Assembly: GCA_038062795.1 (NCBI GenBank)
Contig: JBBTWM010000033.1
Location: forward strand, 5,615-69,614
Reading direction: 5' to 3'
DNA: 64,000 nucleotides
DNA from: Patescibacteria group bacterium
GTDB lineage: Bacteria > Patescibacteriota > Microgenomatia > UBA10105 > UBA927
The first letter of the stretch is position 1, and every line of letters begins with the position of its first letter. The translations under genes and the position numbers were made by a program. Below, piece by piece: positions 1 through 64,000 of this stretch. Under the pieces are notes generated by a model that was not told where the DNA came from, did no database searches, and saw only the letters and a program-made list of their open reading frames with translations.

Positions 1-1377
1 GTCCTGCAAATTGTAGCATTCAGCGCGACTTTTTTGTTGACCCTATTTCTCACACCTGAGATATTCGGTGTTTTTTACGTCGTTTCCGCAATAATTTCTT
101 TTTTGGGTTATTTCTCTGACATAGGGCTGGCAGCGGCGCTCGTGCAAAAAAAAGATGAGGTAACGCGGGAAGATCTCGCGACAACATTTGTCATCCAACA
201 ATTGTTGGTTGTGATACTCGTTTCGTTGTCGCTCATATTTTCCGGACCGATTGCGGCGTTTTACCGACTGGATATAACCGGTGTCTGGCTTTTTCGTGCG
301 CTCGCTGTCTCATTTTTTCTTTCTTCCCTCAAGACGATTCCCTCCGTGCTTCTGGAGCGCAGGTTAGCGTTTGATCGCCTCGTGATACCGCAAATTGTTG
401 AGACACTGGGTTTTTATACTGTTGCGGTATATTTGGCATGGAAGGGAGAAGGTATCACCAGTTTTACCTGGGCAGTGCTCGTTCGCGGGGTATTAGGCCT
501 GGTCACCATGTATATAGTTGAACCGTGGGTACCGGCCCTGGTTTTTTCCCGGCAAAGCGCTAAAAAACTTATGTCCTTTGGGCTGCCGTTCCAGATGAAT
601 TCATTTTTGGCGCTTCTCAAGGACGATCTGTTAACGTTGTTTCTGGGGAGGGTATTACCGTTTGCTGAGGTGGGGTATATAGGATGGGCAAAAAAATGGG
701 CGGAGGTGCCGCTCCGGCTTATCATGGACAGTGTCGTACGGGTGACCTTCCCTACATATTCCAGACTGCAACACGATAAAGCATTGCTGGTAAAAGCGAT
801 AGATAAAACGATTTTCGGATTGGCCGGAGCAATATTACCGATTTCCTCCGGTTTGCTGTTTTTTGTTCACCCTATGGTGCAATTGATTCCGAAATACGGC
901 AAATGGGAACCAGCGTTAGTGTCGTTTTATCTTTTTGTTTTTTCTTCCGCGATTGCCGCATTATCGACGCCTCTCATGAGTGCATTAAATGCCGTGGGGA
1001 ATATCCGCACGACCTTAAAGTTTATGGTTGGTTGGACGGTCAGTACCTGGGTACTCACCGTCATTCTCTTACGGTTTTTTGGGTTTAACGGCGTGGCATT
1101 AGCGCTTCTTGTTGTCTCGGGGTCGCTGTATCTTGTCATACGGGTAACCAGGCGTGTTGCTGATTTTTCGTTTATCAGTAATGTAAAAGGTCCGGTTGCA
1201 GCAGCAGGTATACAGGGTGGGGTATACGCAGTTCTCCTCACTATGGTGCCGCACACGTATCCGTGGCTTTTTGCGGTTGGCGGCGCGGGCGTTATACTGT
1301 ATGGAGGTCTTCTGTATTGGATGGAATCCGGCAGGATTAATGCATTTGTCGCAACCATACGAAGGAGCATACGATGA
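1..1377 (+). CDS. Wzx/MOP-family polysaccharide flippase, C-terminal part (5' truncated by window edge)
   Basis: The frame is open from base 1, and the listed ORF begins at an internal TTG. The product is multi-TM and hydrophobic, typical of the C-terminal half of a polysaccharide biosynthesis flippase. Confidence 0.55.
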   Translation, partial: VLQIVAFSATFLLTLFLTPEIFGVFYVVSAIISFLGYFSDIGLAAALVQKKDEVTREDLATTFVIQQLLVVILVSLSLIFSGPIAAFYRLDITGVWLFRALAVSFFLSSLKTIPSVLLERRLAFDRLVIPQIVETLGFYTVAVYLAWKGEGITSFTWAVLVRGVLGLVTMYIVEPWVPALVFSRQSAKKLMSFGLPFQMNSFLALLKDDLLTLFLGRVLPFAEVGYIGWAKKWAEVPLRLIMDSVVRVTFPTYSRLQHDKALLVKAIDKTIFGLAGAILPISSGLLFFVHPMVQLIPKYGKWEPALVSFYLFVFSSAIAALSTPLMSALNAVGNIRTTLKFMVGWTVSTWVLTVILLRFFGFNGVALALLVVSGSLYLVIRVTRRVADFSFISNVKGPVAAAGIQGGVYAVLLTMVPHTYPWLFAVGGAGVILYGGLLYWMESGRINAFVATIRRSIR

Positions 1378-2279
1378 AATTAAGTATCGTCATAAGTACC
1401 TATAACCGTGCCGAAAGCCTTACGCGGACGCTTACTTCTGTGAAGCGCTTCGCTCATGAAATTATTGTTATAGATAACGGATCAACGGATCAGACGAAAC
1501 AGGTCGCGGAACAATTTGGGGCTGTCGTTTATGACCGGCCGAATAATCTGATGCTTAATATCAACAAAAATTACGGATTCACCAAAGCTTCGGGTGATTG
1601 GATACTCTGTCTTGATGATGATGAAGAAATTCCGCCTGAATTAGCCGGAGAAATCAAAAAAGCAATGACCGCGCAGGACGTGAGCGGGTACTGGATTCCA
1701 CGGAAAAATATTATTTTCGGCCGCTGGATCAGGCACGGCATATGGTGGCCCGACCGGCAGCTACGGCTATTTAAAAAAGGAACCGGTACGTATCCGGAAA
1801 AGCATGTTCATGAATATGTGGAAGTAATGGGCTCCGCAGGAACCCTGGAAAACGCGTACATACATTATAACTACGACACACTTGGCCAGTATTTGGATAA
1901 AATGCAGCACATTTATACCGAAAGCGAAGTAAAAAAATATGTGTCAGCCGGATACCGTATAAGCTGGCGTGACGCCATACGTTTTCCCGCTTCGGATTTT
2001 ATGAAATTATATTTCGCCCAAAACGGATATAAAGACGGTTTACACGGTCTCGTTCTTGCGATGCTTCAGGCGTTTTATTCCTTTATTATCTTTGTAAAGC
2101 TTTGGGAACGGGAAAAATTCAGGGAGATAGATATACCCCCGCCAAGCGCGCTGGAAGAGGTTGAGAAAACCGGTAAGGAAATGTCCTATTGGATCCTAAC
2201 GACAAAAATCCGGCAGGAAACTAACCCCATAGTCAGACTGTGGCAACAGATGCTCCGCAAAGCGAAGCGTTTATCATGA
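1374..2279 (+). CDS. family 2 glycosyltransferase
   Basis: N-terminal MKLSIVISTYNRAESL...VIDNGSTDQT and a DDDE motif are the GT2 signature. The C-terminal WIRHGIWWPDRQLRLF motif is shared with the GT2s at 3171 and 32675. The ATGA start overlaps the upstream stop. Confidence 0.8.
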   Translation: MKLSIVISTYNRAESLTRTLTSVKRFAHEIIVIDNGSTDQTKQVAEQFGAVVYDRPNNLMLNINKNYGFTKASGDWILCLDDDEEIPPELAGEIKKAMTAQDVSGYWIPRKNIIFGRWIRHGIWWPDRQLRLFKKGTGTYPEKHVHEYVEVMGSAGTLENAYIHYNYDTLGQYLDKMQHIYTESEVKKYVSAGYRISWRDAIRFPASDFMKLYFAQNGYKDGLHGLVLAMLQAFYSFIIFVKLWEREKFREIDIPPPSALEEVEKTGKEMSYWILTTKIRQETNPIVRLWQQMLRKAKRLS

Positions 2280-3196
2280 AAAAAATTACCCTGGTTATTG
2301 TCAATTGGAACGGAAGTGCTGATACCGCCAATTGCCTGTCTTCAATTTTGCATATGAAGAAGCAAGGCGTAGCGCTTGAAACCGTTGTCGTAGATAACGG
2401 TTCAACCGACAACTCCGTTGCGAAATTATCGGCTGGATTCCCGTGGGTAACGATACTGGCTGTCGATAAGAATTTAGGGTTCACCGGCGGAAACAATACC
2501 GGCATCCGGTATGCCATGCTGCATAACACGGAGTATATATGGTTATTAAATAACGATACTATAGTTGCCCCCGACGCGCTAAAACTTGTCGAGGCGTTTG
2601 CCGACAGTAAAGTAGGAATAGCGGGATCAAAAATTTATTTTGCGCCGGGGCATGAATATCATAAGGCCCGATATACAAAAAAAGAATTAGGACGGGTATT
2701 TTGGTACGCTGGAGGACTTATCGATTGGGACAATATGTATGCAAGTCACCGCGGTGTTGATGAAGTCGAGGCGGGGCAATATGATGACGCTCAGGAAACT
2801 TCGTTTGTCACCGGATGTTCAATGATGGTAAAGCGGGAAGTAATCCGGAGTGTAGGAGAGCTTGATGACCGATACTATCTCTATCTTGAGGATTTGGATT
2901 TTGGGTTGCGGGCAAAAGCTGCCGGCTACCATTTGGTGTATTATCCCAAATCCGTGATCTGGCACGTGAATGCGGGCTCATCGGGTGGAGCCGGGAATCC
3001 GATCCATGATTATTATATTACCCGGAACAGATTGTTAGTGGGGATGCGGTATGCGCCGTTTAGGACCAAAGCAGCCCTCCTTCGCGAAGCGTGGGGTTTG
3101 GCGCGGGGCGGTAACCGGGAAAAGAAACAAGCGGTCATTGATGCGTTTTGGGGGAAGTGGGGCAAGCAATATGAGCCGAAAAAAAATAACACTTAG
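2276..3196 (+). CDS. family 2 glycosyltransferase
   Basis: ITLVIVNWNG...VVVDNGSTDNS is a GT2 fold. I chose the internal ATG at 2276 (ATGA overlap with the upstream stop). The longer ORF from 2240 would overlap the upstream gene by 40 nt. Confidence 0.75.
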   Translation: MKKITLVIVNWNGSADTANCLSSILHMKKQGVALETVVVDNGSTDNSVAKLSAGFPWVTILAVDKNLGFTGGNNTGIRYAMLHNTEYIWLLNNDTIVAPDALKLVEAFADSKVGIAGSKIYFAPGHEYHKARYTKKELGRVFWYAGGLIDWDNMYASHRGVDEVEAGQYDDAQETSFVTGCSMMVKREVIRSVGELDDRYYLYLEDLDFGLRAKAAGYHLVYYPKSVIWHVNAGSSGGAGNPIHDYYITRNRLLVGMRYAPFRTKAALLREAWGLARGGNREKKQAVIDAFWGKWGKQYEPKKNNT

Positions 3197-3941
3197 CGTG
3201 ATTATTATTGCAAAAAACGAAGAAGCCCGTATAGGGAAGTGTCTTGATGCGCTGGAATTTGCCGATGAACGGATAGTCGTTGATAATAGTTCGTCCGATC
3301 GTACGTCTCAAGTCGCTACAGAGCATGACGCAATCGTGCAGTTTGCACATTCCACGGATTTTGCCTTGCTACGAAATAACGCTGCTTCAAAGGTAAGAGG
3401 AGAGTGGCTATTGTATGTTGATGCGGACGAGATCGTGACGCCGGAATTAGGACGCAACATACGGCATATCATAACGGTGTGGAACCCGTCTTGTGAAACC
3501 GGGTATGAGATCCACCGAAAAAATTATTATCTCGGAAGAGCTTGGCCGACCGGAGAATGGATGCTTCGGTTATTCCGGCGCGATTCCTTCAAGGAATGGC
3601 GCGGCGAGTTACACGAGACCCCTGTTGTTTCCGGCGCGATCGGAAGAATCCAGGGCGATCTGTTACATGATACCCACCGGACGGTAACCGAGATGGTTGC
3701 AAAAACCAATGAATGGAGCGAGACCGAAGCGCTTCTTCGCAAAGCAATTCATCATCCGCCTATTACCTGGTGGCGGATTATCCGGGTGACACTCACGGGA
3801 TTCTGGAATTCATTTATCGGGCAAGGCGGATGGCGGATCGGCACGGTAGGCTGGATAGAAAGTATGTATCAGGGTTTCAGCATGTTTATCACTTACGCGA
3901 AATTGTGGGAGAAGCAACAAAAGAAAAATTATGAAAAGTAG
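3171..3941 (+). CDS. family 2 glycosyltransferase
   Basis: The GT2 domain begins at MSRKKITLSVIIIAKNEE..VVDNSSSDRT. The 3051 ATG would give a 146-nt overlap with the upstream gene, so I prefer 3171. Confidence 0.7.
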   Translation: MSRKKITLSVIIIAKNEEARIGKCLDALEFADERIVVDNSSSDRTSQVATEHDAIVQFAHSTDFALLRNNAASKVRGEWLLYVDADEIVTPELGRNIRHIITVWNPSCETGYEIHRKNYYLGRAWPTGEWMLRLFRRDSFKEWRGELHETPVVSGAIGRIQGDLLHDTHRTVTEMVAKTNEWSETEALLRKAIHHPPITWWRIIRVTLTGFWNSFIGQGGWRIGTVGWIESMYQGFSMFITYAKLWEKQQKKNYEK

Positions 3942-4758
3942 ACCAGTTGATACAGCGAAAATTGCATTATTCAGAGGAAGAAAGATACGAAGGATTCTTT
4001 ATCACAATGAATGGTGGTTTTCCGTTGTCGATATTGTTGAAGCACTGACCAATTCAGATAGACCAAGAAAATACTGGAGTGATTTAAAGAAAAAACTTAT
4101 TCATGAAGGTTACCGCGAAGTGTCCGAAAAAATCGGACAGTTGAAATTAATAGCTCCTGACGGCAGATTACGTGAGACTGACTGTGGGAATACTGAAACT
4201 ATTTTTCGGATTATACAAGCTATCCCATCTCCCAAAGCTGAACCTTTGAAGCGCTGGTTGGCACGCGTCGGATATGAACGAGTAAAGGAGATAGAAGATC
4301 CTGAGTTATCAACCAAGAGGACGAGGATGCTCTATACATTGAAAGGATACCCGGATGATTGGATCGAAAAACGCATGCGTGGTATTGCGATCCGCGAGGA
4401 GCTTACTGATGAGTGGTATAAGCGGGGCGCTCAAGAACAGAGAGATTATGAAATATTGACCGCCGAAATTTCTAAGGCTACATTCGGTATCACTCCCCTT
4501 CAATACAAAAAACTGAAAGGTTTAAAGAGAGAAAATCTTCGTGATCATATGGATGATTTTGAATTGATTTTCACCATGTTGGGGGAGCGCTCAACCACGG
4601 AAATTCATCGGAACGAAAACTCCAAAGGTGTCCCAAAGCTACAATCCGATGCGCGTGCCGGCGGCGAGATAGCAGGTGGCGCTAGGAGAAAATTAGAAAA
4701 GCGTCTTGGCAGGCCGATTGTTTCAAAGAAGAATTATCTGCCCGAAAATACCTCATGA
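3931..4758 (+). CDS. BRO-N domain / DinD (DNA-damage-inducible protein D)-like protein
   Basis: N-terminal IALFRGRKIRRILYHNEWWFSVVDIVEAL matches the BRO-N consensus (R....G..WF...DV...L). The ~275 aa length and a basic C-terminal half resemble E. coli DinD. Its start overlaps the GT2 stop. Confidence 0.5.
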   Translation: MKSRPVDTAKIALFRGRKIRRILYHNEWWFSVVDIVEALTNSDRPRKYWSDLKKKLIHEGYREVSEKIGQLKLIAPDGRLRETDCGNTETIFRIIQAIPSPKAEPLKRWLARVGYERVKEIEDPELSTKRTRMLYTLKGYPDDWIEKRMRGIAIREELTDEWYKRGAQEQRDYEILTAEISKATFGITPLQYKKLKGLKRENLRDHMDDFELIFTMLGERSTTEIHRNENSKGVPKLQSDARAGGEIAGGARRKLEKRLGRPIVSKKNYLPENTS

Positions 4759-5393
4759 AAACTTATACATGTATTTTATTTGATTGGGATGGATGTTTGG
4801 CAAAGTCATTGGATATTGCGCTTTATGCCTATAAGGTGTCGTTTCGAAAATATGATATTTCGTTAAGCGATAAGAAAATAACACACGAAGTATTCGGTGA
4901 CTGGCAAGCCCCTCAAAAACTAGGAATTCGTGACATAACACAATATTGGGAAGATTTTCATAAGATACTGAATAAGACATATTCTCATGTTCCGCTATAC
5001 GAGCATGTACAAGAGGTATTAACGGAATTGAAAAAAAGAAAGAAAAAGCTTGCTTTAGTTTCTTCGTCTCGGCGATCTACGCTCAACGCTCCGCTGACAT
5101 ATCATAAATTATATCCATATTTCGATGTCATTATGTCAGTGGACAACGTAAAAAAAGATAAACCGAATCCTGAGATTGTTTACAAAACTTTAAGAAAACT
5201 TCGTGCCGGTAAATCGGAAAGTTTGCTTGTAGGAGATTCCAAGAACGATCTCCTAGCTGCAAAAAGCGCCAGTGTAGATTCCGTTCTCTTTTATCCGAAG
5301 CACAATCAGTTATTTTATGATTTTGATATCCTAAAAACATACGATCCAACCTATATCATTAGCGATTTACGAGAACTTTTAACAACCGTATAG
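4755..5393 (+). CDS. HAD-IA family hydrolase/phosphatase
   Basis: All four HAD motifs are present: LFDWDG (DxDG), LVSSS, KKDKPNP and GDSKND. ATGA overlap with the upstream gene. Confidence 0.8.
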   Translation: MKTYTCILFDWDGCLAKSLDIALYAYKVSFRKYDISLSDKKITHEVFGDWQAPQKLGIRDITQYWEDFHKILNKTYSHVPLYEHVQEVLTELKKRKKKLALVSSSRRSTLNAPLTYHKLYPYFDVIMSVDNVKKDKPNPEIVYKTLRKLRAGKSESLLVGDSKNDLLAAKSASVDSVLFYPKHNQLFYDFDILKTYDPTYIISDLRELLTTV

Positions 5394-5396
5394 ATT

Positions 5397-7721
5397 ATGT
5401 CGCGTAAACAAATATTTGCTTTGATGAAATATTGGCCGATTGGAATAATTGTGGCGGTTTGGCTGGTATTTGCCTATCCTTATTGGGGAAAGGGGCTCGT
5501 ACCGTTTCCCTCTAGGTATTTGGTGACATTTTTTGCGCCGTGGAGTAGTACCTACGGCATGCCGGTGAAAAACAATGCCATGCCGGATGTTATCACGCAA
5601 ATATACCCGTGGAAACGCGTGACGATAGATGCCTGGAAACACGGTGAAGTGCCGCTTTGGAATCCGTATAGTTTTTCGGGAACCGCGCACGCCGGCAACT
5701 ATCAGAGCGCGGTATTTTCGCCGGTCAACCTGTTATTTTTTCTGTTGCCGGAGTTGCACGCATGGAGTCTCATGATTTTGTTGCAGCCGGTACTTGCGGC
5801 GTGGTTTATGATGCTGTTTCTCCGGTCTCTTGGGATCAGCCGGGAAGGCAGTGTTATCGGCAGCATTGCGTTTATGTTTTGCGGATTTATCGTCGTCTGG
5901 ATGGCATACGGAACGCTCGGCTTCGCAGTGCTTTTCCTGCCCTTGATTCTTTACGCTATCAATATATTTGTACGATACGGCAACAAATGGACGGCCACAG
6001 GAGTTGCCGCAGCAGTCTGCACCTCACTTTTATCCGGACATTTCCAGATGAGCGTGTACGTACTGTTATACGCCGTGAGTTTTCTCGTGTATCTTACCGT
6101 CCGCGGGCAAAAGCGCAGAAGAATCTGGTTTGCCCTGTTGTTTGTGCTGCTTGGAGTAGGTTTAGCTGCTGTGCAGATAGTGACCGGTTTTACGGCGTAT
6201 GCCGGTGCCGTACGCAGCAGCTTATTTCTCAAAGGTGAAGTCATTCCCTGGCAATACATTGCAACACTATTTTCTCCTGATTTTTACGGGAATCCCGTGA
6301 CAAGAAACGATTGGTTCGGGCACTATGCCGAATGGGCGAGTTATATCGGCGTTACCGCGCTCCTATTGGCTTTTCTTGCTATCGCAGCAAACCATAAGAC
6401 CGCTGTGATCCGGTATTTTATCGTCACGACCGTTATTCCCTTATTGCTGGCTTTTCAGACGCCGCTCGTAGATTTGCTGTTTGCGATGAAAATTCCGGTT
6501 CTCTCGACAAGTTCCGCTTCCCGGATCATTATTCTGGTAAGCTTTTCACTGGCTGTATTGTCCGGATTTGGAATTGATGTGCTTCGGGAAGCGTGGGCGA
6601 AGCGCATAGGCAAGCGCGTGCTGTTGTGGGCAGTGGGCAGCATGGTGTGTGTTGGAGTCGTATGGGTTGTTCTTCTTGTCCTCCGTCCGCTGCCGGGAGA
6701 TAAACTCGTCATTGCCGTACGCAATATGTACTTGCCGACAGCGCTCATGGGGATCACGTTGGCAGTTGCCGGAGCCGGATTTTTACTACCGAAACGTTTA
6801 TTGGTATTACTGCCGGTTGTTCTCATAGTGCTTGCCGGTGCTGATTCATACCGCTTTGCAGCGAAATGGATGCCTTTTGATGAAAAAGCATTTGTATACC
6901 CCACCCTCCCCGTTATCACAAAGACACAGGCATTAATCGCCGGAGAACATGGCAGGGTATTCGGAAACATCGGCAACGAAGCAGGTTCCGCTTTCGGTAT
7001 TCCGCTTATCGAAGGGTACGATGCGGTATATCAGGAGCGGTACGGTAGATTTATCACTGCGGTGAGTACCGGAGTGCCGGGGACGCCCGAGCGGTCTGTG
7101 GTGCGGTTTGATAAGAGTGGGAAATATGCTGAGGATGTGCTGCAGTTACTCGGTGTCCGGTATTACATGCATAAAAAAAGCGACGGGAGATTTCCGTGGG
7201 CATATCCGTTTTGGGAGTTTCCGCAATACAATCGCGTGTGGGAGGATGAGCATTTTGAGATTATGGAAAATACCAAAAGCCTGCCGAGAGTTTTCTTGGC
7301 GTCATCGTATGCGATCGCTAAGACGGATACAGAGATACTTGATGCCTTATTTTCAAAGCATATTAACCGGCGGGAAACGCTTGTGCTGGAGCGCACGCCG
7401 GTATTTGATCCGCAGGAAGGTGTCGGGACTGCCACGATTTCTTCATACCGTCCGACGGAGGTAGTTATACAGACGGCTTCTGTTGTACCGAAGTTGTTAT
7501 TTTTATCTGACGTCTACGATCCGGGCTGGAAGGTGTCTGTAGATGGGGTACCGGTTGCATTGCATCGGGCTGATTTTGATTTCCGGGCAGTCGCAGTTCC
7601 GGAAGGAACGCACATCGTCCGTATGTGGTATTGGCCGGCGAGTATCACGATCGGCTTTGTCATCGCGGGATTTGCTACACTGACAATAGCCGGATTTCTA
7701 TTGAGGAAAGATGAGTTATGA
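5397..7721 (+). CDS. YfhO-family membrane glycosyltransferase-like protein
   Basis: 774 aa. It has a polytopic N-terminus with QIYPWKR...LWNPYSFSGT and a C-terminal extracytoplasmic domain. Paralogs lie at 8769 and 17934(-). Confidence 0.65.
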   Translation: MSRKQIFALMKYWPIGIIVAVWLVFAYPYWGKGLVPFPSRYLVTFFAPWSSTYGMPVKNNAMPDVITQIYPWKRVTIDAWKHGEVPLWNPYSFSGTAHAGNYQSAVFSPVNLLFFLLPELHAWSLMILLQPVLAAWFMMLFLRSLGISREGSVIGSIAFMFCGFIVVWMAYGTLGFAVLFLPLILYAINIFVRYGNKWTATGVAAAVCTSLLSGHFQMSVYVLLYAVSFLVYLTVRGQKRRRIWFALLFVLLGVGLAAVQIVTGFTAYAGAVRSSLFLKGEVIPWQYIATLFSPDFYGNPVTRNDWFGHYAEWASYIGVTALLLAFLAIAANHKTAVIRYFIVTTVIPLLLAFQTPLVDLLFAMKIPVLSTSSASRIIILVSFSLAVLSGFGIDVLREAWAKRIGKRVLLWAVGSMVCVGVVWVVLLVLRPLPGDKLVIAVRNMYLPTALMGITLAVAGAGFLLPKRLLVLLPVVLIVLAGADSYRFAAKWMPFDEKAFVYPTLPVITKTQALIAGEHGRVFGNIGNEAGSAFGIPLIEGYDAVYQERYGRFITAVSTGVPGTPERSVVRFDKSGKYAEDVLQLLGVRYYMHKKSDGRFPWAYPFWEFPQYNRVWEDEHFEIMENTKSLPRVFLASSYAIAKTDTEILDALFSKHINRRETLVLERTPVFDPQEGVGTATISSYRPTEVVIQTASVVPKLLFLSDVYDPGWKVSVDGVPVALHRADFDFRAVAVPEGTHIVRMWYWPASITIGFVIAGFATLTIAGFLLRKDEL

Positions 7722-8767
7722 ACATAGGATTTTATAATCCGTATTACGATGGTTTAGGAGGCGGCGAACGGTACACCCTGACCCTGGCCAGTCACTGGTC
7801 CAAAATTCATGATGTCGTGATTTTTTGGGACGATCCGAATATTGTGGGCCTATCGGAGAAACGATTTGGTATCGATTTAACCCGGGTCCGCGTCGTGCCG
7901 AATATATTTAAAAATGCAAATATTTTCGGAAAGCTCATAGGGAGCAGAAGATACGATCTTATATTTTTTTTAAGCGACGGGAGCATACCGGCAACACTGG
8001 CTAAGCATAATATTCTGCATTTTCAGGTACCGTTTGCCAGCGTTTTAGCTGATCCCTGGAAGATGAAGCGCTACGATGCAATTGTTTGCAATTCCGAATT
8101 TACAAAAAATGAGCTCGACCCTCAGCTCGGGAGCAGGTCTGTCGTCATATATCCTCCGGTTCAGCAAGTATCCGTGTCAGGCGCCCTATCGAAAAAGAAA
8201 CAAATTCTTTCTGTCGGGAGATTTACCGGTTATTTTCAGGCAAAAAAGCAGGAAGTGCTTATCGAGGCGTTTACCCGCGGGTATACAAGCGGCATATTAC
8301 AGGGTTGGGAGCTTATATTGGCAGGCGGACTTATTCCTTCCGATCAGAAATACTTTGATATGCTTAAAACCTTAGTATCGGATGCACCCGTGCATTTTAT
8401 GCCAAACATATCAAATGATGAACTTATCGTCTTGTATCAATCGAGCAGATTGTATTGGCATGCAGCGGGGTACGGGACGACTAACCCGGCACAAATGGAG
8501 CACTTTGGCATAACCACCGCCGAGGCTATGAGCGCCGGCGCCGTGCCGCTCGTCTATGCGGCGGGTGGCCAGTTGGAAATAGTTTCTGACGGAGTAAACG
8601 GACTCGTTTGGCGAACACCCGATGAATTGATAGAAAAAACGAGAGTGCTGATTGAAGATAAAAAGAAATACACTGATTTATCAAAGGCGGCAATAGTCCG
8701 GGCTAATGAGTTTAGTGACGCGAAATTCACCAGGGCCTTTGATGCGCTGATTGCGGGATTATCATAG
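7718..8767 (+). CDS. family 4 glycosyltransferase (GT-B, group 1)
   Basis: The C-terminal TTAEAMSAGAVPLVYAAGG is an EX7E-type GT4 motif. ATGA overlap with the upstream gene. Confidence 0.75.
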   Translation: MNIGFYNPYYDGLGGGERYTLTLASHWSKIHDVVIFWDDPNIVGLSEKRFGIDLTRVRVVPNIFKNANIFGKLIGSRRYDLIFFLSDGSIPATLAKHNILHFQVPFASVLADPWKMKRYDAIVCNSEFTKNELDPQLGSRSVVIYPPVQQVSVSGALSKKKQILSVGRFTGYFQAKKQEVLIEAFTRGYTSGILQGWELILAGGLIPSDQKYFDMLKTLVSDAPVHFMPNISNDELIVLYQSSRLYWHAAGYGTTNPAQMEHFGITTAEAMSAGAVPLVYAAGGQLEIVSDGVNGLVWRTPDELIEKTRVLIEDKKKYTDLSKAAIVRANEFSDAKFTRAFDALIAGLS

Positions 8768-8768
8768 T

Positions 8769-11021
8769 ATGAAGCACCTACGCACATGGGGATGGCTGGC
8801 GGCATTTATTCTTCTGGTTGCAGGATTTTTTTATCAGACAATTTTGTATCAAAAACTTCCCGTGCCATCAGATACGCTGGTCGGGCTGTATCACCCGTGG
8901 CGTGATGCCTTTGCCCGGGATTATCCCCGCGGTATTCCCTTCAAAAATTTTCTTATTACCGATCCGATACGCCAACAAATTCCCTGGAGAAAAATCGTTA
9001 TTGATTCCTGGAAAGCGGGGACGCGTCCGGGATGGAATCCGTATTCGTTTGCCGGCGTGCCGCTCGATGCCAATAACCAGGCGGCCCCGTATTATCCCCT
9101 GAACATATTGTTTTTCCTTTTTGAATTTCCGGTTGCCTGGACACTCCTTATCATGCTCCAGCCGATGCTTGCGGGCACTTTTTTCTATCTCTACGTCAGA
9201 CGCCTTAATATTTCAGCTCTGTCAGCTTTTACCGGAGCGGTTGTGTGGTCGTTTAGCGGGTTTGCTTTATCCTGGCTTACGTGGGGAACAATCATGCATA
9301 CCGCGCTCTGGCTGCCACTGGTGTTGCTTGGTATAGACATGCTTTCGGAACGGAAAAAATCACATGCCTACTATATCCGATGGAGCGCGATACTGTCTTT
9401 CGCCGTTACCATGACCCTGTTGGGGGGACATATACAGGTAGCGGTGTATGTTCTGTTTTTTAGCGCGGTTTATTCCTATAGGAAATGGAAACAGATAACG
9501 GATCGGCCGGTATTCCGGTGGATTCTGATGAGTATCGGAGTAGTGGGCATGATAACCGCGATACAATGGCTTCCATTTGTCCGGTATTTGGCAGAGTCGG
9601 GCCGCGTAGCCGCAGCAGAGTCATGGAAGACTGCCGGATGGTTTTTGCCGTGGCAGCACCTCATACAATTTATCGCTCCGGATTTTTTCGGCAATCCGGC
9701 GACGTTAAATTATTGGGGTGTATGGAATTACGGGGAATTTATAGGCTACATCGGTGCCATACCGTTGTTATTTGCAATCAGTGCTATAGGGGGTGCCGGC
9801 GCGCCGGGTTTTTTTGCGGTAGCTACCGCGGTGAGTTTGATTTTTATGCTACCAAGTCCTTTTAGCAAACTTCCTTTCGAACTCCATATCCCGATTGTAT
9901 CAGTGCTCCAGCCTACCAGGCTTATGGTACTCGTTGATTTTTCATTGGCTGTGTTAGTTTCGTTCGGGATCGATCAGTTACGGAAAGGAAACACAAAGCG
10001 ACTATACAAAAGCATAATTTTCTATGGGATTGGACTTGTTGTGTTGTGGGTTGTCGCATCGGGCGTCCGTTTCGTTTCGCAAAACGGTACTTTATTGGAG
10101 AATTTTGCGGTAGCCAGACGTAATTTAGTCATTCCGACGGCACTTTTTGCCGGAATGATACTTTGGCTGGGTGTTTTTCGGGCGACAAAACTTCTGCGAT
10201 GGCGGCAAGCCTGGGTAGTCGTACTTATTGGCATGGTCGTGTTTGACCTGTTCCGTTTTGGGTGGAAATATACGCCGTTTACACCCCGGGCATATTTTTT
10301 CCCGACAACAAAAATTATTGGTTTTCTCCAAAGCCAAAGCAAACCGTTCCGGGTGATGTCGTTGGACGACCGGATACTTCCTCCCAATGTCAGCGGATAT
10401 TATGGCATAGAGTCGATCGAAGGATATGACCCCATCGCACCACTGCGTTATGAAAATTTCCTCGTGGCAAGCGAGCGGGGTACGTCTGATATTGCCCGGC
10501 CAACCGGGTTTAACCGGATTTATACGGCCCACAATATTGACTCGTTACTTCTGCCGTATTTTAATGTCCGGTTCGTGCTTTCGCTTACGGATATGGATAA
10601 GCCGTTTCTGCGGCTTGTCATGAGAGAGGGGGAGACCCGCGTGTATGAATATACCCGTGTATTGCCCCGTGCCTATTTGGCGGATGCTACCATGGTTTCA
10701 AAAAATCCGACCGACGCGTTATCAATACTTTTTGCAGATACGGATTCATTGCTGGGCGTATATGACGGAAAGCCTGCTCTTATGAATATCCCGCTGTCAG
10801 GGGATGAAACTGTTGAGATTACAGAGTATGCACCCGGTGAAATTCGGCTTAACGTAACAACGATGAGCAGGCGGTTGCTGGTGATTCTTAACCGGTATGA
10901 TAGCCGTTGGTCAGCAATGATAGACGGAAAAGTGCCATCTACCCTATTTCCGGTTAACTACCTCTTTATGGGGCTTGCAGTACCGGGCGGAACGCACGAT
11001 GTAGTATTATCCTATCATTGA
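8769..11021 (+). CDS. YfhO-family membrane protein (paralog 2)
   Basis: QQIPWRK..GWNPYSFAGVP aligns with the 5397 paralog. The ATG at 8769 follows the upstream stop. The 8751 start is a TTG inside the upstream gene. Confidence 0.65.
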   Translation: MKHLRTWGWLAAFILLVAGFFYQTILYQKLPVPSDTLVGLYHPWRDAFARDYPRGIPFKNFLITDPIRQQIPWRKIVIDSWKAGTRPGWNPYSFAGVPLDANNQAAPYYPLNILFFLFEFPVAWTLLIMLQPMLAGTFFYLYVRRLNISALSAFTGAVVWSFSGFALSWLTWGTIMHTALWLPLVLLGIDMLSERKKSHAYYIRWSAILSFAVTMTLLGGHIQVAVYVLFFSAVYSYRKWKQITDRPVFRWILMSIGVVGMITAIQWLPFVRYLAESGRVAAAESWKTAGWFLPWQHLIQFIAPDFFGNPATLNYWGVWNYGEFIGYIGAIPLLFAISAIGGAGAPGFFAVATAVSLIFMLPSPFSKLPFELHIPIVSVLQPTRLMVLVDFSLAVLVSFGIDQLRKGNTKRLYKSIIFYGIGLVVLWVVASGVRFVSQNGTLLENFAVARRNLVIPTALFAGMILWLGVFRATKLLRWRQAWVVVLIGMVVFDLFRFGWKYTPFTPRAYFFPTTKIIGFLQSQSKPFRVMSLDDRILPPNVSGYYGIESIEGYDPIAPLRYENFLVASERGTSDIARPTGFNRIYTAHNIDSLLLPYFNVRFVLSLTDMDKPFLRLVMREGETRVYEYTRVLPRAYLADATMVSKNPTDALSILFADTDSLLGVYDGKPALMNIPLSGDETVEITEYAPGEIRLNVTTMSRRLLVILNRYDSRWSAMIDGKVPSTLFPVNYLFMGLAVPGGTHDVVLSYH

Positions 11022-11036
11022 GGCGTCGTAATTTTT

Positions 11037-11957
11037 ATGAATACGCATTCATTTTCTGTAAGTATTGTGATACCCAACTGGAACGGTAAGCATTTGCTTG
11101 AGAAAAATCTACCTTCAATTTTTGCCGCCGCACCACGGGCCGAAGTCATCCTCGCCGATGATGCCTCGCAAGACGGATCAGTAGCATTGGTGAAAGAAAA
11201 ATATCCGGGTGTCGTCATTGTCGAAAATAAGCACCGAAAGGGTTTTGCCGGCAATGTGAATAGCGGGGTCGCCCGTGCGACAGGGGAAATTGTCGTACTT
11301 CTCAATACCGATGTGCGGCCTGAACGGGGATTTCTTGACCCGCTTCTGTCGCGATTTTCCGACGATCCGATGGTTGCGGGAGTCGGATGCCTCGAAAAGA
11401 GTCATGATCTACATGGAGTCGTGCTTCGGGGCAGGGGCATCGCCCGATGGGAAAAGGGGTACTTTATCCATCGGCGGGGGGATGTAGACTCGAACGATAC
11501 CGCTTGGGTATCAGGTGGAAGTGGCGCCTTCCGTCTGAGCGTATGGAAGAAACTGGGCGGCATGGATACGCTGTATAACCCGTTTTATTGGGAAGATATA
11601 GATTTTTCATATCAATTACTCAAATCGGGATACCGGATTGTGTTTGAAAAGCAAAGTGTGGTCGGGCACTTTCATGAAGAGGGTAAGATAAAAACATCAT
11701 ATTCGCCGGAAGATATTAAACGGATTGCCTATAGAAACCAGTTTATTTTTCTTTGGAAAAATATCTCTGATCCGGATATATGGGTTACCCATCTGTTATG
11801 GACGCCAATACGCCTGTTTCAGGCGTTATTCAACAAGGATTGGCGTATGATTGAAGGATACGGTATGGCGCTGGTTACATTACCTGCTATACTTCTATCC
11901 CGTATGCGGGCCGCAGAGCATTGGTGCCGAAAAGATGCAGTACTGTTCACTTTATAA
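11037..11957 (+). CDS. family 2 glycosyltransferase
   Basis: VSIVIPNWNG...ILADDASQDGS, typical of a GT2_2/rhamnosyltransferase-like enzyme. Confidence 0.75.
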   Translation: MNTHSFSVSIVIPNWNGKHLLEKNLPSIFAAAPRAEVILADDASQDGSVALVKEKYPGVVIVENKHRKGFAGNVNSGVARATGEIVVLLNTDVRPERGFLDPLLSRFSDDPMVAGVGCLEKSHDLHGVVLRGRGIARWEKGYFIHRRGDVDSNDTAWVSGGSGAFRLSVWKKLGGMDTLYNPFYWEDIDFSYQLLKSGYRIVFEKQSVVGHFHEEGKIKTSYSPEDIKRIAYRNQFIFLWKNISDPDIWVTHLLWTPIRLFQALFNKDWRMIEGYGMALVTLPAILLSRMRAAEHWCRKDAVLFTL

Positions 11958-11969
11958 TATTTTCCCCCT

Positions 11970-12833
11970 ATGCGATGCCTCCTTTGCCGGATACCACTAG
12001 AAAAATACCTGCACAAAAACGGATTTTGGATTTACCGGTGTCCCACATGCCATTTGTGTGAAACGGATCTGAAGCGGGAATATACCGCGTTTGTAAAAGA
12101 ATTTTATTCCCGGGGATATTACGAAGGCGATCCGACGCGGAGTGCGTATGCGGATTATGAGCTTGATAAACCGCTCATTGTGCGTAACATGCAGAAATTT
12201 CTTTCGTTTATCGGCAAAATAAAGCCGAAAGGAGTGTTATTAGATGTCGGATGCGCATTCGGGTATGTTGTGGAACTTTCCCTCAAACGTGGCTATGATG
12301 CATACGGCTTTGATCCCTCGACCTTCGCAGCAGGTAAAGCAGGCAAACTGGTCGGTACGGATCGGATTCAGGAAGGAACGATTCAGGATGCCGAGTATCC
12401 GAAAGCAAGCTTTGATGTCATCACGATGTTTGACGTTTTTGAGCACCTGCAGGATCCTTTTGCCGATATGAAGAAGTTGGAGGCGCTTTTGAAACCCGAT
12501 GGAATAATAATTATCGCAACCGGAGATACGCAAAGCACGGCTGCTAAGGTTCTGAAACGGAGATGGACGTTTTTTATTCCGCCGCAGCATATATTCTTTT
12601 TTCACCGGAAAAATGTAACGACGCTCCTCCGGCAAGCAGGGCTGAAACCCATAAAATGGTACAGAGTAGGCAAATGGCTGAGCCTCGGGTATGTGCTGCA
12701 TCTTGCCCGTACTACCGGAGAGAGTCCTATCGCATCCTGGATATATAATCTCATCCGGCATACGCCATTGATGCGCCTTCCGCTGTATATCCCCATGAAA
12801 GACAATATGGTAATCCTCGCGGAAAAACTCTAG
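11970..12833 (+). CDS. class I SAM-dependent methyltransferase with N-terminal CxxC..CxxC zinc-ribbon
   Basis: CLLC...CPTCH at the N-terminus, followed by the LLDVGCAFGY motif I and an acidic motif II. Confidence 0.7.
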   Translation: MRCLLCRIPLEKYLHKNGFWIYRCPTCHLCETDLKREYTAFVKEFYSRGYYEGDPTRSAYADYELDKPLIVRNMQKFLSFIGKIKPKGVLLDVGCAFGYVVELSLKRGYDAYGFDPSTFAAGKAGKLVGTDRIQEGTIQDAEYPKASFDVITMFDVFEHLQDPFADMKKLEALLKPDGIIIIATGDTQSTAAKVLKRRWTFFIPPQHIFFFHRKNVTTLLRQAGLKPIKWYRVGKWLSLGYVLHLARTTGESPIASWIYNLIRHTPLMRLPLYIPMKDNMVILAEKL

Positions 12834-12890
12834 GATGGTCACTCCTATTCTCATTGGGGATACAATTCGTGATAGTATTAAGAAGAATTT

Positions 12891-14600
12891 ATGATTATCT
12901 GGTTGAAACGGCACAGGAAAGCCTTATTTATTTTTTCTCTCCTCCTTGTCCTTTTTGTTACGAACGCATTCCATGAGAAATACCCTGATGAGTTCGATAG
13001 CATCGTCGGCGGCAGATATATCACCGAGGGCAAACTTCCGTACAGAGATTGGTTTCAACATCATCAACCCGGAGCGTATGTCATGGCGGCGGGAGTGCTG
13101 TCGTTTGCAGGCCAGTCGTTTGTAAAATTCCGTATCGGCTGGGAAATCGCGTTATATGCGCTGCTTGTCGGTTCTTATCTGCTGCTTTCCCGTCGGCTTC
13201 CCAAGAGAAATTTGTCCTTCTATGTAGTGCTTTTGTTCGTCATTGGGCTTTCGGGCACGTATTTTTGGGGAAATATGCTGCTTGCGGACACGTTAGCCGG
13301 GTATTTTATCTTGCCTGCTTTTTCGCTCCTGTTCCTTAAAGATTATTATAAAGAGAAGTTTGAGGCGAAAGATCTCATGATCGTCGGCTGGTTTGCATTT
13401 CTTTCATGGTTTACCTCCATGACGTATATATTTATCGTTGCAGCCATATCGGCGTACGCGTTGTATCTTTTTATGGCGACAAATACAAGCAAAAAATTTA
13501 CCGCAAAATTATTTACCGGAGGTGCAATCCTCGCAGCACCTTATATTCTTTTTGCACTATATTTGCTTGTCACCGGAAGCATTCAGGATTATTACTGGGC
13601 AAACGTGGTCTATAACACCAATTATTATATATACAATTATCCGCACGCTCCGGGCACACCGATTAATCCTATTCGATATGCCGCCGTCATTATTGATACC
13701 TTTATCAATAATTACTTACCGGCATTGTGGGGTATCGCGGGGTTTCCGATCAGCAGCCCCGTGCAGGTAACGCTGGCATTTTCCAACGCCGTAGCAATCT
13801 CACTTGTGATGCTTCGTGGCCGCTGGCTCTTCTTGTTTCCTTTGCTTGCGACGCTTATTTTTTCCAACGCCAGAAGCAACCCGCAGTCTATCAGAGAAAC
13901 TGACTACCAGGCGTTCGTTTACATAATAACATCCATGTTTAACGGTCTGTTCTCTCTATGGGTCGTAAAAGAAATGCTGGATGAAGAAAAACTTACGTAT
14001 TCGAAAAAAGCAGCACTGTCCGTTTTATATATCACATTACTTCTTTACTGGATTGCTACGCCGATATATTTTGCTATGAAGATGGAGCAAAAGTTTTTCC
14101 CTAAGTACATGGGGACTGCACCGATAATCTATAACCGACCCCAAATTGCACAGTATGTGAACGCGTTGGTTTCACCTGAGGACTATGTGTTTATCGGCCC
14201 GTTTGATTTTGAGGAATTATTTTACCTCAACACCAAGCGCCAGCCAAGCCGGTATCACTGGTTTTTAAATCACGCCGCGACATCGAAGATAAAAGACGAG
14301 TTGATAGCCGATCTTACGAAGAACCGCCCGAAGGTCATCGTTTTTCAGCGGGGATTTGCCCCGTGGGGCGGGGATGCATCCACGTATAACTGGTGGATGA
14401 CGGATTTTCTTGACGCGAACTACTTCAGGTTGTTTAAACTCAATGAAACCCTGACGGACCGGCAGTACCGGTGGAAACTGGATAATACTATTAATTTTGA
14501 TATAGACGGTACGTTTAATTTCGACAAACAGCACCAGGAAGAAATTCTTGAAAAATTACTAACGCTCGGGTATATCGAAGAGTTACCTAAACAGAAATAG
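12891..14600 (+). CDS. polytopic membrane protein, uncharacterized DE-motif family (family A), putative GT-C
   Basis: N-terminal TM segments with a loop motif DEFDSIVGGRYITEGKLPYRDWFQHHQPG. A paralog at 60939 carries DECINYTAGYFILLGKSLYSQIFFNHQPT. The C-terminal half is soluble. Confidence 0.45.
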   Translation: MIIWLKRHRKALFIFSLLLVLFVTNAFHEKYPDEFDSIVGGRYITEGKLPYRDWFQHHQPGAYVMAAGVLSFAGQSFVKFRIGWEIALYALLVGSYLLLSRRLPKRNLSFYVVLLFVIGLSGTYFWGNMLLADTLAGYFILPAFSLLFLKDYYKEKFEAKDLMIVGWFAFLSWFTSMTYIFIVAAISAYALYLFMATNTSKKFTAKLFTGGAILAAPYILFALYLLVTGSIQDYYWANVVYNTNYYIYNYPHAPGTPINPIRYAAVIIDTFINNYLPALWGIAGFPISSPVQVTLAFSNAVAISLVMLRGRWLFLFPLLATLIFSNARSNPQSIRETDYQAFVYIITSMFNGLFSLWVVKEMLDEEKLTYSKKAALSVLYITLLLYWIATPIYFAMKMEQKFFPKYMGTAPIIYNRPQIAQYVNALVSPEDYVFIGPFDFEELFYLNTKRQPSRYHWFLNHAATSKIKDELIADLTKNRPKVIVFQRGFAPWGGDASTYNWWMTDFLDANYFRLFKLNETLTDRQYRWKLDNTINFDIDGTFNFDKQHQEEILEKLLTLGYIEELPKQK

Positions 14601-14628
14601 AGAACTGCATTACGGGCATGTATTTCCG

Positions 14629-16299
14629 TTATTTAACGGATGCTGCGATAAATACTGCAGGTGCGTGGCGCCCGGAAATAGTATCAATATACCGGTACTG
14701 CTGCTGATTGTGCTCAAATTCCGGACGGGCAAGGATAAAGAGAGTACGCTCCGGCGTTGATACGATCAGTTGTTTGGGGTCGTATGAGGAGTTATAGAGA
14801 AATATATCATTGTTATCCCACTCAGCGCCGGTGAATAGATATTTTCCCCACCCTGACCGGGAACCGCCGCGTTGATAGATAGCAGGATCAACCTTGTTCC
14901 AATAAAGCATAAAAATATACGGGCGCCAGTAATACCCGGAGATAACAACGCGGTCATACAGAGATTCGTGGTTTCTGACGTAGGTAATCATCTGTTCGTA
15001 TCCATCCCCGAATGCCAGCGCATTCCGTGTCGGGTTGACCACAAAGTATGATTGATAGAATGCATAGAGGAAAAATATCAAAAGTAAACCAAACGATACA
15101 ATGCCGTACCATATGCGTTTGCGCGCCTCGATTGATGTCATGATCTCAATGGCTCCGAGTCCTGAACAAATAGAGAAAAACGGTGCTGCCAGCAGTGTAC
15201 GGAGCGCATTCGGCTGATTAGTGCTGAGTGCTCCGGGAAGAAACGCGGCAAGAAACCACATAACGAGCAGCCACTTACCCGGTGCTGCCATGGTGATAAG
15301 AAAAAATGCACCGACAAAAATTAACGGTATTTCAAACGGGTGCTGCAGCCCATAGGTTGAGGTTCCGCTGGAAAATACATGAAGCGGCGAAATATTTTTC
15401 CAGTAATTGTCCAAAGCGGTCATAACCAGGGCTGTTTTTTGGTTAAAGAATACCTTTCGTGTCATGTCGGGATGCTTGGCGTATATGCCGATAAATGTGT
15501 CTTTCCACTTGTAGTAATTCGGATCCCGGATGATACTTACAATGGACACGCGTTCCAGTCCACCCGGCGTGAACATCTGGCTGCCGATTGGTATCAAGGT
15601 TATGACAAAGAGAAAAATTGACAGTAGAACGGTCAATTTGTTTGCCATCAGCTGCTTTTTGTTGATCAGTAGGTACGCGAGTACCACGAATGGGATTACA
15701 AGCCGCACGGAATAGTAAAAATAGACAGAAATGCCCAGCAGCAGAGCGGCAAGCGGCAGAAATCGAATTTTCCGTAACGAAAGAAGCAGTACGTATGTGG
15801 CCAGGCTCAGGAAAAACAGCGCTCCGTTGGATTCAAATAATTGTCTTGAGAAATTGATATGCCACGGCGAAATAGCAAAGAAAAATGCAGAGGCCAATGC
15901 GTAGGCATCAGGGGCATGCATGCGGCGTTTGCCTTCGCTGACAGGATAATTACGGAATAATTCGTATATGAGAAGGTATACCAAAAGAATAGTGAGGGAT
16001 CCCAAAAAGGCAGATGTGAACCGTGCCCCCATAGCAGTAGTCCCGAACACTGCGACTGCGGGTATGGTGCTATAGACCATGCCGGGCAGTTTATAATCAT
16101 CAAACGATTTAAACAGCAGAGGAAAAGGCACCCCGTATTCATCTTTGCCGGTTTTTAAAATTGAATAGGCATTGTAAGTGATGGCGGTTTCGTCGTGAGA
16201 TAGAGATGGAGGAACGGTTGTGATCCGGTAAAATCGTAATACTGTTCCCAATGCAATAATGGCCAGGAGAAATAGATAGGTGAGATGTATCCGTTTCAT
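14629..16299 (-). CDS. GT39/PMT_2-like (ArnT/PMT-type) membrane glycosyltransferase
   Basis: LRFYRITTVPPSLSHDETAITYNAYSILKTGKDEYG. The DE loop-1 motif and overall topology fit a GT-C. Five paralogs are present in the window. Confidence 0.7.
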   Translation of the reverse strand: MKRIHLTYLFLLAIIALGTVLRFYRITTVPPSLSHDETAITYNAYSILKTGKDEYGVPFPLLFKSFDDYKLPGMVYSTIPAVAVFGTTAMGARFTSAFLGSLTILLVYLLIYELFRNYPVSEGKRRMHAPDAYALASAFFFAISPWHINFSRQLFESNGALFFLSLATYVLLLSLRKIRFLPLAALLLGISVYFYYSVRLVIPFVVLAYLLINKKQLMANKLTVLLSIFLFVITLIPIGSQMFTPGGLERVSIVSIIRDPNYYKWKDTFIGIYAKHPDMTRKVFFNQKTALVMTALDNYWKNISPLHVFSSGTSTYGLQHPFEIPLIFVGAFFLITMAAPGKWLLVMWFLAAFLPGALSTNQPNALRTLLAAPFFSICSGLGAIEIMTSIEARKRIWYGIVSFGLLLIFFLYAFYQSYFVVNPTRNALAFGDGYEQMITYVRNHESLYDRVVISGYYWRPYIFMLYWNKVDPAIYQRGGSRSGWGKYLFTGAEWDNNDIFLYNSSYDPKQLIVSTPERTLFILARPEFEHNQQQYRYIDTISGRHAPAVFIAASVK

Positions 16300-16302
16300 A
16301 GA

Positions 16303-17937
16303 TTATTTGTCTGTATCTACAACTACAAATTCCGTTGTTTCGTCCGGCAGTCTGATCGTTGAGATTATTTTTGGCTCAAGTCCCCTGGGTAGCTCTTCGG
16401 AGCGTGCTATGAGCAGCGTATTACGGCGGGCAAGATCCTGATTCCAGTCGATAGCCCTAAATGAAAATCTTCCGAAACCGGCAACGTCGGTAAATCCGTC
16501 GTTTGATATGGGATACCGTACCGCTTCTGCTTGGTAATCCCCGGGTGCATAAGCGCTATAGAAAAGCAGAAAGATGTATGGTGATTGTTGCGGGTAGGTC
16601 ATGATGACCTTTTTTGGTGTATGTTCCGGAGTAAAAAGTAGAGGAACTAATTTTTTGTATGCATATCCCCAGTTGACCGCTTCGTTTTTCGGAAAGTGCG
16701 TAAAGTACAGATCGAGATAATAACTTAAGGAAGCAAGGTAGCCCAGTATCAGTATTGCCGCGATGATCTTTTTGGCTTTTGCGCCGCTATTCGCGTAAAG
16801 CATCCTGATGCCTGCCGCTATGGTTATAGCAAGAGCAGGGACGACTGCGAGCATGCGGTTGCTGTGGGGTGCATCCTTGGTGATGGCCGCAGCAATCCCG
16901 CCAATAGCAATCCACCAGAGAATAAATTTTACTTCTTTTTTCCTGAACAAACCGATGAGGTAGGTTACCCCAAGGACAAGAAGCAAAGCGTCGACCGGAT
17001 GCAGGTTGCCGAAGCCTTGGATGTTATGTGCTTTATTTCCTCCTCCCTTGATAAAGAGAAAGTCCGGCCCGTACGATTTGAGATAGTTTTGGAATACGGT
17101 TGTTATCGTATAGGTTAGCCGGTTATGGACAAGACGAGCCGTGAGTGAATTGGGATTATCATGGGCGAGTCTGGGAAGTTCAATTTGATTATGCACAACT
17201 GTGGGGTCGCCGAAAATGCTGATGCCGCCGATTTTGGTGTGGTCGGCCGTAAATGTCACGGTAAGAATGATGAGTGTGATGAGCGCTCCCAAGCCAACGG
17301 CGGTCCACCACCTGGGGATTTTTGTAATATCATCGCGGTATATTCCGGCAAGACCTAATACCAGCAACGAAGTAAATACATGATTGCCATGATAGGTATA
17401 GTACGTCGCAGCAAACAAAACAGCAGAAAATATAAGATTGCGTAATGATTTTTTCTTCAGGGCGCTCAGAAAATATACGGATCCCATGATGGTAAAAAAG
17501 ACGGCAACAATTGCTTCCGACTCTACGCGGGAGATGTGGATGTGCCAGGGCATAAGGGCAAGCGAGAGCGCGCTAAGCAACGCGATAGTTTCTGAAGCAA
17601 ATACTATATGAGCCAGAAAATATATGGCGGCAACCGAAGCAACACCGGCAAGCGCGGAAGGAAGGCGAACCGCCAACTCCGAAAGCCCGAAAATTTTTAC
17701 GAATGGAATCGTCGTATAGATGTAGAGCGGCAATTTCCAGTCTCCGAACGATTCGAAAGACAGTGGAAGCAGTTTCCCGTATTCGTCGCGTCCCGTCGTC
17801 ATAAGGGAGTATGCCGTCACTCCGATAGACGCTTCGTCCCGGTTAACACCGGGCGGGACGTCGGTCAGACGATACAATCTGAGCATCGCGGCCACCGTTA
17901 CAATACCGATTAACAATAATTTGGTTTGCCTGCTCAT
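16303..17937 (-). CDS. GT39/PMT_2-like membrane glycosyltransferase (paralog)
   Basis: LRLYRLTDVPPGVNRDEASIGVTAYSLMTTGRDEYG. Only 3 nt separate it from the paralog at 14629. Confidence 0.7.
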   Translation of the reverse strand: MSRQTKLLLIGIVTVAAMLRLYRLTDVPPGVNRDEASIGVTAYSLMTTGRDEYGKLLPLSFESFGDWKLPLYIYTTIPFVKIFGLSELAVRLPSALAGVASVAAIYFLAHIVFASETIALLSALSLALMPWHIHISRVESEAIVAVFFTIMGSVYFLSALKKKSLRNLIFSAVLFAATYYTYHGNHVFTSLLVLGLAGIYRDDITKIPRWWTAVGLGALITLIILTVTFTADHTKIGGISIFGDPTVVHNQIELPRLAHDNPNSLTARLVHNRLTYTITTVFQNYLKSYGPDFLFIKGGGNKAHNIQGFGNLHPVDALLLVLGVTYLIGLFRKKEVKFILWWIAIGGIAAAITKDAPHSNRMLAVVPALAITIAAGIRMLYANSGAKAKKIIAAILILGYLASLSYYLDLYFTHFPKNEAVNWGYAYKKLVPLLFTPEHTPKKVIMTYPQQSPYIFLLFYSAYAPGDYQAEAVRYPISNDGFTDVAGFGRFSFRAIDWNQDLARRNTLLIARSEELPRGLEPKIISTIRLPDETTEFVVVDTDK

Positions 17938-20138
17938 ACGCGTTTACGGGTAACCATAACGAGACCGATAATTGTCCCGGCTATACTTATCATACTCAAT
18001 ATTGCGCCATATGTGGCACTTTTCGGTTTATAGGTCATCGTAACGGTGTGCTTGCCTGCGGGGACAACAACGCCGCGCATGGTCCAGTTGGTGCGGATAA
18101 TGGTGGCAGGATTACCATCGATGTGTGCCTGCCAACCCGGGTAATAGGTATCGGTAAGTATAAGTGATGCTGACCGAGTGCTTTCTGTCTGTATGATGAC
18201 GTGTTCCGGTTTATACGAAAGGATGGTGGCCGTTCCGTTGTTCATATACGCGCGGGGAGATGCATGTATGTTTTCATATACAGTCCAATCTTCAAACGCA
18301 TATACTTTTTTAAAAATAGCCGGAGGGTATGTCTGTTCGCTGCTGCCGTTTTCCGTGCGGTCTAAAATATAGCGCACGCTTAATGCATTGAGAATTTTTT
18401 GCTTATTGAGGCCAGAGAGCCCGCCGTCACCGAAGTTAGATGTAATCGCCGCATCCGAGCGAGTCGCATTGTCAAATTGTTTGAGGGGAGATCCATTCCG
18501 GTAACTATAGAGGAATTCTCCATACCATTTGGGATACAAGGGATCGTACCCTTCGGGGGAATACATGCCGTACTGAGTAGCGAAGTTTGCGGCAATATTG
18601 GCAGTGCCGTATCCCCAATACCGATCCGGCGCTTTTTTGGCAAGATAGGTGATTATCGGATGAGTCGGGAATACCAACGCTTTCGGAACAAACGGATTGA
18701 ACCGGTTAAAGAAGACGAACAGATCGAGCGTATGAATTATCAATAGCAGAATTATGGCGTGTGTTCGGAATTTCGGCAGTCTGATGGCAACCCAAAATAG
18801 CCCGAGCGTTGCTGCAGAAAGCATTCCTCCGTAGATAAGCGCGCGCACCGCGATCGGAGCGTGCTCTGAAAGGAACGGGGTGATCGGGAGTTTGGTTGCG
18901 AGAAATAAAATTCCGAATCCGGCACACACATCCAGTGTTCTACGGACGAGTTTTTTGACAGAGTGCTTATCGGTCATCCAATAATCCAGTCCCAGCCCGC
19001 ACGTTATGGCAAGGGAAAACGCAAAAAGAAAAGACATGAGTGTCGGGGAGCTGGATGTGATAAGGGGGATGGGAATTCGATACAGAATTTGGGTGAGGGG
19101 ATTTGACGTGATAAGAAAAAGTGTCGCGATAGTCGCAGTTATAAACCATTTGGTAGCATCATCTTTCCTCCGTATTGCAGAAAACGAGAAGAATAACGGG
19201 ATAAGTCCTATTGTGGTTACTTTTCCGACAAACGTGTCTGCCGGCCAATACGTGCGGGTTGCAGGATTTCCGAAGATGTTAGGGAAGGGGAGAGCGAAGA
19301 GCTGCCAGGGTTGGATAAGAATTTTTGTGAACAAGTTGTTCGGATCATGCGGGCTTCGCGCGGCGTTGGCGATAAGTTCAATACCAGGAATGAGTTGAAT
19401 TCCGGCGATTCCGACGCCAAGCAACGAGAAAATAAGTACGAGCTTTTTATGTTTTGATCGAAAAAGCGCATAGATAGATGTAAAGACAAACATGTACGAG
19501 TACACTTGCGGATGCCCGGCAAAAAGCGCTGCTGCGTTGCCAACTGTAATGAGCCAAAGCCATCGATTTTCTATCGCAAGGAGGATCAAGGGCAACCACA
19601 AAATTACCTGACCGACGGTGCTGTATTCAAGCCATACCGCCATAAAACCGGAAAATCCGTAGGAGAGCGCGGCAAGCGCACTTCCCTCCGGTCTCATGCC
19701 GAGCTTTCTTGCGTACCAATAGGTAAAAAGAGCAGCGAGAAGCGGTTGCAACACGATAAGAACGGTCCATGCATTCATTTGACTCATGAAGAGGTACAAC
19801 ACGCCGAGCGGATACATGGCGGCAGTTTGAAAATTAGCAAGTAACGGGGTGCCGGAAAAATTATATGGGTTCCAAAGCGGGAGTTTTCCTTGTTTTAACG
19901 ACTCGACGGCAAGCGTTTTCCATGGATACATTTGCCGGATCGTGTCCGGATATTGTGCCTTGTTCGGAATCCCTCCCGCGCCGTATCCTAAGTAGGACGA
20001 TGAACGCCAAGGCTGGAAGTCGCTGACAAGAATATCTCCGGGGAAAGGCACTTTTCCTAAGAATACCGTTTGGTAAAAAAACAGTGAAATAACAGCGGTA
20101 AGTATTACGATGATCCAGAGCCATTCTTTGCGTGCCAT
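17934..20138 (-). CDS. YfhO-family membrane protein (paralog 3)
   Basis: IRQMYPWK..LWNPYNFSGTP. The ORF track extends to 20219, but that start would overlap the upstream gene by ~80 nt. An internal ATG (MARKEWLW) near 20138 is more plausible. Confidence 0.6.
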   Translation of the reverse strand: MARKEWLWIIVILTAVISLFFYQTVFLGKVPFPGDILVSDFQPWRSSSYLGYGAGGIPNKAQYPDTIRQMYPWKTLAVESLKQGKLPLWNPYNFSGTPLLANFQTAAMYPLGVLYLFMSQMNAWTVLIVLQPLLAALFTYWYARKLGMRPEGSALAALSYGFSGFMAVWLEYSTVGQVILWLPLILLAIENRWLWLITVGNAAALFAGHPQVYSYMFVFTSIYALFRSKHKKLVLIFSLLGVGIAGIQLIPGIELIANAARSPHDPNNLFTKILIQPWQLFALPFPNIFGNPATRTYWPADTFVGKVTTIGLIPLFFSFSAIRRKDDATKWFITATIATLFLITSNPLTQILYRIPIPLITSSSPTLMSFLFAFSLAITCGLGLDYWMTDKHSVKKLVRRTLDVCAGFGILFLATKLPITPFLSEHAPIAVRALIYGGMLSAATLGLFWVAIRLPKFRTHAIILLLIIHTLDLFVFFNRFNPFVPKALVFPTHPIITYLAKKAPDRYWGYGTANIAANFATQYGMYSPEGYDPLYPKWYGEFLYSYRNGSPLKQFDNATRSDAAITSNFGDGGLSGLNKQKILNALSVRYILDRTENGSSEQTYPPAIFKKVYAFEDWTVYENIHASPRAYMNNGTATILSYKPEHVIIQTESTRSASLILTDTYYPGWQAHIDGNPATIIRTNWTMRGVVVPAGKHTVTMTYKPKSATYGAILSMISIAGTIIGLVMVTRKRV

Positions 20139-20139
20139 A

Positions 20140-21771
20140 TTATTTTTTCCGGCGATTTGGCGATAATAACAGTATTCCGATTCCGATGAGTGAGAGTGCC
20201 GTAATTGCTTCCGCAACACGCCGTACAGGTGACTCTCCCCACATTACCCGTATGGAATGAGTGCCTGAGGGAACCCGAAATGTAATAAGCCCCCGCCAGT
20301 TTTGATCCTGAAATTGAATCGGTATTTTTTGTCCGTCGCTTGTCACCCTCCATCCCGGGAAATATTGTGTGCGGTCAACCACATTTACATCCGTTTCGGC
20401 GGTGACGGTAAAGGTGTGTGTGGTTCCTTTCTTTTGCCCGTCGGATATGGTTCCGCGGCCCTCTATGACTTCAAATTGACTGACGGGATACGCGCCGGCA
20501 GGACCTGCTGACCAGATAACGTCGGTTTCGCCGAAGTAGGTCGTGTTGAGTGGATAATCCCAGAAATATTTTTCGTCGATTGTATCCATTCCGAGCGGAG
20601 GACGGAAGAAAACGATCACAGAAAGAATTGCGGCGGCGGCGATGATACCGGTTGTAAGGATTGTTGTCTTTTTTTTGACGAGTACCGCGCCTCCAACAAA
20701 GGCCAATGCAAATACTACGACATTGAGAAGTCTCCAGGGAAACTGAAACATCCGCAGTATAGGAATACCTGCCCAAAGGAATTTGGATACCGGCTGCATG
20801 AGGAAAAGGGCCCCAAGGGTGAGGAATAAGCCGAACGCGACTGCTTTTTTCTCCCTCTCATCGCGGATATATGTTCGCGTGAGTAGCACAATTGCGGTGA
20901 TAAACGCTATGACCTGCACCAGACCGAACGAAACCGTGATGCCGCCGGTCTGCATAGCTTCGCTATTGGTCAGATTCGGAAGCAGGAAGTTGAAAAAAGG
21001 CGCAAAGTGTGACGCATACATCTCTTTCATAAACAGATCACCGTACGTGTATTTGCGTTCAATAAGCGCCGGCAGCCAATAAAACGCAGAAAGCATGAGT
21101 CCTAATCCTAAACCTGCCCAAGCCACGAATAGCTTGCGGTTATCCGGGGCAAATACAACGGAATAAAGGACTGCTACTGTGAAGAAGACAAGGCTGATAG
21201 CGTTATGAGAGGTGATAAGAAGGGTTACGGCAAATCCGGTAAGCAGGATATTGTATCGGGTATTTTTTTCTTCAAACCCCCGCTGCAATCCAAAGAGTAC
21301 AAGCGGGAGAAAGGCGAGTGCGTATCCTTCTGCGATATCTCCCCGGACGACAAGATCGACTAAATGAAACGGTGCAAACTGGTAGAGCACGGTAGTGATG
21401 AACGCTTTACCCTCGTGTTTGAAGAACCGTAATGCAAACATATACATAAAAATACCTGAAAGCAGGAAACTCACGAGCATAGAGATTTTGAAGGAAAAAA
21501 CTAAGCCGCCACCTAATGCGATGACCAGCGAAGTAACCAGATACGGCACATGATAGATAAAATTAAATAACGGCATGCCGTATCCGTAGTTGAGTTCTCC
21601 TGCCCAGCGGGGAAGGATCTGACCTTCGGACAGAGCCTTATAGTAGGCGGCCATGCGGGCGTAGTGAACCGGGCTATCATGCGTGTGCGGAGCCAATGGG
21701 GTAGCAAATATGCTCAAAAACGGCAGGGCTGAAATTGCAATGACGAGAATATAATGCTTAAATGATTTCAT
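20140..21771 (-). CDS. polytopic membrane protein, HDG..H..PRW-motif family (family B), putative GT-C
   Basis: PHTHDSPVHYARMAAYYKALSEGQILPRWAGELNYGYGMPLF. Paralogs lie at 31035 and 35117. The track ORF begins with GTG at 21819. I prefer the ATG (MKSFKHY) at 21771, which leaves a 48-bp AT-rich divergent promoter gap. Confidence 0.5.
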   Translation of the reverse strand: MKSFKHYILVIAISALPFLSIFATPLAPHTHDSPVHYARMAAYYKALSEGQILPRWAGELNYGYGMPLFNFIYHVPYLVTSLVIALGGGLVFSFKISMLVSFLLSGIFMYMFALRFFKHEGKAFITTVLYQFAPFHLVDLVVRGDIAEGYALAFLPLVLFGLQRGFEEKNTRYNILLTGFAVTLLITSHNAISLVFFTVAVLYSVVFAPDNRKLFVAWAGLGLGLMLSAFYWLPALIERKYTYGDLFMKEMYASHFAPFFNFLLPNLTNSEAMQTGGITVSFGLVQVIAFITAIVLLTRTYIRDEREKKAVAFGLFLTLGALFLMQPVSKFLWAGIPILRMFQFPWRLLNVVVFALAFVGGAVLVKKKTTILTTGIIAAAAILSVIVFFRPPLGMDTIDEKYFWDYPLNTTYFGETDVIWSAGPAGAYPVSQFEVIEGRGTISDGQKKGTTHTFTVTAETDVNVVDRTQYFPGWRVTSDGQKIPIQFQDQNWRGLITFRVPSGTHSIRVMWGESPVRRVAEAITALSLIGIGILLLSPNRRKK

Positions 21772-21819
21772 GAGTAAGGTGGGCCGTGAGCTTATTATAA
21801 CAAAGAATTCTAAAGTCAC
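21772..21819. promoter_or_regulatory. divergent promoter region between minus-strand block and plus-strand genes
   Basis: An AT-rich 48-bp spacer (GTTATAATAAG contains a TATAAT-like box) between the 5' ends of the 20140(-) and 21820(+) genes. It exists only if the minus gene starts at the ATG at 21771. Confidence 0.3.
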
Positions 21820-23313
21820 ATGAAGACGGGAAAATCAATTGATTGGTGGTGGATCGGAATTATTTGTGTCGCCACATTTCTTCGCATATTCCGCATAGGG
21901 ACACTGACTGAGTTTCTTGGTGATCAGGGTAGAACGATGCTCACCATGCGCGATTTTTTGGAAGGCGGGATTGTACCTATTATCGGCCCGTCGACGTTAA
22001 GCGGACATAACGTTGGGCCGATGTTTTATTATCTTCTGGTGCCCGGCTATCCCGGCGGACCAATCGGTACATCGCTCTGGGTTGCTCTGCTTGGCGTGCT
22101 GGCAGTTGTGGTGATGTATGAAACGGCCCGGCTTATGTTTGGGCTGTGGCCGGCCAGACTTTCTGCACTTCTATGGGCCGTGTCTCCGCTCATCGTATTT
22201 GCCGACCGGGTAATATGGGAGCCGAATCTGGTCCCGCTTTTTGCAGCCCTGTATATCTACCTATTATATAGAGTGCATATGCATTGGTTCCGCTGGGCTT
22301 GGGTCTCTTTGGGGGCAGTGGTGGGTATCCTTGTACAACTTCACTACCCGAATGTGTTCTTTATCGGGCTTACCGGACTGTATCTTGTGGGCAGTATGGT
22401 TTTTCGGCTTCGCAATGTTACGTATACGTTGAAAGCAATCACCCTTTGGTCAGTAGGATTGATCCTGATGATGATGCCTTTTTTCATATATGAGTATGCC
22501 AATGGATTTAAAAATATTGCCGGGGTGACTTCAATAATCATTGGTAGTGGTGATATAACGCTCGGGAAGCGGGCCATGCTCGGACATGTCGTTGATTACG
22601 CATTCCGTGTATTCGGGCAGGTATTACCGTACATGAGGTTAACGATAGCCCCCTGGCTTATATCAGCATGGATGCTTTTCGTTATCGTTTTTCCGTCGAA
22701 AAAGAACTTATTTTTTTCATTATGGTTTTTTGGCGGACTTGTGTCTATGGGTAAATATACCGAAGTGGTATATGACCACTACCTCAACTTTTTAACCCCG
22801 GCGCCGTTTCTCCTTATCGGATCTGTGGTTTACTCAGTCAGAAATACATCATGGAAAAACGTCGTTTATGGTTTTGTCCTGCTTCTTTGCGTGTTGCAGC
22901 TTATGCAAACTGATGTGTTTGCGCGCGGGAGTAATGATATCGCACGGGTGAAAGCCGCAGTAACAGAAATCAAAACAATTGCAGGAGAATCGCCCTTCTC
23001 GTTTACGCTTATCAGCAGTCGATCGTATTCGGATTTGCACTACCGGTACTATATGGGTGTCATGAATGTGAATCCGGTATCTTTTGCTGATACAACGTAC
23101 CGGAAATTCATGCTCGTATGTGACCGAGCCGAATGCCCGTCGGTTTCTGAGATTACAACGCTCACGGACTTAGCGATATTGTGCTACGAACAGCATTGTA
23201 AGGAATTTTATCCGAAGCTTCCGATTCAAAAAGAATGGAAATACCAAAGCGATGTGCCGTTGCGCGCAAACGGGGGGCAATTAGGCAGGCTCTATATTTT
23301 TGACCGACGATAG
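21820..23313 (+). CDS. polytopic membrane protein, DQG-motif family (family C), putative GT-C
   Basis: FLGDQGRTMLTMRDF...GPMFYYLLVPGY. A paralog at 29536 carries FGFDQGLDFMAARS...GPGYRYILAV. Confidence 0.45.
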   Translation: MKTGKSIDWWWIGIICVATFLRIFRIGTLTEFLGDQGRTMLTMRDFLEGGIVPIIGPSTLSGHNVGPMFYYLLVPGYPGGPIGTSLWVALLGVLAVVVMYETARLMFGLWPARLSALLWAVSPLIVFADRVIWEPNLVPLFAALYIYLLYRVHMHWFRWAWVSLGAVVGILVQLHYPNVFFIGLTGLYLVGSMVFRLRNVTYTLKAITLWSVGLILMMMPFFIYEYANGFKNIAGVTSIIIGSGDITLGKRAMLGHVVDYAFRVFGQVLPYMRLTIAPWLISAWMLFVIVFPSKKNLFFSLWFFGGLVSMGKYTEVVYDHYLNFLTPAPFLLIGSVVYSVRNTSWKNVVYGFVLLLCVLQLMQTDVFARGSNDIARVKAAVTEIKTIAGESPFSFTLISSRSYSDLHYRYYMGVMNVNPVSFADTTYRKFMLVCDRAECPSVSEITTLTDLAILCYEQHCKEFYPKLPIQKEWKYQSDVPLRANGGQLGRLYIFDRR

Positions 23314-23354
23314 GAGCCGACGACACATGGTTAATACGGGAGGTATTTAGTACA

Positions 23355-24626
23355 ATGGATGCAATGTTGGCCACAGTTCTTGACTCAATTCTTCTTTTTG
23401 CTTTCGCGGTTCCCGTGGTCATGAAATACCGGATACTTCCCGTTGAGGGAACGCCGTATTGGCTTTTCGGTATTCTTTTTCTCATTCTGGGTACACATTG
23501 TTTCATGTCGTTTTATCCGGGGATATTAGGAGGGTACAAAAAACATCTCGAAAAGCTAAAAATGCTATGTGTCACTACGACCATTGCAATAACGTTGGGA
23601 GGAGCTGTGGTGACTGCGATGTTTGATCGGGCGAAAACCGCGCCTGTCTACGGAGTCCATGACATTATCCTGCAGCAGGAGGCGGCAATGCGGTATCTGC
23701 TCGTAGGAAAAAATCCGTACAAGGAAACGTATTTCGGGACCCCGGTCGAATCTTTTAATTATGATGAACCGGGCAATACCGAGGCCACGAATCCGGCACT
23801 GTATCATTTTGTCATGCCGCCGTGGTACGTGCTTTTTCCTTTTGCGTTTTACTATACGGCAATTCCGGTACTGGGATTTTTTGACGGGCGGATGGCGTCA
23901 TTGTTTGCCATGATTCTGTTGCTCGTAACACTTCGGTATTGGTACCGGGATCACGCAATTTCACGGATTGCGATGACACTCACGGCCCTTTCCCCGTCGG
24001 TAGTCGAGTATTTTGTCGAAGGCAGAAGTGATGTTTTCGCGCTTTCCTGGCTTATGGCGTCGCTCGTGCTGCTTAACCAAAAACGCTTTGTGGCAAGCGG
24101 AGCGATGTTGGCGTTGTCGTTTCTCAGTAAACAAACTATCTGGTTCATAGCACCGTTTTATTTGTTGTATCTTTGGAAACAAACAAGGTCTCACACTGCG
24201 GTATTTTGGCAGACGGTGACTATCATAGTCGCAGTTTCGCTTGTGATCGTGACGCCGTTTTTGCTCTGGGATCCCCGCGCGTTTATCGGGAGTGTGATCC
24301 TGTACCTTACCGGTAGCACGGCTACCAGTTACCCTGTTTCGGGGTACGGGTGGGGCATGGTGTTATTAAGTTTCGGCTGGATACGGGATATCCATGCCTA
24401 TTATCCGTTTATCTACTGGCAACTAGGCATCGCAGTGCCTCTTGGCATCGTACTTATGCGCGGGCTATGGGCCATCCCTTCACAATCCCGGATGATTATT
24501 TTTTACGCGGTATTTTTGGGCGTGTACTGGTATTTCAGCCGGTATTTTAACAATAGTCATTTAGGATTCCTTTCGATGCTTTTTGTGTTGGGCGGACTGA
24601 AAGCCGTTGACGAAACGCATACATGA
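23355..24626 (+). CDS. integral membrane protein, possibly DUF2029/GT87-like
   Basis: About 10 predicted TM segments, and YHFVMPPWYVLFPFAFYY is reminiscent of GT87/DUF2029 proteins. A GGAGG-like RBS lies upstream. Confidence 0.35.
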   Translation: MDAMLATVLDSILLFAFAVPVVMKYRILPVEGTPYWLFGILFLILGTHCFMSFYPGILGGYKKHLEKLKMLCVTTTIAITLGGAVVTAMFDRAKTAPVYGVHDIILQQEAAMRYLLVGKNPYKETYFGTPVESFNYDEPGNTEATNPALYHFVMPPWYVLFPFAFYYTAIPVLGFFDGRMASLFAMILLLVTLRYWYRDHAISRIAMTLTALSPSVVEYFVEGRSDVFALSWLMASLVLLNQKRFVASGAMLALSFLSKQTIWFIAPFYLLYLWKQTRSHTAVFWQTVTIIVAVSLVIVTPFLLWDPRAFIGSVILYLTGSTATSYPVSGYGWGMVLLSFGWIRDIHAYYPFIYWQLGIAVPLGIVLMRGLWAIPSQSRMIIFYAVFLGVYWYFSRYFNNSHLGFLSMLFVLGGLKAVDETHT

Positions 24627-26245
24627 AACGATTCACTTGGTATCATGGTATTCTTCTTGGCATTATCGCGGTAGCGGCATTCGTCCGCATGGTAAACCTT
24701 GGCACCAATCCGCCCGCAATTTCGTGGGATGAGGCGTCGATAGGGTATAACGCGTACACCATTTCTACAACCGGACGGGATGAGCACGGCACATTCCTTC
24801 CTCTTGATACGTTTGCCGCATTCGGCGATTACAAACCTCCCGTTCCGGTGTATCTGACCGTTCCGTTCGTAGCACTCCTAGGGCTTAACGAAACAACGGT
24901 ACGTCTGCCGTCAGCGCTTTCCGGTGTGCTTACTGTGTTGGTTCTGTATTTGTTGGTACTTGAGTTGTTCCGGACTGCGAAGCATGCACAGGCGTTGGGA
25001 CTTGTGGCGGCTGGTGTGCTTACGATAACACCTTGGCATATTATGCTCTCCCGTGCTGCATTTGAAGCAAATATTGCACTGTTGTTTCTTGTCACGGGCA
25101 TATGGTTTGTTCTCAAAGCCCGCGAGAGTCCTGTATTTTTTTATGTGTGTTGGTTGCCGTTTGTTTTGGGTATTTACACATTTAACAGCACGAGGTACGC
25201 GGGTCCGCTTATTGCCGGTGCATTGATGGTCATCGTGTATAAGAGTGCCATGGCAGCAAAAAAACAAGTATTGGCAGGTTTGGTAATCGCATGTATCGTC
25301 CTTGTCCCCATCCTCCCGCATTTGGTATCCAAGCAGGCACGGCTCCGGTTCGAAGAGGTAAGCATATTTACCGATTTGCGCACGGTACTTATGTCTAATA
25401 CACGCCGTCACATTGATAATTTTTCGTGGTTTTCTTCAGCCCTGCATAATCGGCGGGTCGGGTACGCACGGGAATATTTCATTCACTTTTTTGATAATCT
25501 GGAACCGAGGTTTCTTTTCATAAAAGGAGACGGTAACCCGAAGTTTTCCATTCAGGACACAGGACAACTCCTTTTGGTGAGCGCACCGTTTATTGTCTAT
25601 GGATGGCTTACGGTGTTTCGTGATTACCCGGTCATTGCTATGTTTCTCTTGTGGTGGCTACTCGCTTCGATAGCTCCTACAGCAGTTGCCCGGGAAACTC
25701 CCCATGCGTTGCGTATTGAAAACGGTCTACCGGTCTATATGATAGTGACCGCGTACGGAATAGTAATGAGTGTTGTTGCCTTACGCAAATCACGAATCCG
25801 GAGTGTTCTGTTTACTGTTTACTGTTTACTGTTCATCGGTAACTTCGCCTATTTTTGGCATAATTTTATGTCGCATTATCCCAAGGAGTACTCCGGGGAA
25901 TGGCAGTATGGGTATAAACAGGCAATTACGCTGGCCAAAGCGCACAAAAACGAATACGACACGATTGTGCTCACGGAAAGCATCGGGAGGCCGTATATTT
26001 ACGCATTGTTTTACGAACAGTATCCGCTGAAACGTTTTGAGGAAACCCGCGATGCATCCTTTGATGCGGCAGGATTTTATAATGTCTACGGTTTCGGCGC
26101 CTACCGGTTTACCAAGGAAGGGGTCGGCGCGTATACCGGAAAGACACTCTACATTCTGCCGCCCAAAGATGTGCCTTTAGGCGTCCATATAATTGAAACG
26201 ATCAGATTGCTAAACGGAACAGCCGTTCTTGTCGCGTTTGAATAA
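24623..26245 (+). CDS. GT39/PMT_2-like membrane glycosyltransferase (paralog)
   Basis: GTNPPAISWDEASIGYNAYTISTTGRDEHG. It contains a TTTACTG heptamer tandem repeat at 25806-25831. Confidence 0.7.
   Translation: MKRFTWYHGILLGIIAVAAFVRMVNLGTNPPAISWDEASIGYNAYTISTTGRDEHGTFLPLDTFAAFGDYKPPVPVYLTVPFVALLGLNETTVRLPSALSGVLTVLVLYLLVLELFRTAKHAQALGLVAAGVLTITPWHIMLSRAAFEANIALLFLVTGIWFVLKARESPVFFYVCWLPFVLGIYTFNSTRYAGPLIAGALMVIVYKSAMAAKKQVLAGLVIACIVLVPILPHLVSKQARLRFEEVSIFTDLRTVLMSNTRRHIDNFSWFSSALHNRRVGYAREYFIHFFDNLEPRFLFIKGDGNPKFSIQDTGQLLLVSAPFIVYGWLTVFRDYPVIAMFLLWWLLASIAPTAVARETPHALRIENGLPVYMIVTAYGIVMSVVALRKSRIRSVLFTVYCLLFIGNFAYFWHNFMSHYPKEYSGEWQYGYKQAITLAKAHKNEYDTIVLTESIGRPYIYALFYEQYPLKRFEETRDASFDAAGFYNVYGFGAYRFTKEGVGAYTGKTLYILPPKDVPLGVHIIETIRLLNGTAVLVAFE
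25806..25831 (+). repeat. heptanucleotide tandem repeat (TTTACTG) x3 plus partial copy inside GT39-like CDS
   Basis: ctgTTTACTGTTTACTGTTTACTGttc encodes LFTVYCLLF. The unit is not a multiple of 3. Confidence 0.6.
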
Positions 26246-26246
26246 T

Positions 26247-27902
26247 ATGAAAAAAATTGCATTGATCGGAATTATAATGCTCGCAATAGGTCTTAGGTTT
26301 TGGCAACTTGGCGAGGTGCCGGTTTCGCCCGATTGGGACGAAGCGGCTCTTGGGTATAATGCATATTCAATACTTAAAACCGGGCGTGACGAATACGGCA
26401 CGTTTTTGCCCCGTGCACTGCGGTCGTTTGATGATTATAAGCCGCCGCTTTATGTATATTTAGCGGTACCGTCGGTTGCGGTGTTTGGTCTCAATACGTG
26501 GGCTGTTCGTTTGCCGGCGGCCGTAATGGGCGTATTTGCGGTGCTCGGAACGTATTTTTTGGTTGCTGAACTATTCAAGCAACCTCATATAAAGACGAAA
26601 AAACGAATCAGTGAATTTTCTACTCAGGCGTTATCTCTACTCACAGCCTTTTTGCTTGCTATCTCACCTTGGCATCTGCAGTTTTCGCGGATTGCATTTG
26701 AGGCAAATACGGGAGTGACATTCAATATCTGGGGGCTCGTCGCGTTTTTTCGCGGACTACAGTCCCTTCCCTGGATGGCGGCAAGCGCCTTTTTCTTCGG
26801 GCTCTCTCTCTATGCGTATCACAGTGAGCGGATTTTCGTGCCGCTTCTTTTGCTGATAGTGTCGGTTGTATGCCGCAAAGAATTGTTTGCTGATCGCAGG
26901 AAACTACTTATCGGTATCGTGGTTGGATTGCTTACTGTCCTGCCGTTATTACCCGTGGTGCTGGATAAGACATCGGTAACCAGGCTCAAAGGGACGAGTA
27001 CGCTTTCGGATGCTACCGGACTTTTAATGCGGTCCGTTGCTAAACTGGATGATGATCAAAAAGTAGGAAATGAAATCGGTACGATATTTGATAACCGCCG
27101 TATTGTGTATGCAAAGACTCTTTTGGACGGATATCTGAGCCACTTTTCATTGCGCTGGCTGTTCCTGGTGGGGGACAATGACCGGCATCACGCGCCCGAT
27201 AACGGACTGTTGTACTTTTGGGAATTACCCTTTATGGTATGGGGAATCTTTTCGGTATGGCGCCGCGGAGGAAGGGCGGCAATGGTATTACTGAGTTGGG
27301 TATTGGTGGCTCCGCTCGCTGCGTCTCCGACGAGTGAAACGCCTCATGCGATCAGGACACTCGTGATCCTTCCGGTCCTGCAGATATTTATCGCTTCCGG
27401 CGTTATGGAATTTCTTACGCATACGAAAAAATATTATGAGAAGCGGCGGACTGTTTTTGTATGGGTGCCGGCAGGGGTCCTAGTGACAGCGGTATTTCTG
27501 AATATCCTATTTTATTTCCACATGTATTATGTGCACTTAAATCACGAATACTCCAAGTTCTGGCAGTATGGATATGCGCAGGCAGTAGAATATGCCGAAT
27601 CTCATAAAGCGAAATATGAAAAAATTGTCGTTTCTACGGCTCTCGAACAGCCGCATATGTTTTTCCTTTTTTATACCAAATATGATCCGGTGAAATATTT
27701 GGCTAGCGGAGGAACTTCTTCAGGTGGATTTGCGGAAGTAAAAAACCGCTTTGACATGTACGAGTTCCGGCCGATATCAAACTGGGCGAAGGAATTGCAT
27801 GACGGAAGCATTCTATACATTGGATCTCCGAGAGAACTTCCCGGGGATGCATATACGATTACATATTTAAACGGTGACGATGCGATGCGTATTTCGGAAT
27901 AA
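26247..27902 (+). CDS. GT39/PMT_2-like membrane glycosyltransferase (paralog)
   Basis: LRFWQLGEVPVSPDWDEAALGYNAYSILKTGRDEYG. The ATG at 26247 sits just after the upstream stop. Confidence 0.7.
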   Translation: MKKIALIGIIMLAIGLRFWQLGEVPVSPDWDEAALGYNAYSILKTGRDEYGTFLPRALRSFDDYKPPLYVYLAVPSVAVFGLNTWAVRLPAAVMGVFAVLGTYFLVAELFKQPHIKTKKRISEFSTQALSLLTAFLLAISPWHLQFSRIAFEANTGVTFNIWGLVAFFRGLQSLPWMAASAFFFGLSLYAYHSERIFVPLLLLIVSVVCRKELFADRRKLLIGIVVGLLTVLPLLPVVLDKTSVTRLKGTSTLSDATGLLMRSVAKLDDDQKVGNEIGTIFDNRRIVYAKTLLDGYLSHFSLRWLFLVGDNDRHHAPDNGLLYFWELPFMVWGIFSVWRRGGRAAMVLLSWVLVAPLAASPTSETPHAIRTLVILPVLQIFIASGVMEFLTHTKKYYEKRRTVFVWVPAGVLVTAVFLNILFYFHMYYVHLNHEYSKFWQYGYAQAVEYAESHKAKYEKIVVSTALEQPHMFFLFYTKYDPVKYLASGGTSSGGFAEVKNRFDMYEFRPISNWAKELHDGSILYIGSPRELPGDAYTITYLNGDDAMRISE

Positions 27903-27910
27903 TATACAAC

Positions 27911-29539
27911 ATGAAACATTTGATCCTGGTGGGAATTCTGTTTGTTGCCGCTTTTTTCCGTTTCTATAATCTCTCCCAGGTGCCGCCGAGCCCGTCCCTT
28001 GACGAAGTTTCTATCGGCTACAATGCGTATTCAATTTTAACAACAGGTAAAGATGAATACGGGAGCGTACTCCCCATGCTGCTTCGTGCGTACGACGATT
28101 TCCGGCCGGCACTGTATGTATACCTCACGATACCGTTTGTATGGGTACTGGGACTCACTGTGGTCGCGGTGCGGTTACCTTCCGTTCTTTTATCGCTCAT
28201 TACCGTTTACGTAACATATTTAATCGGGCGGATGGTAGGGAAAAAATATCTGTCTTTTGAACGCCTTGGGGAAATCGCGGCCGTAATTCTAGCCGTATCG
28301 CCATGGCATATCTATATATCAAGACTGGGACATGAGGCAAATATCGGTTTAACGCTTACGACTCTCGGCATATTTTTTTTCCTGCGTGCAGTATTTTCCG
28401 GAAAGAAATCGTCATGGATACTTGCAGGTATTGCGTTTGGGTTGTCTTTGCATGGGTATCAGAGCGAGAAGGTGGTGATTCCGCTTCTCGTGCTGTTCGG
28501 GTCATATCTTTTTTGGAAAGAAATCAGGAAAGCAAAACGGCACGCGCTGATTGCAATAGTTGTGGGATTTGCAATCGCATTGCCGGCTATCGCGGCTACG
28601 GTTTCGCCGCAGGGAATGGTTCGCTTCCGCGCAACGAGCGCATTTTCTACCGATTCTCCCCGGGCGGTTTCCGCGGTCCAATCTTATATAGCATCAAAGG
28701 AGAAAGGGGATATAATCGGCCGGATCATATATAGCAAAGCGGTGACGAACGCCTCGATATTTATAGAGAACTATGCGTCTCATTTTTCTCCGGTTTGGCT
28801 TTTCTCCGGCAGCAATCGGGAGGCGCACAAAGTGCCTGGTATGGGGCTTTTATATCTATGGGAAGCACCATTTTTGCTCCTCGGCCTTTGGGCGCTAGGC
28901 AAGTCCCGGATACCCAAGCACCTTGCTGCTTTTCTTATCGCTGGTCTTCTTGTCGCGCCGATACCGGGAGCGATTACCACGCAGGCACCCCATGCTATGC
29001 GTGCTTATACGGAAATTCCGATAATGCAGCTTATAGAGGCGTTGGGTGCGTGGGTACTTATAAGTAAACTGAAAAAAAAGCAGTTGCAAATATTTGCCCT
29101 TATATTGGGCATGCTGATATCAGCCGGGGTAGTAAAATATTGGCAGGGATACTTTGTCCGATTTCCTGCGGAGCAGTCGGATAGTTTCCAATATGCGATC
29201 CGAGGAGCCGTGCAATACGGGTTAGATAACGCAAATCGTTATACGGCAATCCAATTTTCTAACCAGGGGAGCTTGTACCAGTCCTACATGTTTTTCCTCT
29301 ATTACAGCAAATTTGATCCGGCGGCCTATCATGCCCTTGGCGGAACCGGATCCGGCGGATTTGAAGAAGCGCATTATATTGGAAAGTATGCGTTCGGCAT
29401 CCTGCCACAGCAAGCCGAAAAAATTATTCCCGGAACGCTTTATTTCTATGATGCAAAAAACGTTCCGCAAGGCGCGCGCACATTGGAAACGTTTTCGAAT
29501 CTCGACGGAAAGCCGGCAATCACTGCCACAACATTATGA
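27911..29539 (+). CDS. GT39/PMT_2-like membrane glycosyltransferase (paralog)
   Basis: FRFYNLSQVPPSPSLDEVSIGYNAYSILTTGKDEYG. Confidence 0.7.
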   Translation: MKHLILVGILFVAAFFRFYNLSQVPPSPSLDEVSIGYNAYSILTTGKDEYGSVLPMLLRAYDDFRPALYVYLTIPFVWVLGLTVVAVRLPSVLLSLITVYVTYLIGRMVGKKYLSFERLGEIAAVILAVSPWHIYISRLGHEANIGLTLTTLGIFFFLRAVFSGKKSSWILAGIAFGLSLHGYQSEKVVIPLLVLFGSYLFWKEIRKAKRHALIAIVVGFAIALPAIAATVSPQGMVRFRATSAFSTDSPRAVSAVQSYIASKEKGDIIGRIIYSKAVTNASIFIENYASHFSPVWLFSGSNREAHKVPGMGLLYLWEAPFLLLGLWALGKSRIPKHLAAFLIAGLLVAPIPGAITTQAPHAMRAYTEIPIMQLIEALGAWVLISKLKKKQLQIFALILGMLISAGVVKYWQGYFVRFPAEQSDSFQYAIRGAVQYGLDNANRYTAIQFSNQGSLYQSYMFFLYYSKFDPAAYHALGGTGSGGFEEAHYIGKYAFGILPQQAEKIIPGTLYFYDAKNVPQGARTLETFSNLDGKPAITATTL

Positions 29540-31038
29540 AGTACGTACTTATTACCTTCGCAACCACGTTGGTGCTATTAGGGATGATTATCCGCGTGGT
29601 AGAAGTGGCCAACGGTAATTATGTTTTTGGATTTGATCAGGGACTTGATTTCATGGCTGCCCGTTCTATTGCAGTTGATCATAAACTCACCCTTATCGGA
29701 GCAGAAGCTGGGGCGGGATTCGCCGGATTGCCTGGCGTTTTTCACGGACCAGGGTACAGATATATTTTGGCCGTCCTTCTTTTTCTTTCCCACGGTAATC
29801 CATACGGGGCGATCGTGGGACTTGCTGTAATAAGTATTATCAGTTTATGGATGTTATATCGAATGGGCATAAGCATATTCGGACCGGTAGTAGCTGGAGT
29901 CATATTGGTGCTTGCTGCAGTTTCACCCCCTCTTACAGCACAAGCCCGTATGATATGGGCACCGAATTATTCGGCCGTTGTCGCTTTGCCGTTTCTTTAC
30001 GCAATTTGGTTATCCCGTAAAAAAACTGTTGCCGGCGCATTTCTGACTGCATTTTTTTCCGCGTTGTTGTATCACTTCGAATTGCCTATGGCTGTTCCCG
30101 CGATGCTCATGACTGTTCTCTATTTCGCATTTGTGTTGAAGTTTCGTGACATAAAGCTTTGGGCCGCTGTGTTTGCCGGTTTTTTCATAGGATTACTTCC
30201 CATGCTGTTATTTGAATCCCGGCATGGTTGGGGATTTGTGAAGGGCATCCTCACGTATGGCGTAAGGCTACGTGAGACATCGGTGACGGCACCGTTTTTT
30301 CCGCTTAAGGAATTGGTAGGCGACGGCAACGCAATTGTGAACACTATACGGGAATCATTTCTTTTTCCCGTGCCCTGGGTGCGACGCATGTTTCCATGGG
30401 TGCTGCTCGGAGGGACTCTTTGGTATGCAAAGCTAGAAAAAAAGAAAGAAATACAAACGTTTATATTCGGATTGTTATTACTTGTAGTTTCCCACCTTTT
30501 GGTATTTTATCCATATCGTGGACCTGTGTACGCCCATTACCTGACATTGTTATACTTTGTGTACCCGATCCTGGCCGCGTATTTGGCAGTTCGTGCATTA
30601 TCAGGGAAGGTAACCCGATGGATAGTGTATGCAGCTGCAATTATGCTAATAATCGGCGTACTGAAGCAAATCCCCAAAACGATAACGTCAGATTATCACG
30701 ATTACGGCGGCACTGCGAAAATCCGGGGCAAGACGGAAGCGCTTGACATCATCTATCAAGATGCGGCAGGAAAACCATTCGGACTTATGGTATTTACGCC
30801 TCCCGTTGTGCCATACGCGTACGAGTATCTTGCGAAGTGGTATGGAAAAAATACGTACGGCTATGTTCCTTCGTTTGAAAGGGGGCCAATATTTTACCTT
30901 CTGATCGAGCCGGATCCTGAGAAGCCATGGAGTTATAATGGATGGTTAGAGACGGTTATCAAGGAGGGGACAGTAATTCGTGCCTGGAATTTGCCGAGCG
31001 GATTTATTATTCAAAAAAGAGCGGAGCGTATCGAATGA
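29536..31038 (+). CDS. polytopic membrane protein, DQG-motif family (family C) paralog
   Basis: Shared blocks with 21820 (FDQGLD, GPGYRYILAV). ATGA overlap with the upstream gene. Confidence 0.45.
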   Translation: MKYVLITFATTLVLLGMIIRVVEVANGNYVFGFDQGLDFMAARSIAVDHKLTLIGAEAGAGFAGLPGVFHGPGYRYILAVLLFLSHGNPYGAIVGLAVISIISLWMLYRMGISIFGPVVAGVILVLAAVSPPLTAQARMIWAPNYSAVVALPFLYAIWLSRKKTVAGAFLTAFFSALLYHFELPMAVPAMLMTVLYFAFVLKFRDIKLWAAVFAGFFIGLLPMLLFESRHGWGFVKGILTYGVRLRETSVTAPFFPLKELVGDGNAIVNTIRESFLFPVPWVRRMFPWVLLGGTLWYAKLEKKKEIQTFIFGLLLLVVSHLLVFYPYRGPVYAHYLTLLYFVYPILAAYLAVRALSGKVTRWIVYAAAIMLIIGVLKQIPKTITSDYHDYGGTAKIRGKTEALDIIYQDAAGKPFGLMVFTPPVVPYAYEYLAKWYGKNTYGYVPSFERGPIFYLLIEPDPEKPWSYNGWLETVIKEGTVIRAWNLPSGFIIQKRAERIE

Positions 31039-32693
31039 AAAAATTCTTTATGAAGTGGGGCATTTGGACTGGACTCGTCGCCCTGTCCCTCCTGCCATTA
31101 TGGGATTTGATGCATCCTGGATTGCCGATAACCCATGATGGTCAGGATCATGTGGCCCGTATCGCAAACTTTTATCAATCATTATCCGAAGGGCATGTAG
31201 TTCCCAGATGGGCGGCAAATCTCAATTGGGGATATGGACATCCGATTCTCATGTTTTTGTATCCTTTGCCCTCATACGTCGCGTCGGCATTTCATTTTGT
31301 CGGATTTTCACTCATTGATAGCACCAAGCTTGTATTTGCTTTCGGATTCATCGCCAGCATGCTTGCGATGTATCTTTGGATAACCAGTGCGTGGGGAGTG
31401 GCCGCGGGTATTACCGCTTCCGTACTGTATGCATTTGCGCCGTACCGGTTTGTCGATCTATATGTGCGGGGGGCTATAGGGGAGCATATGGCATTTGTCT
31501 TCCCGCCGCTTATTTGTTACGGACTTCTGCTTCTGGCAAAAGAAAAGAATCATATTTCGGCGGTGGCCCTGACCGTTATTTCTTTCGGAACTGCGCTGCT
31601 TATTCTGTCCCATAACGCGCTGAGTCTCATATTTCTGCCGCTTATCGGATTATACGCGTTATATCTTGCCGCACAGGAGACGAAGACTCCGATACGGTTT
31701 CTTCTCATGAGTATAGCCGGAATACTGTTTGGTTTTCTTCTGTCTGCGTTTTACTGGGTTCCGGGTTATTTTGAAGGCAAATACACGCTTCGGGATATCG
31801 TAACGAAAGGAGAATTTACCGGCCGGTTTGTTCCGTGGTTTTCATTTCTCTATTCACCCTGGAGTTATGGCGGAGGCAATGAACTATCCAAGTGGTTGGG
31901 AGCAGGACAGATATTGGCATTGGGTCTGAGTTTCTTTGCACTGGAAAAAAATACGAAACACCGGCGTTTCATTATCGTTTGCATGCTGCTTTTGTTTTTC
32001 TCGCTCTTTGCCATGACCGCCAATTCTGCTCCCGTCTGGAACGCGGTAACCTTGCTTCAGAAATTTCAATTTCCCTGGAGACTTATGTCCGTGACCGTAT
32101 TTTTGATCGCAGGGATCGGGGCATTTGTTGTATACATAGCTCCGGAAAAAAGCAGGCGGTGGACCGCCCTTATTTTGGTCATCATATCGATATTTGGGAC
32201 GATACCGATGTGGCGAGCCAAGGAGTATAAAGTATTTCCGCAGTCGTATTTTACCGGCATATATAACAGTACTACCGATACGGGAGAAAGCAGTCCTATT
32301 TGGTCTATCCGGTTTATGGAAAAGCGGCCCGAAGCGCTTGCGTATATGGTGCCGCTCGCAGGCACGATCAACGTGGGTGAGCGGTCGACAACGCTGAAAG
32401 TTTACCGCGTGAATGTGAAAGAGCCCGCTAGATTTGTAGAAAGCACGCTGTATTTTCCGGGGTGGCAGGTGTTTATTAATGGAAGCCCTCTTGCCATAGA
32501 AAAGCTTATATTTCAGGACCCTACGTACCGGGGACTCATGACGTTTGATCTAACCCCGGGCGATTACGACATCAGGTTTGAGTTTGGAGAAACGAAACTC
32601 CGAAGGATTTCAAATTACCTGAGTCTCGGTGCGCTGGCATTATTCGTCGTCAGTATTGGTACAATACGTTTGCTATGGCGAAAAAAAGAATAA
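31035..32693 (+). CDS. polytopic membrane protein, family B paralog
   Basis: GLPITHDGQDHVARIANFYQSLSEGHVVPRWAANLNWGYGHPIL. The ATG at 31035 overlaps the upstream stop as ATGA. Confidence 0.5.
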   Translation: MKKFFMKWGIWTGLVALSLLPLWDLMHPGLPITHDGQDHVARIANFYQSLSEGHVVPRWAANLNWGYGHPILMFLYPLPSYVASAFHFVGFSLIDSTKLVFAFGFIASMLAMYLWITSAWGVAAGITASVLYAFAPYRFVDLYVRGAIGEHMAFVFPPLICYGLLLLAKEKNHISAVALTVISFGTALLILSHNALSLIFLPLIGLYALYLAAQETKTPIRFLLMSIAGILFGFLLSAFYWVPGYFEGKYTLRDIVTKGEFTGRFVPWFSFLYSPWSYGGGNELSKWLGAGQILALGLSFFALEKNTKHRRFIIVCMLLLFFSLFAMTANSAPVWNAVTLLQKFQFPWRLMSVTVFLIAGIGAFVVYIAPEKSRRWTALILVIISIFGTIPMWRAKEYKVFPQSYFTGIYNSTTDTGESSPIWSIRFMEKRPEALAYMVPLAGTINVGERSTTLKVYRVNVKEPARFVESTLYFPGWQVFINGSPLAIEKLIFQDPTYRGLMTFDLTPGDYDIRFEFGETKLRRISNYLSLGALALFVVSIGTIRLLWRKKE

Positions 32694-33448
32694 CACTCTC
32701 GGTAGCTCTGGCTGTATATAATGAAGCCTCCAATTTGGAGCGTTGTCTTAGATCTGTCGGGAATTTGGCAGACGAGATGATTGTCGTGGACGGCGGATCA
32801 AGTGATGCTACCGTCGATATAGCAAAAAGGTTGGCAGCCAAAGTGTATCACACGGATAATCCCGCCATGTTCCATATCAATAAACAAAAAGCGTTAGATA
32901 AATCCAGCGGCGAGTGGATTTTGCAGCTGGATGCAGATGAAGTAGTGAGCGCGTCCTTAAAGGAAGAAATTCGGGATGTTATCGTATCTGGCCTCACACC
33001 CAACGGGTATTTCATATCCCGCCATAATTATTTTTTGGGCGATTGGCTCCGAAAGGGAGGTCAGTATCCGGATTACGTCATACGGCTTTTTAGAAACGGG
33101 TTTGGGGAGTTTCCTCAGCAAAGTGTGCATGAACAAATAAAGATAGACGGCCCGGTTGGGCACCTCAACCACGCGTTGGAGCACTACTCCTATACATCTA
33201 TCGCACAATATTGGGATAAATCTTCTGCATATATACGCTTGACCGCGGATGAATTATCAAAACGCAAAGATAGCCGATCGGTAGCTACGTTATTTTCGTA
33301 TCTGATTGCCAAGCCGGTTGGTACGTTTCTGTCTCTTTATCTCCGCCACAAAGGATTCGTTGATGGGTGGCGTGGATTCCTATTTGCGTTTTTTTCCGCG
33401 ATGCATTTTCCGAAAGCATATATTCTAAGTATTACCCAAGCTTCATGA
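32675..33448 (+). CDS. family 2 glycosyltransferase
   Basis: ITLSVALAVYNEASNL..VVDGGSSDAT, and the C-terminal WLRKGGQYPDYVIRLF motif shared with the GT2s at 1374 and 3171. Confidence 0.75.
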   Translation: MAKKRITLSVALAVYNEASNLERCLRSVGNLADEMIVVDGGSSDATVDIAKRLAAKVYHTDNPAMFHINKQKALDKSSGEWILQLDADEVVSASLKEEIRDVIVSGLTPNGYFISRHNYFLGDWLRKGGQYPDYVIRLFRNGFGEFPQQSVHEQIKIDGPVGHLNHALEHYSYTSIAQYWDKSSAYIRLTADELSKRKDSRSVATLFSYLIAKPVGTFLSLYLRHKGFVDGWRGFLFAFFSAMHFPKAYILSITQAS

Positions 33449-33975
33449 AACACATTGTTGCCTTGTATTTGTTCGGCATATTGCTTCTTGCTACGCCACT
33501 TCTGGTTCGCGCTGAGTATGTGTTGCCATACCCGTCTTATATGCCAGGAAATAAACACTATAAAATATCCCGTTTCATTGACAAGATACGACAGCCGTTT
33601 TATTTCGGAAATTTAAGTTCCTATAAATATCATTTAAGCCTCGCAGATAAATACCTGGTTGAAGCAAAGACACTATTTGAATACAAACAGTATTTATTGG
33701 CCTCTGATGCATTAGCTCGTTCGGATAGCGAGTTTGCAAAAACTACGCAGTTTCTTCTCGGCGCCAGACAGGAACGCAAAGACATCAGTGCATTTGTGCG
33801 CCAACTAGCGCAAGCATCAGCGCTGCACACCGAGATTCTCCTGCGCATGAACGAAGTATTACCCCCTTCGTATGAATGGAAACCGGAGAAATCAGATGCC
33901 ATACAGCTATCAATTGCAGATATGGTACGCGAGTCGGTGATGGTACGCAAAAACGCAGTGATCAGGTTACGATGA
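33445..33975 (+). CDS. hypothetical secreted protein (signal peptide)
   Basis: MKHIVALYLFGILLLATPLLVRA/EY looks like a signal peptide with a cleavage site. The protein is helical and Ala/Leu-rich with no recognisable domain. ATGA overlap with the upstream GT2. Confidence 0.4.
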   Translation: MKHIVALYLFGILLLATPLLVRAEYVLPYPSYMPGNKHYKISRFIDKIRQPFYFGNLSSYKYHLSLADKYLVEAKTLFEYKQYLLASDALARSDSEFAKTTQFLLGARQERKDISAFVRQLAQASALHTEILLRMNEVLPPSYEWKPEKSDAIQLSIADMVRESVMVRKNAVIRLR

Positions 33976-35114
33976 AACACATACCTACGCTATTTATCGG
34001 TATTGCCATAGTGCTGGGAATATATTCCTACGGATTTATAGACCCTCATTTGTCATTTTCGTCACATCCGTTCTATCTCTTTATTCAGAATGCGCTTGTC
34101 CATCTGGTGTACCGTCAATCCGTGACAGCGGCAGCACTGTATGTGTGCATCATTGTGGGTTTATTTGCTGCATACGGCATGATTATGCAATCGGCAAAAA
34201 CTGAAAAGATGAAATATTTTCCGCGATGGATGATATGGGGTATCGGGATACTGCTGGTTTCTTACCCTGCGTTTTCCTATGATATATATAACTACATCGC
34301 AACAGCTAAGGTCACATTCCAATATCGGGAGAATCCGTATGTGATGATGCCGATAGAGATTCCAAACGAGCCGATGCTTTCCTTTACCCGGGCTGCGAAC
34401 AAGGTCGCTCTTTACGGCCCGGCGTGGATAGTTTTGACGTCATTTCCGTATATTGTCGGGGCGGGAAACATGCTCGCGACTATAGTTTCGTTCAAAACGT
34501 TTACCGCGCTATTTTACACTGCGGTGACGTACCTCATTTACCGGAAAACGAAGCGATGGGACCAGGTGATGTTTTTTGCGCTCAATCCGCTGATACTTAT
34601 CGAAGTATTGGTCAGCGGGCATAACGATATTGTCATGATGGCGCTGGGTCTTGCGGGTCTCTTACTTTGGAATCGGCAGGGTATGCAATATAAAGCGGCG
34701 GGTATTATCCTGTTTATCTCTTCTGTCTTGATAAAAGGCGCGACGATTGCGTTAGTTCCGCTTTTCTTTTTTCCGAGGTGGAAATGGGAGAAAAAAATGC
34801 TGGTTGCCGGAGTCCTCATGTTCGGTGTATTTCTTCTCTCTCCTGTGCGGGAAGAAATGTACCCCTGGTATGCGGTGTGGTGGCTTAGTTGTATAGCTTT
34901 TGTTCCGATTCGGAAGCACTCGTTTATTCACTGGTTTTCATTTTGGCTGAGTTTCGGACTTATGTTGCGGTACGTGCCATGGATTGCCACCCGTGAGTAC
35001 GGTGGCATAACTCCCATAATCCGCGTTATTGCGACACTCGTGCCTGTGTTGTTTTATCTGCTTTATCGGTTTCGCAAAAATGTAAAACATCTCCGGGCCC
35101 CTTGGAAAAAGTAA
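33972..35114 (+). CDS. integral membrane protein (possibly DUF2029/GT87-like)
   Basis: Start at MKHIPTLFIGIAIV. About 10 TM segments with motifs ALNPLILIEVLVSGHNDIV and a PRWKWEKK loop. Confidence 0.35.
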   Translation: MKHIPTLFIGIAIVLGIYSYGFIDPHLSFSSHPFYLFIQNALVHLVYRQSVTAAALYVCIIVGLFAAYGMIMQSAKTEKMKYFPRWMIWGIGILLVSYPAFSYDIYNYIATAKVTFQYRENPYVMMPIEIPNEPMLSFTRAANKVALYGPAWIVLTSFPYIVGAGNMLATIVSFKTFTALFYTAVTYLIYRKTKRWDQVMFFALNPLILIEVLVSGHNDIVMMALGLAGLLLWNRQGMQYKAAGIILFISSVLIKGATIALVPLFFFPRWKWEKKMLVAGVLMFGVFLLSPVREEMYPWYAVWWLSCIAFVPIRKHSFIHWFSFWLSFGLMLRYVPWIATREYGGITPIIRVIATLVPVLFYLLYRFRKNVKHLRAPWKK

Positions 35115-35116
35115 CT

Positions 35117-36667
35117 ATGATTGCTTTTTTTCTCGCGTTCATACCGGCACTTATTGCGGCTTTGCCGCTTTTTGGTTCCCGGTTTATACCAACCCATGAT
35201 GGGGAGTACCACATCATCAGGTTCTGGCAATTTTATAAAATGCTTTCGGCAGGTGATTGGTTTCCCCGTTGGGCGCCGGATTTAAACGTCGGATTGGGAG
35301 TGCCGCTGTTTACCTTTAACTACCCGCTCCCAAACTATATAGGCAGTGCGTTCCATTTTATCGGGATGAGCTTTGCGGACAGCTTTAAGTGGTCGCTCGG
35401 ATTAGGGTACCTTACTGCGGTGATCTGGTATTACCTGTTTGCAAAAAAAGTATTCGGCACGAAGCCTGCGATAGCAGCGACCATTATTTTTTCCTATATA
35501 CCGTATTGGTTCGTGTATATGTATGTGCGGGGGTCGGTGGGTGAGGTGTGGGCAGTGTCGTTCCTTATGCTCGCCTTTGCCTCACTCGCGTATAACAAAC
35601 CCCAAACTTTTGCCATCGCCGTGGGTTTGCTCATACTTTCCCATAATATTCTCGCCATGATATTTGTTCCAATGCTGTTTATTATAGCCTTGCGTATTCG
35701 TCCGATGATCGTAGGCTGGATTGCGGGGGTCGGATTGGCGGCGTATTTTTGGGTACCGGCCTTATACGAGCGGCAGTTTGTTGTGGGCCTTAACACGGTA
35801 AATTACCGCGACCATTTCGCTGCCTTAGTGCAGATACTTTTCCCGTCGTGGGGCAGCGGCTATTCCGTGCTGGGAATAAGCGACGGCATGTCCTTCCAAA
35901 TCGGAATTGTCTCACTGCTGATTATAGGAGCGGCTGCGATTTTGCTTTTTAAAAAAAACCGTTTGGCTCCAACCATCAAGCAGATGGTCGCCCTTTCTTT
36001 ATTCGTAATTATTGCCGGTTCGTTCCTCATGACGGAATATTCTGCATTCCTATGGCGTGCCGTTCCGGTTCTCGGGTATCTGCAATTTCCGTGGCGTCTT
36101 TTGTCTGTAATAATGATTGCGGTATCTGTACTTGCGGGATTTGTAAGCCACGTAACTCCGAAATTTGGAATAATCCTTGCCTTGTGTTCTGTTTTTTTCG
36201 TGTTTTCCTACACGCGGCCGGTCACCTATGAATCCCGCAGCGACGAGTATTATTTATCACGGGATTGGTTTACAAGTGGTACCTCATCGTTAGGTGATGC
36301 GTTTCAAACACAATGGAAACAGGGCGATATCAATTATTCCCCGCAGAATTTTTCAGTTTCCGAAAGGAGTATTGACTACACGAAACTCAACCCGGTTTCA
36401 TACGTGCTTCTTTTACATGCATCGATCTCCGGCACATTGATCGCTCCGATTGCCTATTATCCCGGATGGCAGGCGAATATAGACGGGCGATCGGTGCCCA
36501 TCTCTCCAGGCGAACACGGCACTATCACATTGCCGGTGCATGAGGGAGATCAGTTGCTGCACATCCGGCTGGACTCCGCGCCATGGCAGCAGGCGGCCGG
36601 CATTACGAGCCTTCTTTCGTTGTTGTTCATAGTGCTATCATTTATACTCAGGAAACCAACGATATGA
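35117..36667 (+). CDS. polytopic membrane protein, family B paralog
   Basis: IPTHDGEYHIIRFWQFYKMLSAGDWFPRWAPDLNVGLGVPLF. The ATG at 35117 is preferred over the TTG at 35102. Confidence 0.5.
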   Translation: MIAFFLAFIPALIAALPLFGSRFIPTHDGEYHIIRFWQFYKMLSAGDWFPRWAPDLNVGLGVPLFTFNYPLPNYIGSAFHFIGMSFADSFKWSLGLGYLTAVIWYYLFAKKVFGTKPAIAATIIFSYIPYWFVYMYVRGSVGEVWAVSFLMLAFASLAYNKPQTFAIAVGLLILSHNILAMIFVPMLFIIALRIRPMIVGWIAGVGLAAYFWVPALYERQFVVGLNTVNYRDHFAALVQILFPSWGSGYSVLGISDGMSFQIGIVSLLIIGAAAILLFKKNRLAPTIKQMVALSLFVIIAGSFLMTEYSAFLWRAVPVLGYLQFPWRLLSVIMIAVSVLAGFVSHVTPKFGIILALCSVFFVFSYTRPVTYESRSDEYYLSRDWFTSGTSSLGDAFQTQWKQGDINYSPQNFSVSERSIDYTKLNPVSYVLLLHASISGTLIAPIAYYPGWQANIDGRSVPISPGEHGTITLPVHEGDQLLHIRLDSAPWQQAAGITSLLSLLFIVLSFILRKPTI

Positions 36668-37731
36668 AGATCGCAATCAATACATTACCACTGTCTACAG
36701 AGCACCGGATGCGGGGTACTGGCGTATATACAAAAAATTTGATCGAAGCGCTTGCTACATACGAAAAAAAACATTCGTACTTCTTTTTTATCCGCGTACA
36801 GGATATACCGGAGCGCACGGATGTTGTGCATTATCCGTTTTTTGATCCGTTTTTTTTGACACTTCCGTTTATAAAACGCTTTCCCACCGTGGTAACGGTT
36901 CATGATCTGATTCCGTTGGTATTCCCGGACAAATTTCCTCCGGGACTGCGGGGCAAGCTCAAATGGCAGATACAGCGTCTGTCGCTTTTGGGTTCATCCG
37001 GAGTAATAACCGATTCCCAGTGCAGCAAGGATGATATCGTGCGGATAACCGGAAGAAAACAGTCCGGTATACATGTGGTTCCGTTAGCGCAATCCCAACA
37101 ATATAGGCGTATTACGGGCGATGCTGTCCTTAAACAAGTCAGACAGCGATACCACTTGCCGGATGAATACGTGTTGTATATCGGGGATGTAAATTGGAAC
37201 AAAAATGTTATCGGGCTTATCAATGCTTGGAAAGTTGTGCTCGCCAAAAACGTTAAATCCCGCAGCTGCAAACTTGTGTTGGCAGGATCGGCATTTACCG
37301 ATGCTGAGGTACGCGAGACGCGGGAAATTCTGCATCTTATTGACTCGTTCGGAATGAGTAAACACGTTATTCGGCCGGGATTTATAAAAGATGAGGATAT
37401 GGCAGGCGTGTATTCGGCTTCGTCCTGTGTCGTGCTGCCATCGTGGTACGAAGGTTTCGGATTTCCCATTCTTGAAGCTATGGCTTGCGGTGTGCCTGTG
37501 GTTGCAACGAATCGGGGAAGTGTGCCGGAAATATCCGGACCCGCGCGCGTCGTTGATCCTGCAGATACGAACGTTATTGCAAAGACTATCCTCGAAATGT
37601 TACAGCTATCTGAGCTTGAGCGGCGGGAGCTTATCCGAAAAGGATTTGAATGGATAAAGTATTTTAGCTGGAAGCGGGTAGCCAGCGAGACAGTGGCAGT
37701 GTACGAGCACATTGCCGCCCGTACAACATAG
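36664..37731 (+). CDS. family 4 glycosyltransferase
   Basis: EGFGFPILEAMACGVPVVATNRGSVPEI is a GT4 motif. ATGA overlap with the upstream gene. Confidence 0.75.
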   Translation: MKIAINTLPLSTEHRMRGTGVYTKNLIEALATYEKKHSYFFFIRVQDIPERTDVVHYPFFDPFFLTLPFIKRFPTVVTVHDLIPLVFPDKFPPGLRGKLKWQIQRLSLLGSSGVITDSQCSKDDIVRITGRKQSGIHVVPLAQSQQYRRITGDAVLKQVRQRYHLPDEYVLYIGDVNWNKNVIGLINAWKVVLAKNVKSRSCKLVLAGSAFTDAEVRETREILHLIDSFGMSKHVIRPGFIKDEDMAGVYSASSCVVLPSWYEGFGFPILEAMACGVPVVATNRGSVPEISGPARVVDPADTNVIAKTILEMLQLSELERRELIRKGFEWIKYFSWKRVASETVAVYEHIAARTT

Positions 37732-37736
37732 ATAGT

Positions 37737-38450
37737 ATGCGGACGTTAACTATTATCATTCCTACATATAACGAGGCAAAAACTATTCACATAGTACTGC
37801 AGCGTGTCTTCGCGTCTACGCTTCTGGGGTGGCAGAAACAGGTTGTGGTCGTGGACGACGGTTCTGTAGACGACACAGTTGGCATTCTCAAAAAATGGCA
37901 AAGCCGGGCAACTATTGTGCATCTGTCACATAATCAGGGCAAAGGCGCGGCGGTTACTGAAGGGCTGCGGCGGGCAACAGGCGATATCATTATCATACAG
38001 GATGCGGATTTGGAATATAGTCCGGATGATTACCCTGTGCTGTTGAATCCTTTTGAAAACGTACGGGTGAACGCCGTATACGGCTCGCGCTTTTTGGGTC
38101 CGCACCTTTCCACAATGTTTATCTATGCACTTGGAAATAAATTTGTGACCCTGGTTACCAACATCCTCTACAACACCACCATTACCGATATGGAAACCGG
38201 GTACAAGGCGTTCCGGAGGTCAGCGGTGAAAGATTTGGAAATCAAGGCGAAACGGTTTGATTTCGAGCCGGAGGTGACGGCAAAGTTACTCAGGAGCGGC
38301 AACCAGATTTATGAGGTTCCCATTTCCTACTACGGCCGGAAATTTGAAGAAGGGAAGAAGTTGACGTGGCGGGACGGCGTTGTGGCACTTTTCACGCTAC
38401 TCAAATACCGCTGGTGGAATCCTGCTCCGCACGGAGGAAAAAAGGTTTGA
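37737..38450 (+). CDS. polyprenol-phosphate glycosyltransferase (DPM1/GtrB-like GT2)
   Basis: IIIPTYNEAKTI...VVVVDDGSVDDT...IQDADLEYSPDD, with a short C-terminus, matches Dpm1/GtrB-like enzymes. Confidence 0.7.
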   Translation: MRTLTIIIPTYNEAKTIHIVLQRVFASTLLGWQKQVVVVDDGSVDDTVGILKKWQSRATIVHLSHNQGKGAAVTEGLRRATGDIIIIQDADLEYSPDDYPVLLNPFENVRVNAVYGSRFLGPHLSTMFIYALGNKFVTLVTNILYNTTITDMETGYKAFRRSAVKDLEIKAKRFDFEPEVTAKLLRSGNQIYEVPISYYGRKFEEGKKLTWRDGVVALFTLLKYRWWNPAPHGGKKV

Positions 38451-38452
38451 TC

Positions 38453-39712
38453 ATGAAGCGTCTTATCGAAAAACTATCTCTTGTGACGTCACATCCGTTA
38501 GCCCGCGGAAGTGCCGTGGTGCTTATTGGATCAATGGCAGCAAATGTTGGCGCCTATTTTTATCATGTCGTGGTCGGAAGATTGTTAGGACCGGAGCAAT
38601 ACGGAGAACTCGCTTCGCTTTACTCACTTTCATACTTATTAAATGTCCCATCTCTTGTTATCCAAACAGTGATAGCTAAATATGTGTCAGCCTACAAGGC
38701 AAAAAAAGAAAACGGTAAAGCAAAAGAACTAGTCATTACTGCAACGCAGTCGATGGGCTACTGGATGATTGCCATCCTTATCCTTACTGTCCCGTTATAC
38801 CGTTTTTTTGTTCAGTATCTTCATGTAACCAATTATTGGTCCGTCGTTTATGTTTTCATCGGGTCCGGAATTGTTTTTTTGGGGACCGTGATAACCGGGA
38901 CTCTCCAAGGATATCAGCAATTTACGGAACTTATGGTATTTTCCAATATAGGGGTAGTACTTCGGTTGATAGGCGGATTCATCGGAGCTTCATATAGTGT
39001 TGCGGCAACGGCATTTGCGAACGCGCTCACGGCATTTATCGCGTATGTTCTTTCCTTTATTCCACTACGTTTTTTACGTGCATCCACGCGTCAGAAAACC
39101 GGCCTGACGAAGAGAGACATAGGAACGTTTGCTGTCCCATCGCTTCTGTGTATTTTGGGAATCACGTCTCTTTATAATACTGACATCATGCTGGTGAAGC
39201 ATTATTTTTCTTCTTACGAAGCAGGCATGTATGCAGCGCTTTCTATGATGGGGAAAGTTATATTTTTCGCTAGTAGCAGCTTTTCATACGTATTGTTTCC
39301 GGTTGTAGCTGAGAGAAGCCATGTAGGAGGCCGGTCAGATAGACTTGTTTATATTTCACTTGCGGCGGTAGCGTGCATATCTTTGGGGATTACCGTTGGA
39401 TATTATATATTTCCATCTGTGGCGCTTGGACTTTTGTTCGGATCTTCCTACGCGGGTGCCTCCGGTTACCTTGGGCTTTTCGGTATATTTATTTCATTCT
39501 TTTCCTTAAGTAACATTTTAAGTACGACGTTATTGGGGATGGGCAATAAATCAGTATGGATGTTTACTGTCAGTTTTTCACTGTTGCAGATTCTGGGGAT
39601 CATGGCCGTTCATGATTCTCTCCGATCTGTTTTATACCTGAATATTGGTGTGAGCACGGCCTTATTTATGATGCTTTTGGTATACTATCGTCATGCGGTC
39701 AAAAAACATTAA
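38453..39712 (+). CDS. Wzx/MOP-family oligosaccharide flippase
   Basis: About 12 TM segments. The N-terminal block LIGSMAANVGAYFYHVVVGRLLGPEQYGELAS is typical of a polysaccharide biosynthesis protein. Confidence 0.65.
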   Translation: MKRLIEKLSLVTSHPLARGSAVVLIGSMAANVGAYFYHVVVGRLLGPEQYGELASLYSLSYLLNVPSLVIQTVIAKYVSAYKAKKENGKAKELVITATQSMGYWMIAILILTVPLYRFFVQYLHVTNYWSVVYVFIGSGIVFLGTVITGTLQGYQQFTELMVFSNIGVVLRLIGGFIGASYSVAATAFANALTAFIAYVLSFIPLRFLRASTRQKTGLTKRDIGTFAVPSLLCILGITSLYNTDIMLVKHYFSSYEAGMYAALSMMGKVIFFASSSFSYVLFPVVAERSHVGGRSDRLVYISLAAVACISLGITVGYYIFPSVALGLLFGSSYAGASGYLGLFGIFISFFSLSNILSTTLLGMGNKSVWMFTVSFSLLQILGIMAVHDSLRSVLYLNIGVSTALFMMLLVYYRHAVKKH

Positions 39713-40496
39713 ACTGCTTTCTCTTATTATTCCGGTATATCATCAGGAGCGGACTATCCGGAAACAACTTCAGAATATCATCGGTGAGCTTGAGTTGCTC
39801 GCGACTCCATATGAGGTAATTGTCGTAGTCGACGGCCTGGATGACAAATGCTTCGAAGAAGCCAAAAAAGTTCACTCGGACAAGATCACCGTTACCGGAT
39901 ACAAAACGAATCACGGGAAGGGGTACGCGGTACGTTTCGGTATGGGGAAAAGCCACGGTGATGTTATCGGATTCTTAGATGCCGGTGGGGATTTGAGTGA
40001 GTTGGGATTGTCCATGATGACGGAGCATTATAAATGGTATAACGCAGATATTATTATCGGGAGCAAACGCCACCCGGTATCCAAAGTCGCGTACCCAATT
40101 GCGAGGAAAATTTTATCCTGGGGATATCAACAACTGGTGCGTTTGTTATTCGGCCTCAACGTGAGAGACACCCAAGTCGGCATGAAACTGTACCGCAGGG
40201 AAGTGTTGGAAGATGTACTCCCCAGACTCGTAGTTAAGCAATTTGCTTTTGACATAGAGATTTTGGCGGTTGCATATCATTTGGGGTACCGGCGCATTTT
40301 CGAAGCACCGGTCGAACTGGATTTTACCGGAGCTTCCAGCATTACCTCTATGGGGGTGTGGAAAACCATATGGAACATGCTCTGGGATACATTCGCCGTG
40401 TATTACCGACTGCACATATTGCATTATTATGATAATCTCAACAAGCGGAAATGGAAGTTTGACAAAGAGCTTAATTTCAACGTCTCTGTCCCGTAA
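39693..40496 (+). CDS. family 2 glycosyltransferase
   Basis: LSLIIPVYHQERTI...VIVVVDGLDD. Confidence 0.7.
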   Translation: MRSKNIKLLSLIIPVYHQERTIRKQLQNIIGELELLATPYEVIVVVDGLDDKCFEEAKKVHSDKITVTGYKTNHGKGYAVRFGMGKSHGDVIGFLDAGGDLSELGLSMMTEHYKWYNADIIIGSKRHPVSKVAYPIARKILSWGYQQLVRLLFGLNVRDTQVGMKLYRREVLEDVLPRLVVKQFAFDIEILAVAYHLGYRRIFEAPVELDFTGASSITSMGVWKTIWNMLWDTFAVYYRLHILHYYDNLNKRKWKFDKELNFNVSVP

Positions 40497-40506
40497 AGGA
40501 AATAGT

Positions 40507-41535
40507 ATGAACATTGTTATAACCGGCGGGGCCGGATTTATCGGATGTAATGCTGCGGCGTATTATCTGGCAAAAAAAGCAGATGTTATCGTCTTTGACA
40601 ACCTCTCCCGTGCAAATACCGATAAAAATCTTGCCTGGCTGAAAACGCTCGGGGGCAATCTTACCTATATAAAGGGAGATTTGCGTTCTATTGCTGATAC
40701 AGCCAAGCTTATTTCGTTTCTTGCGGATGCTGATGCAGTGCTTCATTTGGCTGCGCAAGTTGCCGTAACCACGTCGGTTATAAACCCACGGGAAGATTTC
40801 GAAATCAATGCAGTGGGCACATTTAATCTATTGGAAGCGATGCGGGCATCCGAAAGTCGGGCTAAGCTCATTTATTCTTCGACAAATAAAGTCTACGGAG
40901 GTATGGAGGATGTTGCAGTCGAGGAAAAGGACACTCGGTATGATTACGCAAATCTTCCGTACGGTGTGAGTGAAGATCGGCAGTTAGACTTTCACTCCCC
41001 ATACGGTTGTTCCAAGGGAGCTGCTGATCAGTATGTCCATGATTATGGCAGGATATACGGACTAGATACCGTCGTCATGCGTCAATCCTGTATTTATGGT
41101 CCCCGGCAGTTTGGTGTAGAAGATCAGGGGTGGGTCGCATGGTTTATCATCGCAACGGCATTGGGGCATAAATTGGCAATCTACGGAGATGGTAAGCAAG
41201 TGCGGGATCTTCTGTATGTCGATGATCTTATCGCAGCATACGATATGGCTATTCTAGCCGGTAAGAAAACCCGTGGAGGAATGTATAATATCGGAGGAGG
41301 GCCGAATAATACGCTTTCCGTTTGGCATGAGTTTGGTCCGATGCTGGAAAAGCTTTTCGGCAAAAAAATTCCGGTAACTCATGAGGACTGGCGCCCGGGA
41401 GATCAGAAAATATTCGTGGCAGACATCCGTAAAGCAAAAAAAGAATTCGGATGGGAGCCACGTGTGTCAGTAGAAGCTGGTATTGAGAAACTTTACATGT
41501 GGGTCAGCGCAAACAAAACGCTTTTTCGCTCCTAA
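40507..41535 (+). CDS. NAD-dependent sugar epimerase, CDP-paratose 2-epimerase (tyvelose epimerase)-like
   Basis: GGAGFIGCN..., SSTNKVYG, PYGCSKGAADQYV and RQSCIYGPRQFGVEDQGWVAWF closely match the CDP-tyvelose 2-epimerase / ADP-heptose epimerase branch of the SDR family. Confidence 0.6.
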   Translation: MNIVITGGAGFIGCNAAAYYLAKKADVIVFDNLSRANTDKNLAWLKTLGGNLTYIKGDLRSIADTAKLISFLADADAVLHLAAQVAVTTSVINPREDFEINAVGTFNLLEAMRASESRAKLIYSSTNKVYGGMEDVAVEEKDTRYDYANLPYGVSEDRQLDFHSPYGCSKGAADQYVHDYGRIYGLDTVVMRQSCIYGPRQFGVEDQGWVAWFIIATALGHKLAIYGDGKQVRDLLYVDDLIAAYDMAILAGKKTRGGMYNIGGGPNNTLSVWHEFGPMLEKLFGKKIPVTHEDWRPGDQKIFVADIRKAKKEFGWEPRVSVEAGIEKLYMWVSANKTLFRS

Positions 41536-41541
41536 TTCCGC

Positions 41542-42333
41542 ATGAAATCCACTGACTCGGAATCGCTTCATGATTATCCGCCGGAGGCATACGCTCTCCT
41601 TTCGGAAAGCGAAAAAAGACATTTCTGGTTTCAAGGGAGAAATATGATTATCCGGGAAGTGATTCGTTCATCGATCCGAGATAATAAAGGATTAAGTTTT
41701 TTGGAAATCGGATGCGGGACCGGGTATGTTTTAGCAGAGTTAGCAAGAATGGGATTTAAGGTAACCGGATTGGATATGCACGCAGAGGGTTTGGCTTATG
41801 CAAAGCTACGAGTTCCCACCGCAACATTTTTTGCGGGAAAATTAGATGAGTTCCGACCAAAAAAACTTTTTGACGCGGCAGGTATGTTTGATGTGCTGGA
41901 GCATATTCCGAACGATACGTCCGCCCTTGTAGAATGTGCAGGACTTCTCAAAAAAAATGGCATGCTGTACCTCACCGTTCCTGCTCGGTCAGAGCTGTGG
42001 TCTGTCTACGATGATATTTCCGGCCATAAACGGCGGTATACCAAGGGAAGCCTGAAGATCGTGTTAGAGAGAAGCGGGTTTCGCGTGAAATTTATCGGGT
42101 ACTTTGGCTTTTTTCAGTATGTTCCGCATTTGATAATGAAACGGTTACTTCTTAAGAAATCTCATGTAGCAAAGGCGGATACGATGGGTGTGTTGAAACG
42201 GATTTTGTGGCAGCCTCCGGGAATACTCAATTGGCTGCTGGAGCAGTCGTTTACACTCGATATGTTTCTCTCCAAATTTATCGAGTTACCTTTCGGGACA
42301 TCTCTCATCGTTTCCGCACGAAAAGCAGTATAA
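41542..42333 (+). CDS. class I SAM-dependent methyltransferase
   Basis: FLEIGCGTGYVLAELARMGFKVTGLDM is motif I, followed by FDVLEHIPND. Confidence 0.7.
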   Translation: MKSTDSESLHDYPPEAYALLSESEKRHFWFQGRNMIIREVIRSSIRDNKGLSFLEIGCGTGYVLAELARMGFKVTGLDMHAEGLAYAKLRVPTATFFAGKLDEFRPKKLFDAAGMFDVLEHIPNDTSALVECAGLLKKNGMLYLTVPARSELWSVYDDISGHKRRYTKGSLKIVLERSGFRVKFIGYFGFFQYVPHLIMKRLLLKKSHVAKADTMGVLKRILWQPPGILNWLLEQSFTLDMFLSKFIELPFGTSLIVSARKAV

Positions 42334-42349
42334 TTGGCTTTATAGCTGC

Positions 42350-43468
42350 ATGAATGTACTTATCCTCAATTGGAAAGATATCAGAAACCCCGATGTCGGG
42401 GGAGCTGAGATCATACTGTACGAATTATCTAAGCGTTTGGTACGTGACGGGCATTCCGTTACCTGGTTTTGTCGGACATGTAAGGGAGCGAAATCCCAAG
42501 AGACTATCGATGGCATTCGGATAATTCGCCGTGGAAATAGATTTACCGTCTATTGGGAGGCATACTTGTATTATCGTAAGCTTATAGTGAAGCCGGATAA
42601 AGTATTGGACTGTGTGAATACTATTTGCTGGCAAACTCCGCTTTATGTTCCCAAAGAAAAACGCATTGCGTACGTAAATCAGTTGGCAAAAGAGGTCTTT
42701 TTCTATGAATTGCCACCGGTTTTGTCGCATATCGCTTATTTTTTGGAGCCTTTGGAATATCTCACGTACCGAGATACAACGTTCCTCTGTTATTCCGAGA
42801 GTGTGAAAAAAGATATTACTACGTTCGGTATCCCGGAAAAAAATATATCGACATTTCCGATTGGCATAGATCACGATAGATACAAATCAGGTAAGAAATC
42901 CAAAGACCCGCTGTTTCTCTTTGTGGCGCGGCTTACTTCTATGAAACGACCTGATCTGTGTATTGAGGCGATGCGTATTGTCACACGGAAATATCCCAAG
43001 GCGAAACTTGCTATCGTAGGATATGGCCCTATGGAGGACGCACTGGAACATATGATTAGTGACTATAAACTTGGGGAGAATGTTATGCTTGTAAATAAGA
43101 ATCACTTGTTTTTTGATACCAATCCCAAAGATCAGAAAGTGAAGCTTATGCAGCAGGCATGGGCACTCCTTCTTCCGTCCGTCAAAGAAGGCTGGGGCAT
43201 GGTCGTTACGGAGGCAGCAGCCTGCGGTACAGCGAGTATCGTAACGGATGTTACAGGACTCCGGGATTCTGTAAAAGCTGAACAAACCGGAATTGTACTC
43301 GGACCAACCCCCTCAGTGGCTGATTTATCAGCAGCGATAATCCGCTTGATTACTGATAAGGCAAGGCAGGAAAATATGGGGAAGAACGCAAGCGTATTTA
43401 GTGATCGTTTTAGTTGGGAACGTTCATATGAATCATTTTTAACATTAATCAGTAGGGATACGCAGTGA
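42350..43468 (+). CDS. family 4 glycosyltransferase
   Basis: NPDVGGAEI at the N-terminus and EGWGMVVTEAAACGTASIV at the C-terminus. Confidence 0.75.
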   Translation: MNVLILNWKDIRNPDVGGAEIILYELSKRLVRDGHSVTWFCRTCKGAKSQETIDGIRIIRRGNRFTVYWEAYLYYRKLIVKPDKVLDCVNTICWQTPLYVPKEKRIAYVNQLAKEVFFYELPPVLSHIAYFLEPLEYLTYRDTTFLCYSESVKKDITTFGIPEKNISTFPIGIDHDRYKSGKKSKDPLFLFVARLTSMKRPDLCIEAMRIVTRKYPKAKLAIVGYGPMEDALEHMISDYKLGENVMLVNKNHLFFDTNPKDQKVKLMQQAWALLLPSVKEGWGMVVTEAAACGTASIVTDVTGLRDSVKAEQTGIVLGPTPSVADLSAAIIRLITDKARQENMGKNASVFSDRFSWERSYESFLTLISRDTQ

Positions 43469-43480
43469 TATAATAATACT

Positions 43481-44314
43481 ATGAAACGCGGCATTGTCAG
43501 CATCGTTATCCCTACAAAAAATTCTACTGCTTTTTTAGAGAATACGTTAAAAAGTATAAAAGCACAGTCATATCCGTATATAGAAACCATTGTTGTCGAC
43601 GGAAACTCCACAGATAATACTGTTCTACTCGCTAAAAAATATAATGCCACAATCATGATCTATGCCCCAAAGGTACAGAAAGGTATATTTGATGCGCCTC
43701 ATAAACGTAATTACGGTATGGCACGGGGAAAAGGGGAATATGTGTATTGGTTGGATGCCGACATGGAATTACCCAAAAATTTAATTAAGGAAGCGGTCGC
43801 GCTGACAAAAAAAGGATACGACGGCATTATTTTTTCAGAAGATTCTTTTGGCGAAGGAATATGGGCAAATGCGAAGCAGTTGGAACGGCGGTGTTATTGG
43901 GGCGATTTGACCGTTGAAAGCCCGAGATTTTTCACCAAAAAAGCGTGGGATGATATCGGCGGGTTTGACCTTTCATTGGGGGCCGGGGGCGACGATATAG
44001 ATCTTACCCAAAAATTAATGGAAAAAGGATATAAAATTCAATGGACAGAGAATATTATCCGCCATAACGAAGGGAAACTCTCCATTACAAAATTATTTAA
44101 GAAGAGGTTCATGTATGGGAGGGAGATGGTCAATTACCTGAAAAAACGGCCTAAATCATGGATAGCCAGTTATAATCCGATAAAATTTGCCTATTTCCGT
44201 CATTGGAAGCTCCTTCTTGCCCACCCCGTGAATACCGTATTGTTTATTGTGATGAGGCTTATTGAGTATACAGGAGGCTTTTCCGGTCTTATATATTCCT
44301 ATATAACGAAATAA
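43481..44314 (+). CDS. family 2 glycosyltransferase
   Basis: VSIVIPTKNSTAFL...VVDGNSTDNT. Confidence 0.75.
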   Translation: MKRGIVSIVIPTKNSTAFLENTLKSIKAQSYPYIETIVVDGNSTDNTVLLAKKYNATIMIYAPKVQKGIFDAPHKRNYGMARGKGEYVYWLDADMELPKNLIKEAVALTKKGYDGIIFSEDSFGEGIWANAKQLERRCYWGDLTVESPRFFTKKAWDDIGGFDLSLGAGGDDIDLTQKLMEKGYKIQWTENIIRHNEGKLSITKLFKKRFMYGREMVNYLKKRPKSWIASYNPIKFAYFRHWKLLLAHPVNTVLFIVMRLIEYTGGFSGLIYSYITK

Positions 44315-44342
44315 CTGCATTCCGGATATGCTGCTTTTTTTG
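44315..44342 (+). terminator. possible rho-independent terminator
   Basis: An imperfect hairpin GCATTCCGGATATGC is followed by TGCTTTTTTTG just after the GT2 stop. This is the only intergenic gap over 60 bp in this stretch. Confidence 0.35.
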
Positions 44343-44394
44343 CATGTGTCGATGCGTTATGATTACTCATTATTGACGAAAGGGGAATTATTGT

Positions 44395-45108
44395 ATGAAG
44401 AAATTAAAAAATCAGAAGCTTAGCGGCGTTAATGTGGATTTGTTGCATTGGTCTGAAAAAGAATACGACAAGCTCCACAAGGGGAAAGGGTTTTATGAGG
44501 AGAGGGAATATTACGAGGTGCTCGCCACACTTCTCAAAGGAAAAAAGGCAATAGATATCGGTTGCGGTGAGGGCTATGTCGAGCACTTTGCGCCGGAAAT
44601 AACCGCAGTAGATTTTTCTTCTGAGGCTCTCAAGCGTGCAAAAAAGAATGGAGCAAAACATCTGGTTAAAGCTCCTGCCGAAGCGTTGCCGTTTGGCGAT
44701 AATACGTTTGAAGTCGCACTATCCGCCGGAACCCTCGAGCATCTCGTAAACCAACAAAAAGCCATAGAGGAAATGGGTAGAGTGGCAAAGGTTCAGATTA
44801 TTATCGCTCATGCAAAGCTTCCGTGGCTATATGAGATGGCTCATAAGCTCATCAACTTGGCCTACGGATGGAAACAGGACCAGCCGCTTGAGCGGCCGCT
44901 GTCGCTTTCTGAGATTAACGCAATGCTTTCCCGCGCTGGTCTGAAAGTAATTTTTCAGGGCATATTTAATTATGTCGATCTCCGATGGTTATGGAAAGGT
45001 TTGCCGTATGGCCTCCTTAAGATTCCGTCGCATTATTTTATTGTTTCGATAAAGTCCGAGGCATCAGGGCGAAGATTTTTGAAGGAAGAGAGCGGCTGGA
45101 AGATATGA
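44395..45108 (+). CDS. class I SAM-dependent methyltransferase
   Basis: AIDIGCGEGYV...VDFS...LEHL. A GGGGA RBS lies upstream. Confidence 0.7.
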   Translation: MKKLKNQKLSGVNVDLLHWSEKEYDKLHKGKGFYEEREYYEVLATLLKGKKAIDIGCGEGYVEHFAPEITAVDFSSEALKRAKKNGAKHLVKAPAEALPFGDNTFEVALSAGTLEHLVNQQKAIEEMGRVAKVQIIIAHAKLPWLYEMAHKLINLAYGWKQDQPLERPLSLSEINAMLSRAGLKVIFQGIFNYVDLRWLWKGLPYGLLKIPSHYFIVSIKSEASGRRFLKEESGWKI

Positions 45109-46319
45109 AGTATCTTCACTTGGTTCAATGGAGTCCCCGCGAGAGTTTCGGCGGGTATGAAACCATTGTGCGCGAGACCGCATTGACCCAGCAGAAACGG
45201 CATAGCACCGTGTATGTAGTAGGCAGGAGAGTCGGACGTAACAGAAGCATTGATTCTGTATCAGTATCAGGAGTTACCTACGTAGAAGTGAGCCACCCGA
45301 TGAGGCGCCGTCCGAGCAGCTTGGATGTGGGAATAATTGGAATCGTGATGCTATTTGTGGAAATATTCGTTTCGCTTTGGTTACTGACGCCGGTTGTTTG
45401 GCGCATTATCCGAAGAGAACGGATAGACGCGGTGATTTTCTACGGCATACATCTTATGCTCATGGGTCCGATAGTCCGTCTTGGGGGCACTCTGGCGTTG
45501 TTGGGGCTTGAGGTGTTGCAAAAAAATCAGGAAGTGGGACGCATGTCCTTTCTCTACTGGTTTAGAAGGTTGAAATATGCGTGTTTTAACGGAATTTTTA
45601 CCTACACGTATTATTTTTATCTGGATAATCGAAAGTATAACAATATAGCCTTGCTCAAAACGTACGCACCCCGAATTCCTGTGGCGTATATCCCTTGGGG
45701 TATTGATGTTAAGGCTACGAGTTCCGTAAAAAGCGACCAGTCCCTTGTGTCCTGGAAAAAGAAAACATCATCCGTTATCATTCTCTGTCCAAGAAGGTTG
45801 GTAGAGGAAAAGGGCGTCCGTTATCTGCTGGAAGCAGTGCCTATGATACGAAAAAAAATCCCCGGTGCATATGTTGTTTTTGCCGGAGACGGAATTTTAC
45901 GCCGCGAGATGGAAAATCGGGCGAAAGAACTCGGGGTAGCCTCGTGTGTCAGGTTTACCGGGTTCATGAGCCATGAAAAAACACTGCAAATGATGAAGGC
46001 GTCGGATATGATTGTGGTGCCTTCTTCTGGCGAAGAATCGTTCGGTATGGTATTTTTAGAAGCATACGCATTAGGTGTACCGATCGTCTCAACATGGTTC
46101 GGAGGAATACCAAATGTAGTTGAGCAGCATAAAACAGGGTTGCTTGTGGCTGTAAAGCGACCGGACGAATTAGCAGATTCGGTGATACGTATTGTCAAAA
46201 ATATGCGTGAAAGAGAGCAGTATATAGCAGCAGGAAAAGAATTGGTAAGCGCTAAATTTACCATCGAAAAAACGACCGATACCATAGACAGATTTGTACG
46301 TACTTTGCAGAAAGCCTAA
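45105..46319 (+). CDS. family 4 glycosyltransferase
   Basis: EESFGMVFLEAYALGVPIVSTWFGGIPNVV. ATGA overlap with the upstream gene. Confidence 0.75.
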   Translation: MKYLHLVQWSPRESFGGYETIVRETALTQQKRHSTVYVVGRRVGRNRSIDSVSVSGVTYVEVSHPMRRRPSSLDVGIIGIVMLFVEIFVSLWLLTPVVWRIIRRERIDAVIFYGIHLMLMGPIVRLGGTLALLGLEVLQKNQEVGRMSFLYWFRRLKYACFNGIFTYTYYFYLDNRKYNNIALLKTYAPRIPVAYIPWGIDVKATSSVKSDQSLVSWKKKTSSVIILCPRRLVEEKGVRYLLEAVPMIRKKIPGAYVVFAGDGILRREMENRAKELGVASCVRFTGFMSHEKTLQMMKASDMIVVPSSGEESFGMVFLEAYALGVPIVSTWFGGIPNVVEQHKTGLLVAVKRPDELADSVIRIVKNMREREQYIAAGKELVSAKFTIEKTTDTIDRFVRTLQKA

Positions 46320-46322
46320 TTT

Positions 46323-47510
46323 ATGATTTCACTTATCAAATCTACATTTTATAACGAAAAGAAAACGAAGCAGCAATTATGTAAATTTATCAGCAGCGCC
46401 GATAAATTAAGCATCGGAAAACAATGCAGAATTTTTGAACAAAAATTCGCGGCATACCAGGATCGGGCGCATTGTCTGTTCGTCAATAGCGGCAGCTCCG
46501 CTAATCTTGCGTTAATACAGGCTTTATTGAACCTAGGGAGGATAAAAAAAGGTGATGCAATTGGATTTTCCGCTTTGACGTGGTCCACCAACGTTATGCC
46601 GCTTATTCAATTGGGACTCACCCCCGTTCCGGTTGATATAGAACTTGATACATTGAACGTGTCGTCCCACACGCTGGAAGAAGCACTGGCGCGACAACCG
46701 ATCAAGCTTTTATTTCTGACAAATTTATTAGGTTTTTGCGATGATATCGATGTCATATCCGATATTTGTCGAAAGCGGAATATACAACTGATAGAAGACA
46801 ATTGTGAGTCGTTGGGTACGGTTTACAAAGGCAAAAAATTAGGAAATTGGGGATTAGCTAGCACCTTTTCGTTTTATGTAGGGCACCACATGTCAACGAT
46901 TGAGGGAGGCGCAGTCGTTACTGACGATAACGATCTTATCACCATGCTGCATCTGGTCCGGGCACACGGGTGGGATAGGAATCTGACCGAAGACAAGCAG
47001 CTGTTTTTGCGTGTCAAGCATAACGTCAACTCAACATTTTATTCCCGGTATACATTTTATGATCTCGGATATAATTTCAGAACGACGGAGATCCAGGGCT
47101 TTTTGGGGAATAACCAGCTTCAGTATCTTCCAGATATTATCCGTAAGAGGGAGCGCAACTTTTTTTATATGGCAAAGCCGATTTATGCACGCGATGATCT
47201 TTATTTTCCGATACGGTACGATCATATAGAGACCGTGTCTAATTTCGCCGTTCCGATTATTTGCCGTTCACAGAAGATACGCGATGCGTTGGTCAAAGCA
47301 TGCGATCGTAATATCGAAATCAGGCCTGTGGTAGGCGGAGACATGACGAAACAGCCATTTTTCAGTAAATATCAAAAAACTTCTAAAAAGTCATTCACGC
47401 AAAATGCTGAACTGGTGCATACGCAGGGGTTATATTTCGGAAATAACCCCGATCTGACAGTGAAAGAAATGAAAACGATTATCGATATATTTACTACATT
47501 GAGGGTTTAA
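46323..47510 (+). CDS. DegT/DnrJ/EryC1/StrS-family PLP/PMP enzyme, probable sugar 3-dehydrase (E1/RfbH-like) rather than aminotransferase
   Basis: The SFSFYVGHHMSTIEGGAV block has His-His where aminotransferases have the Schiff-base Lys. This matches the CDP-6-deoxy-D-xylo-4-hexulose-3-dehydrase (E1) signature F..HH.T..EGG. Confidence 0.55.
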   Translation: MISLIKSTFYNEKKTKQQLCKFISSADKLSIGKQCRIFEQKFAAYQDRAHCLFVNSGSSANLALIQALLNLGRIKKGDAIGFSALTWSTNVMPLIQLGLTPVPVDIELDTLNVSSHTLEEALARQPIKLLFLTNLLGFCDDIDVISDICRKRNIQLIEDNCESLGTVYKGKKLGNWGLASTFSFYVGHHMSTIEGGAVVTDDNDLITMLHLVRAHGWDRNLTEDKQLFLRVKHNVNSTFYSRYTFYDLGYNFRTTEIQGFLGNNQLQYLPDIIRKRERNFFYMAKPIYARDDLYFPIRYDHIETVSNFAVPIICRSQKIRDALVKACDRNIEIRPVVGGDMTKQPFFSKYQKTSKKSFTQNAELVHTQGLYFGNNPDLTVKEMKTIIDIFTTLRV

Positions 47511-47513
47511 ATT

Positions 47514-48491
47514 ATGGATACGTTTTGGACTGGTAAAAAAGTATTGGTAACCGGTGGAACGGGTTTTATCGGTAGCCATGTGGTAGAAAAACTGGTTGAC
47601 AGAAAGGCAGTGGTAACCGTATTGGATCGAATGAGGAATGGTATTATAAAAAATATTAGCAATCTTAAAGATACGGCGAAATTCGTCCCGGGGGACTGTA
47701 CGGACCTGGAAACGTCAAGAAAAGTCGTTGCAGGTCAGGAGATCGTAATGAATCTTGCTGCCCACGTAGGAGGCATAGCCTACAACCAAGACCATCAGGC
47801 GTCATTGCTGAGGGATAATATGCTCATTGCATCGACTATGCTGGAGGCGGCCCGTCTTGAGCATACTGAAAGATTTCTGGTTGTTTCCTCCGCATGTGTC
47901 TATCCGCATGACGCAAAAATTCCCACAGCGGAAACCGAAGGATTTCGTGGGGAGCCTGAGCCGACAAACGGAGGGTATGGATGGGGCAAGCGCATGGCAG
48001 AAAAACTCGGTATGTACTATGCACATCAGTATGGGATGAAAATCGGAATTGTGCGCCCATACAACGCATACGGACCGCGCGATCACTTTGATCCGAAGAC
48101 GTCACATGTGATCCCCGCCCTTATTAAGCGTGTTTTCGATGGTGAAAATCCGGTAGTCGTATGGGGCAGCGGAAAGCAATCGCGGGCGTTTCTTTATGTC
48201 GAAGATCTGGCGGAGGGTATGATTGCAGCTATAGAAAAATATCCTGTTCCTGATCCGGTGAATTTGGGAACTGACGAAGAAATAACTGTTGCTGATCTTA
48301 TACAGTCGATTATCAAAATATCCGGTATGAATTCTTCCTATACGCTAGATACTACCAAGCCTGATGGCAGTCCGCGTCGAAACAGCGACAACACGAAAGC
48401 GAAAGAAAAAATTGGATTTATAGCTCCTACCCGATTACTCGAGGGTCTCAAGAAGACTGTTGACTGGTATAAAAACAATGAAGGTAAATAA
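47514..48491 (+). CDS. NAD(P)-dependent sugar epimerase/dehydratase (SDR, extended)
   Basis: VLVTGGTGFIGSH, YGWGK (YxxxK) and SSACVYP. The N-terminal FWTGKKVLVTG resembles the start of CDP-glucose 4,6-dehydratases, but the rest fits only a generic WcaG-like SDR. Confidence 0.6.
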   Translation: MDTFWTGKKVLVTGGTGFIGSHVVEKLVDRKAVVTVLDRMRNGIIKNISNLKDTAKFVPGDCTDLETSRKVVAGQEIVMNLAAHVGGIAYNQDHQASLLRDNMLIASTMLEAARLEHTERFLVVSSACVYPHDAKIPTAETEGFRGEPEPTNGGYGWGKRMAEKLGMYYAHQYGMKIGIVRPYNAYGPRDHFDPKTSHVIPALIKRVFDGENPVVVWGSGKQSRAFLYVEDLAEGMIAAIEKYPVPDPVNLGTDEEITVADLIQSIIKISGMNSSYTLDTTKPDGSPRRNSDNTKAKEKIGFIAPTRLLEGLKKTVDWYKNNEGK

Positions 48492-49650
48492 CCGCTATTC
48501 GGGCTCGCGAATTGTCATCGTTAGTCATATTTACACCACAGGCCCCTCACATATGTTGGAGTGTTACCTGCGAAATAAAGGTGCCGAGGTATTGTTTTTA
48601 GGACACCCATTTCATTTTGCACCGGAACCCCGTTCTCACTATCGCTGGTCCCAGAGCGGCAAGACCGGAGAAAATCATTATGTTAATTTATTTTTTCGAA
48701 ATGATGTTATAAACGTAATAAAAGACAGTCTACTGACGTTATGGTGTGTGATGAAGAGCGGAAAATTCGATGCATACGTCGGTATCGACGGAGTCAATGC
48801 TGTTATGGGTGTGCTGCTAAAAAAATTGGGAATTGTTCGGCGGGTAATTTATTACACTATCGATTTTGTCCCGAAGAGATTTTCATTTGCTCCTCTTAAT
48901 GCGCTTTATCTCTGGCTAGACCGCGTAGCTGTCTCTGGCAGCGACATTGTTTGGAATCTCTCAGGCAGGATGACACAGGAGCGGGAAAAATACGGATTGT
49001 CCAAAGCATATCGAAGTAAGCAGCATGTTGTGCCAATGGGAACCGAAGGGTTTCAGAAAAAGGGCAGCCGGGATACCTATCGGAAAAACAGCATCGCGCA
49101 CATGGGGCATCTCGTTCCTGTGCATGGCGTGTCGCTTCTCATTCAAGCGTTGCCTGAAATTGTGAAAAAAGTGCCGTCTGCACATCTCGAAATTCTTGGA
49201 GGCGGCCCTGAAGAGGACGATCTGAAACGTTTGGCGAGCCAGATGAATGTAGCTAGATACATAACTTTTCACGGATATATAAAAAGCCATGATGAATTGC
49301 TTACGATGTTATCCGAATGCGCAGTAGGTGTCGCTCCCTATGTTGACAGCGCTGATAGCTTCATCAGGAATTCGGATCCGGGCAAAGTAAAGGCTTATTT
49401 GGATGCCGGATTGCCTGTAATTGTTACCAAAGTTCCCGATGTTTGGCGGGAACTCGAGAAGTATAAGGCAGGTGTCGGTATTGAGTACGATATTCATGCT
49501 CTTTCTGATGCGGTGATATGGATTTTGTCCGATGAAAAAAGGCTATCAACATACAGGGAAGGAGCTAATGTTATGTCTCGTAAATACCGATGGGAAAATA
49601 TTTATACAAAGGCGCTGAGTTTTATTGACTTGGGCAGCAGGATGCCATAG
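48478..49650 (+). CDS. GT-B glycosyltransferase-like protein (GT4-related), paralog of 51491
   Basis: The C-terminal half shows a Rossmann-like pattern (HLEILGGGPEEDDLKRL). The distinctive N-terminal block YYTIDFVPKRFSFAPLNALYLWLDRVA is shared with the 51491 gene. Confidence 0.5.
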   Translation: MKVNNRYSGSRIVIVSHIYTTGPSHMLECYLRNKGAEVLFLGHPFHFAPEPRSHYRWSQSGKTGENHYVNLFFRNDVINVIKDSLLTLWCVMKSGKFDAYVGIDGVNAVMGVLLKKLGIVRRVIYYTIDFVPKRFSFAPLNALYLWLDRVAVSGSDIVWNLSGRMTQEREKYGLSKAYRSKQHVVPMGTEGFQKKGSRDTYRKNSIAHMGHLVPVHGVSLLIQALPEIVKKVPSAHLEILGGGPEEDDLKRLASQMNVARYITFHGYIKSHDELLTMLSECAVGVAPYVDSADSFIRNSDPGKVKAYLDAGLPVIVTKVPDVWRELEKYKAGVGIEYDIHALSDAVIWILSDEKRLSTYREGANVMSRKYRWENIYTKALSFIDLGSRMP

Positions 49651-49656
49651 TATAAT
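49625..49656 (+). promoter_or_regulatory. possible sigma70-like promoter (TTGACT - 20 nt - TATAAT) upstream of 49680 gene
   Basis: TTGACT at ~49625 and TATAAT at ~49651. Spacing is long at 20 nt, and the -35 lies in the 3' end of the upstream CDS. Confidence 0.25.
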
Positions 49657-49679
49657 CAATATCTTTTAATACGCTATAC

Positions 49680-50675
49680 ATGAAAAAAGCAAGCAAAAAT
49701 ATCAAGACTGCGTTAGTATGCGGAGCCGGAGGATTTATCGGCGGACACCTCGTGAAGCGCCTCAAGAAAGAAGGCTATTGGGTGAGGGGGGCAGATATCA
49801 AGCGGCATGAATACAGCAAAAGTCAGGCAGACGAGTTTTTGGTAGGGGACCTTCGTGATCAGAATTTTTGCAAAAAAGTGTTTAACCGTCCGCTTGATGA
49901 GGTCTACCAGCTTGCGGCAGATATGGGAGGAGCAGGGTATATTTTTACCGGCGATCATGATGCCGACGTGATGCACAATTCTGCACAAATAAATCTCAAC
50001 GTTTTGCATTTTGGGAGACTCGCAAAAATTAAAAAGATATTTTTTTCTTCCTCAGCATGTATTTATCCTGAACGGAACCAGATGGATGCCAGTAAGCCGA
50101 ATTGTGAGGAATCATCAGCCTACCCTGCGGCCCCCGACAGCGAGTACGGATGGGAAAAGATTTTCAGCGAACGGCTATATCAGGCGTTTCGGAGAAATTA
50201 CGATATGGAGGTGCATATTGCGCGTTTTCATAATATTTTTGGCCCTGAAGGAAGCTGGAATAACGGCAAAGAAAAGTCTCCTGCAGCCATCTGCCGCAAA
50301 GTAGCTCAGGCCCAAAACGGGGGCACTATAGAAATGTGGGGGGATGGCAAACAGACGCGTTCTTACCTTTACATAGATGAGTGTCTTGAGGGTGTCCGGA
50401 GACTGATGAATAGCAAATTTTCCGGACCGGTCAACATAGGGTCGGAAGAGATGGTAAGTATCAATAAGCTCGCCGAAATGGCAATGCAGATAGCAGGAAA
50501 AAAACTGAATATTAAGCATATCAAAGGACCCTTGGGAGTACGCGGAAGATCCTCAGATAATAGATTAATCAGAAAACAGTTAGATTGGGAACCGACGAGC
50601 AAGTTGTTAGACGGCCTCACCAAAACGTATACATGGATAGACGAACAGGTCAAACATCATCGCAAGGACAAATAA
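49680..50675 (+). CDS. GDP-mannose 3,5-epimerase (GME) homolog
   Basis: Long collinear motif matches to plant GME: AADMGGAGYI, SSACIYPE, HNIFGPEGSWNNGKEKSPAAICRK, EMWGDGKQTRSYLYIDECLEGVRRL, PVNIGSEEMVSINKLAEM and GVRGRSSDNRLIRKQLDW. Confidence 0.7.
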   Translation: MKKASKNIKTALVCGAGGFIGGHLVKRLKKEGYWVRGADIKRHEYSKSQADEFLVGDLRDQNFCKKVFNRPLDEVYQLAADMGGAGYIFTGDHDADVMHNSAQINLNVLHFGRLAKIKKIFFSSSACIYPERNQMDASKPNCEESSAYPAAPDSEYGWEKIFSERLYQAFRRNYDMEVHIARFHNIFGPEGSWNNGKEKSPAAICRKVAQAQNGGTIEMWGDGKQTRSYLYIDECLEGVRRLMNSKFSGPVNIGSEEMVSINKLAEMAMQIAGKKLNIKHIKGPLGVRGRSSDNRLIRKQLDWEPTSKLLDGLTKTYTWIDEQVKHHRKDK

Positions 50676-50682
50676 TACAACT

Positions 50683-51504
50683 ATGCAGACAAACTTAGTT
50701 ATCGGTTCCGAGGGATTTATCGGCACGCCCTTTTGCCGTTTCCTCGAAGGAAAAGGAGAAAAAGTTATCCGTTTTGATATCAGACGGGACAAAGAAGAAG
50801 ATGCCCGATTTGTAAAGCTTCCGTTTTCGAACGTCGATAAAGTATATTTTCTCGCATGGGACGTAGGCGGGAGCAAATACCTCTACGAGCCCAAACTTCA
50901 AAAAAACCAGCTTGATTGGAATCTTTCGCTCATGAAAAACGTATTTGACCAGCTGGAGAAAGCCAAAAAACCGTTCGTTTTTATTTCGAGCCAGTTATCT
51001 GAAGAAGTCGATACGGTATATGGGGTAACGAAACGGTTGGGTGAGGTGTGGACCGATCTTTTAGGAGGCAAATGCGTACGTGTATGGAATGCCTATGGAT
51101 ATATGGAGGGGCAGGATGTGAAGAGTCACGTGATTTCTGACTTTATCTATCAGGCGCTCAAAACTAAAAAAATTACGATGATGACCAATGGCACTGAATG
51201 GCGTCAGTTTACCCATATTACCGATTTATCCAATGCTTTTTATATGGCACTCAATTCCAATGGACTACGGAAAATCGTATATGACGCGAGCAGTTACGAA
51301 TGGGTCCAGATTATTGACATGGCCAACATGATTGCCGAGTTTACCGGAGCCACAGTTGTCCCGGGCACCAAAATCGGTCATGACCCAATTGCCTCGCCAA
51401 ACAGAGGACGAATTCCCGGATGGTTGCCGACTATCGAGCTTCGGGACGGGATCCACGCGATGGTTGAAGAGGCTAAGCTCCGGATAAAGAATGAAAAACG
51501 CTAA
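50683..51504 (+). CDS. NAD(P)-dependent epimerase/reductase (short SDR)
   Basis: LVIGSEGFIGTPF...YGVTKRLGE. It is 273 aa, the size class of 4-ketoreductases and dTDP-rhamnose-reductase-like enzymes. Confidence 0.5.
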   Translation: MQTNLVIGSEGFIGTPFCRFLEGKGEKVIRFDIRRDKEEDARFVKLPFSNVDKVYFLAWDVGGSKYLYEPKLQKNQLDWNLSLMKNVFDQLEKAKKPFVFISSQLSEEVDTVYGVTKRLGEVWTDLLGGKCVRVWNAYGYMEGQDVKSHVISDFIYQALKTKKITMMTNGTEWRQFTHITDLSNAFYMALNSNGLRKIVYDASSYEWVQIIDMANMIAEFTGATVVPGTKIGHDPIASPNRGRIPGWLPTIELRDGIHAMVEEAKLRIKNEKR

Positions 51505-52726
51505 CCTCGGCTTCAACAAAGACACTTCCGTTTTGTTTGCAACTTTCTCACTATGGGCAAACGGGAAACGCATGCCAACAAACGGTAGTGTGGAACCGCT
51601 TCGGGATTTTTTAGTTCCCAAAATAAAGAAATTAGTCCTGATTGACCAGTTGGTTCCCGGTGGAGAAGATGTTGCCTATAAAATTGAGGTATACACCAAC
51701 GGAAACATGAAGTGTGATACGCCCGATCCGTCATGGTGGTATGCCTGGTTTCGCCCCTGGCTTACATGGACAAACCGTAACGGAACGCAAATATCATTTA
51801 AAATCCGCGATTTTCTTTCTGTTGTCGATTGGCCCTTCCGTACGAACACTACCTATGATTACCTTATCGGTTTGGAAAGTATAAACGCGCTTGCCGGTAT
51901 CCTGCTTCGTCACTTCGGAAAAGTACGAAAAGTGGTATATTACGTTTCCGACTATTCTCCTGCAAGGTATCCCAATAAGCTGTTTAATGCCTTATATTTG
52001 GCACTTGATCGCTATTGTGCGAGGCATGCGGATTACATTTGGGATGTGTCCGATGCAATGCAGAAAGCGCGTATTGCGGCAGGGCTAGATCCTCAAACAT
52101 CAGCACCGGTTATCCATGTTGCAAATGGGTTATTTCCCGATCAGATAATCCCTGGTCATCCGAAGCAAAATAATATCCACGCATTGGCATACATGGGGAC
52201 GGTTGGACCCGAAAATGGGCCAGATGTGGCTATAGAAGCGCTGGCTATTGTACGAAAAAAATATTCAGACGCGGTGTTGCACATGATCGGGGGTAAACCT
52301 TCTGATTTTGCATGGCTTCTTCCGATAATTAAAAAGTTAGACTTGGAGCGCGTAGTGATTCACCATGGGTTTGTACCTAAGGCGGCGGATATGGCAAAAA
52401 TTATGAATGCATGTTCGATAGGCCTTGCACCATACAGAGCTATATCTGGTTCGCCCAGATACTACGGTGACGCAGGGAAAATACGTGCGTATGCAGGGGC
52501 TGGGTTGCCAATTATATGTTCTTCTGTCCCACCGTTGGGAAAGGAAGCTGCCGAACAGGGAGCGGCTATCGTTACCAACGACGATGCCCAGAGCATCGCA
52601 AAAATGGTAATGCAACTATTTTCTGATTCAGAATACTATACATCCTTACAGGAAAATGCGCGAAAGTTTGCAAAAAATAATACCTGGGAAAATCAATTTA
52701 TGTCAGCATTCACACGCATGAAATAG
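51491..52726 (+). CDS. GT-B glycosyltransferase-like protein (GT4-related), paralog of 48478
   Basis: YYVSDYSPARYPNKLFNALYLALDRYCARHADYIW aligns with the 48478 protein. The C-terminal domain is Rossmann-like. Confidence 0.5.
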   Translation: MKNANLGFNKDTSVLFATFSLWANGKRMPTNGSVEPLRDFLVPKIKKLVLIDQLVPGGEDVAYKIEVYTNGNMKCDTPDPSWWYAWFRPWLTWTNRNGTQISFKIRDFLSVVDWPFRTNTTYDYLIGLESINALAGILLRHFGKVRKVVYYVSDYSPARYPNKLFNALYLALDRYCARHADYIWDVSDAMQKARIAAGLDPQTSAPVIHVANGLFPDQIIPGHPKQNNIHALAYMGTVGPENGPDVAIEALAIVRKKYSDAVLHMIGGKPSDFAWLLPIIKKLDLERVVIHHGFVPKAADMAKIMNACSIGLAPYRAISGSPRYYGDAGKIRAYAGAGLPIICSSVPPLGKEAAEQGAAIVTNDDAQSIAKMVMQLFSDSEYYTSLQENARKFAKNNTWENQFMSAFTRMK

Positions 52727-52794
52727 GCATAGAGTATCTGCATAAGCGCAATCTTGCGTTTACGGTGAATACCCTATAAGATAAATCGTTATAC

Positions 52795-53424
52795 ATGATG
52801 AAATCATTGTTGCCCTATTTTTATAATCTTACATATTTCAAAGTATTGGAATGGAATTTACGGGACTGCCGTAATGTTTTAGATGTTGGTTGCGGAAGCG
52901 ATTCACCGATAGGACATATCCCACATACATTTATTTCCGAAGGAATTGACGCATACAAAAAATCAATCGATAAAAGTAAAAAGAAGAAATTGCATGATCA
53001 TTACCGGATAGGCAATATAATGAAGCTAAATTCATTTTATAAAAGGAAAAGTTTCGATGCGGTTGTTTGTCTGGATGTTATTGAACATCTTAAGCCTAAA
53101 GATACTGTGAAACTGATTCATCTCATGGAGAGTATTGCGATAAAAAAAGTAATCCTTCTTACCCCAAACGGTTTTTATCATCAACATGCACTTGAAGGAA
53201 ATATATATCAGGTGCATCAATCAGGTTGGAAAGCTGGTGATCTAGCAGATTTAGGATATAAAGTTTTCGGTTTGCGGGGATTGCAATTGTTGCGTGATGA
53301 TCACGCGTCAATAAAGTATCGCCCATGGATTTTTTGGGGATTTTGCTCATTTATTTCGGAAATTATTTTTTACCCATTCCCCGGCTTCTGTTTTGATTTA
53401 TTTGCGGTGAAAAACATGCGTTAA
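52795..53424 (+). CDS. class I SAM-dependent methyltransferase
   Basis: VLDVGCGSDSP...VVCLDVIEHL. Confidence 0.65.
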   Translation: MMKSLLPYFYNLTYFKVLEWNLRDCRNVLDVGCGSDSPIGHIPHTFISEGIDAYKKSIDKSKKKKLHDHYRIGNIMKLNSFYKRKSFDAVVCLDVIEHLKPKDTVKLIHLMESIAIKKVILLTPNGFYHQHALEGNIYQVHQSGWKAGDLADLGYKVFGLRGLQLLRDDHASIKYRPWIFWGFCSFISEIIFYPFPGFCFDLFAVKNMR

Positions 53425-53425
53425 T

Positions 53426-56400
53426 ATGATGCGATTGCAGTCATTTCGAAAAATAATATTTGACATAGTTGTTATTGCGTTTATTTCGCTTATTCCGCTA
53501 TTTTGGTTTCCGAATGGGTACATTGTAACTGGTCATGATGCAGGATATCCCATAAACATCCAGGAAACATTTCGCAATAGACTATTTACTTGGAACAGCC
53601 AGCAAAATTTTGGAATTGACAATACCCCCAATGTCGGTGCTGTTCCAATTCATGCCATTGAGGCAGTGTTTTATGTCATGGGAGCGTCACCTGCCCAAGC
53701 ACAGCAATTTTCTTTTATGTTTTGGCTTTTTCTCATGATGGCTTCGATGTATACGCTAGCTTATTCGTTTCAACGGGACATTCCATATCGATTTTTTCCT
53801 CTTATCGCTTCTGTATTGTATGTTGTAAATTTTTTTCTCCTTGCACTGTGGCGCTATGGTGCTGCGACAACATTTTCCGCCTACTGCGCCCTCCCGATAA
53901 TACTCGCTCTCGTTATTGCTGCGCTTCAAAATAGAATTCCGGTACTAAAAGCCGGTATAGCTATTTCATTTGCTGCCATGGTCTTTAACGGTGGAGGAGG
54001 GTTGAGTCTCCCGCTGTTCGGAGCATTACTTATCAGTGTTCTGAGTGCCATAGTGTATTTTGCCGCCTTAGAGGGGAAAAACGGGTGGAAAGTCATAGTT
54101 TGGAAAACCATGTATCTTGGTCTCTGTATCATAATACTGTCGGCGATACTTAACGCCTACTGGCTATTCCCGTTCATTCATTACGCAACATCCAACTTTG
54201 CCCGCGGTCTCGAAGCAAACGGCGGAGCAGCGGGGGTTTTGGCATGGACAGATTCCGTGAGCAAATACACGAGTTTGATAAACCTATTCCGTTTACAGGG
54301 AATTCCTGAGTGGTACGATAACGCAGTTCACCCGTTTTCCAATGCGTATTTAACAAACCCGCTGTTAATCGGCGCCAGCTTTCTCTTTGCCCCTCTTGCC
54401 TACGCGTCGTTGTTATTCGCAAATGAAATCCGCCAAAAACAACTGATACTTTATTTTGTGCTGTTGTCCCTGATTGCCGCATTTTTTTCTGCAGGTACGC
54501 ATGCTCCCACGGGATGGTTATTTGCACAATTTATGCTTCATGTGCCCGGATTTGTCATTTTCCGCTCAGCACAATATAAATTTGTGCCTGCACTCTATTT
54601 ATCGTTTGCGATTCTTATTTCTTTTTCCCTAAATTATCTTATTTATAAAACCCCAGTATGGGAAAAATTTAAAGCAATATCTCCTCGATTATTACGCACA
54701 TCTGCGGTTTTTATATGCATCCTTGTTGTACTTGGGTACCATTGGCCGTATTTTCGGACGGAATTTTTTCAATACAGTCCTCCCTTAACGACGCTTTTAA
54801 AAGTTCCTGACTACGTACTTGCATATGACGAGTGGATCGACGATCACTTGGACGACGATAAGAGAACATTAATTTTGCCCCTTTACAATTCTTCATGGAA
54901 AGCGGCAGTATATTCGTGGAAATATTTCAGTTTGTACAGCCTGTTTAATATTATCCGACCGAAACCGTTTCTGGAGCATTCGCAAATGCTTAGCGGAAGC
55001 CAGCTTGCTTTGATGGAACGCTTTTCTCATGAGATTCTTCATCAAGGCCCCCTGGCGCGACAGTTTGCTGAGTTCTTGGGTGTCCGTTACATATTATTGA
55101 CCGGCGATGTAGATTTTTCCCTCAGAGGAATGCTTACGGAGAATCCTGCTGATTATAAAAAAGCGCTATCAAACTATCCCGTGTTGTGGACGAATGGACC
55201 ATGGCAACTCTATGAGGCCCCGAGTGTTACGGACACAAAGCCGTTATATTATATAAAATCGCTGACGCAGTACATAGGTAGAGAGCCAGACATTACCGGT
55301 GTTGTGATAAACGGGGCAAATAATTTTTTTCATCAGTATGACAAATCACATCCGATGGCGGTTGCCATAAGCCGCGATATTCCTATATCAAATACGATCG
55401 AAGCATTGCTGTGCGATTCATGCGTTATGGAAACGGCTGTAAATAAAATTGAAGTGCCCCACAGCCTTATATTGCCTGGATCAATTTTTTATACGCTCAA
55501 GCAATGGAAAGAAAAACCGCTGGAGCATGAGAGCCTGCCAGAGTCCCAATTGATTATAAACAAGCTGGGCTTGTCCCTTAAGCGCGTGTCGGATATTGCT
55601 TCATTAGTCCAACTGAATAAAAGCGAACGCAGCATCATGGTAACAGCCGACACGTTGATGGCATATTGGAAATATATAGAAGAAAAAGTAACGACCGGCG
55701 AAAATTCAGAGCCCGATTATTCGCTTCTGCACAGAATCGAAGGGTATGTTTTATCGGAAAAAGAAGTCCTGTTGAAGGCATATGGCGAATCAAAAAGCGG
55801 CGGTGTCCGTCAGCGTCTTATTTCGGTCATTAACAAACTTACGCAAATTGAAGTTGCAATTGTCGGTGTCCGGAACAAAACGTCTATTCTGAAGCAGTAC
55901 CGCGTGTCGCAAGTCGCTCAAAATGCTGAGTTTTTTCTGGATGCCGATTCACTTTCGAAAGATGTAAATCAATCGTATATATATCCGATGGCAATGGAGT
56001 TCAATGGTAAATCATTAGGGATTACCCCTGTGGCAGAGAATGAGCGCGTGTCGTTGGGCACGTTTGATTTGCGCGGAGTTGATCGGATAACCCTTCGTTT
56101 CCCCCAGCCTGCGAATGTATTGATAAATCGCCGCGTAGAGTCTGTCGTCGCATTCGGTACAACAAATTTCTGTATTGTCGGGGAGGCGGGAAATTTCAAT
56201 AGGAATAAAAGTTATAGAATACATATGCCTGATCCCTCCGGAACTCCTGAAGGAGCTGCGATCCATGTTGTTAGAAAAAAGAACTCTGTAACAAAGGATG
56301 AGGGAACATCGATAAATTATTTTACCAATCCTGACGTCACGTTTTCTATAAACCGGACGGCAACCGTACCGCAAAATTATTATTTTTCCGGAATAGACGG

Positions 56401-56947
56401 GGACATCGGGGTGACAGTATATTACTGTGCCTCAACGCAGATGACACAAGCGGGCGAGAGAGAGGACATATCTCTCGAGGAGATAGCTGCGCCAAGCCTT
56501 TTTATCAGCGCCCATGAACAATATGCATCAAACGCGCGAGTGGAAAATGCATCGTATACTCGCGTAGATCAAACCAAATACTATGTAGAATCGAATCAGG
56601 AGGCATGGCCTACGATATTGGTATTTAATCAGAACTACGACCGGAAGTGGAAGCTCTACGACATACAGGGTGATAACGGCCTCAATTCCTACCTGCCGGC
56701 GATTATGGAAACATGGTTTCAAAAGCCAATTGTGGAAAGCGATCATTTTGCAGTGAACGGGTACGCAAATGCCTGGTTATTGCGCAGCGAACCGTCAGGA
56801 AGGCTCGTGCTTGAATATTATCCGCAGCAGCTTCTCTACAAGGGCATCGTGGTAACAATAGCCAGTTTCGTTATACTTATAAGTGTGTATATGACAAATG
56901 GGAAGCGCGACAAACGGGAATCATTAACACAAATAGGAGCAGTATGA
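53426..56947 (+). CDS. very large (1173 aa) membrane protein: N-terminal polytopic GT-C-like domain plus ~700-aa extracytoplasmic domain
   Basis: The first ~480 aa are multi-TM with a TGHDAGYPIN loop motif. The remainder is hydrophilic with one C-terminal TM segment (VVTIASFVILISVYM). Confidence 0.45.
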   Translation: MMRLQSFRKIIFDIVVIAFISLIPLFWFPNGYIVTGHDAGYPINIQETFRNRLFTWNSQQNFGIDNTPNVGAVPIHAIEAVFYVMGASPAQAQQFSFMFWLFLMMASMYTLAYSFQRDIPYRFFPLIASVLYVVNFFLLALWRYGAATTFSAYCALPIILALVIAALQNRIPVLKAGIAISFAAMVFNGGGGLSLPLFGALLISVLSAIVYFAALEGKNGWKVIVWKTMYLGLCIIILSAILNAYWLFPFIHYATSNFARGLEANGGAAGVLAWTDSVSKYTSLINLFRLQGIPEWYDNAVHPFSNAYLTNPLLIGASFLFAPLAYASLLFANEIRQKQLILYFVLLSLIAAFFSAGTHAPTGWLFAQFMLHVPGFVIFRSAQYKFVPALYLSFAILISFSLNYLIYKTPVWEKFKAISPRLLRTSAVFICILVVLGYHWPYFRTEFFQYSPPLTTLLKVPDYVLAYDEWIDDHLDDDKRTLILPLYNSSWKAAVYSWKYFSLYSLFNIIRPKPFLEHSQMLSGSQLALMERFSHEILHQGPLARQFAEFLGVRYILLTGDVDFSLRGMLTENPADYKKALSNYPVLWTNGPWQLYEAPSVTDTKPLYYIKSLTQYIGREPDITGVVINGANNFFHQYDKSHPMAVAISRDIPISNTIEALLCDSCVMETAVNKIEVPHSLILPGSIFYTLKQWKEKPLEHESLPESQLIINKLGLSLKRVSDIASLVQLNKSERSIMVTADTLMAYWKYIEEKVTTGENSEPDYSLLHRIEGYVLSEKEVLLKAYGESKSGGVRQRLISVINKLTQIEVAIVGVRNKTSILKQYRVSQVAQNAEFFLDADSLSKDVNQSYIYPMAMEFNGKSLGITPVAENERVSLGTFDLRGVDRITLRFPQPANVLINRRVESVVAFGTTNFCIVGEAGNFNRNKSYRIHMPDPSGTPEGAAIHVVRKKNSVTKDEGTSINYFTNPDVTFSINRTATVPQNYYFSGIDGDIGVTVYYCASTQMTQAGEREDISLEEIAAPSLFISAHEQYASNARVENASYTRVDQTKYYVESNQEAWPTILVFNQNYDRKWKLYDIQGDNGLNSYLPAIMETWFQKPIVESDHFAVNGYANAWLLRSEPSGRLVLEYYPQQLLYKGIVVTIASFVILISVYMTNGKRDKRESLTQIGAV

Positions 56948-57315
56948 TGGAACGTCTAAGACCGATACAACACGCGTTTGAACAAAAAATTCTCGCATAC
57001 GGGCAGGCTCATGTGTTTGAGCTGGAAATATTTGCGGTAGCTATACTTGCTGTGGCCCTAATTGGGAAAATTCCGTATCTCAACATAGTTATTACAAAGC
57101 AAATTTCTTTGCTGCTGCTTATTGTTTTTGGGGCATATTTATTTCAGATAAAAAAACAGGTGTTATTAACCTTTTCATTGTTATTATTTGCGTGCGCACT
57201 TGTGTTGTCTCTTGCAGGAAAAATGGACTCAGCTGAATCTATAGGCACTATCATATATGCATTACTATGGTTTGTGGCAATGCTTTATGTTAAGGATATA
57301 TGGCGGCAAATATGA
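56944..57315 (+). CDS. small membrane protein (3-4 TM), hypothetical
   Basis: 123 aa, hydrophobic, with ATGA overlap to the upstream gene. Confidence 0.35.
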
Positions 57316-57908
57316 ACAAATATTTTTCTATACTTGCAAGAAAAGGATTTGTTGAGTGTGTTGTCGGCGCAGTATCGATAAGTGTTATGAAACTATACTC
57401 TCTCGTGCAATCTGTTTTTTTGAATACGCGCGGATACGGCATAGGATCCGGCGTTATAGTGAGTCCCACAGCAGTTTTCTTTCAAAGCAGAAGTAGAGCT
57501 ATCTCGGTCGGGCGAAACACTCGAATCGGGAGAAATACGAGAATTAATGCAGGATTTGACGGAAAAATAAACATTGGCGCAAATGCACATATAGATGATG
57601 GTACGTTTATTATGGCCCAGGAGGATATACGCATAGGCAGCGATACGTGGATAGCCGGGTGTTGTTTTATTACCGACTTTAATCATTCATTTGAAAAAAG
57701 GAACATAAAAATATCAGATCAGGGATATGAAACGAAGCCGGTACGTATAGGCGCAGATGTTTGGATAGGTACGCACAGCGTCATATTACCTGGTGTCACA
57801 ATAGGCGATGGGGCAGTCATTGGGGCAGGATCGATTGTGACCAAGAGTGTACCCCCATATGCGGTAGTTGCAGGAAACCCTGCGAAGATCATAAAACTAA
57901 GAAAATGA
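57300..57908 (+). CDS. hexapeptide-repeat (LbH) O-acetyltransferase, maltose/galactoside acetyltransferase-like
   Basis: Repeated [LIV]G..x..I hexads: [63 protein letters not shown]...[10 protein letters not shown]. An alternative ATG lies at 57312. Confidence 0.75.
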
Positions 57909-60898
57909 ATTTCTTACGTAAGCACGCATTTGTTATATTCATTGGGTTTGTTATTGCATTCCTGTATCACAACTGGTTTTCCAAAGGGTTATTGACTGCT
58001 CCTGATTTTTCCTATATATCCCCGTTGCAACTGCATGATCTGAAAGATCTTCCGTTTGCTTGGTCGAGCATGTTTGGTTCAGGACTCGGGGGATCGACCT
58101 TTAATATTCTGAATTTAGAAACGTACTTACATCTTGGTGTTCAATTGGTAGTTTTTCTGATGCATATACCATGGAACGCAGCATATCGAATTCTTTTCTT
58201 TTGGCCGTTTCTTCTCATTGGCTCCGTTTCATCATTTTATTTCTGCCATGAAATATTGAAGCACAAGGCTATTTCCGCATTGGGAATGCTTATCTACATG
58301 ACGAACACCTACGTACTGATGCTGGCGGGTGGTGGGCAGGTAGGGCTAATGATGGCCTATGCGTTCGCTCCATTAGTACTAGCGAGTTTTATAAAGAGGA
58401 ATACGGTGTTATTTATTTTTTCGACTGCAATGCTTTTGTTGTTTGATTTGCGATTCAGCTTTCTTATCGCCGGAGTGATAATGTTATATTCGTTATTTAT
58501 TATTCCGAGGAGAGAATGGGCCTCTCTCATGTTGTGGTGTATAGTTCCGCTGCTTATTGTTATCGGAATTCATAGCTTTTGGATTATTCCTACGGTATTT
58601 GGCGGCGGGTTGGCTTTGCCGGAGGGATATGGAAGTTCCGATTGGCTCAAATTTTTAAGCTGGGCGGAATTTTCAAAATCCCTTTCATTGCTTCACCCGA
58701 ATTGGCCGGAAAATATATTTGGTAAAACCTATTTTTTTCAGCCGGAGTTTATAGGGATTCCGATTGTCGCGTTTAGCTCGTTTTTGTTTATACGATCTCC
58801 AAAACAGAAAACGACCCGTCAGCATATCTTATTCTTTTCTCTATTAAGTTTAGTTGGTATATTTTTTTCGAAAGGGATTAACCCGCCTTTTGGTGGTGTG
58901 AATGAATGGTTTTTTTTGCACGCGCCTTTTTTTAATGGATTTCGGGATCCCACCAAGTTTTATTTGATAACTATTATTTCTTATAGCGTCCTTATCCCGT
59001 TTGCACTTTTAAATATTTCGGATTTATTAAAGGTGAAACTTCTAAAATACAGGAACATTATGTCACCCGTAACGTTGGTAATATTTTTAGGGCTATGGTT
59101 GGTAACGATACGTGCACTTGTCGTTGGAGATGTCGGCGGAACGTTCGGAAAATTAACCGTTCCAACGGCATATGATGATTTTGGTAAATTCGTTTATTCC
59201 AATAATTCCTTCGGACGGACATTGGTCGTTCCATGGAAAAACAGATTTGTATTTCAGTCGGAAAATCATCCCGTGGTGAATGCGAGGGATGTATTTCAGA
59301 CGACAGATATAGAGCGCATTGCTGCATTGTTTCGTGAACCGTCGACAGAAATGAAATTAAGGCAACTCGCGGTTAAATATGTCGTTGTACCGGATGATTT
59401 CACTAATGAGATTTTTCTAAATGACAGATCCCCTGATCCCGAGTTGCGGTCGCGCGTCGTAGGCATATTAGATAAGCTGCCTTATCTGGACAAAATAAAG
59501 AGATTTGACGGATTAGATTATTATGAATTTACAAAGTTTACCGGCCATTTTTTTACTATATTACCCAATCTGGATGCCGCGGTGTATGTACATCGTAAAA
59601 TAAGTCCTGTGACATATTCGGTTGATGTCACGTTGTCTCAACGACCTGTCGATGTCATATTTTCTGAAGCGTATGATCCTACTTGGGAGCTTTGGGATGG
59701 AGAAAAAATAGTTCACCCTCATAAAACGCCGGATGGAGTTATGGCATTCTCCATAGACTCGGATATAACCGGACAGCTTACTGTTCATAATACGAATCAG
59801 AGGTGGGTCGACTTAGGATATACGACGACATTGGTTGTGCTGATACTGATCATCTTGTTGGGGTATGTCCTATTGTGCAGGAGGTACCGTCTAGGATTTA
59901 AGATACATGCGGTGTTGCTGACTGTTGGAGTCAGTCTATATTTTATTTTCGTACAGAAAGATACGTCTCTCCATGCGTTATACGACAAGGATATTCTGTG
60001 GTCAACCGAGTGGCGACATTTATACAATCCAATTCTAGACAAATCGCTTATGGTGTCCCGTTATGGAGGCGCTGAAATAAGATTTCGCGTTCGTAATAGC
60101 AAGGAAATAGTGATACAAGCAGCGAGCTCCAACGATGAGGCGCATATACAGGGCATTGATGTGACAATAGACGGAAAAACCACAACGCTGGAAACTCCAA
60201 TCTACGATGCCAGGATGACTGTCGGTACGGCAGACTCTTTAAAGAAGCCGGTCGATGTAGTTATAAGGCATTGGTGCGCTGGGACAATGGGACCGTGTGA
60301 CTTGGCTATTACAGATATCCAGATCGATAAAGGAGCTTCTATTGAACCATCTGGACAGCATCAGAAAAAAATATTGGCTGTGTTAGGGGACTCGATCTCA
60401 GTTTCGTTTGGTAATCTGAATTATACTTATGCTCTTGTGGAAAAGCTTGGATATCGTTTGCATAACGCATCTATTTTTGGATCGACTATCGTTGAGGCGC
60501 AAGGTTGGGACTGGAGTATGAGCCGCTATCGCAAGGATATTATCGCCTACAAGCCTGATGTGTTGCTTATATTTTTGGGAACGAACGATTTATTGCACGA
60601 TAAACAGATTTTCCGCAATAATTATAATTCGATGCTCGGTGAGATCAAGGAGAAAAGTCCGAACACAAAAATTATTTCTTTTGGGTTATTACGAAGAAAA
60701 GACTTTACTTGGTTCCAAGTCACCAACGTTAGCAGAATAATTGCGTCTATTGCCGAAGAGAATAACGTCCAGTATGTTGATCCGTATAATTGGTTAGATG
60801 AAAATGACCTGCAGGACGTAGTGCATCCTTCTCCAAAGAGTCAACAAAAATTAGCCGATAGAATGTACGAGGCATTGTCTCAGGTTGTCGCTAATTGA
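57905..60898 (+). CDS. large membrane protein with C-terminal SGNH/GDSL hydrolase domain
   Basis: The N-terminal ~650 aa are polytopic. The C-terminus has GDSL block I ([10 protein letters not shown]), block III GTNDLL, and block [15 protein letters not shown] (the DxxH catalytic dyad). Confidence 0.6.
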
Positions 60899-60938
60899 CT
60901 TAGATGTCAAAGGCATTTCACAGTTTTTTATAGAAATA

Positions 60939-62495
60939 ATGAACATGAGTAAGGTAACTGGTAAAAAGACTTCTCGGTATTTTCTATTTCTTTTATTTCT
61001 GTTGTTTGCAGTATTCCTTGCCGTAGTATTCCGGCTTTATCAGCGGATAGGCGTTTTTGGGTGCGGCGATGAGTGTATCAATTACACGGCTGGCTACTTT
61101 ATCCTCCTGGGCAAATCGCTTTACAGTCAAATATTTTTTAATCACCAACCGACATTGGCGTTTATAAGCACTTTCATACAATGGGTGTCACAGCCGAAGG
61201 ATCTCTATCATCTCGTGCTCTACCACAGGGTATTTATGATTTTATACTCGTTTGGTATGGCGGTGTTTCTGATTTGGCGTTTTCGGCTGCGCGCCATGTT
61301 ATTTTTACTTCTTTATGAAGGGACGAAATACTACATGTACGGATATCAATTTATCGGGGAGGCGCTTATCGTTTACCCGCTTGTATATCTTATCGGAGTA
61401 TTGTGGGAATCCTTCGAATTTAAACGAGTATCCCGAGTAGATATTTTTCTTACGGCAATCTTCACGAGTTTAGTGATTTGGACACGGGAGCCGTATGTGC
61501 CGGTAGCGGTAGTACTCGGCGGTATGCTTCTTTGGCGGGAGAAATCAAATCGGTATGCCCGCTGGGCAAGCGTTCTTATTATTTTCCTTTTGCTCGCGCC
61601 CTTTATCGTCATCCCTTTTGGGGAATACGTGTATCAGGTTATTGTCATTAACATCCCGGCGGCTAGCTCTGTGGTCGGTGGAGGGAATAGGATTTCATCT
61701 ATATTGTATTCGCTGCTCTATCCTATATTGTTGTTTTTCCATGGTAAATGGAGCTATTTGAGGTTGATAGAAATTGGTATCGCTTCATTTTTTTGGGTTA
61801 GTCTGGTTATTTGGTGGCGGGGAACCAAAAAATATACTCCGATAGGCATTTTGCTTCTTATCCTGGGACTTGCGGGTATTAGGACGGTAGCACCGGGAAC
61901 CATGTACTTTGAAGCGTTTCACATGCTCCCGTGGTATGCATTATTTGTCATGGTTACCGTATTGATCATGACCTCAATAAAAGAAAAAAAGATTCAGAGC
62001 ATATTAGTTGGTGCGTTTGTTATTTTTTTCTGTTGGGCATTTGCCTCGCCACAGTCATTTATATGGGAAAATGTGGATACGCGAGGCGAATTTGCGAGCC
62101 AATATTCCCAATATACCCAGTATTCTCAGGCGATACAAATAGCCATAAAGCCTTCTCAGACTCTATTTTTGGATGTGTGGGACGACATTATCTATTGGGA
62201 GGCCAAACGCACCTCTTCATACCCGTTAAGTATCTATATACCGGCGGAAAGTTCGATACCCAGGTATCAGGAAATGCGCAGTGCTATGTTTCTCGAGTCA
62301 CCTCCTGATGCGTATTACAGTTGTCCCGTTGCACAAACGCTCACGAACAGTCCTCCGCAGGTTGTGAAGCAGGATTATGTGCAGCTTTCCAGCATTGGTA
62401 AACCCAGCTGCTTGTATATCAAGAAGGTGATAGCAAAAGCGCTCACCCCGGATCAGTGGCAGCGACTTCATGATCTGGGATTTTCTCAACTGTAG
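60939..62495 (+). CDS. polytopic membrane protein, family A paralog (DE..HQP motif)
   Basis: GDECINYTAGYFILLGKSLYSQIFFNHQPT aligns with the 12891 protein. The ATG at 60939 is preferred over the TTG at 60885. Confidence 0.45.
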   Translation: MNMSKVTGKKTSRYFLFLLFLLFAVFLAVVFRLYQRIGVFGCGDECINYTAGYFILLGKSLYSQIFFNHQPTLAFISTFIQWVSQPKDLYHLVLYHRVFMILYSFGMAVFLIWRFRLRAMLFLLLYEGTKYYMYGYQFIGEALIVYPLVYLIGVLWESFEFKRVSRVDIFLTAIFTSLVIWTREPYVPVAVVLGGMLLWREKSNRYARWASVLIIFLLLAPFIVIPFGEYVYQVIVINIPAASSVVGGGNRISSILYSLLYPILLFFHGKWSYLRLIEIGIASFFWVSLVIWWRGTKKYTPIGILLLILGLAGIRTVAPGTMYFEAFHMLPWYALFVMVTVLIMTSIKEKKIQSILVGAFVIFFCWAFASPQSFIWENVDTRGEFASQYSQYTQYSQAIQIAIKPSQTLFLDVWDDIIYWEAKRTSSYPLSIYIPAESSIPRYQEMRSAMFLESPPDAYYSCPVAQTLTNSPPQVVKQDYVQLSSIGKPSCLYIKKVIAKALTPDQWQRLHDLGFSQL

Positions 62496-62520
62496 CGAAT
62501 TGCTATGGTACAATATCCGT

Positions 62521-63462
62521 ATGATGAAAGGCACAGTGGTCGTGACCGGGGGAGCTGGATTTATCGGTAGTCATCTGGTCGATGCACTGCTTGCCAGGGG
62601 TCACAAAGTATACGCGCTTGATAATCTCATTACCGGAAACGAAGAAAATCTTGCAGAGGCGAAAAAACACCCGGAGTTCACCTTCATCAAATATGACGTG
62701 ATAAACGAGTTGCCCGTTTTAGGGCAAATTGATTATATCTATCATCTTGCTTCTCCTGCGTCCGTCCCAGATTATCAGAAATATCCGGAAGAGACAGCGC
62801 TTGTAAACACCGTTGGTACGAGGGCGCTCCTGAAAGTTGCCAAAGCGCACGGGGCCACGTTTCTTTTTACCTCCACCTCGGAGGTGTATGGGGATCCTAA
62901 GGAACATCCCCAGAAGGAAACGTATTGGGGAAACGTAAATCCTAATGGAGTCCGCGCATGTTATGATGAATCCAAGCGCTTCGGAGAGATGATGACTATG
63001 TTATATATGCGCACATATGGCGTCGACGTGAGGATTGCCCGGATATTTAATACGTATGGCCCCAGGATGCGTCCTACCGACGGACGGGTGATATCTAATT
63101 TTGTGAACCAGGCGCTCAAGGGAGAACCCATTACGGTATATGGAGATGGTAAGCAAACGCGCTCGTTTTGTTTCATAAGCGATATGGTTGAGGGACTTGT
63201 GAGTCTTATGGAAAAGGAATTGACGAAGGGCGAAGTGGTGAATATCGGTAATCCGGAAGAATATACCATGATCGATTTGGCTCACAAGGTGAAAAAGATG
63301 ATGGGAGCTACTTCCGAAATTGTTTATACGGATTTACCATTAGATGACCCGATGCAACGAAGACCCGATATTTCAAAAGCGAAAAAATTGCTCAGCTGGG
63401 AACCCAAGGTGTCCGTAGACCAGGGACTCGAAAAAACAATTGCGTATTATAAGGCGCTGTAA
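62521..63462 (+). CDS. UDP-glucuronate decarboxylase (UDP-xylose synthase)
   Basis: VVVTGGAGFIGSHLVD, YDESKRFGE and VRIARIFNTYGPRM...GRVISNF are the UXS signature. Confidence 0.7.
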   Translation: MMKGTVVVTGGAGFIGSHLVDALLARGHKVYALDNLITGNEENLAEAKKHPEFTFIKYDVINELPVLGQIDYIYHLASPASVPDYQKYPEETALVNTVGTRALLKVAKAHGATFLFTSTSEVYGDPKEHPQKETYWGNVNPNGVRACYDESKRFGEMMTMLYMRTYGVDVRIARIFNTYGPRMRPTDGRVISNFVNQALKGEPITVYGDGKQTRSFCFISDMVEGLVSLMEKELTKGEVVNIGNPEEYTMIDLAHKVKKMMGATSEIVYTDLPLDDPMQRRPDISKAKKLLSWEPKVSVDQGLEKTIAYYKAL

Positions 63463-63466
63463 TGAA

Positions 63467-63688
63467 ATGAAGCCTCAAGATATATTATTTTTTCTTGCGT
63501 TTGGAGCCCTATTGGCTATCCGAAAACCGCGTTTGTTGGTTTTTGCAGGATTGGCCTCTCTGGCGCTTGCAATCCCGCTTTTTGCGACATGGACATTTTT
63601 TACGGCTGAACGCCTCACCTGGTATGCTGCGGCGTTTTTTATGACCTTCATCATTATTTCAACTTTCCGGCCTCATCAGGTACAATAA
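63467..63688 (+). CDS. small membrane protein, hypothetical (2 TM)
   Basis: MKPQDILFFLAFGALLAI...; 73 aa from the internal ATG. Confidence 0.3.
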   Translation: MKPQDILFFLAFGALLAIRKPRLLVFAGLASLALAIPLFATWTFFTAERLTWYAAAFFMTFIIISTFRPHQVQ

Positions 63689-63693
63689 AGGGC

Positions 63694-64000
63694 ATGAAGA
63701 TTCTGGTAACCGGAGGAGCCGGGTACATCGGCAGCCACATGACACGCATGCTGGCTGAACGCGGATATGAGCCCATAGTGCTCGATACGTTTGAATTTGG
63801 CCACAAAGAGGCACTTCCCGATGGGGTCAGAATAGTTATCGGAAATGTAGGAGACCCCATAGTAATCAAACAGGTGCTGAGTGATCATAGGGTCGATGGG
63901 GTTCTTCATTTCGCGGGGTATATACAGGTTGAGGAATCGGTACGATTGCCGATCCGGTATATGCACAATAATGTTGTCGCCCCGATCACCCTCCTTGATG
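63694..64000 (+). CDS. UDP-glucose 4-epimerase (GalE-like), 3' truncated by window edge
   Basis: MKILVTGGAGYIGSHMTRMLAERGYEPIVLD, and the frame stays open to the end of the window. Confidence 0.65.
   Translation, partial: MKILVTGGAGYIGSHMTRMLAERGYEPIVLDTFEFGHKEALPDGVRIVIGNVGDPIVIKQVLSDHRVDGVLHFAGYIQVEESVRLPIRYMHNNVVAPITLLD

Follow-up and report, generated by a model that had tools for sequence, protein, structure and literature searches.

The locus we describe lies within a 64-kb window (the whole stretch of DNA that was analysed, 64,000 nucleotides) and comprises four consecutive genes on the plus strand: P1 (53426..56947, 1173 aa), a putative AftD-family GT-C glycosyltransferase; P2 (56944..57315, 123 aa), a small membrane protein; P3 (57300..57908, 202 aa), a putative LbH (hexapeptide) O-acetyltransferase; and P4 (57905..60898, 997 aa counted from its ATG), in which a predicted GT-C module is fused to a predicted esterase. 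An earlier note on this DNA had called the four genes translationally coupled, and stop and start codons do overlap at each junction: P1/P2 and P3/P4 share ATGA overlaps, and the 16-nt overlap between P2 and P3 becomes ATGA if P3 starts at its fifth codon (57312), likely its true start and one that agrees with the N-termini of homologues. The conserved unit reaches upstream into a plus-strand cassette (49680..53424, assigned by Pfam matches) that travels with the module and encodes an SDR epimerase/dehydratase (49680-50675), a second SDR-like protein (50683-51504), a GT4 glycosyltransferase (51491-52726), and a SAM methyltransferase (52795-53424). The same genes lie directly upstream in related loci L001, L003, L004, and L086, with the methyltransferase gene differently placed in L001 and L003. 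Downstream, on the same strand, P5 (60885..62495) encodes a polytopic membrane protein of ~518-536 aa that likely starts at an ATG near 60939 and has no family assigned by Pfam; in L006, L013, and L014 a homologue immediately follows the fusion gene, in L085 one comes after a stand-alone esterase, and in L001/L007 the distance downstream is ~7 kb; its membership in the module is uncertain. The island also contains a GT2 resembling polyprenyl-phosphate-hexose synthases, and YfhO-family genes are present elsewhere in the window; separately, one relative of P4 gives a faint match to the YfhO Pfam model.

Hydropathy and an AF2 model (pLDDT 88.4, pTM 0.86) bear out the earlier description of P1 as a membrane protein with a large extracytoplasmic domain: a polytopic N-terminus with an invariant Asp in the first outer loop (D38, 53537-53539) leads into an extracytoplasmic region comprising a GT-C periplasmic domain, a helical bundle (689-819), and beta-sandwiches (822-1131), closed by a single C-terminal TM helix. 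The Foldseek matches of the model begin with the mycobacterial arabinofuranosyltransferase AftD (PDB 6W98, Pfam PF11847; E 2.9e-16), followed by AftA, PglB, and ArnT, and the P1 family profile matches the AftD structure at the sequence level (E 4.9e-8). P1 itself scores below the PF11847 model, which many of its relatives carry, and profile and fold together identify it as an AftD-like GT-C glycosyltransferase. P2 is, as described before, almost wholly hydrophobic, with about four helices by hydropathy and conserved loop motifs (IPYxN, AExxGN) in the family alignment; none of the 18 family members examined matches a Pfam family, the family profile matches 46 related loci, and the gene sits between two GT-C genes even in many relatives that lack the esterase. 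The third gene was correctly recognized as encoding a hexapeptide-repeat acetyltransferase: P3 exceeds the Pfam Hexapep cutoff (49.9 bits versus 27) and scores best against WbbJ/WcaF/maltose-type O-acetyltransferases, with the NCBIfam WbbJ model reached at E 1.5e-35, under its equivalog cutoff. We thus assign P3 on sequence as a putative left-handed beta-helix O-acetyltransferase of the WbbJ/WcaF/maltose-acetyltransferase type, presumably cytoplasmic and presumably using acetyl-CoA as donor.

The N-terminal two-thirds of P4 repeats the architecture of P1. A transmembrane domain of ~11 TM helices (residues 1-401, 57905..59107 on the plus strand) contains invariant D34 in the first outer loop (58004-58006), D181/R183, a loop of 11 residues (letters not shown), and FRDPTKF (R347, D348, K351); it is followed by an extracytoplasmic alpha/beta domain (residues 402-631, 59108..59797, plus strand) homologous to the matching part of P1. 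Comparison of the P4 and P1 family profiles by hhalign gives 99.8% probability (E 1.3e-29) over 528 columns, with the alignment reaching residue 551 of P4 and placing D34 on D38 of P1, and the first-outer-loop Asp is invariant in both families. In the predicted model of P4 (pLDDT 87, pTM 0.82), the non-esterase structures among the Foldseek matches listed are all of GT-C type, namely AftD (6w98, E 1.3e-10) and AglB. D34 appears to sit near the position of AftD D41, an essential residue (bioRxiv 10.1101/2019.12.22.885152). P4 reaches no Pfam GT-C or CE2_N model, and profile and fold identify residues 1-631 as an AftD-like GT-C glycosyltransferase, in keeping with the earlier suggestion of a GT-C-like rather than an acyltransferase-3 N-terminus. 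An ordinary AT3-SGNH O-acetyltransferase of the OatA/OafA type, with a membrane domain too divergent for Pfam, would have a similar layout of polytopic N-terminus and outside SGNH domain, but in P4 a 230-residue soluble GT-C domain separates the membrane domain from the SGNH module, no AT3 match appears even at E<=10, and homology to the AftD family is found by both profile and fold; we consider this identity ruled out, its likelihood being negligible.

With AftD, P1 and P4 share the GT-C fold, the order of helices and outer loops, a periplasmic domain after TM11, and the first-outer-loop Asp, and P1 resembles it further in its large ectodomain, which contains beta-sandwich modules, and in an alignable C-terminal 'NGW/NGYANAW' segment. 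In contrast, Foldseek identity to AftD is just 10-13%, neither protein reaches its Pfam model, and arabinogalactan is absent from the host, a CPR bacterium. AftD also has five C-terminal TM helices, whereas P1 has one and P4 two by hydropathy, so that its ACP-binding helical bundle is missing from both, and where AftD carries carbohydrate-binding modules P4 carries an esterase. The two C-terminal helices of P4 form a TM12-TM13 hairpin (residues 632-682, 59798..59950, plus strand) that is missing from 650-aa relatives lacking the esterase. The helix order follows AftD, and Lys and Arg are concentrated in the loops predicted to be cytoplasmic, among them RRYR, which links TM12 to TM13; an extra hairpin with a cytoplasmic loop would bring the chain back outside. 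The AftD-like topology, the positive-inside loops, and the added hairpin, together with the invariant Cys pair of the following domain, argue strongly that the esterase unit faces the outside of the cell, as the earlier note had envisaged.

The C-terminal third of P4 consists of a beta-sandwich with a CE2-type N-terminal fold (residues 683-815, 59951..60349, plus strand), whose C791/C798 pair is invariant and whose profile matches residues 19-126 of the CE2 structure 4xvh, and an SGNH hydrolase domain (residues 816-997 plus stop, 60350..60898, plus strand). The GDSL/SGNH domain reported earlier is matched by Pfam Lipase_GDSL_2 over residues 826-981 (E 2e-19, 71 bits versus a cutoff of 32.9), with the motifs GDS (828-830), GTND (892-895), and DVVH (971-974) in place and invariant in 34 homologues, and PDB profile matches are to SGNH esterases. 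The top Foldseek matches of P4 are the CE2 enzymes 2waa, 2wao, 4xvh, and 3u37 (E 1e-13 to 1e-11, TMt ~0.7), with alignments covering nearly the entire CE2 structures, and its nearest sequence relatives beyond the P4 family are true CE2 proteins along with secreted carbohydrate esterases. These data identify a predicted CE2-like two-domain esterase unit that shares with CjCE2A (2WAA), CtCE2 (2WAO), and Est2A (3U37) an N-terminal beta-sandwich and a C-terminal SGNH domain, a canonical Gly/Asn oxyanion hole, and, as in CjCE2A, a full Ser-His-Asp triad. It differs in having no match to the Pfam CE2_N model, in carrying the Cys pair, in a block V (DVVH) that lacks the Trp responsible for the Ser-His dyad of many CE2 enzymes, and in being membrane-tethered in a biosynthetic context, whereas the CE2 enzymes are secreted degraders of plant polysaccharides.

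The catalytic machinery is intact, as the earlier note had supposed: S830 (60392-60394), G859, N894, D971 (60815-60817), and H974 (60824-60826) are all invariant among the 34 fusion proteins, and 26 stand-alone homologues keep the Ser, Asn, and His without exception and the block V Asp almost without exception. Such invariance exceeds what a pure binding role requires and makes it very improbable that the module is mainly a non-catalytic glycan binder holding the acceptor polymer for the GT-C domain, even though AftD has three carbohydrate-binding modules and the active site of CtCE2 is reported to bind cellulose as well (PMC2661963).

Some SGNH domains are acetyltransferases (OatA, PatB, AlgX, SsfX3), and sequence cannot separate SGNH hydrolases from SGNH transferases. 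P4 might move acetyl groups, with an LbH-acetylated lipid-linked sugar ferrying acetyl across the membrane and the SGNH serine transferring it onto a hydroxyl group in the polymer under construction, which, if true, would constitute a route of extracytoplasmic O-acetylation needing neither AT3 nor MBOAT. Consistent with this, no AT3 or MBOAT gene was found by Pfam either across the 64-kb window or in DNA flanking the homologues, the linkage of LbH and SGNH genes is tight, and the acyltransferase SsfX3, with an equal two-domain layout, is among the Foldseek matches of the P4 model; SGNH transferases are, moreover, well known (PMC9487903). However, the nearest folds and sequence relatives of P4 are hydrolases (CE2 and xylan-type esterases), its oxyanion hole is that of hydrolases whereas characterised SGNH transferases often show altered block II/III arrangements (PMC9487903), and an LbH-acetylated sugar would enter the glycan already acetylated, leaving a transferase unneeded. 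We therefore consider acetyl transfer by P4 unlikely and favour deacetylation. In OatA/OafA (AT3-SGNH) and PatA/PatB (MBOAT-SGNH), as in P4, a polytopic protein of an envelope-glycan pathway either carries an outside SGNH domain or works alongside one, but the membrane partner in P4 is a predicted GT-C rather than an acyl-translocating AT3 or MBOAT, the acetyl donor enzyme here would be a soluble LbH acetyltransferase, and its SGNH domain is most like hydrolases.

Hundreds of homologues were found for the module proteins, and other genomes show the same order of four genes, which argues that the module is no chance assembly. Among Microgenomatia-type Patescibacteria, the fusion sought in related genomes occurs in ~37 protein clusters and at least 10 species-level genomes; the order of a ~1150-aa protein, a ~125-aa protein, LbH, and fusion is kept in relatives down to 32% identity, and wherever DNA upstream of a fusion gene is available, the gene immediately before it encodes an LbH orthologue scoring at least 170 bits. 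Relatives without the esterase retain the trio of giant GT-C, small TM protein, and 650-aa GT-C. An adjacent LbH orthologue is found at all nine species-level fusion loci versus two of the 67 loci with an esterase-less GT-C (Fisher 4e-10, uncorrected for phylogeny); as the fusion proteins form one subfamily, the nine-of-nine association may reflect very few evolutionary events. Stand-alone, TM-anchored esterases also keep this company: a copy in L086 adjoins an LbH gene and a P1-family GT-C, a copy in L088 has an LbH gene <5 kb away, and a copy in L087 precedes an LbH start. The LbH gene is thus inherited along with the esterase module, a result that, with the CE2-like architecture, the stand-alone copies, and the upstream cassette, goes beyond the earlier note.

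This co-inheritance bears on what the esterase acts upon. It could instead target O-acetylated peptidoglycan (in the manner of Ape), a host-cell glycan, or an acylated lipid, with the LbH enzyme decorating the final glycan and the fusion serving only as an envelope anchor. Peptidoglycan O-acetylesterases (Ape1) are among the fold matches, one homologue is named 'lysophospholipase L1-like esterase' in its source database, and L044 retains an LbH gene beside an esterase-less GT-C with no esterase within 10 kb, which also implies that deacetylation is not obligatory for the pathway. Yet the Ape1 matches (TMt ~0.35) are much weaker than those to CE2 enzymes, the esterase adjoins LbH in three arrangements (fused, stand-alone upstream of LbH, and as a duplicated stand-alone copy), and the 67 loci that lack the module have an LbH orthologue nearby in only those two cases; we regard a target other than the LbH product as improbable.

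There is a precedent for pairing an LbH O-acetyltransferase with an O-acetylesterase domain carried on another enzyme of the same glycan pathway: in group B Streptococcus and E. coli K1, NeuD and NeuA jointly set the level of O-acetylation (PMC8319020). In contrast to P4, whose esterase is predicted to lie outside the membrane and is joined to a glycosyltransferase, both are cytoplasmic and act on free or CMP-activated sialic acid, and the esterase partner in NeuA is a nucleotidyltransferase. The locus also recalls the three-component YfhO/CsbB glycosylation systems of Gram-positive bacteria, in which an outside GT-C cooperates with a small membrane protein and with a GT2 that synthesizes the polyprenyl-phosphate sugar, but neither P4 nor P1 matches the YfhO model, P2 is not GtrA/GtcA-like by Pfam, and here there are two predicted GT-C enzymes and an acetylation/deacetylation pair.

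We propose, with confidence evenly poised, that P4 is a bifunctional membrane enzyme in a pathway that acetylates inside the cell, transfers via GT-C, and de-O-acetylates outside, with the larger AftD-like GT-C (1173 aa), the small four-helix membrane protein, and the cytoplasmic hexapeptide-repeat O-acetyltransferase as its likely partners. The LbH enzyme would use acetyl-CoA to O-acetylate a sugar of a lipid-linked precursor inside the cell, the precursor would be flipped, and the GT-C domains would assemble the glycan outside, where, by analogy with its class, the GT-C part of P4 would use a polyprenyl-phosphate-linked sugar as donor to extend the envelope glycan at the outer face. The tethered esterase would then strip the O-acetyl group beside the transfer site, either unmasking a hydroxyl for the next step or setting the final level of acetylation. 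The GT2 in the island and the lack of AT3 and MBOAT genes in the window and the flanking DNA searched lend this scheme further support. Like that lack, the domain identities, the conserved catalytic residues, and the joint inheritance of LbH gene and esterase module are direct observations; the choice of substrates, the sequence of steps, and hydrolysis in place of acetyl transfer are our inference, as is the functional coupling of glycosyl transfer to acetylation or deacetylation that the earlier note had raised. The fusion of a GT-C glycosyltransferase to an outer esterase, together with an inner LbH acetyltransferase, suggests that in this CPR bacterium acetyl groups are added inside the cell and removed outside it during assembly of a surface sugar polymer.

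The earlier note described four consecutive, translationally coupled genes, and these are borne out as open reading frames, all on the + strand and all joined by overlapping stop and start codons: P1, a membrane protein of 1173 aa (53426-56947); P2, a small membrane protein of 123 aa (56944-57315); P3, an LbH acetyltransferase of 202 aa (57300-57908); and P4, the fusion protein, whose frame runs from 57761 to 60898 and encodes 997 aa from its first ATG at 57905. Stop and start codons overlap as ATGA at the P1/P2 and P3/P4 junctions, while P2 and P3 overlap by 16 nt; a P3 start at its fifth codon (57312), which fits the N-termini of homologues better, would make another ATGA overlap. P3 is a hexapeptide-repeat acetyltransferase as proposed, with a Pfam Hexapep match (PF00132) of 49.9 bits against a cutoff of 27. 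Its top-scoring NCBIfam models are nearly all O-acetyltransferases (WbbJ, WcaF, maltose and galactoside), none of them at equivalog level, the best being WbbJ at 122 bits against a cutoff of 243 and the others also falling below cutoff. A Pfam scan of the P2 family (18 members) gave no match, GtrA included.

The membrane parts of P1 and P4 match no Pfam or NCBIfam family, even at E<=10. By BLASTP the two proteins share 26% identity over ~400 residues (E 5e-18), and their family profiles align with 99.8% probability (E 1.3e-29) over 528 columns that take in all of the membrane domain as well as the first soluble one; P1 and P4 are paralogues of each other. The P1-family profile (alignment A2) matches the mycobacterial arabinofuranosyltransferase structure AftD 6W98 by sequence in three collinear stretches (E 4.9e-8), and PF11847, the AftD-type GT-C domain, is carried by many P1 relatives and one P4 relative, although P1 and P4 alone give no match to it. 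The AlphaFold2 models of P4 (pLDDT 87.1, pTM 0.82) and P1 (pLDDT 88.4, pTM 0.86) agree with these sequence matches: in Foldseek searches against the PDB, P4 finds AftD at E 1.3e-10 and also the archaeal oligosaccharyltransferase AglB, and P1 finds AftD at 2.9e-16, followed by AftA, PglB and ArnT. Both proteins show in these comparisons the polytopic N-terminal domain followed by a periplasmic domain that characterizes the GT-C fold. Taken together, homology, profile comparison, the Pfam content of relatives and predicted structure indicate that P1 and P4 are AftD-like GT-C enzymes.

They are not close members of the AftD family, since neither protein alone reaches the Pfam model and both lack a part specific to AftD. 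AftD has five C-terminal TM helices, a bundle that binds acyl carrier protein (bioRxiv 10.1101/2019.12.22.885152), whereas P1 has one such helix and P4 two, and both therefore lack the ACP-binding bundle. An Asp in the first outer loop is invariant in each family (P4 D34 in 'APDF', P1 D38 in 'GHDAGY'); the two columns align across the families and sit within a few residues of AftD D41, one of the five essential AftD residues K39, D41, E251, K361 and D474 (bioRxiv 10.1101/2019.12.22.885152). D34 and D38 may be the exact equivalents of D41.

These comparisons also dispose of an ordinary OatA architecture, in which the membrane domain of P4 would be an acyltransferase-3. OatA-type AT3-SGNH proteins do carry a C-terminal extracytoplasmic SGNH domain with Ser-His-Asp residues, a feature found in P4 as well, but P4 has no AT3 match (PF01757) at E<=10, its membrane domain is tied by profile to the AftD family, and its model takes the AftD/AglB fold, with AT3-type structures absent among the listed Foldseek matches of P1 and P4. 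The suggestion that the N-terminus is GT-C-like rather than AT3-like thus stands, and we give the OatA reading practically no chance.

The helix order of the P4 model follows that of AftD, with 11 TM helices, a soluble domain (residues 402-631) and then TM12, and its long outer loops between TM1/2, TM7/8 and TM9/10 carry invariant motifs. Relatives of 650-690 aa stop just past TM12, while P4 goes on to a TM13. Lys and Arg are concentrated in the predicted cytoplasmic loops, namely a 25-residue N-terminal stretch and CRRYRLGFK between TM12 and TM13, so TM13 would bring the chain back outside, where the GT-C active site lies. A Cys pair of the beta-sandwich, C791/C798, is invariant and also kept in stand-alone esterases, which fits an extracytoplasmic location. 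The TM hairpin, the positive-inside pattern and the Cys pair together argue strongly that the SGNH domain of P4 lies outside the cell.

The C-terminal third of P4 most closely resembles carbohydrate esterases of family CE2. Residues 826-981 match Lipase_GDSL_2 (E 2e-19), and the SGNH motifs that had been read from the sequence are in place (GDS 828-830, GTND 892-895, DVVH 971-974). The best Foldseek matches are the CE2 structures CjCE2A 2WAA (E 1.4e-13), CtCE2 2WAO, 4XVH and Est2A 3U37, in alignments that span nearly the entire CE2 structures at TMt ~0.7 (0.71 for 2waa/2wao, E 1e-13). A beta-sandwich followed by an SGNH domain is the defining CE2 layout (PMC9487903), and P4 shares both the sandwich and the SGNH domain directly after it; residues 720-835 of the A1 family profile match the N-terminal beta-sandwich of 4XVH (residues 19-126). 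S830, G859, N894 and H974, which correspond to CE2 blocks I, II, III and V, are invariant together with D971 in 34 full-length homologues (alignment A1, with the P4 codons checked), so the catalytic Ser, Asp and His are all present and the Gly/Asn oxyanion hole is canonical. Many CE2 members use a Ser-His dyad with a Trp in the block V DxxH motif, a frequent but not universal arrangement (PMC9487903), whereas P4 has DVVH with an invariant Asp and no Trp; the CE2 exception CjCE2A has a full Ser-His-Asp triad, as P4 does (PMC9487903). We call the module CE2-like because P4 gives no match to Pfam CE2_N (PF17996) at E<=10; that domain is present in more distant SGNH relatives of the module.

Searching residues 683-997 against 1.84 billion representative proteins returned only 33 relatives at E<1e-30, about a dozen of them fusion proteins; ~25 are stand-alone proteins of 320-360 aa with an N-terminal TM anchor (alignments A3/A4). 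Next closest are true CE2 proteins (CE2_N plus GDSL) and other secreted polysaccharide esterases. We regard the module as a putative CE2-like esterase in which, as in the GT-C module, the catalytic residues are conserved, and we hold the domain assignments as a whole with high confidence. Against this conservation, a mainly binding role for the CE2-like module seems very unlikely. A trans-acetylase role of the SGNH domain is the leading alternative; its nearest folds and nearest sequence relatives, like its canonical oxyanion hole, speak for a hydrolase, and we consider the trans-acetylase improbable. If true, it would constitute a new route for extracytoplasmic O-acetylation.

The fusion recurs in related genomes. 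P4 homologues include ~37 full-length fusions at 32-50% identity, and the esterase is missing from hundreds of further relatives of 650-690 aa; an assembly or gene-calling artefact can be dismissed, because the same reading frame recurs across at least 10 species-level genomes and ~37 protein clusters. Scanning GTDB at one genome per species gave 79 distinct loci, all of whose ORFs we scored with HMMs built from the family alignments. The informatively named loci come from Gottesman-, Woese-, Levy- and Roizmanbacteria, which are Microgenomatia-type Patescibacteria; the clearly Patescibacteria-type locus also occurs in species-representative MAG records (L006, L010, L013, L015 and ~30 others) that bear the title 'uncultured Gammaproteobacteria bacterium', evidently either a placeholder or a wrong label. 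Down to 32% identity, fusion loci keep the order P1 family, P2 family, LbH, fusion (L001, L004, L005, L006, L008, L009, L013, L014), often together with an upstream cassette of SDR, SDR, GT4 and methyltransferase genes. Many esterase-less loci still have the P1 family, the P2 family and a 650-aa GT-C, which identifies that trio as the older unit.

Two further features of these loci deserve description. A 1340-aa fusion variant (L003 7173-14035, L050 and L011) is extended at its N-terminus by ~345 aa, comprising one TM helix, a beta-rich stretch and a further 4-5 TM helices. In L003 the genes ahead of it encode an LbH enzyme and a diverged, GT-C-like protein of 741 aa that replaces the P1/P2 pair, L050 also has an LbH orthologue upstream, and the L011 locus is too short to show its flanks. 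Downstream of P4 in the window lies P5 (60885-62495, +, likely start near 60939), a polytopic protein of ~520 aa with no Pfam or NCBIfam family. It is not a P4 paralogue, as BLASTP finds no similarity between them. In L006, L013 and L014 a P5 homologue comes directly after the fusion gene, and in L085 one follows a stand-alone esterase; P5 may be part of the module.

The esterase module is inherited together with the cytoplasmic-type LbH O-acetyltransferase, both as a fusion and as a free protein. An orthologue-grade LbH gene (>=170 bits) lies directly upstream of the fusion in 9/9 species-level loci with upstream DNA, compared with an LbH above 100 bits within 4 kb in only 2/67 esterase-less GT-C loci (Fisher's exact test, 4e-10, not corrected for phylogeny; a few events may underlie this figure, since the fusion proteins form one subfamily). 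Independent support comes from the split-form loci (L086, L087, L088 and L004); stand-alone esterase loci were retrieved by exact-sequence look-ups. L086 repeats the SDR-SDR-GT4-methyltransferase cassette and, after it, has a stand-alone esterase gene with an LbH gene and a P1-family GT-C gene directly downstream; in L087 the beginning of an LbH gene comes next after the esterase gene; and L088 has an LbH gene no more than 5 kb from its esterase gene. In L004/L012 (10001-13935) the fusion gene has a shortened beta-sandwich, with an esterase HMM match only from position 68 on, and a complete stand-alone, TM-anchored esterase copy (347 aa) comes immediately after it. An exception is L044 (4925-12043), where a P1-family GT-C, a small TM protein, an LbH orthologue (159 bits), a 243-aa ORF and an esterase-less 697-aa GT-C occur with no stand-alone esterase within 10 kb. 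Set beside this linkage, and with L044 on the other side, the idea that the esterase acts on an unrelated substrate appears unlikely.

Glycan biosynthesis occupies the entire window as a single island, whose GT-C-type polytopic proteins number at least 14 (PMT_2, YfhO, PTPS_related, GT87-like and AftD-like). Pfam places PMT_2 proteins at 14629-16299 (-), 16303-17937 (-), 21820-23313, 24623-26245, 26229-27902 and 27911-29539, YfhO proteins at 5397-7721, 8751-11021 and 17934-20219 (-), and PTPS_related proteins at 20140-21819 (-) and 30942-32693; a GT87-like protein lies at 23355-24626 and a Wzx-like flippase at 34-1377. Five large ORFs without Pfam assignment (12891-14600, 29536-31038, 33876-35114, 35102-36667 and 38366-39712) could be more divergent membrane glycosyltransferases. 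The island also encodes at least 7 GT2 and at least 7 GT4 proteins, SDR enzymes, a DegT aminotransferase and methyltransferases. One GT2 (37737-38450) is similar to polyprenyl-phosphate-hexose synthases such as AglJ, ArnC and PpgS, though it scores below the cutoffs of all three; enzymes of that sort provide GT-C proteins with their donors, an indirect hint that P1 and P4 may use a polyprenyl-phosphate sugar. The SDR enzymes neighbouring the module match several nucleotide-sugar enzymes only weakly. An SDR dehydratase ORF (40270-41535) is listed with a TTG start and a ~225-nt overlap with the preceding GT2 gene; its Pfam match does not start until residue 80, which puts the probable true start near 40500. 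A Bro-N domain protein, of a kind usually associated with phages or viruses, lies between GT2 genes and a HAD hydrolase (3931-4758, E 2.7e-10). At 33367-33975 is a DUF5667 protein (PF18915), a family also flagged in several P1 homologues, where it may correspond to the long helical bundle of P1 (residues 689-819).

The module contains no dedicated acyl-translocating protein. AT3 and MBOAT are absent among the Pfam-scanned ORFs of the window (~54 of the 56 of at least 150 aa, plus P2) and from the precomputed Pfam annotation of the homologue flanks, which sets the module apart from MBOAT-SGNH pairs of the PatA/PatB and AlgI/AlgJ/AlgX type, whose clusters include an MBOAT partner. We propose a cycle of acetylation inside and deacetylation outside the cell, to which we give about an even chance. 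P3 would act in the cytoplasm, the only place where acetyl-CoA is available, and O-acetylate one of the sugars of a lipid-linked precursor; the precursor would be flipped and the glycan built by the two GT-C enzymes, perhaps in complex with P2; and the tethered esterase would take off the acetyl group at the site of synthesis, either unmasking a hydroxyl or tuning final acetylation. NeuD and NeuA of sialic-acid capsule synthesis are a precedent, as there too an LbH acetyltransferase is matched by an esterase that is joined to a further enzyme of the pathway (PMC8319020), but that pair acts wholly in the cytoplasm, whereas the P4 esterase is predicted to lie outside. A bolder version, which we think quite improbable, would make the module a third route to O-acetylated extracytoplasmic polymers, one without AT3 or MBOAT proteins: the lipid-linked sugar, acetylated by LbH in the cytoplasm, would ferry the acetyl group through the membrane, and the GT-C-tethered SGNH domain would transfer it to the nascent glycan, or its removal would be a checkpoint licensing each round of GT-C extension.

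All parts of the module are of known kinds; what is new is their combination, the co-inheritance of esterase and LbH, and the assignment of two large CPR families as AftD-like GT-C enzymes. Bacterial extracytoplasmic glycan acylation and de-acylation are currently explained by AT3-SGNH and MBOAT-SGNH systems and free esterases. Source databases name the proteins of these families only 'SGNH/GDSL hydrolase family protein' or 'hypothetical', full-text literature searches, including those on YfhO/GT-C and on AftD in Patescibacteria, returned no description of a GT-C-SGNH fusion, and a review of SGNH proteins makes no mention of GT-C (PMC9487903). These assignments offer a functional handle on ~650-aa and ~1150-aa 'hypothetical' membrane families with hundreds of members, and the soluble esterase module could be expressed and assayed although the host organisms are uncultured. 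Microgenomatia-type Patescibacteria have almost unstudied envelopes and devote very large genomic islands to GT-C enzymes. Because a putative esterase is covalently tethered to a polymer-building enzyme and co-inherited with a cytoplasmic acetyltransferase, an unusual arrangement, our findings suggest that O-acetylation is transient and built into the assembly of envelope glycans in these organisms, where the acetyl group could serve as a protecting group, a checkpoint on chain extension or a rheostat of surface acetylation.
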